Part shown: positions 1 to 64,000 of the stretch, in pieces
Layout of the letters: each line of letters begins with the position of its first letter
How positions within the stretch are numbered: the first letter of the stretch is position 1
Source: Marsupella aquatica
Lineage: Eukaryota > Plantae > Marchantiophyta
Assembly: GCA_973895155.1 (NCBI GenBank)
Contig: OZ316895.1
Location: 12,159,929 to 12,223,928 of the forward strand
Direction of reading: 5' to 3'
Length of the DNA stretch: 64,000 nt
Notes under the pieces: generated by a model
Seen by the model: the letters and a program-made list of their open reading frames with translations, nothing else
Database searches by the model: none
What the model was told of the DNA's origin: nothing
Translations under genes and position numbers: made by a program

Positions 1-13700: not shown

Positions 13701-15362
13701 GATGTAACGAGCTTGCAGCCACTATTACTAGATTCACGAAGGTAAAGAGCAAAGCATCGTTTTCCTGGCAGCTGTAAAGGGGGTTGTGATAAAAATCGTC
13801 TTTCCGGGGACCCAGCGAAAATTTGACACAAGTACTGACTACACGATAGGGCGGTTACGACAACCAAACTCAACTATTGTGAGGAATCTGAGGGCCCGCC
13901 CGTCGCCAATAGTGATGGAAACTGATCTAGTTGAACGGCTCTGGAATTGACACAGTTCTTTCAGTCATGCGGCTTTCGTCTCTGGACTGACCGTTCATCC
14001 TGAATCCGTGGAATCCATGCGTGGTTAAGGTGTGTCCTAGAGGTTTGCTACGATACACGCGGACGTCGGAAGCGAAAGACGAAGTGGACAAGGTACCAAA
14101 CAACTATCGCCGATCTCACGCGGCCTTCCATCAAAAACCATCCACATAATCTGCAGAACACTCTGATGACTTCAAACTCATGTCTGGGTCGATCCGTGTA
14201 ATGCACTCTTGCAGTTTCTCCCATTCACATTGTCTTCACGGCCTGTAACAAATATTGACCATGAAACGTTGCTCTGTCCCCATTTTCAGGACCAAGAGAT
14301 ATCAATTGCATTGGAAGGAGTAACACGTGATTGACAGCACAGGAGAAGGCCTGAGCCTCAACTGCAAGCACAGCAGGTACGTGAATGTTCGTTCACGTAT
14401 ACATTGAGTCTCATCCTCATTCTAGGATGACCATCATGTTCTCTACATCTTCACTTAACCATTCACATGTCCAAATTTAGTTGGATTCAAAAATATACTA
14501 TTCTGCCATCAACTTCCCGATTTTTCCGGTTTACATCTACATAGAGTTCAAATTCTGTTTTGTTCAAATGTTTGTGAGCATTGCCGAAACTTAGTTTAGG
14601 AATTCCGCAATTATCTAAATTACTAACTCAGTAAGACGACAAGACTTACTTGAAAAACAACAGTGGTTCCTTTTCCCTCACAATAAAGTGTGACCACTTG
14701 TCTGAACGTCAGACCTAATACTCAGACACGGCAACTACCGACTCCTTCAAATCTCAACCTCGTTTTGTTTTCAGGAACAGTTCTTCAGTCTTCTTTATCT
14801 CCTTAATTAATAGGGAACAGATCTTCAATCTCCTTTATTAATTTCAAAGATATCAAACTGATTTTTTTCCTCTAACAGATTTTCTATCTCCCTTATTAAT
14901 TCAAAGATCTCAAACCGGTTTTTGAACTTAAGAACAACAGCTATCATATCTACGACCTATTTGCAAGCTGGAACAGGATCCTTTGGTGACTTGTTCATAC
15001 TGTGTAGTTGTGGATGTTGTGCCAGGAATCTGGAATTTCTGCCTTAATCTGTACACGCGAAAGGTTGCAACATCAGCACTCATACCTCAGCAGGTATGGT
15101 TGGCTGAATACCTGGTTATGGTATCCCTTGAGGTTATTTCGGCATTTGGACCACACCACGCATACACTCCATCATTCGACTTATCTGTGCACAATCTGCA
15201 TGCCTCTGGGAGCCATGCAGAAGGACAGCAGCCCAGATCCTGGAATGTAAGACTGGAACCAACCTCAGATACTGAAGATCACATAATTTGACAATAATCT
15301 TCGACTGATGCTTTGTTTCCGCTCTCCAGAAGAAACTCATGTCGCGTTTCGAAAGTTTGTCA

Positions 15363-17790
15363 CTAGTCGGTTTTTTCATGGCCAACTTTCTGTTGATAAT
15401 CTCTTAGAAGCTCTCGACCGAAATCCATGAGCTCCCATATATCTAGTTTCCCAGCCATGGCATTACATTCCCTCAATATCTCGTCCACTCCACTGCACTT
15501 CTCTATTATAAACCTTCTTTGCTGCAAGACGGCAGCAGCTATAGTGAACAAAAGGAAGTCTTTGGATGCGGGCAACATTCGTTTGCCATCCTTACTATCA
15601 GATAACAAGTTGCTACTTTTCATTCTAAGTGCCGCCCAATCAGCCCAAATCACCTCCCACAAACAGACTGTTTGTTCAAAAGTGAGCTCCCTCCGTAGAA
15701 GGACGACTATCATACGATACACAAAAAAGCAGTCTTCAGCTTGGATTTTCAGCAAATGCTCATAGAACTGTGGATCTGAAACCTTGAAGATCTTAGCCAC
15801 CAGCTGCAACTGTCTCCGAATGCCAGTTTCATCCATACGAAAATTATCCTTTGCCCTCTTCATGAATTGCACGTAACAACAAAATGCCTGAGAGTCTGAC
15901 TCCATCAGAGCTACAAATGGGGAAAGCAGGTCACTCATCCCTTGACAGTACCCAGTTTCTGGATCATACAAGGCATAGGCTTCCAAAATTGCAACCAGGC
16001 GCGCAGCATGATGTGTCCTGCTGGCCTCTAGATGGCCATGATCTTGTATCCCAACCTCATTTGCGCGTCTATCAGCCTCCTCTTCTGTCACATTTGCTTG
16101 TACAGCCGAATAAGGTACCCATTCCGCATTCATACGTACGGCATCCAGGCGAATGATTCTGAGCCAGTCCCTAAACTCCTCTAGTGCCTTGCGTCCCCTT
16201 TTCAAGAAACTGTCAACCATGGGATTTTTCGAAGGTTCATCACCCAGCACCATTTCGGATTTGGGTGTAGTTGGAGTATCATCCCCTTTCTCACTGTCTG
16301 TCCTTGTAGGCGAATCAGTGCCATCTGGTGCGGCCTTCTCTTCTGACATTGACGCCAACACCTCAGCCTCGTTTACTTTCTCAAACGAGCCCGAGTCATC
16401 TTTTTCTAAGCTCCGGATTTTCAACTCGGTGGCAACATGTTCTCTCAACACATCACACTGCCTCCTCAGTTCGTCAAACTCCTCCCTGAAAGTAGAAACA
16501 GGAAATGTTAAGGTGAATTTACAGATAAACCTCGGCCTTGGTGCAAATAAGAATTGATCCCTATAACCATAGTCTTAAATAACGCTGGCTTAAAGTATAA
16601 GGATTTCCCGGCTACCAATAGTTTGTACCAAGACAGATACGAGCAGTTTATCAATTCAACAAGCAAAAGCATTTCGCACAGAAATCCAGATAAAATGTCT
16701 TCATCTATTGCTCACAGCAAACTACTTCGGCAGTGACCAAGGATAAAATATACTTGTGTACAAAGTCTGCTGCTGCTCTTTCTGCTTCCGTGCTGTTAAG
16801 TTCATATCTGCAAGAAAGGACCAGCACGAAGAATTAAACGATAGTTGGAGCAGCGCAAAATTGTGAGCAGTTGAGAAGAAATTGATGTAAGGACCTTGAA
16901 GCACTTTCATAAGCTCTGAACATCAGAATCGTTGACACCCACCCTCTGACATAAGGACTCAAACAAGCCACTCAAAGGAGGATAAATATTTTAGGATCTT
17001 TTCATTTGATTGAGTATTAAAGAAAGTAGTAGGGGAAGGAATTTAAATTAAGCACATGCAATCATGGTGGAGGATTGCTTACAATCCTAGTAAGAAGGGC
17101 CACACGTCTGCCCGAATGGTTATGTCAATTCCCTGTCACAGGTATCAGACACAGGGTATTTGCATGAACTCATTGAACACTGTCCAAAATGGCAGCTAGA
17201 CTCCATCATTCGATCGTTCAACCATAGACTCAACCACAATGAAGATCCACCGAACGAAACACCGCAAAAATCATAGCAAAGAGTCCAATTTCCTGATTTT
17301 AAATTCCAGTACATGTTAGGGTGAAGCCCAACAAAATCGTACCCCTCTCCGAGCTATGCCAATGACTCTTTCCGGATCCCCCAGTCGACCTTCTCTTGAT
17401 TCGAAAGATTCAAGCCACTGCTGTCTTGTTAAGGGATAATGCTTCCTTTTGCGAACCCAGGGAGGTTTCCTGCTTCCCACAGGCAAACGAGGCACTCAGG
17501 GTTGCAACACGACGATCAATTCGCACCGAAAAAAGGAAAGACAGCTTCAGAGGCAGCATCCTCTACATTTTCATGATTCAATCTCCCTAACCAGTTTTGA
17601 GTGCTTACGCGTCGCTCAAGTAGATCGCAATACCACCGGTGACAGCTGCGGCCACAGCGACGCCCACAACAACGGCGGCTGCTCCATAATGCACATGGCT
17701 CATGTTCGACGGCATGTGAAGGAATTGCGCTACATCATTAATTGCCCTCAAAACTTGTCCGACAACCAGCCCTAAAGCTTCCTCCGACAT
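15363..17790 (-). CDS. TBC-domain Rab GTPase-activating protein (RabGAP22-like), 5 exons
   Basis: Exon 1 MSEEALGL...hydrophobic AAAVVVGVAVAAAVTGGIAIYL (17790-17609); exon 2 KPPWVRKRK...QQWLESF; exon 3 GIDITIRADVWPFLLG; exon 4 YELNSTEAER. The last exon has the Arg finger IIRLDAVR, the Gln finger YCQGMSDLLSPF and FFVYRMIVVLLRREL...LWEVIWAD. Confidence 0.92.
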
Positions 17791-20700
17791 CAGTCTAAAA
17801 GTCAACAGTGAGTGGCTTCAAATACCAGAGCAGATCTAAGCTCCGCGGCCATTTTCAGCCCGATTGCCAAGAAAGAGTGCGCACAGAGGCCGTCTCTTCC
17901 TTGCCTACTTCCGAAAACGAACCCTGCCAAACTACACCCGCACAGGCTACTCAATTTCCCTTCCCGAGTTCCTCCTGCCACGAACTTCCTGCCGTCGAAT
18001 GCGCACCAGACAGTACTATGAATCAAAGAGTGGAATTCCCAAATGGCCGTATCAACCGATCAACGAAGCATGGCTCGTGCACCGGAGTGCGAGCGAGCGA
18101 GCGAGCGAGCGAGGGAGGGAGAAAGCAGCTGCCTCGTACTACTGTTTCGCGAGGCCGCCCTCAAAGAGATGAGTCGTCAACCGATAGAGGGGCGCTACGC
18201 AACGTCTACTGTAGATACTTGTGTTGGATTTGGCGTTGGAATGCACTTAGTGAAACAATCAATAAAAATGCCAGTGACCAAAGGGGTTTGGTCACAAAGG
18301 CCGAACTACTCTTATAATTTGTGACTTGTGAGTGATTAGTTATTGTTACAAATACATGAATGTTTCATCAGTATAGTGATCACTCTAGCGAGGGGAAGGT
18401 CTCGGGTTCAAAACTCGGGTCCCTAAAATGCTTTGACCCGGATTTGACTCGCAATAGTACAAAAACATGATAAGTTGGGGTTGCATTTAAATTTGAGAAA
18501 AATTAATAAATACAAGGACAAGATAATTAATTATAATATGATACCTCAAAATAATATAAGCTTGAAATAGAATACATGCAAGTTTTTATTTGATAGAGAA
18601 ATAAATGTATCAAAACCTAAATGTATCTAAAAGACTAACCTAAATTAACCCTAAAGCGTCCACTACCTAATCTGAAATAAATCATAAAGAATTTAGTCTT
18701 TTTCTCCTCTCATCGTCAACCTTTCGTTGACGTATATACAAACCAGCATCTAAAGAATGAACACGCTCGTAGGCAAAATATTTCTCAAATACTATATTGC
18801 ACAACTTTTTTACGCGTGACACCGCTACATAGTTGAGTCCAATTGCAAATTCTGAACTGCTCAAATCAAGTAATGTTTTTTCAACAGTTGCACCTTGCGC
18901 CTTGTGAACTGTTATAGCATCTGCAAGAACCAAAGGAAATGGTTTCCTCGATAATGATTTCCATCCATGTGATGTCTCTTTCTCCCATGTGGCCACAGAT
19001 GGAGGCATTGGAACCAATGGTATTCCGTTTGTAGTATGCCAACATGTAGGGCCTTTATAACTTTTTATAGCTACAAAAATGATATTGGGCAAATTGCTAG
19101 CGGCATCCAAAGGATCCAACCATACAAGATCATGCACAACCCCAGTATTTCCATTCACAAGACCCTCTTGTACCCAAAGATTTTGGATCAACATGACATT
19201 GGATCCTTTAGATAAGAGTATTTTGGTCACAAGACCTGATCCGGCATCATCTACACTACCTTTCAAGGCATCGCTACCTCCTGTTGGATGATCGGCAACC
19301 AAAATCTTGACAGGAAAACCACTATCTTTGAGAACAAATTCGTTGTAGGTTACAACATTTTTTCGTCTTGGATAGATCCGAATAGCATCTTTCATCTCCT
19401 CCAATTCTTCTTGTGCTAATTTTAAGTGCCCATTACAATCCACTTTAAATCGTGTCGCCATCAACTCCCAATCTTCAAGCATGCAACATCGATCGTGCAA
19501 TCTTAGTAATAAGTCTCTAAACTTTATCTGTTCTTGATCATTGCCTCCTTGGCGCATCACTATTGATAAGATGGTGGAAACCTCAAATGAAAAATATGCT
19601 AATTTTCCTTGCAATGTTTGATCAAGTGCATCTCCACCTAAATTGGATAGGTCCCCAAATAGAGGAGTATCTCCCACTGGAGGAAGTTGCCCAAAATCTC
19701 CAAATAATAGAACAGAAATCTCACCAAAAAATTCTTCTGAGGAGCTAGGAAATGCTTGTCGTAGGCGTGAATCTATTTTTGCAAGTGATTTTAATCCTAT
19801 CATGGATTTTTCATCAATAATTATCAAATATTGTATATGCTTCCAACGCTTTTGCAATCATAAGAGTGCAAGTCCTTTCAAAGCCTCAAATTTTTGCATC
19901 GGTCTTATCGATAGGGTTGAATGATAGGTTTGTCTTTTAATGGCACGAGCTACAACCCCTGTGAGTGCAATTCTGATCCATGCGGATGGCAAGCCCGGAT
20001 ATTTGTGTTGAGCTATACCATGCAAAATAGCACCAATCAAGAAAGATTTTCCCGTTCCACCAATACCATCAATATTGAGTTGCAATGGTGTAGTGCATTT
20101 TGTAACAAAATGATTTATGAAGCAAACATAAATTTTATTTTGCTCATCTGTCAATAGAGACACCTCAAAGTTGGGATCAATGTCATCAACAATAGAGTCG
20201 CCAGCCAATTTGCATTGATCTTGGATAAAAGTTGAAGCATCTTTTAAATTAGGATAGTCAAATGAAGTGGCTCCCCAATCATAATTGATATCAAGATCTC
20301 ATTTTCCTAGATTGTTGTTTTCAACATTGGAGCAAACCATATCATTCATATTTTGAATTCCCATCTACGCATGCAACATTCCTCTGGATAGAAGATTTTT
20401 GCTTTCGTCATCCGAGACATCTTTGCTGTCAGACTCTTCTTCTGTAGCCTCAATCTCAGTATGTGCACATTCATCTAAGCAGTCTAACACTTGATGATTG
20501 TGATGAGCCTTGCATTCCTCAAATGCTTCAATCCAAGTCATGCAACCTTCTCTATGAGAATGCTTTAGAAGGTCTTCCATCCTTCGAAATGGATGATGCA
20601 ACAACATTTTTTCACGACACCAATCCGCATACAACGGCGATTGTGGATCCCATGAAGATTGTGGATAGATTTTTAGCACTCTGCTTTTGCCTCTAGTACA

Positions 20701-21316
20701 CATAGTGTAAGCCCATTTATTCTCTCTATCTCGTTGAGTTACTCTGGTGAAATCACGATAGATTTCAGCAAAAGACTCATCACCTAATACGGATGCCCTC
20801 TCCATATAATATTCCAAGGGGGTACCAAATCCCTGCTTGATTCTGACCTTCAATATTTACTTCCACATGTTGTTCATCAATAGATCTCATATCAATCGTT
20901 TGCACATCACGGCTTGAGTTGAATAAGTTGATCGAAAGCAAATGATGACAAACTTCTTGTGCAGAATAATCTCTTTCTCCTATCATTTTGTTCAACACTT
21001 GTGTCACACCATCCCTACCTCGTGCTTTGGGGGACATATTGGAAAATACCCTCCGCACAACATCAACATATGAATCTGTTTTGTATTCAGGTTTTGAAAC
21101 GTACTTTGAAATATACATCAAAATAAATCGCAAAGTTGTTACTGGTTTAAAATCAATGTTTTCTCGCCATCCCAATACCATCAATGTATTGAAGGAATTC
21201 AAGAGAGGTTGATTGCGTACCGGCTCAAATTTCCAATTGTTTCTCTCAGTTTTAACCATTGTTGCTTCGATTCTCAATTCTTTTGGAAATTCGAATCTAC
21301 AATGAAGCTCACGTGA

Positions 21317-23709
21317 TGTGACGCCAATGACATGGTCCTTATTCTGTAATCTGATTAAGTAGGTTGCTGTATGCAAGGAGTAGCTATTGATATTGCATAA
21401 CAATTAGCAAAATGGCAAGAATAAGGGCAATCATGGCATTAAGAGTAGGGAAATAAAAGTTATGTTACGGGTGGTCGATGACCATATCTCTTTCAATATG
21501 TCACCAAATCCGGATCTGTAAAGAGCATTGGAAAGATCTGGTCAAGGCGAGTAAAATCAATATAAAACACTTGAGAAACGGAGGTGTATTAAGGAAGATA
21601 CGACCTGATTAGTGTGACGGGTTAACTTGTGGCCGGAATTAGCGGATTCGGCTTCAGTTTCGGGTTAACCCAAGCTCGGCCACGGCTTAGCTCAGGTAAG
21701 CACGGCTTCAGCTTAGCTCAGGTCAGCACAGCTTCAGTTTAGGCTTAACCCAGGTTCGGATTAGATTGATCCCGGGTTAGACTGAACTTGGGTTAGCCTA
21801 AACTCGGGCTCGGGTTAGCATAGGCAAGCTCGAGTTTGGGCTCAGCTTAGCCTAGGTTAGCGGATAGTGGGTAGCGGCCTAACCCAAGACCACGGGTTAG
21901 CTCTACTCGGGTTAGATAGGATAGCTAGGTTAGCCAAACTTGGGTTAGCTATGTAACTTGGGTTAGCATAGTAGTGAGTACCCCTCTCGGTTGCGGGGGC
22001 ATAACTCTCTGTATATTTGACCAAATCGGCTATAATTGACCTCGTTGGAAAGAGGAGCTCAAGCCGCTTCCAACGCTGCTATCCACGCAGCAAATGGTTC
22101 AATAGAGAAATTGGGAGAGGAGGCGCAAGCTCGCAAAAACCATGGAGGAGGGCCAAATCCGAAGTACATAGCCAATTCAAGATAGAAATAAAGTTGCGAG
22201 TTAGGGTTCAGTAGTTAGAGATAGTGGGGGCTCTGTTAGGGCTGGGATGGGGCTCCAGCAGCATAGTATCCACCCATTTGGGCTCAGTATGAGAGTATAT
22301 AGAGCAGCCCCCCGGTAGAGGCAAGGGGGGGAACTTCAGTTGTGTGATCTCACGTAGACTGAGATGCAGGGAGGAGCTCTGTGCAAGGAAGGTTGGGCTT
22401 GGAAGCTGTGTGTTGGGGAGAGCTTGGTTGTGCTATTACTCAGGGAGTAATTAGCCACGCTTCACAACAATAGTTGGCCAGGTTTGCAAGCTGGATTGTG
22501 GCTCTTTCTAGTAGGCAACACAACTGGGTTCTTTTCCCCCGATACAGAGCCTTGGTGATAGGTGATGTGTTGGTGATTGTAAACTGTGGGGAGGATTTCA
22601 ATGTGATTTGCGGTGAGCACATTAGGAAGGCTGAGACACTGATTGAGGGGCAGCAGGAGAAGCATTTACAATTCAGTCTGGCAAGGCTATGTGATCCATG
22701 GGGAGTCCCGGCCTTTGTCTGGTAGAGAGCACTAAGGGATTTATGGCCAGAGCTGAGCTTGCAGGGCAAGCGTGAGGCCGAGCCTCATTGCAGTCTGGGA
22801 TAGATCGTCGTTAGGCCTGGTACCAGCTTTGAAGTCGAGTCAACTATGCATCCGTAACTTGACGTTCTGAATTGGAGGTGTGAGATCTGTATGTGCCCCC
22901 AAGAATGAAGTGCATTGAAGGAGGTTGAGTTCAGGATTGAGTTTGCAAGGCAAGTACGGGATTGGTTCGAGTCCAATCTGCCATTGCAATCTGGAGTGAG
23001 CCGAGCTCAGGTTCAGGATTGAGCTTGCATGGCAAGCACGGGGCTTGCGGGGCAAGCACGTTGCAATCTGGAGGAGACAACCTTCAGGCCTAGTGTTTGG
23101 ATCAAGTGTTCTCAGTGAACTATTGTGCACATCTTTGATCTAATTGAGTTTTCCCCTCAGGCCTCATTTCTCTCATGGATGTGTGTGTGAGGCAATCTGA
23201 GTGTATGATGGGACCAGCAGCGCCACTGATGAGAGGTGTACCGGGTGCATTGAAGTGGGTTGGGCGAGGGTTGTCATAACTCTGATTGCTGAGAGTGGAA
23301 TGGCAGAGTGGTGGGGCAATGGCTTAGAAGTCCCTAAGCCGGGAATCAGTCAGGAGTCACTGGTTTATGGGTACATTCCGGCGGCGGAATAGAAATATAC
23401 CTATGACAGTAAGCATGCGTATAGACATATGCGCACCGTAGCGCTAGGCCCTGTGTGTACGGGCCCGATATGAAGACCCCTTCTCACCAGAACTATCATG
23501 AGCACAGGATTTGATTCCCAACCTTGGTTCTTAGGGATTGAGCTTGGGTGATGTGTGACAGAGTCTTGCTATGATAGTCTGGTGTTAAGGGCATAAATTG
23601 GTGTTTACCGGCCTTCACAACATCCCTTCGTGATCCTCAGGTACAAGGAGATGGTTTTGGCACCCATAGTGACGTTTTTGGTGTTAAGACCCATGTCAAT
23701 CGCGTGACA
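21317..23709. mobile_element. Solo LTR (2393 bp) inserted in the Helitron Rep gene
   Basis: Termini TGTGACGC...GCGTGACA, perfect 5 bp TSD CGTGA (21312-21316 / 23710-23714). Excision restores the Rep frame RRKEKSRELHCRFEFP. No gag/pol coding inside; TATA-like TATATA at ~22296. Confidence 0.85.
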
Positions 23710-25345
23710 CGTGATTTTTCCTTCCGTCGTAGACAATACCTAGGAGAACATATTCTGTGTTGTTGCACTCTATTAAGCATTTCAGCTAGCTCACGCTTGG
23801 TATCTTTTAGTGTATCGAGCTCTCGAGCAGAAGGATGGATGATAGCTGCTTCCAAGTTAGGGCAAGGATTTTCTACAAAAAAACTTGCAGAAAAATCATC
23901 TTTCCAATACTCCATGAATCTTTTTGCATCTTCTTCTTTTGAAAAATCAAGAGCATTTGAATCTTGAATGGGATCTCTTGGAAGCCATTGAAATCCATGA
24001 ATATGTCCACTACCTCTTCCTTGTCATTCAAATCGATACCAATAATCAATTGTTAACCATTTTTTCTTCATCACCAACTAAAAAAACAACTTGAATCTTT
24101 TATTCAAGTACCAAGCTACTATGTGAGGGTTTTCCACCAAATTTTGTATCTGAATTTGAGCTTTGCGTGATTCTATGTCATCTTGTGCGTATTGTATGGG
24201 CATAAAGCATTGTAGATCAGACCATTGATGGTCTACAGCACTAATTGTAATAAAGATATGTGGACAGCCCACCTCTGGGACTTGCACCATTGTAAGTAAA
24301 TCAGATCGCACGTTTGACCAATATGGTCGTGTTCCTCGAATATTTTTTCCATGATGTACTATCTCTCGTGCCATAGTTGCTTCGTTGCTTTCAAATTGCC
24401 TCATCAAATCTTCCACCGTGATTTGTACTTCATTTTGATGACGACACTTAGCATAGAATGCTCCATTGGTTTTTGCTTGCCATCTAAATATAGAGTTGGC
24501 AGCAAACCATCAAAATTAAGGATGTTGTGCAAAATGGGGATCTTGTAATCGCATGAGATGTTTGAAATACTCATGGGCATTCACATTATGTGTCCGTTGA
24601 GATTTTAGATCACACTTGCCATCTGGAATTTATAGTGTAGGGAAAGCGTCAATGATATATGGAGAATCCCCAAACTCATTCAATCGTTGTGATCTCAATA
24701 TTGGCATAGACAATGAATCACTTTGTTGGTCTTCCTGAAATCTTGTTTGTGTGCGGTCTTCCTCCGTGATTCTTGAACCAAGATTGGGAACCATGCAATC
24801 TCTTACAAGCAAAGCTGGTTGCAATGCACAATCATTCAATATTTCATTATCAATGTTGTCATCCATACCATTGATGATTACTTCAGTCTCCTCAATGCTC
24901 CTTAATCTATCAGGCACACATGCATCATTCGATAGAAGATTTAAAGATTCTTGCGAGATTGTGATCCACCCATCAGCATTTTGTCTAAATGAAGGATGAT
25001 GCTCCAAAAGATATGTCAACCAAGCCAAAATAGCACCCCGATGCACCCTAAACTCATGATTCAAGGGAAGTGCAACCTCTGCTGCATTTTCTTCTCCAAC
25101 TCGGCCTCTAGGTTTAAGAAGAATGATATCAAGATCACTGGGAAGTAATGGTAAAACACTAAAAAACTTGGACCAATCTTGGAATAAATTGAAAATATGC
25201 GAACTATAAGCATATTGTAACCCTCTCACTTTTTGCAATTGCATCACAACATGCACCGGAGATATGCATTGTTCCTCTAATTGAGTCAACTTTGGTAGCT
25301 CCACACCTATGGGCAAACCACATGGTCGCATTTCATTCTCAGCAC

Positions 25346-25640
25346 CTCAGGGGTTTCACTTCCACAAAAATGGCATATCACGTGCGACGAAGGATAGGGT
25401 CATTTTATTGGTTCTAAGAGAAGACTTAAGAATTTTTGTAGAAGAACAATAGGGTCTTTTAAATTCAATTTTGAGACTTATAAGAACATCAGGGTCTTTT
25501 TAATCCAATTTTTAGAATATTCCAAGAATATTCTAACTTTATAGGGGTTAAAAATTAAAAAAATTCTTACATTTTAGGGGGTCCGAGGCCTAAAAACGTC
25601 GCAGGCGATGGGGAGGTCCCCATATAGTGAGACCCCCGAG
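25346..25640. mobile_element. Non-autonomous TIR element (MITE, 295 bp) with 8 bp TSD
   Basis: TIRs CTCAGGGGTTTCACT / AGTGAGACCCCCGAG (13/15 match); TSD CTCAGCAC (25338-25345) / CTCAACAC (25641-25648). Excision restores the Helitron frame KKYSAENEMRP. Confidence 0.85.
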
Positions 25641-27009
25641 CTCAACACTATACTTCTTTACTTCATTCAATTTGGTATCTTTCTGACAACGCATGCACCC
25701 ATAGATGCCCTCTTTCTCCTTCCCATCAATCTCAAACCATCGTTCACAAATTGGGCAATACTCTATTTCAATTTTTGTATTGCCTTGCGAAAGCAAAGCA
25801 ACAATGCACGGTCCTTTTTGCACAGCACTGGCTCATCTAATAGCCCCGGGCTAATGGCCCTTCCAACATCTCTTCATTCCCATGCTCACACTCTGGCAAA
25901 ACAAACTCATTCTCAAATAGAGTTCCCAGATTTTGCAGATCCTCCTCTTCAATGTGATGCTTCTTTTTTCTATATCGTTCCCTCCTCTTGGCCAAACATT
26001 GTTTACAAGATACCCGACCATCATCAAAAGTATGCAATGTTTTTACTTGTCTACAAGAAACACATTTCTTTGTACTGGAGTCTTGTTCTTCTCCTTCAAC
26101 CATCTCTATTGCACATGGAGAGCAATGGTCACGTGGAGAGCAATGGTCACGTGCAATACATAGTGAGTCTCTTTCATGGGGCATGTCAATGTGCCTCACA
26201 TTGCCATGTTCAAGAGCACTCTCATTTATTGCAAGAATTTCTTCTCGCCCAACATTGTTTATGATTTGAATATCATCGAACACCAATCTGAGTCGTACAT
26301 CTTCAACTCGCCTTGATACACTTGATGAACCTATATTCATTGCACTTGGATGGCCTCTTCTCTCCAAAATTGGTGAAAGATCCATCATGACCCCCAAACC
26401 ATGATTGATTCTTACATCTTGCACCGGGTCTTGCACCACAGTATCCTCTGGGATAGTGATAATTGGTGTTCTCCGCCATTTGGAATATTCATTTCTCATG
26501 CGTCCTGGGCTTGCAGCTTCAACACAAACATAACAAGAATCCCTTGGGAATTGAAATTCATCCCTTGGTTTCTCATGTTTTCCGAGTTTGCATCACAACA
26601 AACTGTCATGTGTCCATCCTTTACAATCACTACAAATATTTTTTTTACTCTCACCACCTTCACAAAAATGGGCAAGTGTTCTGTTCAACAAGCATTGTAT
26701 GCATCAAGAACACTCAATTAAGTATATCACCAACAAAAAAGAGGACTTCGCATCCAAATGTACTAGATTAAGTGACTATAGGCAGGTTTGTAGCAAATGA
26801 CTAGGTTATTGCTACCACCGGCTAATGCAAACACGCACTAGTCTAAGAGAATACGATAGAAAACTATCTATGAACGACCCTAATGATCGAGCGCGTCCCT
26901 CCACAACCACCTAGGAAAATGGTAGGTTGCAAGCAACGCCTATGGCGCTGCTTGCCCCAGCAAATGCCTATGAGGTCGCTTTGGGCAAATAAAGGCAAAA
27001 GAATAAGCA

Positions 27010-27070
27010 AGGAGAAGAGAAGAGAAGAGAAGAGAAGAGAAGAGAAGAGAAGAGAAGAGAATGAAGAGAG
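27010..27070. repeat. (AGAAG)n purine microsatellite
   Basis: Direct reading of the AGAAGAGAAG tract. Confidence 0.8.
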
Positions 27071-27309
27071 ACTCTCACTTTTATGCTAATCATCTCTAAG
27101 TTCCTAATTAATGTCATACCTAACTTCATTAGCTACTAATTAATCTTATACCTAACCTAATTAAAAGCACACCCACCCATTCTTCTAGAATTACTCAAAT
27201 AAAAATCTATATATATGTTGAAAAATGAGTGAGAAATCTAGAAAAGGAATAAAGCAGTTTTTTATGTTGACCCCCTCTTGCAAGAAAAAGGAAAGATTTA
27301 GAAATTGAT

Positions 27310-29241
27310 AGCACTAGAAGGAGAAAGATTTACCAAATAAGTTGCGGTATTGATAGCTTTTGCCCAAAATTCCTGTGGTAAACCTGATTGGCTCAACATA
27401 CTCTGTGACCGCTCCAATAGTGTTTGATTGAGCCTCTTAGCGACACCATTATATTGCGGAGTATAAATTGTGGTGAGATGGCGAGTTATCCCCTGTTCTG
27501 AATAGTACTATTCAAAATCCACTAAAGTGTACTCCCCGCCGTTGTCTAACCTCAAATTCTTCACCCTTGTATCCAAACACTTGAGCGTGTTTCTAGTCTA
27601 ATTCTCCACCTGGGCTTCCCACTTCTTGAAAATGGACAAGACATCAAAATTATATGTCATAAAATAAATCCACACAAATCTTGAGTAATCGTCAATAAAT
27701 GATACATAGTACAACTTTCCAGAGTGTGAGGGAGTCAGGGATGGACCCCACACGTCACTATGTATGTACTCAACAACCGCTTTGGAATGATGAGTTCTAA
27801 CACCGAAAGCACGACGATGCTACTTTCCAAGAATGCAATGCTCACAGAACTCTAATTTACAAGATTGCAAATAAAAAATGAGTCCATTCTTCCGTAAGAT
27901 AGCCAAACCCTTCTCACTCATGTGACCTAGCCGTGAATGCCACAGTTGAGTCATCTCCTCGTGAGACTTGGTTACATTGGCCTCTCCACATACAATATTG
28001 CCCTATAATACATACAAATTCTTTTGTCTTCTCCCCTTCAAAATCACTATCTCTCCCGACCTGACTTGAAGTTCACCATCAATAATGCACCATTGATGAC
28101 CATTTGAATCCAACACACCGAGTGAAATCAGATTCTTACGCATGCCAGGTACATACCTGACTCCAAACACTGTGCGCACAGTGCCATCAAACATTTGAAT
28201 CTTCATAGACCCAATTTCCTCAATTTGGCAGGAGTGATCATTTCCCATCAGAATTGAACCATTTGAAACAGAGTAAGAACTGAAAAACTCACAAATGTAA
28301 CAAATATGAAAAGAGCAAGCACAATCAAGAATCCACACATCATCTACTCTCCTAGATGATGTGCACAGGGCATACCCCCGGCTTCATAAAATATACTCAT
28401 CATTGAGTAAATCAGCTTCTCCATCAGCCCTAGCCACACTTGCCGATGAAGATTCCGCTGCTTTTCCCTTACAGTCTCCCTTGAAGTGTCCAACTTGGTT
28501 GCCCTTCCAACATGTTACCTGCCTCCTCTGAGTAGATTTACCCCTGGACTTCGATCTGGATTTAGATCTAAACTGGGTTCTACGGTCCCCAGTTGGTCGC
28601 TGCATACTCCTCCCATGGTTAACATTGAGGGAAGCACCAGATAATGAAGGCTGTGATGTGATGTGCATCTTCTACTGAAGATCATCACTAAACAGAGAAC
28701 TTACTACGTCATTGTATGAAATGGTATCCCTATCATGATGCAACAACACCCATGATAGGGACTGGTAAGATGGAGGCAATAAACTGAGAAGCTGCAGAGC
28801 CTTCATCTCATCGTTCAAAGTCTCCCCAAGGTTTTCCAAGTCAACGACCATGTCGTTGAAAGCATCCACATGGTCTTGCAACTTCGTACCGGATTCCTTC
28901 ATCCTGAAACTCATCAGTTTGTAGGAAGTGTAGAGCCAGTTCGATAACTCCTTGCGGTGATACTTGCTCTGCAATTCTGTAAACAAGGACATGCAATCCT
29001 TATGTGCACCCAACTGCTTGATGATGGGAGGCATGAGATAGAGTGTAACACACCACACTCCTTGCTCATGCATGTGGTCCCATTGTTTCTCATCAACATC
29101 GTCTTCATGAGGGCTCAGTAGTTGGCCCATCCCTGACGCATAAAGCACTCCCTTCACCTGCTTTTCCCATAGCAAGTAGTCAGAGCGTCCATCATACTTT
29201 GTCACTTCATACTTGGGTCCCCCAAGCTTGAAAGTCCCCAT
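27310..29241 (-). pseudogene. Copia gag-pol fragment (gag, zinc knuckle, protease, integrase)
   Basis: KYEVTKYDGRSDYLLWEKQVKGVL (gag N-term), degenerate knuckle CWKGNQVGHFKGDC, protease WILDCACSFH, LWHSRLGHMSEKG, integrase YIHSDVWGP; multiple stops and frameshifts. Confidence 0.9.
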
Positions 29242-30911
29242 CTTCTTCTTTGGCACTACCGTGAGCTCCGGTAGTAGTACTGCTTCCTCCACCACACGCC
29301 GCACCGGTGATGGTACCGGTGTCACATGCTCTTCCTCTTGCTCCTCTCTCTGCCCCTCAAACCGCCACGGTGATCCTCATGCTTCAAGTTCCACGTCTTC
29401 AAAAAACTCCTCTGAATCACTCATATGAGAAAATCACAAAAAATGTTGTGTTTCACAACTTCTCAAAAAACTTGAAACTCAACACCGTCGCGTAGCCCAC
29501 GAAGCTAGGAGTCCAATACTGAAAACCAAAATCAAAATCAAAATTTGACGGAAAAGTTATTCAAATTTTGGTTTGGGTGGTTAAAACCTTGGGAAACTCC
29601 CCCGTTTTGACCACCTCAGGGAATAACCAAAATACCAAGTACAACCCATCATCGAATCGCGATGTGATCGGTGCGCCGCCTTGCCAACTTCAATGGCTAC
29701 AACCTCGCCAAAAAAGAACCAAAAAAGTTACTGTTTGACGGACAAAATCTTTGTCGAATGGTCGAAAAACAGCTCTTTATTTTTTGAGAATATTCCTGCA
29801 CAATCCGACAGGTCTCACAGGGGGCCGTGTCTAAGTGGTTAAAATGGAGGCTCACAGGGCCCGGGATGCGGCACAACCAATGAGGAGGAGGAGAGAAAAC
29901 AAATTTAGAAAAAAACACTTTAAAGGGGTCTTAAAGCCCCTCAAAAAGGCGCACCTATTTGCGGCCACGCACGCGTATTCGCGACCAGAATTGTGTATAA
30001 ACTACAAAAAACATGAAAAAAACGGGGTTTAAAGGGGTCAAGGCGCGCGTATTTTTGCGTATTCCTTATAAGGGCATTTTGGGCCATATTTTCACCAGAA
30101 AAAACACATTTTTGCGCTTAAAGGGGTGTGGGAGGCTGGGGCGCGTTCGGGGCGTATGGCGAAGTAGGTTTGTCGGGATTTGAAGATATACAGGCCGTAC
30201 GGGGGCAAAAAAATGCCCTAAACTAAGCTTAAAATGTGCCAAAAATGACACAAAGGTCGTGTTACAAACCTCAGTTGCCTCCGCTTCGGTTTCCAATGAG
30301 AAAAGTGATGACCGCCGACATGAAAATATTGCCGAATTGCACCGGCACGTCTGCAGCTCCACTAGAGAAAAAAAAACTTGCGTAGTGTCTTACTCTCTCC
30401 GTGTCAAGAGCCAATCCCGGACTTAAAACGATTGCCTCACCACGATCTCTCCATTGAGCCTCAGCACTTTGCGTTTTTTCCTCCGAGTTAAGCGTCACGA
30501 CGAGTAATCCGGTTCAGGGAAAAACAAGCACCATAGCTTGTCAAAAAACCAGAACTCAACTTTCACTCGTCACGACGCACTCGCTCCACAAACGCCAGCA
30601 AACCAGGTACCAATACGACCAGCTCGCTATAACATGTGATGCCTCCCGCACAGCTCACACCATTGAAAAAACATCTCTGGTCTCTCCCCCGAAATACCGT
30701 CAAACACGAATAAATCATGAATGACGCAAACTCTGATTCCTCCACACAACGGATACCAAGCAGCAAGTTCTATACATCGATAGAAAGCCCTCTCACTAAT
30801 CTATCCGCTCAATCACACACATTCGAGTTTCATGCGATAAAACTTTGAATGCATCACCGACAATGAACGTTGGAAAACCGTCATGAAAAAACCTCGTCAC
30901 CTCTCAGGCAT

Positions 30912-30923
30912 GCTCTGATACCA
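30912..30923 (-). promoter_or_regulatory. Primer-binding site for tRNA-iMet
   Basis: Minus strand reads ...CA-AT-TGGTATCAGAGC, complementary to the 3' end of tRNA-iMet (gene at 6402-6473). Confidence 0.9.
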
Positions 30924-30960
30924 ATTGTTGAGCATAGACGACATTTGTATAGGCAAGCCC

Positions 30961-33649
30961 ATGAACCATCCAATGCACAAGAGTCAACACAGAGAGATAC
31001 GTGGTTCACCTCCACGTAACACTAGGGAGGACGAGAGAGAGAGTCTAGTGGAAGCCCTATCACCAAGACAAAAGGAGAAGAGCCTAAGGAGGGAGGCTTG
31101 GGCTGCAGAACGACAGAGAATTCAGGAGGAACAAAAGAAGGCAGAGGATAGGGCCAAGAGGCCAAAATTGTTTTTGAATGAAGGAGGTGCTCCACTCTCC
31201 AAGAGTTATCGTTTGTTTGGGAGTCAAGTTAGGCAAATTGTGAGGTCTCATTTTGGCCCGATGGACTACTAGGGGAAGAAGAAGCACGATGAGAGATTTC
31301 AAATTTGAGAGAAAATCAAAGAGAGATTTTCGAATGGGTCGTTTGTGGACGATCAATTCTCAAACAAAAAGATCTTAGTCTCACTTGCAGACATGCAAAA
31401 TCATGTATGAGAGAAGATGCAAAAGTACCTGGCTGAATGCAAATTGGATGAGGAGGTGATCAGGAAAGGTGGAAACCCAGCTGGTGAGATTCCTGAGGAT
31501 GCTTGGTGTGCTTGGCTTGAAGAAGAGTTGTAGGTTCGAGCTTAGCAAGCCACACAATGCTGGGAAGCTGAAATTCAAGCAACTCAGAAGAAGATTAAAC
31601 AAGGAGAGATGGTGAATACTGCACCCATGTATCAAGAACTTGAAGAATGGTCAGCAAAATCAGCCCTGCTTGGAGACCCACCATCTTGGCTAATGAAAGC
31701 TCTGCTGAGAGTAACAAAGAGGCCAAAGGTTACTCACAGAATGCGGCAAGGCGGATCATAGCGTCTCAAGGCCGATTTTGTAAGTGCTTCACTCCCCTCC
31801 TCTCCATGCATTCCTTCAGCAGCAGTCCTCCTCCCTAATCACCTGAGGCCAATTGACGAATGCCTAACCCTTCCAAAACTGTGATAGGTCTTTGTATGCC
31901 CGTAGGTCGATTGCTCAATCGCTCGATCACGCCTTAGTTTTTTTTTGCTTTCGGCATGTAAGGTCCGATTCTCGTCTGATCCTTTAAGTATCGGAACTGT
32001 CGAGGGTACCAATTCTACTAGTATCGAATAAATTCAAATTTTTGAATAGTTTGTGCATGAACGGCTAAGTGTTCTTATGGGTCTTTGACGGTGAAGGGTT
32101 TAGGTGTTTAATTAGGCCAGGGTAGGGTTGCTATAATTGACCTTAGTATTGGGGGTGGCATATGGTTTGGGTGTGTAGGAGAAGGAGCACGGACGACCAT
32201 TGTTGTCGGCAGAGAGAGAGCTGGCAAAGGAGCATGGTGCTCGGGCGTTGAAGATTCACATGGACAACATGTTGGCCTTGGTTAGTGCGGATATTAGAAT
32301 GATTTGAAAGATGGCTTCATGTTGGTACGTATGTTGCGGAATGACATATGGATTGGAGATTGTTACTATGTGCAGGATGAGTCAGGGGGTGAGGAGGACT
32401 TGGAGAGTGAGGAGGATGGTGAGGGGGAGGAGGACGAGAAGGATGCGGAGGACGATAGTGCTTTGGAGGGGAGTGTGGCCAAGGCTATCGTACAAGGTTC
32501 TACTGGTGCGCATGGCCGGTCAGGACCTCGAGAGAGTGGACGTCACCAGTCTGGTCGGGGTGTAGGTGACTCCACTCGCCAGATGGAGCGTAGAGCAGGT
32601 GATATGCCTCCTTCTCATCATAGATTAGCCGGTAGGAGTGGACGGAGTGAGTCCCGGGTTCCAGCCACAGTAGGTCAGCACCAAGGGGTTCGTAGTGAGT
32701 CCGGAGTTCACGCCATAGCAGGTGGTTGAGTGAGGACTGGCCCTGGTGTTGTACCAGGTGGGTCTCGACAGGGGGCTGGGTTCATACTGGTCATGTCGTT
32801 GGCCAGTCAGGAGGTTCCGACCGTAGTGGTGGAGGTGAGTCTCGCCCTGAGGGGGGTAGTGGTGATGGCCCTGGTAGTGTACCAGCTGGTTCACGACAGT
32901 CTGGGGGAGGCCTTGGTGGTCATGTGCCCACACCATCTCCTGTTCATAGTGGTGGTGTATGCATCCAGTGGAGGTTCCGGCCGTAGTGGTGGAGGTGAGT
33001 CTCGCCCTGAGGGGGGTAGTGGTGGAGTTGCTGCACCTCGTCAGTTTAGGGCTGGCACTGGTAGTGTACCAACTGGTTCGCGACAGTCCGGGGGAGGCCT
33101 TGGTGGTCATGTGCCCACACCATCTCCTATTCATAGTGGTGGTGTAGGCATCCAGTCTGGAGGTTTCGGTCGTAGTGGTGGAGGTGAGTCTCGCCCTGAG
33201 GGGGGTAGTGGTGGAGTTGCTGCACCTCGTCAGTTTAGAGCTAGCCCTGGTAGTGTACCAGCTGGTTCGCGACAGTCCAAGGGGGGCCTTGGTGGTCATG
33301 TGCCCACACCATCTCCTATTCATAGTGGTGGTGTAGGCAGTCGGGAGGTTCCCGTCATAGTGGTGAAGGTGAGACTCGGCCTGAGGGGGGTAGTGGTGGT
33401 GGTGCTGGAGGGGCTTCTTTCCACACTTGTGTCGAGGAAGGAGTGCCTTCCCATGGTTCAGGCGCATTTGGAGGTGGGGGAGTACCAGAGATTGCTTCTG
33501 CACCTCATCCACATGACGATGGAGGCAGATCAGGTAGCCACGACCATGATGTGCTACCTAGTGTGTCAGCGGTAGAGACTCATAGAGCAGAGCAACCTAG
33601 TCGTTCCCGTGTGAAGAAGAGGAAGACGCGACATAGCTTGTATGGATAG
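30961..33649 (+). pseudogene. CACTA TnpA/Ptta (Transposase_24-like) pseudogene with acidic and Gly/Ser-rich tail
   Basis: GAPLSKSYRLFGSQVRQIVR...PAGEIPEDAWCAWL; downstream exon EKEHGRPL...; acidic stretch EEDLESEEDGEGEED; internal stops. Confidence 0.55.
32810..33410 (+). repeat. Four tandem ~160-190 bp repeats encoding GRSGGGESRPEGGSGG...GGHVPTPSPIH
   Basis: GGAGGTT.CG..CGTAGTGGTGGAGGTGAGTCTCGCCCTGAGGGGGGTAGTGGTG at ~32810, 32970, 33159 and a degenerate copy at 33344. Confidence 0.85.
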
Positions 33650-34811
33650 TGGACTAGGTAAACATATATAGATCTAGTACCAGGCTAGCGAGGTGGATAG
33701 TTGGAGGGCATTATGTCCATTTGATATGCCCAGCCTTTAGCACAGCTGGCACTATGCATGGAGATGTTCTCCATTTTTTGTACTTTTGTCCTGGATATTT
33801 CATTTTTGTATATAAGATGTAGTTACGCCGTGTCATGCCCGGGTTTCAAGGTACATAGTGTGCAATCAAAATTGATAGTCTCTAATCCATCAACTAAATG
33901 CCCTCTCTAAACTCTAAATAAAAACTCAGTTAAAGAATTAAATTGCACCCCAATTAAACCCCAAATTAGGCCCCCATTTAAAATCAGCCCAATCAAGCTC
34001 GCTTAATAGTTTCCGGTAGATACCGATCCATATCCGATGCCACAATCATCGTACTTTTCCATCCCCAAAGTATCACAAAGTCCAATTTTACTATCATCGC
34101 AATTTCCGTTCCAAAAACAATCGGACATTTGCAATCTCAAACAAATCAGGCATTTCCATGTCGAGACCATCGGTCTAGAATTGGATGCCTCCGCTAACAA
34201 AAAATGCGTGGAACAGACATCCGATTAAACGGGCATCGGACATAGTATTTCTCGACATTTTAAAGTACGGAACTCTCGAATGTTTAAGTATCGGTAGTTC
34301 CGATTGGTTTCCGATTGTCGTTTTCCGATACAAATTACATCACAAAATGTGATTCTGGTATTGGACAAGTGAGATTTCCACGTCACACTAGAAGAAAATA
34401 GGGCCCTTTATGACCAATCACCCAATGACGGAGATGAATAAATGACCAAAATTTCTAATGACACAAAAAGAATGACAGGGGAATGACTGTCCACAATGAC
34501 CAATAGACTGAAATGACAAAATGTTAATTTTTGCGTCATTTTGTATAATGTCTGTAATGACTGATGCGACCAAAATGACCCAATTTCCCTAAATGGTCAA
34601 TTTAGATACATGTCCTAAATGACGCAATTAATAACAACAATGATAAATCAGTGTTTAGCAACATTATAGTCACTCTGGACAATGATTAAAATGACCAAAA
34701 ATCTATTTGGGTCATTTTGGACAACGGTGATAAATGACAAAAAATGTATTACCGTCATTTTAACCAACGGTGTTAAATGACTAAATATAGGGTCAATTTG
34801 AAAATAAAAAT

Positions 34812-35380
34812 ATATCAGTGTTTACAACAACATATTGTCAATATGGACTTCTCCTATAAATGACTAACTCTAGGGTCAATCTTGAAATTAGGACATATCA
34901 GTGTTTACAACAACATATTGTCATTATGGACTTCTCTTATAAATGACTAACTCTAGGGTCAATCTTGAAATTAGAATATATCAGTGTTTACAACAACATA
35001 TTGTCATTATGGACTTCTCCTATAAATGACTAACTCTAGGGTCAATCTTGAAATTAGGACATATCAGTGTTTACAAGAACATACTGTCATTATGGACTTC
35101 TCTCATAAATGACTAACTCTAGGGTCAATCTTAAAATTAGGACATATCAGTGTTTACAAGAACATACCGTCATTATGGACTTCTCTCATAAATGACTAAC
35201 TCCATAGTCAATCTTGAAATTATGATATATCGGTGTTTACAACAACATACTGTCATTATGGACTTGTCGCATAAATGACTAAATATAGGGTCAATCTAAA
35301 AATCACGATATATCAATGTTTACAATAACATACAGTCATTATGGACTTATTGCATAAATGACTACTTATAGAGTCATTGA
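34812..35380. repeat. Tandem array, 7 x 83 bp
   Basis: Unit ATATCAGTGTTTACAACAACATATTGTCATTATGGACTTCTCCTATAAATGACTAACTCTAGGGTCAATCTTGAAATTAGGAC starts at 34812, 34895, 34978, 35061, 35144, 35227 and 35310. Confidence 0.95.
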
Positions 35381-35419
35381 AGAACCCAAGAGATATGAAG
35401 ATTAAAATACTCAATAGTC

Positions 35420-38400
35420 ATTCCAGACACCAGTCATAATTGTAGAGTCATTGATATAGTGGATAACCCTTCCACTAAGTGCGGGACACAATACTCATCA
35501 TTGTCCTCCCACTGGTTGCGGCATTAGCAATTTGAACACATGTCTTGCATTTACTTTAGGCATGATGCACCTAGCTTTGGGGAAATCACTCCCAAGTCAT
35601 ACACCTTTGGAGTGATTTTCCAGAAGTGTCACCATATATAGATGCGCGCATACTATTGAATCCAAAGGCAAATGAAACCTTTTTGTCTCTCCAAGAAGTA
35701 GGGCAATACCAATGGAAGGTTGTCATCCTTTGTTGTAATTGTGTCATGTTTGTGCCGGTGTTTGGATGGGGAATATTTTAATTTGCAAATAAATAGTGAT
35801 GGGGCATTCAAGGAGCTAGTGTAATCTTTATTGGGTCATTTCTAAAAACATTTGCATCACAAATACCAATGACTACAAGTAGGGTCATTAAATATGTCAT
35901 ATGGACTGTCATATAAGTCAAGTGACTAGACTTGTGGTCATTTGTGTGGTCCCTCATGCAGTCATTAAGCAGAAGCACAAATGACCAGTTTGGGGCTAGG
36001 GGCTGCAGGTGGGCCCTAGAGTGCCATGGGGCCCCACATAGAGGTGAGAACCCATCCACTAGGTGCGGGACACTATACTCATCATTGTCCAACCACTAGT
36101 TGCGACATAAACACTTTGGACACATATTTTTGCGTTTAAGGCATGATGCACCTTTGGGGAAATCACTCCCAAGTCGTACGACTTTGGAGTGATTTGCCAA
36201 AAGTGTCACCACGGATGCATACCGTCACATCCAAAGGCAAATAAAAGTTGTTTTTTGGTTCTCCAAGAGGTAGTGCTACACCAATGGAATGGGCAGGGGA
36301 GTTGTGCTTCTCAGTATGGTGTGGGTGCGGAATTAGGGATGAGGAATATTCCAATCTTGCAAGGAATCTAAAGTTTGCTCTCTTTGGAGGTACTAGGGCC
36401 TTTATTGGGTCATATGTGAGCAATGGCCCGTCATAAATACCAATGACTAAAAGTAGGGTCATTAAAACTGTCATATGGAGAGTCATATCAGTCTAATGAC
36501 TGGATTTGTGGTCATTTGAGGGGTCCCTCATGCAGTCATTAAGGAGAAGCACAAATGACCAGTTTGGGGCTAGGGGCTTGAGGTGGGCCCTAGAGTGCCA
36601 TGGGGCCCCACATAGAGGTGAGAACCCCTCCACTAGGTGCGAGACACTATACTCATCATTGTCCAACCACTAGTTGCGACATAAACACTTTGGACACATG
36701 TTTTTGTGTTTACTTAAGGCATGATGCACCTTTGGGGAAATCACTCCCAAGTCGTACGACTTTGGAGTGATTTGCCAAAAGTGTCACCATGGATGCATAC
36801 CGTCACATCCAAAGGCAAAAAAAAGTTGTTTTTGGGTTCTCCAAGAGGTAGTGCTGCACCAATGGAATGGGCAGGGGAGTCATGCGTCCCTCTATGATGT
36901 GTGTAATGTTTAAAGGTATACGAATATTCCATTTTTTCAAGGAATGTACAGGGGGCTCTCTCTGGCGGTACTAGGACCTTCATTGGGTCATTTTTTAACA
37001 AAGTCATGTCATAAGTGCCAATGACCTCAAGTAGGGTCATTGAAATGGTCATATGGGATGTCATATAATTCAAATGACTAGACTTGTTGTCATTTGAGGG
37101 GGTCTCTAGTGCAGTCATTGAAGACAAGCATGAATGACCAATTTGGAGCTAAGGGCTGGAGGTGGGCCCTAGAGTGCCATGTGGCCCCACATAGAGCTCG
37201 CAACCCCTCCACTAGGTGTCAAATGCTATATTTACTATTCTCCAACCACTAGTTGCACCATTAGTAGTTTGGAGCCATGTTTTTGTGTTTATTTAAGGGA
37301 TGATATAATGTTGGGGAAATCACTGCCAAGTCATACGACTTTGGAGTGATTTGCCAAAAGTGTCACCATTGATGCATACCATCCTATCTAAAAGGAAATG
37401 AAGCCATTTTTTTTGTCTCTGCAAGAAGTAGTGCCAGGCTGTCGTCCTTCCATGTAATTGTGTCATGTTTGTGCCTGTGCTTGGATGGGGAATATTCTAT
37501 TTTGCAAATGAATAGTGACGGGGCACTCAAGGAGGTAGTGTAATCTTCATTGAGTCATTTCTGAAAACATTGGTGTCATACGTACCAATGACTACAAGTA
37601 GGGTCATTAAATCTGTCATATGGGCTGTCACATAAGTCAAATGACTGGATTTGTGGTCATTTGAGGGGTCCCTTGTGCAGTCATTAAGCAGAAGCACAAA
37701 TGACCAGTTTGGGGCTAGGGGCTTGAGGTGGGCCCTAGAGTGCCATGGGGCCCCACATAGAGGTGAGAACCCCTCCACTAGGTGCGGGACACTATACTCA
37801 TCATTGTCCAACCACTAGTTGTGCCATGAACACTTTGGATACATGTTTTTGCGTTTACTTAAGGCATGATACACCTTTGGGGAAATCACTCCCAAGTCAT
37901 ATGACTTTGGAGTGATTTGCTAAAAGTGTCTCCATGGATGCATACCATAGGTGCCGAAGGCAAAAGAAGCCCTTTTTTGTCTCTCCAAGAAGTAGTGCAA
38001 CACCAATGGAAGGTTGTCATCCTGTGATATAATTGTGCCATGTTGGTGCCGGTGTTTTGATGGGGAATACTCCATTTTGCATATGAATAGTGTCGGGGCA
38101 TTGTGAGTAGGTGTTGTAATCTTCATTGGGTCATTTTGGAGGAATAGTGTGTCATTAATGCCAAAGACTGCAGTAAGGGTCATTTTTGCAGTCATTTTGG
38201 AAGTCATTTGTGCACAATGACTGCATATGGGGTCATTATAGAGGTCCCTCATGGTGTCATTATGGACCATCAGAAATGATCCTTTTGAGTCTAGGAGCTT
38301 AGGGTGGCCCTAGTGTGCCATGGGGCCCTACATGAAGGTGACAACCTCTCCACTAGGTGCGGGGTACTATACTCACTATTCTCCAACCACTAGTTGCACC

Positions 38401-39400
38401 ATGAACACTTTGGAGCCATGTTTTTGCATTTTGTTAAGGCATGATGGAACCTTGGGGAAATCACTCCCAAGGCATACGGCTTTGGAGTGATTTGCCAAAA
38501 GTGTCACCATAGATATATACCACCACATTCAAAGTTAAATAATAGTTGTTTTCTTGTTCTCTAAGAGTAAGCGCAAAACCACTGGAAGGTTGTTGTCCTT
38601 CAATTTAACTATGTCATGTTTGTGCTGGCGTTTGGGTGAGGAATATTCTATTAAATTGCTAAGGATTTGCCATGGGCCACTCCGATAGGTAGTGTAATCT
38701 TCACTGGGTCATTTTGGAGTAAGGGTGTGTCATTAAAGCCAATGACTACCATATGTGTCATTTTGACAGTCATATTGACAGTCATTTGGACCAAATAACT
38801 GCATAGCTGGTCATTACAGAGGTCCCTCGTGGTGTCATTATGGACCAACCTAAATGACCAGTTTGGGGATAAGGGCTGGAAGTGGGCCCTAGACTGGGGC
38901 CATACATGGAGCTGGCAACCTTTCCAATAGGTGCAGGACACTATACTTACTATTCTCCAACCACTAGTTGCACCATGAGCACTTTGGAGTCATGTTTTCG
39001 CAATTACTAAAGGGATGATGCAACCTTGGGGAAATCACTCCCAAGTCATACAACTTTGGAGTGACTTGCCAAAAGTGTCACCATCACGCATTGTTGTATT
39101 CTATCCAAAGGCAAAGAAATATTGTTTTTGTCTCTCCAAGAGGTATATAGTGCAATACTAGTGGAAGGCTATCGTCCTTCTATATATGTATGTCATGTTT
39201 TTGCCGATATTTGGATTTAGGGTATTTTCTATTAAATTGCAAAGGACATGTAAGGGGGCACTCCTAGAGGTAGTGTAATCTTCATTGGGTCATTTTGGAA
39301 CAATGGTGTGTCATTAATTCAAACACCTCAAATTAGGGTCATCTTGGCTGTCATACTAGAGGTCAAAAGTACCAAATGACAGGAAATGTGGTCATTCAAA
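35420..39400. repeat. Tandem array, 7 x ~575 bp, each unit with a palindrome
   Basis: Anchor AAATCACT at 35583, 36160, 36738, 37317, 37883, 38458, 39032 (spacings 577, 578, 579, 566, 575, 574). Confidence 0.93.
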
Positions 39401-41219
39401 GCATATTGGGGGGGGGGGGGTTTAGGGTGAAGTTACAAGGGAGCTCATTGAGTCTAAAAGTTTAGGGTCATTCATGCGGTCATATTGGAAGCCATTCATC
39501 TTGTCATATTGGAGGTCATTGATGCATGCATATATGACTGCGGACATAACCTATCACCCAAAAAACATGGTCGTTGCATAGTTAATTACACTAGTGTAAT
39601 GCACAACATCCTCACCTCCCATGAAGGATTAATTTGTTTAAATGAGGGGTGGGTTATGGGTTTAGGGTCCAAATAGGTTTCCCCTTGGTCCAAATGGACC
39701 TTTTATATCATGGGCGTCCTTTTTTATATATAACATTGGTCCTTTTTTTATATATAACATTGGTCCTTAACATTCTTAACCGTTTTGTTTCAAGGAAAGT
39801 GCCCAAATTGGTGTATAGATAGGGACACTTTACTCATCTTGGCACTTGCAAGGGACAATTGATGTTAAGGCATTCATGTTGGTAAGTGCCTTGGCCTTAT
39901 GGGGTTTGGTAAGTGTGTTGGCCTTTTGGGGGAGCCTGAAATTAAATTTAACCTTGCCTTCCCTAGGGCCTTAAGGGGGGGGGACTTCACTTCTTGTGTG
40001 AAGTAAGGAGCAAGAAGACTCAAGGTGTACGTTTTGGGTCATTTGAACGGACGTTCTGGGTCATTTGAATGAAGCGGACAAGGCCAATCCAACGGTATGC
40101 TTTCTCTCACACATTTGCGGGAGCCCTCTTTCCTGAAAAAACATCGAGTCTTTTGTTGAATGTGCTCATTTCTTGGAGCGCCTTTGTGTGCACATTGCAA
40201 GCCTCCGTGGAGCTCCGACCCATTTGGGCTGCAAGGGTTTTTTAGTTGCCATTTCTGTTCATTGTGCTGCGAGTTGGTGGAGAAGTGTGCTGCGCGGTCA
40301 AAGAAGACTTGTTGGGGAGGAGCTTCGATTGGGTCTGTGACTCTTTTCACTGTGAGCCTGCCCCGGGAGCCTGCGCTTTTTTTAGTGTGCTTTTTTCAAT
40401 GTGTGGGGGGCAACAGAGCGCAAGCAAGCTGCTGCTTGCAAGTTCAAGGCGGAGGTCGCAGGTAATGCTCCAATACGCTACTGTGATCCTTTGCTTGCCA
40501 CATTTTATGCTATGTCATTTGTCTGCTCCGCATTCGCTGCTACATTTCCGGTTGTAGCTTGATTTTTTCCTAGAGGTGAGCTGAGCAGAGGTGAGGTCTC
40601 GTTGCTAGGAGGTGGGGAGTTCAATGTAGGGGAGTTTTGCGCGCGGTCCCGAGTGCCTAGGTTATCATCATAAGCACATCCGTTTGTTCCTTTTACTTGC
40701 ACATGCGCCTGCTCCCTCCCCTCTGTGCTTCCGTAAAGACTTGACGTTCAATGTTTGGCTTTCTTGGCACACCACGTTACTGAGCGCTCGTTGCTTCAGG
40801 GTGCTTGGCACATTGGTGAGGGTTGTGCAGCGTCGATGGCCCCCTCACGCGGATTACATGGCCATCGCTCCTGGCTGCATTGTGCCTTGGTAGCTTGGTC
40901 AGATGAGGTATGAGGCATGCTCAAGGCTTGGGTTGCGCAGCTAAGATTATCACTGAGCTGCCGTCACGGAAGGAGCTGCGGGAGTTCAAGGGCTCAAGGC
41001 AATCTGTGACAATCTGCAATTGGCAACAAGCTACTGGTGATTGAGGAGTGGGAGGAGTGGTGAGGAGCGGTGTTCGGGTGACCGTGTTTTCTGGAAAGAG
41101 CATGTTGGCTCTTTTGAAGTTAACCTTGCATGCTCATAAGTTCTACACTAAAATCAAAATGATAATTCTAGTAACAAGGGTAGTGGGTATTAAGAAAGGT
41201 TCAGGTGAAACTAAAATAT

Positions 41220-42173
41220 TGTTAAACCCTAATTCACCATACTTGCGGACCAACACATCATGAAAATTAGTTTTCTTACGACATATGATCCTAATATCTC
41301 CAAGAGAAAATGAAACAGGAATATCATCCGGACTCCTATTCAGATCCATGACTTCAATAAAGGACAAAGATGATGCACTCCCACTCCTCTCGGTACGACA
41401 TCACTGAGTATATTATTGGCTCGTTAGAAATCATAACAGCAATTACAAACTGAGCTCCAAAATGATAGGTTAGATATTGCCTCATAGATGGTTTATCTAA
41501 AAGATGGACTCTAATCAAAAACGGATTACGAAGGGGAAGATCAGGGATAACTCTCTCTCCTGGATTCATGATGGCTCTCCTATTCCTTTGCTATCCGGGC
41601 CAAAGGACGCCCCACCCCTATATTTCCAAAGAAACCTTATTCCCTAAGGTCCCATCTATAAGTCTACCACTCATTTCTTTGCTATCCGGGCCAAAGGACG
41701 CCCCACTACTATGTTCAAGGCACAAAAGAGCTTCCCAACCTTGAATGATAAACACTGCAGAATGAGGGGAGAGTGCCCCTCACCACTTTATTTATAGTGC
41801 ACACCAAGAGGGCATGGATCAAGCCCAAGCACTTGGATGAAGGCCAAGTGTCAAACATCTAATACCTAAGAGTGTGCTAGTACTATTCATAGTTGGTGAA
41901 ACTACTTTTAGTAGGTGGAACTACCATGCGTTGGTGGAACTACTATGCGTTGGTGGATCTACTATGCGTTGGTGGAACTACTATGCGCTGGTGGACCTAC
42001 TGTGCATTGGTAGAATCACTATGCGTTGGTGAATATTATTGTAGTTGGTGGAACTACTCATATGCATTGGTGGAACTTCTATAGTCCGTTAATATAGCTA
42101 AAGAAGTTTAATAAAATTTAAATTTAATAATCTAACTACTAAATTACTATATAATCTATAGCATATTAAAACA
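41220..42173 (-). mobile_element. Probable solo LTR (~950 bp) inside the CACTA
   Basis: TGTTAAA...TTAAAACA termini, flanks AATAT/AATAA (4/5 match), minus-strand TATAAATA at ~41789-41797, duplicated CTTTGCTATCCGGGCCAAAGGACGCCCCAC, and a ~19 bp minisatellite GTTGGTGGAACTACTATGC (~41892-42080). Confidence 0.5.
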
Positions 42174-44431
42174 AATAATTTTTTATAACTTAAGAGAAAA
42201 TCACGACAGCGGGTGAAGACGAGCTGCAATTGGCAATCAACTATAGGAGGTTCCAGAGTGGAGGAGTTACGGGAGTTGAGGAGTTGCGATAGCTGTCCAT
42301 TGTTGGAAGTGGGAGCTTCATTGCACTGTCTTTGCAGTGCAACAGCCATTGTCGGACGGTGGTGGGAGGAACTAAGGACTTCCATTTGTGGGAGCAAGTT
42401 TGGGCTTTAAGGGTAAGCGCATGTGTGATCATGCGATGGTTAGAGTTGGGGTTTCTCTCTGTTTTTTTTGTCTTAATCACAACCTGGACCCTCTTTCCGA
42501 CCTTGTCTCAATGTTCATGGAGCTTTACATGTGCCTGCAATATATGTGTTGTCTTAAAGGATCCAGACATATTGAATGTAATCAGTCTTAAAAACTATTC
42601 GTGCGAGGACCGCCCTGCAGAACAATTGAACACCATACACCTCAAGCTTATAATTGCAAAAAGAAAATCAAGCTTACTGTCTCCAAATGACAGTGTTCCT
42701 TTCTATCTGCTATTGATTTGCTGATTTCTGATTTTGTTATAGTGGAACATTAAACTTCTGTTGTGATCTGAGGATCTCCCTTCCTTAGCAACCGTGTCAT
42801 CATTCCGATCAATATATTGCCTACAGTCCAAGCAAGAGAGATGATTATACCTCATAGATCGCTAATGAGCACTTCAGGGACCTGTGGAACATAATGCCAT
42901 CGTACGAGAAGAGTAAACAGGGACCTGGGCCTGTGTCTGGTAAAATGTGCTCGTGATTAAATGTAGCCAACCAACCCATGGTGAATGCCATCCTACGGAT
43001 GTAACTGCGCCCACTTTGTGTATGTCTCCTGTAGTTCCTCCTCAGCATCAATTTTTTGTGTCTGCTGTGTTTAGTTTTGATAAGTTATTGTGTTGTCTTT
43101 TTGTCGTCTGGCAATTATTGCCTCAAATGCTATTGTATCTTTTTCTATCTCTTCCAGTATTTCATCATATTAGCATTGGCAACATTTGGTGTTTATGCGG
43201 CTGATGCCAAAAGTTTTTGGCTCGACCCTGTTTAATGCCTGAGTGGGCCAGGATTGCTTCTGCCTGAGTGGAAGGCTGGTCTGTTTAATGCTGCCTAATT
43301 GAACATAAGAATCTGCTAGTAAGTTCATGGAGTTTAGGCAAATCAGGATGCATCACCCTTGTACCCAAAAATTATTTTGGCAATGTTTGCTCTGTTTGTT
43401 GTGTTGAAAACTTTATTGGCAGTGTCTGACCATGAAAGTCAGCCTGATGTTTTGCCAATCTTTTTTGAGTGTGCTGGAAAAGTCCTCATTCAGAAAGACC
43501 TAAGAAATTTAACTATCTTGAACAAGCTTTATCGTTAGTTCTGGCAAAATCTGTCCACCCCAAGCGAGGTTTGATTAACTAAGGGGAGAATTTGCCATCA
43601 AATGATTTCAGTCTTTTACTTCAAACGAATAAATTTTGTTACAGAGAATGATCCAGAAGAAGTCTTGTCACGTTAGGAGAGTACTAACCTTCCTAGACCT
43701 GACGCAACTTGGGATGGATCATCGCCTGGTTATCTCCCGCTTTAGACTCTGGGTAGAATTTCCCGATGCTATGCAGGGACAAGGTGAGAACTTTATTCAT
43801 AGCCTTGACCCAGGTTTACTTCAGGGCCACTGCATTTTTCTCCTTTGCTAGTTGCTGCATTTATCATTTGTCATGATTTGATTGTGTGATTGTTTTGAAG
43901 TCGTAGCCGTGGTCAAAAGCTGGTCTATAAAAAACGAATTCAGGTTGCTGCTGTATATAAAGTGCAGCAGGATCCAGAACTGGAAAACTGTCCCAGCAAA
44001 TTTAAATTTGTAGCTCTCACTACTTGAATATATAAATTTGCCCTGATCGGTCTTAGCCTACTGCGCACAAGGCAGGCAATGAAACAAGTTTGTCCATTTT
44101 AAAACTTGAGAACCAATGCTTTGCTGAAACTCAATTGCTATTTGTTTTGTGTTGCCCTTACAGATTTTAAAAAGGCAGGGTGAGTGAGCACTGCTGGACA
44201 GCAGAGCGAAGGCATACAGGTTGCAATATTTGTGATTGCTTCCAATCATAGGCCAAGGTTATTTGCGCTGCTCAGTCCTAGTGCTTTGCCATCCGTAAAG
44301 CATTGGTTTATGTTGCACCCTTGTAGTTACATGTCATATTTTATGCTGCACCCTCATTCTTTTGTGTCATGCTGCACCCTGTTATTCCTTCGTGTTTCAC
44401 AATCTGATGTAGGGTCTGAGTGTGCAGGACC

Positions 44432-45091
44432 ATGGCTCGCAATAAGCAGAAGGCCATGAATCGTTGCAGAGGTGAATCCTCTCAAGCACCTCAATTGTCC
44501 TTATATTCAGACATTGAGATTAACCAGAATAGTCCACATGTATGTGCAATTTGTGATGAGGGAGGGGATCTCATTGTTTGTGATGGGCCTTGCCATCGAC
44601 ATTTCCATAAGAATGTTTCCTGTCCTTTGGGTCAGCAATGGCTATGCCCAACTATATCCCTGGCTGATGGCCATGTTGGAGAATGGCTTTGTGTTGATTG
44701 CAAGAATGAGGAACATTCTTGCTTTAAGTGCCATGTGTCTGGAAAAATTGGTGAAGAGGTAAGAAAATGTCCAGACCCTCTCTGTGCCCGGTTTTACTGT
44801 CGGCAGTGTTTGGTTCCTGGCACAGCATCATGTGGACTCCATATTTGTCTTACTTGTGGACAGGGGCCCAATGATGGGGCTAATGGCTTTTTGGTTCAGT
44901 GCATGAGGTGTCCTAAGGCATGGCACAAGGACTGCCTATTGTTTATCCAGCAGAGGGGATTTGCCCATGATCGAACAATTTGGGATCACTCAGCGCATGG
45001 GCAGCCCAAGAAGGGGAGGTTTTACTGTCCTGACCATGACATTGACCCTACACTAGGCACTCCTGCTAGGAGCCACATATCTTGGATTTGA
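44432..45091 (+). CDS. Transposon-borne stand-alone EDM2/NSD-like composite PHD zinc-finger protein (219 aa)
   Basis: Intact ORF with ACCATGG start after a TGTGCAG acceptor. CAICDEGGDLIVCDGPCHRHFH...CVDC..HSCFKC...C.DPLCARFY...CGLHICLTC...QCMRCPKAWHKDCL...W...FYCPDHDIDPTLGTPARSHI follows the EDM2 PHD cluster from start to end (recognised by eye). Confidence 0.8.
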   Translation: MARNKQKAMNRCRGESSQAPQLSLYSDIEINQNSPHVCAICDEGGDLIVCDGPCHRHFHKNVSCPLGQQWLCPTISLADGHVGEWLCVDCKNEEHSCFKCHVSGKIGEEVRKCPDPLCARFYCRQCLVPGTASCGLHICLTCGQGPNDGANGFLVQCMRCPKAWHKDCLLFIQQRGFAHDRTIWDHSAHGQPKKGRFYCPDHDIDPTLGTPARSHISWI

Positions 45092-45691
45092 TTGAGGCTG
45101 GATGGAACACAAACTTGAGATAGAGCTTTTTGATGGTTTCATGTGGACTTAAACAATTTTCAGAGTGCTAAAACATGTGGACTATTTATATGCAGTTTGA
45201 TGAACTCCTCATGTATACACACTCTACGACAGTGCATTGCGGATTGAGGCAATTAATTTTGAGAAATCAACTTTATTATCTTTTCTAGGGTAGGATTCCA
45301 ATTTTCAAGCCTGTGCTTTGAGTGTGACTTTCCTCCGTATTGATGTCTAAACTTCACTTGTAAATTTGTCACTGGTGTCACAAACGTTACTTATTCCAGA
45401 CCTGTCCGCTCACATTCCTAATAGGCAAACAAATACTGGAAATGATGAAGGCACAGAGATTTACATTCATAGTATCATTCTGATGACACTGTATGTGATG
45501 CTCTATTTGTATGCAAGAAGGAGAAGGTGCCTCACTACAATGGATTTGAGAAACTGGGCTCTGTGGGTTTGAGCAATTGGACTGTGGTTGGCATCGGTTG
45601 TACAACTATGACGGTAGGCCCAATTTTGTATGCATGTCACACTGATTCAGTTTGAAAATCATAGTTTGAATACAATTTCAATCAAGCTAGC

Positions 45692-48600
45692 ATGGCACAA
45701 TTGCCACAGAATACGTTAGGTGTGGGTAGAACTCCAAAGTTGCCGCTCTTCCATCCAGCTAGAGTACAACATCGTGATGATGCTTTGTGGGTTCGAGAAC
45801 AGAAGGCCTGCCACAAGAGTGGGGACCATAAGATGTACTGCCCTTGTGTGAACTGCAAAGGGAATTATAGGACTAATCAGAATACTGCTAGACTGCACCT
45901 TATTAAACATGGTCAGTACCCTGCATGTCGAGTGTGGGTGGGAGAGGGACAGGACTCTTCTAATGAAGAGTGGGGTGCTGACTACATGTCACAACATGGC
46001 CTGAGGCATTGAGGGTAGCAAACCTTCAGCAGGCAACCTGTGCACAAGAGCCAACTGTAGATGTTGAAGAACATTTATTTGTAGATGTTCCAGAGTATCC
46101 AACTGTGGATGTTCCAGAGTATCCAACTGTGGATGTTCAAGAACATCCAACTATAGATTTCGACGAACATATCAGGGCTCTACTGGAAGAAACGTTGTTG
46201 AGAACCAGTGAAGAATCCCCTGAGCATGAACTAGATGATCAGGACCGTTTTGACTTGGATTTTGTACTTGGGGATGATGAGAGTGAAGGAGGTGCCCATC
46301 CTGTAAACCCCCTTGAAACCTCCGAAACTCCTATGGAGACTGATCCTGCACAGTTATCTTTAGATGCAGCAATGCAACCTTTGTTCCCAGGCAGCAAAAT
46401 AGATGTTGTGTCATTCATATTGCTTCTGCTGAACATCTGTCATGGCCATGGATTCTCAAACAAAGGAGTGAATGCATTGTTGTCTTTGATGGGGGAGCAT
46501 GGTATGCCTGCAGAGCATAATCTGCCCAAGAACTTATATGCTACAAAGCAGCTATTGAGAAAGCTTGGCTTAGATTATGAGAGAATCCCTGTCTGTGAGA
46601 AAGGTTGCATGCTCTTTAGGGGTGAGAATGCCAAGTTAGAAAACTGTTCAGTGTGTCAGCAGCCCAAGATGAAGAGAGTGGGGAATTCATTACAGGCAAG
46701 GAAGGTGGTGCGGTATTTCCCTATAATTCCCAGGTTGAAGAGATTGTATGCCACTGCTGGTACATCTAAACTCATGACTTGGCATCATGAGAATAGAAGC
46801 ACAGACAACATGGTTCGGCACGCAGTAGATTCCAAGGCTTGGAAGCATGTGGATACAAATAGTGATAAAAAATTTGCAGCTGAACCAAGGAATGTGCGAT
46901 TTGGGTTGGCACTTGATGGGGTGAATCCCTTTGGGAATAATTCCACAACTTGGTCTACCTGGCCAATCTTGTTGTTGAATTACAATTTACCTCCTTGGCT
47001 TACCACCAAGAAGTTCTTTGTCATGCTAGCTATGCTGATTCCAGGACCTGATTCAGTAACAGAGGAACAACTGGACATAATATTGGGCCCATTCTATGAG
47101 GAGCTGGAGCTGTTGTGGACGAAAGGAGTGCCCTGCTTTGACAAATTGCCATGCCCAGGATTGTCTCAACACTTCAACCTAAGGGCTGTGCTATTGTGAA
47201 CAATCAATGATTACCCTGCATATGGTTTAATATATGGACAACAACACGCTGGATACAAAGGATATGTCATCTGTGGGCCAAAATGTGTGGCACATGGTTC
47301 TAAGCACTTGCAGAAATTAGAGTACAGTGGCCACCGTCGATGGTTAGCAGCAAGGCATCTTTTTCGTAGACCAGACAGTGCACAATACTTTGATGGTGCA
47401 ATTGAGAGCCGACCTGCACCGTGTAGAATGTCAAGCTCTGATAGAAAGAAGTGGGGAGACGAGACAACAGAATATTTGAAGAAGGGAGGAACCAAGGTTG
47501 AGGATGAGAGCTGCCCCATAAAGGTGCATGGAGTGAAGAGGGCTATTGGTCTGTACAAGTTGCCCTATTGGAACGTAAGACTCCATACTACTACAATGAA
47601 TTTCTGCAATCTCTTCATATGACTTTGAAATGTGTGTACTTCCTGTAGCCCAGATTTTGTAATTGTTGTATTCAATGCCCTAATTTCTGAATTGTGTGTC
47701 CACTGCAGGAACTACTCATTAACCATTGTCTAGATCCCATGCATTGTGAGAAGAATCTTGCACACAACATTGTGCACACTATCATTGGAACCAAGGACAC
47801 TCCTTCTGTGCGAGAAGACCTGAAGCTCTTACAGGTGCGCCAACACCTATGGCTTGTACCCAATCCAGCTCCCAAGCGTAAGGATGACAAATTGTTGATG
47901 CCCCCAGCCCCATATTGCCTGAGCAAGAAGGAAAGAACAAGGTTCTTGGAGGTGTTATTGACCTTGAAAGGGCCCACTAGTTTTTCAAGTTCTTTGGCAA
48001 AGTGTGTTACAAAATCCAAGAAACTCTCTAGGTTGAAATCACATGATTTCCACCAACTCATGCAACAGATTCTCCCTCTGGCAACAATGGGATTACTTGA
48101 TGAAGGGGTTCGCTTGGCCATAGCTGGGATGAGCAATATCTATCGCCAGATCTGTACGAAGGTGTGGGACCCTTCAATGTATGAGAATTTGATGATGGAT
48201 GTTGCATTCACTCTCTACATTGTGGAAATCCATTTTCCACCAAGCTTCTTTGATGTCATGACCCATTTAATGATTCACCTAGTGGAGGAATTAGACTTGT
48301 GTGAGCCAGTTACAGGCAGATGGATGTACCCAATAGAGAGGAACCTGAAGGTTTTGAAGGGTTATGTACGAAACAAGGCACGTCCAGAGGCTTCTATGGC
48401 TGAAGGCTATGTATTAGATGAGTCTTTGGGATTCCTTTCTGAATACATGACTGATGCTAAGGGAGAGGGAAAACGAACCTGGGAGTTGGAAGAGGATGCT
48501 GGCGTTGCAGGCATTGTCTTGGAAGGGGCTGCAAAGGAGATAACTTTGAATTGGTCTGAAATGATTGCCATGCATCATTATATATTGGAGAATGAAGAGA

Positions 48601-49592
48601 CAGTGGCTCCATGGTACAGGTATGTAAACCCTGGTACCATATGGATCATAAGTATGCTGCCCCATTGTGTTTGTATATTCATGGTGGATCATGCACTAAT
48701 GTCTTGAGTGCTGTTGTTGCCATGTAGGATATATGATGCTACCAATGAGACTGTTACCAAACAAAGAGTGGATTTCCGGAAGGAATGGATGAGGAAGCCT
48801 GCCAATCGAAGAAAACCAGTGGAATTTCCCCTTGACTGCCAAGAACTGCCACCTTTCAGGGAATGGTTTCAAACATTAGTCAATACCCATAATTTTGAGA
48901 TAGAGTCTGAGCGGTCATTACTATCTGCATACTCCACACCACCTAGTTTGAAGGCACGATTGTATAGGGCATGCAGAGCCTATGGGCATCACTGGAGGAC
49001 TATTCCAACCTTGGGGTGTTTGAGTGATTGTGATTCTAGTGCATTCAACACTTTTGATTCTGGGATGGCTTCGACATTCACTGAGAAGCGAGTGGACAGG
49101 TCTGGTGCAACTAGAGAAGAATCTGTACAGTATGTAGGGGCCTTGACAGATATCTTAGTACTGAATTACGGCAGCTTGAGGAAAGAGGTGATTCTTTTCA
49201 AAGGGAAATGGGCAGATCCATCATGGACTCCTAAATCTTCTGCCAGTATGAGGTATTCTGAGTCTAGTCTTTGGCAGGTGAATTTCCATAGAGAACTGGG
49301 TGTGTCCAAGAAAATGGATTACGTTTTTCCAAAGCAAGTGGAGCAGGTTTTCTTCCACCCCAATGAGAAGGGGATAGCATGGAGAACAATCCTCCACAAA
49401 GAATCCAGGTCCACAAGGGTGTTAGGTGATTACATAGACGTTGATTTCCATGCTACAATGGAAAACAATGCCAAATTACACATCGAATTCGCTAAGGCCT
49501 GTAGGTCCAGAGCAAATCCAGGACCAAGTACTGGTCCCAAACGAGGCAGAGCTGCACAGGGATCTGCAAGAAAGGGCAGGCCTAAGCAGTGA
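45692..49592 (+). pseudogene. CACTA Tnp2/TnpD transposase (Transposase_21 + DUF4218-type regions), disrupted
   Basis: N-terminal CPCVNC...HLIKHG; LALDGVNPF, L*TINDYPAYG (TGG>TGA at 47197-47199), DPMHCEKN, LKSHDFH, WMYPIERNL...EASMAEGY. Introns 47575-47708 and 48620-48727; frame break near 46010. Confidence 0.92.
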
Positions 49593-49679
49593 ATATGTTT
49601 TAGGTGTGTGAAGTCCATAGATGGACTACATGTATGGACTATATATGAAATTAGACTAATGGTTTACCCATTTGTGCAG

Positions 49680-52600
49680 TTGGTGAATGCAGCCTGTGAA
49701 AGGAAGATTGCAGGGATTGTCACATTCTGTGAATCCTTATGAGGAGGCCCGAAAGCGGAACATAGAGCATAATGTCAAAATTATGCATGATCTAGGACTG
49801 GGGCCAGGCTGCATGCTGATGTGTGTGTTAATATGTCTGTTGCAAATTTGATTCAGTAGATGAAGTTGTCAGGTTCATGTTCTGTTTTCATATTCCAGAT
49901 TGGCCTCATACTAGTATGGATCCTGTACATAAGTACTAGTGTTACAGTGTTGTAGATTCATTTTGCATGTATGTTTGATCTACATTGGTGTATGTTGATG
50001 ATTGCTTTGTTCCTTAGAGGCCCAACCACACATGTACAACGAGAGAGAGGAAAGCCTGCTTTGGTGAAAGGTACTTCAACTGAAACATTGCCAAAGAGGA
50101 GGAGCTCTAGACTATCAGAAGTTACCAAGGTGAACATGGCAGAGTGTGGTGATGATGGCTATGGTTCTTCTTCTGAGTATGACACTGAGGATTCTGACAT
50201 TGGAGGGTCAGAACCAGAGAGTGAACAACAGGTAATGCTTGAACTTCATCATCCTAATAGGAAGGGATCCTTGTCCCTTTTTCAAATTATATGTTGATAT
50301 GCTTACGTTGTCCATGATGTAGGTACAAAAACAAAATCGTGGTCCTAAGAAGACTGGGCCTGGTGGAGGTGGGCTGGTGAGATGTTGGAAAGACCCAGAC
50401 ACTGGACTCTTATATGAAAGTGAGTGGATTGTACTGTTCTACTTTTCAGGTGTGTTTGGAAGTTGATATTCTACTTGGAAATGAAATTAATTGAAGTGCT
50501 TTGGTGTTGTGTATTTGTTTAGTGGTTCCATCAGCATCTGAAGGCAGATCAGGTCAATCTGATGTACTACATTCCAGAGGATCTTCAGGTAATACACAAT
50601 CTGCTCGTCATGCATATGAAAGAGCATTTGCTCAACTTTTCAATCATGTACATATTTTTTGATTGAATGCATGTGTGTGCATTGCAGGCGGGGCCTCTGA
50701 GATGCGCAGGGAACGAAGGCATGCTAAGAAGCAGTTTGATAATACTGCCAAACAACGAAGGGATCATGGAGATTTGCCCAAACACATTAAAGTGAGTATT
50801 GTACTTTTTTTGAATGTAGATTTAGACAAATCTGATCCTCTCTGTTGTTGTGTGTATAAAACTTGGACTCTTCATAAATTCCAGAGTTATGAATTGACAT
50901 TGTCTGTGAAATGCAGATTTATGACAATGATATTGATGATTCTGATGGCAACAAACAATACTGGCTGGAGGAACTTCGTGGCAACGTACTCAGAGTCTTT
51001 GATGTATCAAAGCCAAAATGGACTGATCATCCACAAGTTCATACAACCACAGTGTGGAATAACATGGCAGCTGAGTGGAAGTATGTGGGTGGGGAATTTA
51101 TTAAGACCAAATTCCAGAGTCATTGTCGTGGCATATTGAAGAGAGAGTGCCATAAAATGCATGTTTACTGGAAGAAAGTTTGCAATGAGGATCCAACCAA
51201 ACCTGGGCCATCTGGTGTTGATCCAAAGAAATGGGCAGCTTTGGTATCTCATTTTACCAGTCCAGCATTGATATCTTTGAGTAAACAGATGACTGATAAA
51301 AGAGCACGAGTGCAAGATACCTCTCACTTTGGAAGAGGAGGGCATGTTGCAGCAACAAAGAGAATGGTAAATTGTGGCCTGTATCATTTTCACTATCAAT
51401 TCTGTCTTGTTTGTGAATCTTGATGAAAACAGACTCTGTGATTCTCATTCATTGTGTGTTTGAACAGAAGCAGAAGAGAGGATCAAGCCCAGGTATATCT
51501 GACCTGAAACAAAACCATGGTAGTCAGGGTTCATTGCCAAAGGTGACAATGAGCCCATCATTGGCAAGTGCAGAAGGTCAGACTGGTAGTTTTGTGGGAG
51601 CAAAGGTGAGCCCATCATTGGCAAGTGGGGAGGGTAAAAGTGCTAGCTTACTGGGGCGAGGAAACAGACATGGATCAGCTGTGAGTATTGTCATACCAAT
51701 TTGATTTGTACGAACCCCTCCATTTGACAGAGTGTTGTGTCGTTTGTAAGTTTGACAGTGAGAATGTTGTGTTAGTTTGTGGTTCATTTACAGACCCCAC
51801 ATTCAAAAGAAGAAATCACTGCCATTGGGGCTGTGAAATTGGATGTTGCTGAGTTGAAAGGCACTGTGAGAGAGTTGACAAACATGATGACTACGTGGAT
51901 GGCACATCACACCAGTAATGCACAAGTTCCAACAGTTGTACCTAGTCACAGTAAGTTGACTACAGCTACCAAACAAGGTAGTAGAAAGCGATCTCTTACT
52001 TTTTCAGGTGATAATGAAGGTAAAATTCTCTATCATGTATACACTGTCCATTCAATGTAATTATTGTGATGTGTATATGTTCATTGCATGTTTATAATGT
52101 TCTTGCATGTTTTTAGTGTGATTATATGTTGCTGGTGTATACATGTTTGTTTATGCATTTCTTTTGTGTGTGTTTTATGACAGCATCTTTAGGGGAGCCT
52201 CCTGTGTCGCAGGGAAGACCAACTGACACAGCTAACAGTTCTTTGAAGCAAACTGAATTGGAAGTGAACCTTTTGCCATCTAAGTTGCCCAAAGAAGCCA
52301 TTTCAGATGCCTTTCAGTTGCCAGAGGATAAGTCAAATCAGCTGACACCAGATGTAACCCCAGAATCATCTGAGTTGCCAAAAGAAACTCCTATTCCAAG
52401 TGAGCAGGATGACACTCCATCAACTAGAAAGGGAAAGAAGAAAAGGAAGAAAGGATCCTCAGCAAATGCATCACCTGCACAGAAGAAACCAATGCAGTCT
52501 CCTAACCCCATTGCAAAGGTAAATGTGTGTTTGATTTGAGTGTTCTTCTATCTTTCAATTTCTGTTTATTGTATTTTTAACAAAATGTGTTGTTCACAGT

Positions 52601-52860
52601 TTGCAAGAGGAGATTTGGTGAAGATGAAGAGCGTTGTGGACAATTCCATGATAGTGGCAAAAGGTGAGGTGACAGGGCTGCCAGGAGAAGATAAGTTTCA
52701 TTGTGCAAATTTTGAAAGCCCTTTCTTGTGAGTGCGTGTGATTGAAGTGTTTGTAGATGTGGCATTGCCATTTGCCAATGCAGGGGAGAACCAGTCTAAA
52801 TTATCTGATGTGAAAGGATGAATGCCCTATGGAACTCTAGATTGCTTAAGAAGCAATAGA
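49680..52860 (+). pseudogene. CACTA TnpA-like multi-exon accessory gene (Transposase_24/Transposase_23-like)
   Basis: Exons with PSGVDPKKWAALVSHFTS...KRARV..SHFGRGG (~50918-51366) and C-terminal VAKGEVTG...KFHC...*VRVIEVFVDVALP containing a stop. Confidence 0.65.
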
Positions 52861-53199
52861 AATAGCACTCTGTCAAGAAACACTAGACATGATAGAATGA
52901 CAGCTCTGTTTTTCTATAAACATGCAGAGTGATTGGTATGTTAGGTTATAACAATTGACAATCTAATATTATTGATGTCAATGTAGTTTTGTTTCATAAA
53001 TTTGCATTGAGTTCAATAGTTACTGTGAGACTTATGAAGGTATCTTGTATGAATGTCAATTGGATTTGTGATATATATAGAATGTTTCTTTAAGTTTTCA
53101 TTAAGCAAATCTATTGAATGGCTTTGTAATGTATGATTTTTGATTGACATGAAGTTTTATCTATCATGATCACTTAAATTTGAATTTCTCCAAATCATT

Positions 53200-53907
53200 G
53201 AATACTTCACCTGAATGACTGGCTAGAATGACTGATGTAATGGTCATTATCCACAACTATCTTTGTGACCAATATGACTCAACTCTGGTCATTAAAGACA
53301 TAGACTAAATGATTCAAAGAATGACATATTCAACGACCGTTCTCATGGTCATTATAAACAAGTCCACTATGACTCACTTTATGTCATTCAAGTCATGTCA
53401 TTAATGACTAATGTGTTCTTTACGTGCCTCCTCCCAATTGAACCACGTGTCTCAATATGACTTGTTTATACCATAGTCATTTTGGACACGTCTAAAATGA
53501 CGCAAATATATTGTCAAATGATGATAACTCTTTGAACCACGTGTCACTATTTGATTTGTTATATAATGTACGTCATTTTGGACAAGTCCAAAATGACCAA
53601 TGTTATTTGTTTTTGATTGCCACGTGTCGTTGTGTGATTGGGTACGGGGACCATCGACGGTCAACGGCAATTGACCGTCGATGATGATTTGTGTAGTCAT
53701 TTTGGACCGTTCAGCATTTATGACCATATCATAAAAACGGTCATTTAGGATAGTATGAAATGACCACATGTTTTTAGCGTCATTTGTCCAAAAGGACCAT
53801 GACCAAAATGTCTGTTGTGACGCGTCTGGAGAGACAAGAACGATTGCGTCATTGTTTTGTTAAAAAGACCTGATTAATAGTCATTGTTTCCGTCATAAAA
53901 TACATTG
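53200..53907. repeat. Right subterminal motif cluster of the CACTA
   Basis: Many AATGAC/ATGACC/GTCATT motifs in both orientations, the same motif family as 34410-35460. Confidence 0.8.
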
Positions 53908-56900
53908 TTTTCTACTAGTGTTAGATTTCCTGAAGGCGTCCAATGGAAATACAATTGGTAAAACGCTTTTAAATGTACTAGTGTTGTAAATCCTTTCTTC
54001 TAATGAAAATGGAGAATTTTGTCAATCTTTGATGGAACAAGCTTACCAAACTCATTGATGAACTTATTTTCATTTTACCAACATTTAAACTCTTTTGTTG
54101 TGCCAACTTGATGAAGTCCTTGGTAAGACCACCACATAACCTCTTCAGATTCTTGTTTGTCAAGTGGTATTTCTGACACAACAAAGCCATCTCATGTTTC
54201 TTGTGATTATTCCAAAGGGAATTAACATCTGTGCGGTTATTTTCCTGATAATCACCTAAGTATTCAATCAAATATATTTGAAATATTTTTTTGACTTCTT
54301 ATTCAGATAAATTTGTTTCATTAATACTAATAATTTTTTTGTAACATCTGCATCATGGTTTGCAGTAAGGAGTCTATTTTTTAAACAGCCAAGAAATTTT
54401 CTTTTTCTTGAGCAAGCATGAAGCTATTTTGTGAAGATTTTCTTCTTCCATTCTTTGTAAATCCTTGAAAAATGTTTTGTTCAATTGCCATATTGTTTGT
54501 GTCTTGTAATCATTGAACTCTTTTTGCATTTTCCATTGAATGAAATCATTTCTTCCTCCCAAGACTCTTCAAACACACTTATTCATTTTTGGAAAACTTT
54601 ATCAATCATTGTAAAAATGAATATTTTAAAAGTGAAACGTTGATGAGTTTTGCGCCCCAGGAAATACCAATCTTTGCAACATTAAGAAATAGATTGAAAA
54701 ATGCTAAAATATTTGTGTTAGATCAATAGAAAAGGTTACAGCCCCTAGCATATGCTAACCATTATTGAGACTACTGAAAATGATCGAGGAAAATTCACAG
54801 ATCTTCATTAGATATAGATAAGATTACAACCTACGAGTTATGCTAAATTATCTTCCAATGAGACCCCTTGACTAGCGTGTTGTCCTTTTGGGAGTAGCCA
54901 AACTCTTTTCAAACGGTCTGAGTCTATGAAATGACAAGAGGAAAAGTTTGCTTGAGCATCTAACCTTGTCCTCTAGATATTGTTGAATGCTCGGGGCAAG
55001 CTCATCAGGGTCACATTGTTCTTGGTGTTATAAAGAGCCCAAAATATTACTCTAATATGGGCCAGTTGCCTTCCAAAAATCTTGAGTTCCCGAAAAGAGG
55101 AACTTCAGTCTATATTTCTTTATGAGTATCTAGTGTAGTCTAATAGACTTCAAGTATCAGTCATCAATTTTATTACTTGAAAATCCACTAGTTTAAGAGT
55201 ACGTTGGCTGATAGGTCTTAGACTCTTCCTATTCTCATTCCTTGGTCATGTCATTTGATGGTGTCGTGAGATTTTCTCATGTATGCATCAAACTTGCATA
55301 CCAATACAACTTTTAAATATTTCAAAGATTTTCAAAAAATAGCGGATTAAAAATACATATCAAATTTATTTTAAAATACTTAAAATTATGCAAGAATGTT
55401 AAAATAAGATATTTCCAACCCTCGACAAAGTTTTATCGCAAATAAAGTTGAAATTATGTTGAAATCGTGTTAATTAATTAGGGCAAAAATTAAAGAAATT
55501 TGGAAGAATCTGGTATACAAGAAAGACAATATATTTTTACAATCTAAATTTTAGGCTTAATCATAATCTATTATGTATAAGAAGATAACTTTCAAAATTT
55601 GAACTAAAATGAAAATACAATTTGACAAAAATATGTGAATCAAGATTAGACCATAAATTTGGTTTATTAAAAATTGACTAATTAAAAAATTTTGTTTGAT
55701 TTTTTAAAAAGATTTTAAAGAAGATTTTTAGAATCTTGAAATCTTGATCACCATTTTAGATATTGGATCGAATATTGAATTAGGGAAGCCAATTGTTTTA
55801 GAAAGTAGTCCACTGTTAAAAAATAGCTCATTATTTAGAAAATAGCTCATTGTTTTATGAAGATGCACACTGTTTTAGAAAGTAACTCACTATTTTAGGT
55901 AGTCAAGTCCATTATTTTAGAAAACCAAGCCTATTATTTTGGATGTTGAATCCAACATTTAAGATCTTTGAATAATATAAATTAGTCCCAAGAGGTGGAG
56001 CAATGACATTAGATGAAAGCAATATCCAAGTGCTGTTAATCTACAAAATTGATGCTCTATGAGTGTAGTAGGGAAAAGCTTATGTAGTGAGTTTTTTTTC
56101 AATGTGACCTTTGTGGTTCATAGTATAGGAGGAGAAATGTTCCATCTCCATAAGCTTCTTCCATATATAATATGATAGCAAGTTGACATTTAGTAGAATA
56201 TTTCTAATAATTAAACTTGAGAAGATTATCTATATCAATAGAATTATATGTTTTATAATATACAAATTCTATGAAAGAGTCACATTTGAAATTTGAAGTT
56301 GAATCGGATGGTTATACCATCGGTTTTTATGATAATAAATTTTAAGATCTACTTTGGTTTTGGAGAGTTATGCTGTAGTATGCTATCAAAACCAAATATA
56401 TAAAAATATGAACTAAAACCAAGAATTTCAACCCACGACAACAAGTAAGAATGAATAGAATGAACAATTGTATGATTTGAGTGATTTAAAAATGATTTCT
56501 CATCACATACATAAAGCCAAATAAATAAAGATAGGTAATTAACAAAACACGAGGAACAAAAATTTATTTTCTGTAAGGGTGACAAAATGACTTTTAGAAC
56601 CAAGATCGGAAGTACTTGCACTCCATCATCGCTTCTTAAATAAGAATTGCGGGCAATTTTAAGATGTTTGGTATGAGACAAGTCTAACTCTTCAGTGGTT
56701 GCTTCAACTTATCATACTACAAGTTCCTTTGAATTGACTTCTCATGCTCACCAAGTCCATCATATATTTCTTGCTAAAACTATTGGAGGATCAACATTAC
56801 AATGCCGTCAACATGAGTTCTCTCATAGCGATGCGCAATTTAGAAAGAACTACTAATGTATACACCTTCAATAATTAAGCGATACTAGATAGAATGAAAA

Positions 56901-57962
56901 ATGAATGTCGCTGCAAATTCATACAGAGATCCACTACACTCAATATAACATTTCCACTACAAGTTTACATGAAAATATATCTATCAAATATTCCTCTATC
57001 ATCCTCATATGAACCATTGGTTCATAATTATTCATTGAATTCTCAATGCTGTCAATATGATCAGTCCAAGGGAATTCAATTAAATGTAACTTGCTTAATT
57101 TATCTTCAATTCTCTCTTCCTCTTCCTTGGTCACAACTAAATATTCTTGCTTATGTTTCCTTAACAAAAAATCAATGTCAAATTCCTTCGGTATAGGTTG
57201 CAACTTGAATCCTTCCAAACCTTTTCTTTTCAAAAGCACCAAATTCACTATTTTGCAGGAGGAGGGTAGATCCTTAATCCATTTGAATGAAGGTTCTCTA
57301 GATAAATTTTGCCTTCTTTTAACAAGGATCCATCATTCTCTAAGCCACTTTAGTGACCCTATTAATGTTATTCTATTAGAGGTCATTATGGGTTTCTTCA
57401 AATCTAATAAGATATTTGAATTTTGATAAAAATCATTAAAAGCTTGGTCTAATTTTTCCCTCCATCTAGGGTTGTTCTTCAAAATCTCCAACACCTTATC
57501 CAATTCTTGCTCAATTTTACTTTCCAAAACTTCCTCCTCTATACAATTGTGATTTAATATTTCTGGAATGGTAACTTGGTCAAAATGTTCATCCCAAGTT
57601 CCTTCCTCCAGATGTAATTTCTCATTTTCATAACTCTTAAAAATCAAGAGGCTATTAAGGAATACATTTGTATCAAATGAGTTTACCTCAACAAAGTCTA
57701 AATTCCAATAATAACTTCCATCTGACCTCTTAAAATTTTTTGCTCAAGATTCCTCCTTGACAAATATTTTTCACAACATGAGTTTGTCTTTCCCTCAATT
57801 TAATCTGAGCATTTTCTTTCTTCTGAGGTCGGATTTTTCTTACTATAACTTGAGAAGACTCCCTCCTTCTTTTCTTCTAGGCACCAATTAATCTTTTTTT
57901 TCTTGGCCTTAGTTTCCTTCCTTCTTTCCAGAATTGTGGAGGGGTTTTTTTCTCCAATTCTT

Positions 57963-57984
57963 TCCCTAAACCCTAAACCCTAAA
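57963..57984. repeat. Interstitial telomere-type (CCCTAAA)3 / telo-box
   Basis: TCCCTAAACCCTAAACCCTAAA read directly. Confidence 0.7.
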
Positions 57985-59499
57985 GTTTGAAGACTTAAAG
58001 GTCTTCAAACTCAGTATTCGTTCCCGTAAAGAACAAGATGGGGTTGATTTGATAGTTTTAAACAATAATAAAGAAATTAAGATGTTTCTCACACATAGTA
58101 ATCAAATTTGATTACTTTACTAAGGTATTTTGAAGATCGCTCCATAGCGGTGAGTAGTTCTCAATGATAACTCAACATTGTGTAAACATAAATTAATAAA
58201 AAGAAATAATTAACAAAACACACGAAAAATATCTTAAAGTATGCTAAGGAAGTCTGACATGTACCAAGGTTACTCCTTAAACATTAGTCAAAATGAAATG
58301 ACTTATGAGATTATATTCCCATTGCTTTTCAGGTCTAAAATGTTTACTAGAGTACTATTTTAAAGTATCGTCAACATGTCTTGTCTTTTCTTTCTAAGTG
58401 ATACTTAGACAAGATCTAAAAGGTAACTACTTCAACATTTAGATGGTACTAAGCAACATGAAAAAAAATCCATCAATTCCAATAAGACTTAAAACTCAAT
58501 GAGTTAACTTTAAGAACTCAAGAAATTGTGATGAATCACCAAAAAGAAATCTATCATCACAACTCCAAAGATTTTGCACAAATGGATTTTACTTCATGTG
58601 TTTATAAACAGTGGTACAAACACAAGAAGGAGGAAAATATCTCCTATTTGTTAAACCTAACCTCGAACTCATAAATTCATGATCAATTGGTTAACACAAG
58701 AAAGAGGCAAAAATGCATAACTATTCCATAAACTACACTAGTGATAGAGTTATCTTATTGTAAAATTTTACATAATGAGAGGTCACAGGGTCGAAGAGAC
58801 ATGTCTCTTCATACCCCTGAAAAAGTTAAAATGGTCATTCTGTAAGTGAAAAGCTGGAAAAATGGCTAAGTATGAACTCGTAAACTCATAAATGCGTATT
58901 GCGATATACTTAAAAATTTAGCAAATTCAACTATTTTTAACTTTCTACTCCTAGCTTAGAAAACTCTGAAATTTTGCCAACAGGTTTTCCTAGGTAGAGA
59001 CTACCTCCTGAAGAAGTCTTATAGCTTTTAAAGCTCTAGAACACATTTACAAAAATCAGAAAAGATGGACTACTCTTAAAACTAACTAAAATACTTAGAT
59101 ACTGCCTCAAGCTTGTTGTCGTATATCATCTGGTTCAAGAAGCTCCACGAGGGTAACAGTCCAAGATTGAGTAACTTCCATAAGGTCACTTTGTCGTGAT
59201 GATCCTCGAGAATAAGGTCTTACTAGATAACATCGATCAATTCAAAAAGCTTCTTTTAAAATCTCCAGCACTTTGAGATGATTGCAGGTGGTGACCTTCA
59301 CCATTAGGATAGTGGCCTAAGAAGCTCTCAGTTGTAAGCAACCTCTTATACTCATGCCTAGGCGTGAAGACATAAACGTGTAAAAGTATGACATTTACTC
59401 TATTCCAAATCTCTTAAACACTCCAAAAAAATTTGAAATTCTGTTTATTTCTAGTTTTTGTAATTTACTCACTACTTACATAAGAAACCATCAATGATC

Positions 59500-60900
59500 C
59501 GGAATAAGCCACCATCTCTCCCAAAGTCACAAATCATATGTCCTCTAATCTCATGTCCTCCAAGAATAGGAGGATCACAAAGTAGTAAACTCCTAGAACT
59601 CTGAAGCCAGACCACTTTCATGTTTAATCTGAGTTCCCTCCAAATTTTGATCTGAATTCTTACTTTTGTGATTCTAGTCTTCTCCTTTTCTAGAGAACAT
59701 TAAGCCTTCCATAGATTCCAGTTCGTAATCCCTCTGATCAGCTACCAAAGCTTAAGTGGAATCCTAGCACCAGTATGAGATAATGGTGCACCAATAATCG
59801 CCTGAGCAGCATTTAGAGAAAATAGTGAATTCTCAATCACCCACTGCATCAACTTCGTAACCCAGTTCCAGATCTTTTGAGAGTCCACACAACTCCATTG
59901 GCAGTGAACAGAATCCTCATGCCAATTACCTTCACATCGCCCACACCACCATTCGGCATCATTCCTAGAAAAGGAATAATTACACCATTATCATCCTTTT
60001 GAGTAGATTGTCTCTTAATGAAGTGTTTAATTGCGAAAATCCGGTGTGCAATCTGCCATAGGAAGAAGTTCACCTTCATCTTACGATATGGTTTCCAGAT
60101 ATTTCTCCAAATAGTCATGTCAAATGTTAGGCACCATGCTCAACTCATTCCTGCACTTCTGCACCCCACTTATCTCCGACTTCTCTCGATCCTGAAGTAA
60201 GTGCATGATACTAGCCGTCAAAGCATGAAAGAAATCTCTCCCATCGTTCCATAGGAATTGATGAATAAACCCTACAATCTCATCAAAAGTGCCTTTCAAT
60301 CCTAATCCCAACTTATGTGTACTCCAATCCTTGACTTTTCCAGTGATCATCATGTATAAGACCACTGCTTGCACATGAACCTGCATTTGCTTATGTAACA
60401 CACCATCTTGAATCACAAAAGTATTACACGTGACTTGAACCAATTCGCACTATAACCAAGCATGTTTCATATGTGCATTCTTGACTGGTATTTCCCATAC
60501 CAAATTCCCTTCACGAATTGGTATCTGAGACACGTACACTTTACGTTCCCCATTCGGATCTTGCAACTGACCACCTGAGTGAAGTTTTGAGTTAGCCATA
60601 AGAGCCTCAAATGTTCTCCTGCCTCCAAAAAGTGCCCCCTTGGATGTTATCTCATCGCACTAAAAAGGAATCCCTACTTCTGAACATACATCCTGCAACC
60701 TGTTCAGTCCCAAGCATCTCAATTGCCTTTGCTGAATAGATTTACAGCCCACCTTACTAACCATCACATATTTACAAGAGGGAGACCACATTGGTAAATT
60801 CAGCAAGAACTGAGTGTTACAGTACTGCAAACCTCAAAAGAGACTTTATCTTATTCCACAAACCACAAATCCCTTTCCATAAATCCTAACCTCCTATAGG
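59500..60900 (-). mobile_element. Degenerate LINE (L1-like) ORF2 3' fragment
   Basis: zf-RVT-like WRNIWKPYRKMKVNFFLWQIAHRIFA followed by a frameshifted Cys/His cluster; many stops. Confidence 0.65.
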
Positions 60901-62019
60901 TAATGTTCTACACTTATTAAAAACCCAAGAGTAGTCATCACAACCCCATTATGAATGGACATTTCATTAATCCGTGATTGTATTCTGTCTAATCTATAGC
61001 CATCCGCAATTTTTCTCACTCGTAGATCTCCGCACGATCTTTCTTTCGAGCCCGAGATCACATCGAACGTATCAGAATTGACATCAGAGCGACCAAAAAT
61101 CGCACGGCCCGAAACAGGCGCTGAGTCCGAAAATCGAGACCGACAGTCGATGCTCCTAATAAATGCGAGCTCCGGGTGACCCGGAGTGCTTTGTACTCGG
61201 AGTTGCGGTAATAAAGAGAGATTTTCGTCCTTAATCATTCGAATGTATTAAAATCTATTGATAACAGACATTATGGGCAATAAGCGCCCCCTCAAAACTC
61301 GGGTCCAAGCTCTCGTTTTTGGGCGCAGTATTAATTGTCCTCCATACAAGACTACCCAACACTGATACACTAGTACACTATGAAATTCGCCCGTGCGTAC
61401 GAGGAGGTTACGTGCGGGCAGCCGCAGCGGGCACTCCGCACTCGCCAAGAGGTGTAATAAATAACGGGTGCGGGTGGGTAGGTTGGTGGGTCGCGAGGAG
61501 TAACCCGGGACACCCCCTCTTTGACTCGGTCACCCGGGAACGGTAGTTTAAGTCGGGCTCAACGTGACGCGCCGTACTGGGATTGGTCTGCCTGCCCCGC
61601 AGGTAGAGAAGGACCTCAAGGACGGGCCGGGGAAGTGGGCTGGTCTGGCATATGGGCCGCAGCCCGCAGGGGAAAGAAAACGCGTCGTCGTCCGGTGCCT
61701 GGCCGCTGGCCACTCGAGGAGTACAGTTGTCGCTCTCTAAGTGTGCAGGCGAGGAGAGGTGAGGCTAGTCGGGCAGGCAGGCAGGGCAGTCTCATTCATA
61801 TCACGCTTCTCGCCTGCCCTGCCCTGCCCTGCCATGCCATGCTCCGCCGCGCCTGTTCCGTGACTGGAGAACGCCTCCAGAGATCCATCCAATCGCCCCT
61901 GTCTCTGTTCGCGCGCTTGAAATCATCGGCGGTTAAAAACTAAAAAAAGTGTAGTGCAGGTAGACTGGTAGAGAGAGGACTGGAGGAGGGTAGAGTAGTC
62001 GTCGGAGTAGGTTCGGTAC

Positions 62020-62047
62020 AGTAGTAGTAGTAGTAGTAGTAGTAGTA
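62020..62047 (+). repeat. (AGT)n microsatellite in the trihelix 5' region
   Basis: AGTAGTAGT tract of about 9 units. Confidence 0.85.
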
Positions 62048-62702
62048 GCGGAGCTGGGGTCGGTCGGTCATGCGGTCGCCGGGGTCTAGCTCTCGACAAC
62101 TTCTTGGCCTGCTGCTTGGTCGTAAACTTGGCTGTGCTGCTGCTGATGCCGCCGCCATCGCCATTCGCCGGCAACGGAAGTAGTGTGGCCTCTCGTGGGT
62201 TCGCGTTCTCGACAGGATTTTGCGCTTAGTAAGTGTAGTGGTTCCACGGCTGGACATGGACCGTTTCTTTGTTGTTGCGGGGGGGCCACCGAAACAGCAG
62301 CAGGAGCAGGAAGGCAGGATCGTGGAGGGCGCAGGAAGGGAGGAAGGAGGAGGAGGAAAGCGTGCTGGTGCTGCTGGTGCTGGAGAGGAAAGGGGCGGGC
62401 GCAACGGCAATCCGCAAACGCGAAATGCCAATCGGAGGCACGGAAGGTAAACGCTGCAGGCAGGCAGGCAGGCGAACGACGACGACGACGAGAAAAAGGA
62501 GCCGTGATTCAACGAAAGGGGAGGGGGGATCCCGCCACGTTGAGGAGGGCTCGTCACGCTATCTCGGGGATGAGGCAGGCAGGCAGGCTTCTCGGTTTGT
62601 TCCATCTTACCTGAAAGAGCGACCTACGAGTCGGGGCTCGGGCGGGGTTGAAATTGGGCTTTCGCCGGGACGACGGGCCCGTCCTGTGGTGTTATCCCGT
62701 CC

Positions 62703-63581
62703 ATGGATGCCGATCTTCGTATTCCAGCTCACCATGGTGGGGGTCACGGCTCGGCCGATGCGTCGCAACATCACAACACTCTCACGCTCTCGCTTCCGGG
62801 GATCCATTCCACTCCGACCTCGAGGTCGACCAAGCTCATTGGCGATGGGAACGAGAAGCACGGCCGGGAGGACTGCTGGAGCGAGGCCGCCACCTTTACG
62901 CTCATCGAGGCCTGGGGCGACCGTTACATCGAGCTTAACCGTGGCAATCTGAAACAGAAGCACTGGAAGGATGTGGCGGAAGCCGTTAATAGTCGGGAGG
63001 ATGGGAAGGTGAACAAAACTGATGTGCAATGCAAGAACAGGTTGGACACATTGAAGAAGAAATACAAGTTGGAAAAGAGCAAGGTGGCGACCAGCGGCGC
63101 GGGCACCAAGTGGCTTTTCTTTGAGAAGCTAGATGAGTTGATTGGCACGTCAAGAAAACACAAGAAGTCTGCGAAAACTCAGAAACGCAAGAGGGATAGA
63201 GTAGAGGACGGAAACGGTGAGCCGAAAACTTTCAATAATGCGTCCACGAACACAAAATCCAAGGAGAGCCCGGACATGACCGACAGTTGTCCGCATGCCA
63301 CCACTCCTGGGACGGAAGGAAAGCCTATCGTGAAGCGTAAAGTACAGGAAGGTCCGTTCAAAGACTTAGCTAGGGCTATTATAAAATTCGGCGAAGTATA
63401 CGAGAGAATTGAAAGCGCTAAACAGCAGCAACTGATGGAGCTCGAGAAACAACGGATGGAATTCACGAAAGACCTCGAGCTGCAAAGAATGCAACTTTTT
63501 ATGCAAACGCAGGTCGAACTGGCGAAAATGAAGCATGGGAAGCATGGAAGCACGGGTGAGGAAACACGCCTCGATGATTAA
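62703..63581 (+). CDS. Trihelix transcription factor (Myb/SANT-like DNA-binding domain, SIP1/ASIL clade); probable splice donor at 63556
   Basis: REDCWSEAATFTLIEAWGDRY..LNRGNLKQKHWKDVA...KTDVQCKNRLDTLKKKYKLEK...WLFFEKLDELIG; C-terminal coiled coil LARAIIKFGEVYERIE..KQQQLMELEKQRMEF; G|GTGAG donor at 63555/63556, last exon uncertain. Confidence 0.93.
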   Translation: MDADLRIPAHHGGGHGSADASQHHNTLTLSLPGIHSTPTSRSTKLIGDGNEKHGREDCWSEAATFTLIEAWGDRYIELNRGNLKQKHWKDVAEAVNSREDGKVNKTDVQCKNRLDTLKKKYKLEKSKVATSGAGTKWLFFEKLDELIGTSRKHKKSAKTQKRKRDRVEDGNGEPKTFNNASTNTKSKESPDMTDSCPHATTPGTEGKPIVKRKVQEGPFKDLARAIIKFGEVYERIESAKQQQLMELEKQRMEFTKDLELQRMQLFMQTQVELAKMKHGKHGSTGEETRLDD

Positions 63582-64000
63582 TTTGACGAAGCAATGTCAT
63601 TCTTGATTCTCTTTCGGTTTTTCTTCTCAGTCTGGCAATGCAAGAGTTTTCTTGTTCACGCCTCAAGATATTGGTGTTTACTTGTAGCATTCCGTTACAG
63701 TTGTCCAATGTGGTTCTGCTACCATTCTTAATTTGTCTGTCCGTCAGTGGAAGTGGCCTCCGTCGCAGACATTCTTGAAACGAACGAATCTCTTTCTTCG
63801 AGTCCCTCCCCTTTCTGTATCGCGTTTTCGTATGTGCATGCGTGTGTTGATAAACGTTCGTTTCTCCCCGCGCAGAACATTACTTGTGACAAAGTACTTG
63901 GCTCCAAGGCGTTTTGTCCTGAAAGTTCAACTATATTAACACGAAGGAGAACAGTGCAAAGCAGTGGGTAGCCTGCGGAGGGTGAGAAAACTCACAGGAG

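Follow-up and report, generated by a model that had tools for sequence, protein, structure and literature searches.

A CACTA transposon in Marsupella aquatica carries a selected EDM2-type PHD-cassette gene with an apparent histone H3-like leader

The 64,000-nucleotide stretch of Marsupella aquatica DNA analysed here, referred to as the window, contains a CACTA transposon in which an open reading frame for a small EDM2-type PHD protein is located upstream of the transposase gene. This PHD ORF is under purifying selection and very probably represents a selected, resident gene of the CACTA family in the window. By its sequence the encoded protein is of EDM2 ancestry; it belongs to a clade of stand-alone PHD-cassette proteins that is apparently undescribed, and it begins with a conserved leader motif which, as far as sequence comparison goes, is in register with the tail of histone H3, imperfectly so at positions 3, 6 and 10. 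The H3-like motif and the wider protein family are additions to a sequence-only reading made earlier of the same DNA.

What would a transposon gain from such a protein? The escape of plant elements from silencing by H3K9 methylation and DNA methylation is understood at the molecular level for very few cases, chiefly VANC. The PHD ORF is a compact, selected and multi-species candidate for a different route, in which the host's heterochromatin reader would be combined with an apparent virus-like histone mimic.

The CACTA element and its genes

The element that bears the ORF extends from 34386 to 53920 (~19.5 kb) and is a CACTA (En/Spm) element by its termini with short TIRs, its subterminal repeats at both ends and its Tnp2/TnpD transposase. 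Its main parts, other than the PHD ORF, are as follows.

34386..34399, plus strand: left CACTA TIR, flank TCA; 12/14 match with the right end
34400..35422, no strand: 5' subterminal AATGAC/GTCATT repeats, including an 83-bp x 7 tandem array at 34774-35364
35454..39396, no strand: ~575-bp x 7 tandem array in the 5' region of the element, periods 566-579 bp, with a 50-70-nt palindrome per unit
45692..49592, plus strand: Tnp2/TnpD transposase gene (Pfam), intron-bearing; broken near 46000 and at 47197-47199
49956..52870, plus strand: TnpA-like multi-exon gene, boundaries approximate; in-frame stops in the last exon
53200..53906, no strand: 3' subterminal AATGAC/GTCATT repeats
53907..53920, minus strand: right CACTA TIR, flank TTA; 12/14 match with the left end

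The terminal match of 12/14 is by itself not unique, as the 130 x 141 candidate ends yield 8 pairs of this kind, and 7 other end pairs within the window equal or outscore it. The pair 34386/53920 is preferred because AATGAC/GTCATT clusters abut it on either side, at 19 per kb each as compared to 0.67 per kb for the part of the window outside 33001-55000. The flanks TCA and TTA would make up a 3-bp duplication with one mismatch. The units of the ~575-bp array contain many ATGAC/GTCAT motifs, and the array recalls the tandem targets of VANC proteins; its period is beyond the reach of the tandem finder, which hence missed it. A palindrome with CACTAGTG at 39583-39596, where this array ends, could be the end of a nested element or a footprint.

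Pieces of the Tnp2 gene match the Pfam families Transpos_assoc, Transposase_21 (E 1e-39) and DUF4218, with DUF4216 falling below cut-off, and this copy of the gene carries one frameshift and one stop. The third gene is called TnpA-like on weak evidence. Its five pieces are without a Pfam match at E 0.1, an Atlas cluster at 0.92, in which 19% of the proteins have Transposase_24, serves as a lead only, and its last exon contains two in-frame stops.

The PHD ORF and its protein

The gene of interest and the parts of its product are listed below.

44412..44427, plus strand: two candidate 3' splice acceptors (predicted) behind a stretch rich in pyrimidines, at 19 and 4 nt from the ATG
44432..45091, plus strand: stand-alone EDM2-type PHD-cassette ORF, 219 aa (translation, Pfam, alignment)
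44435..44464, plus strand: H3(1-10)-like N-terminal motif, matching A1, R2, K4, Q5 and A7, without T3 and without a K9 equivalent
44543..44701, plus strand: PHD finger 1 (C38-C90); the best single-finger PDB matches of the family profile are AIRE, CHD4, PHF21A and TRIM24
44720..44842, plus strand: PHD finger 2 (C97-H137), with a His-to-Cys ligand (C123) and loss of a long host insert; ligand pairing inferred from the alignment
44846..45088, plus strand: variant PHD finger 3 (C139-H202) with the EDM2-type ending YC..H.I...L.TP.R.HI (Pfam, alignments)

The sequence-only reading had described an intact 219-aa ORF inside the TIRs, co-oriented with Tnp2 and about 600 bp upstream of it, which encodes little more than a PHD cluster with an EDM2-type ending, and this description is confirmed. 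The ORF (44432-45091) translates without a stop, ends in YCPDHDIDPTLGTPARSHISWI and is placed within the CACTA ends at 34386/53920, and the distance from its stop to the Tnp2 ATG at 45692, on the same strand, is exactly 600 bp. In Pfam the protein matches PHD families alone, with PHD_NSD (E 1e-8) and PHDvar_NSD (2e-7) both past their cut-offs and PHD and PHD-1st_NSD below theirs. It thus consists of a short basic leader followed by an EDM2-type three-finger PHD cassette and nothing else, and the whole cassette aligns with residues 227-444 of a named EDM2-like protein (29% identity, E 1e-19). The term intronless, also used in that reading, applies to the coding part; the two possible splice acceptors shortly ahead of the ATG, at distances of 4 and 19 nt, leave room for an upstream exon.

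With regard to structure, an AlphaFold model of family member P0002, built from a 31-row alignment, has a mean pLDDT of 76.6, with most 10-residue blocks of the cassette at 70-96, as compared to 34.7 with a 5-row alignment. Within the model the leader is unstructured and undocked (residues 1-8 and 10-28 have pLDDT <50). The closest PDB folds are the PZP and NSD PHD5-C5HCH modules, at modest E-values, many of which were solved with H3 peptides. At the level of sequence the family profile has its top PDB match in the PHD1-3 cluster of NSD2/NSD3 (E 3e-14), after which come the fingers of AIRE, CHD4, PHF21A and TRIM24, to which finger 1 is nearest. These four fingers are readers of the unmodified H3 N-terminus. 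No solved plant relative of the EDM2 cassette was returned by the PDB search, and histone H3 itself was absent from the profile search at E up to 1.

A stand-alone family among the EDM2 relatives

The protein is not alone. A first protein search gave 3 matches among 8 candidates, at identities of 83, 71 and 52%; a search of representative proteins gave 374 matches, the five best among the 150 listed being short proteins that rank above every full-length EDM2; and a profile search gave 36 matches among 982 candidates. Together these define a family of about 38 stand-alone proteins plus one near-duplicate, mostly of 210-245 aa, into which short fragments were placed on the basis of score and visual inspection. 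Of the 38 members, 22 (187-278 aa) have finger 1 as well as the C-terminal ending, and many entries are truncated or frameshifted. Species annotation is absent from all 14 members that were looked up. The missing annotation, the diversity and the frequent truncation suggest that the distant members are probably transposon-borne as well. No longer protein that fuses the family cassette was found, the 1 match among 1339 being an EDM2-like protein of Chenopodium that aligns along the full cassette at 29% identity; this is weak evidence. Pattern searches for related loci gave 0 confirmed of 74 and 96 matches in metagenome contigs, 4 in viral sequences and 32 in prokaryote genomes.

The origin of the family was addressed with a tree of 55 rows, 17 from the family and 38 others picked from the matches, from which frameshifted, duplicate and short rows were excluded. 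All 17 stand-alone proteins form one clade with support 100/100 and a stem of 0.93. Its place is inside the EDM2-like group of green plants (99/93) and, with weak support, inside the land-plant part of that group (84/89); the bootstrap is not fully settled. The tree, with the alignment of the cassette to an EDM2-like protein, bears out the EDM2-type origin proposed in the sequence-only reading. As this careful tree leaves the sister group of the family open, no donor lineage is claimed. A first quick tree had placed the family close to liverwort EDM2-like paralogues; in a second quick tree the family lay outside land-plant EDM2.

The family has diverged from the host proteins. Identity between the window protein and the 38 non-family cassettes sampled, a sample outside which the window's own host gene lies, reaches 39% at most. 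All zinc ligands are retained, as is the finger-1 core GG.L..CDG.C, and residues Q32, C123, R181 and H186 are invariant in 17/17 members. The His-to-Cys change at 123 is found in 17/17 family sequences, where 24/25 hosts have His, and the long host insert of finger 2 is gone. The acidic residues that precede finger 1 in host proteins have become an invariant Gln and a His, and because of this replacement the specificity may differ from that of EDM2. The position of the stop and the new clade-wide features are conserved across members that are just 41-54% identical.

A number of other short proteins were observed alongside the family. The liverwort EDM2-like paralogues P0012, P0013, P0015, P0017 and P0024 end shortly past the PHD cassette, one of them being the 280-aa Marchantia Mp4g03050, and the liverwort short EDM2-like paralogues together with P0026 form a clade of their own (97/95). 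P0044 (from the grass Eleusine), P0101, P0115, P0028, P0106 and P0116 are short PHD-cassette proteins that the trees do not group with the family, and they may have arisen by independent truncation; P0044, P0101 and P0115 begin M-A-R-[KM]-K.

Copies in sequencing runs and selection

Between 22 and 57% of sampled words from 43600-46400 are present in six public runs from three organisms; no RNA run is among those listed, which carries no information on expression. Contigs were mapped from 4 of the 6 runs, with the 3 organisms covered, and in each of the 4 runs 30/30 bins across 43000-47700 are covered, with depth, which is not a measure of copy number, alike over the ORF and the Tnp2 start. On the 706-bp ORF stretch there are 6, 401, 116 and 21 contigs across the 4 runs; the 401 in run X2 and 116 in run X3 therefore point to many variant copies. 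One contig of 1204 nt from run X1 covers 44329-45531 without a gap and with 16 differences, and so takes in the ORF and the greater part of the spacer; its depth is 701 against ~840-1830 over the Tnp2 start. A diverged contig of 2279 nt matches parts of both the ORF and the spacer with their spacing preserved. Among the contigs listed, none joins the ORF to the Tnp2 ATG, and the linkage of the two in other copies is inferred from contig tiling and depth. Since contigs of 4/4 runs read through both Tnp2 breaks, these breaks are private to this copy. The contrast drawn in the sequence-only reading between an intact PHD gene and disrupted neighbours is thus true of this copy and does not extend, for Tnp2, to the copies in the runs, which are intact at the breaks.

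Selection was assessed from sites that vary at >=5% of depth, pooled over the three organisms, with double changes in a codon scored singly. Of the 31 variant sites listed, 19 are synonymous and 12 non-synonymous, where a synonymous share of 21-30% is expected; the resulting pN/pS is 0.17-0.27, with p from 1e-6 to 3.4e-4 over kappa 1-10. An apparent stop variant at 44940 in run X2 has a depth equal to that of the change at 44939, and the two together read Gln; it was counted as non-synonymous. There are no indels in the ORF at >=5% of depth among the variants listed, and minor contigs over the ORF have gaps of 1, 4, 13 and 14, which are not multiples of three. In its CpG o/e of 0.19 the PHD ORF resembles Tnp2 (0.23) and differs from two host genes (0.59 and 1.03).

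A long-resident transposon gene, as opposed to a fresh capture, was what the sequence-only reading had inferred, and this is supported: of the four outcomes that it gave as refuting, three are absent. The ORF is multi-copy, with many variants beside the transposase in the runs of three organisms; its pN/pS is not that of a neutral sequence; and there is no near-identity to the sampled host cassettes, from which it is far removed.

The H3-like leader

The leader motif can be written [AST]-R-x-K-x-x-[AS]-x-[KR], in register with H3 residues 1-9 (H3 peptide reference as printed in PMC3022755), and P0002 starts with five residues identical to H3 1-5. A site sampler run on 34 leaders, with no histone supplied, returned a single motif with R in 30/34, K in 28/34 and A three places on in 22/34; the near-duplicates P0005 and P0010 and the leaderless P0011, P0056 and P0081 were left out. 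In the weighted profile, using H3 numbering, A1 stands at 58%, R2 at 88%, K4 at 80%, K6 at 66%, A7 at 62% and K9 at 49%. Five of these six best-kept columns have H3's own residue, and the following eight columns are poorly kept. The family consensus departs from H3 at position 3 (P), position 6 (K, where H3 has T) and position 10.

How specific is this resemblance? With the register set after the H3 likeness had been noticed by eye, and with H3 as the tail scored, H3 1-10 obtains 13.8 bits on the profile, more than any of the 122,058 host 10-mers from 127 long host proteins and more than all 6,038 host 10-mers with at least four K/R. Permutation of the H3 letters gives p of about 0.001 (0.0008-0.0015 under three weightings), 0.0015 once the four closest mimics are removed, and 0.0006-0.007 in each of three subgroups, which were assigned partly by eye. 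The core pattern occurs in 25/34 leaders, compared to a mean of 0.31 and a maximum of 4 after shuffling, and in 0/127 N-termini of the long host proteins, and a classical K[KR]x[KR] NLS is found in just 3/34 leaders.

The likeness varies across the family. One subgroup consensus equals H3 at R2, K4, A7, R8 and K9; in the expanded subfamily to which the window protein belongs, H3 position 3 is N and the K9 equivalent is missing, and T3 makes up just about 6% of depth in run X1. The motif directly follows a Met in 13/27 cases; in the other 14/27 it sits 2-8 residues from the nearest Met, so that a pocket for a free N-terminus would be blocked. In P0007, P0175, P0177, P0180 and P0184 a Met-Pro-x precedes the motif.

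Proposed role and alternatives

The reading that is preferred, tentatively and from the sequence features above, is that of a transposon accessory protein whose cassette likely binds H3 tails and whose H3-like leader likely serves to draw off the H3 readers and H3-modifying enzymes of the host as a decoy or bait, which would loosen the silencing of the element. On this scheme an EDM2 cassette would have been captured, lost its effector domains, gained the H3-like leader and then been kept by selection beside the transposase. The PHD ORF would be expressed, possibly via splicing from the 5' promoter of the element, and the cassette would dock on K4-unmethylated and/or K9-methylated H3 in silent chromatin. 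A free mimic tail, mainly its A1-R2-K4 half, would then be presented in place of the occupied H3 tail, and the net outcome would be more transposase expression or transposition. A bolder version, which is more doubtful, is that an ancient plant CACTA lineage made the captured EDM2 reader into a counter-silencing protein, a reader joined to its own H3-tail mimic, which would be modified and read as H3 and so divert the writers, erasers and readers of K4 and K9 at silenced transposons. Rescue of transcripts in the style of EDM2 is less likely, because the protein is without EDM2's other domains. As a soluble protein of ~24 kDa with a clear mutable motif, and as a naturally occurring minimal EDM2 cassette, the product of the PHD ORF makes the idea directly testable.

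Several other explanations deserve consideration. The leader might be a mere basic patch for nuclear import or for binding DNA or nucleosomes, leaving the cassette alone to compete with host EDM2 or other H3K9me readers. The motif is indeed basic (K6 stands at 66%, against T in H3), the window's subfamily has lost both T3 and K9, and a cassette without effector domains is what is expected of a dominant-negative competitor. A basic patch, however, needs neither fixed spacing nor the small residues that are conserved at positions 1 and 7, the scarcity of a classical NLS (3/34) speaks against it, and the H3 order beats permutations of the same letters at p about 0.001; this explanation is an unlikely one. 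Next in likelihood, and unlikely too, is a self-gated reader. Its leader would fold back on finger 1 and hold it closed; upon displacement or modification of the leader the reader would open, tether the transposase or TnpA to a type of chromatin and so steer insertion. This would fit with the resemblance of finger 1 to readers of the unmodified H3 N-terminus, with A1, R2 and K4 (58%, 88% and 80%) being among the best-kept positions, with a motif-to-cassette linker that is variable and long enough for looping back, and with the PHD ORF adjoining Tnp2. It is harder to reconcile with a leader that is undocked in the monomer model and with the 14/27 motifs that have no adjacent Met, and a part that could bind transposase is not evident in the protein.

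A rather improbable alternative is that the cassette has moved past histone reading and become an adaptor, by protein-protein or nucleic-acid contacts, that serves the proteins or repeats of the element itself. There is a precedent in the NSD1 PHD5-C5HCH module, which in the excerpts of PMC8398374 used here has a protein ligand and not histones, and the long stem of the clade, the new invariant residues Q32, C123, R181 and H186 (17/17) and the large tandem arrays within the element would all be in keeping with it; against this stand the zinc ligands, all of them retained, the likewise retained finger-1 core GG.L..CDG.C, and an H3-like leader that fits a histone context best. Least probable by far is a recently captured EDM2 fragment drifting neutrally as a Pack-type passenger. 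The many truncated or frameshifted entries, the presence of both finger 1 and the ending in just 22/38, and the minor contigs with gaps not in multiples of three might be taken in its favour, but any transposon gene is expected to have copies in decay. Such a capture is already contradicted by a pN/pS of 0.17-0.27, by identities of at most 39% to the 38 non-family cassettes and by the stop position and new clade-wide features shared between members only 41-54% identical, neither near-identity to sampled hosts nor neutral evolution being found.

Comparison with known systems

The closest comparison is with Arabidopsis EDM2/ELP1 and the land-plant EDM2-like proteins, which share with the window protein the atypical PHD cluster and the C-terminal ending (excerpts of PMC7529245, PMC3632883 and PMC6208443). 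The domain list of EDM2 and its binding to H3K9me are taken from excerpts of PMC7529245, PMC6208443, PMC8762163, PMC4980392 and PMC3632883, and H3K9me1/2/3 peptides pull down EDM2 (excerpt of PMC6208443). In contrast to EDM2/ELP, the window protein is without the RFD and the acidic, methyltransferase-like and proline-rich parts; the RFD is present in the named EDM2-like protein to which the cassette was aligned, whereas the 219-aa protein has PHD families alone. The window family also differs from EDM2 in a cassette that is ~24 aa shorter at the median, in the His-to-Cys ligand, in the basic H3-like leader and in its transposon location. The PHD ORF is therefore derived from the EDM2/ELP family and is not a member of it.

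VANC of the VANDAL (Mutator-like) elements is likewise the product of an extra ORF of a plant DNA transposon, and non-coding tandem arrays are found both in the CACTA element and in VANC targets; VANC, however, belongs to another superfamily and acts by binding DNA motifs and removing DNA methylation, in contrast to the histone-reader fold of the window protein (excerpts of PMC5735166 and PMC6446971). Short H3-like motifs in the proteins of selfish elements are also known from the H3K4-like motif of influenza NS1 and the ARKS of SARS-CoV-2 ORF8, compared to which the window mimic is transposon-encoded, N-terminal and joined to a PHD reader; the excerpts of PMC13165374 on which this comparison draws contain no example of a transposon-encoded histone mimic. 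The PHD1-3 cluster of NSD2/NSD3, the top sequence match of solved structure, is without the EDM2-type ending and is an outgroup in the tree.

Chromovirus integrases carry chromodomains. The Rehavkus transposase has a PHD finger and so represents a mobile element that likewise uses a chromatin-reader domain (excerpt of PMC6446971). In both, reader and transposase or integrase are parts of one fused protein, whereas the PHD cassette of the CACTA element is a separate gene. The literature covered, with most subscription papers and Repbase outside its scope, contains no account of an EDM2-type PHD gene carried by a transposon, nor of an H3 mimic that a transposon encodes. The PHD ORF is apparently an undescribed variant among transposon-borne chromatin proteins, with a putative function.

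Other features of the window

The rest of the window contains remnants of further elements and host genes. On the minus strand, 18682-26592 is a decayed Helitron-like element with pieces of DUF6570, Helitron_like_N and PIF1, within which an upstream ORF has a weak SBP-domain match (E 4e-4, below cut-off), and 28003-29376 holds Copia-type gag and pol fragments. Immediately left of the CACTA end, 32780-33407 comprises about three copies of a 189-bp Gly/Ser-rich repeat in a seemingly decayed ORF. Finally, the host genes are one for a Rab-GAP TBC protein on the minus strand (15363-16574, open stretch 403 aa) and one for a trihelix (Myb_DNA-bind_4) factor on the plus strand (62652-63581).
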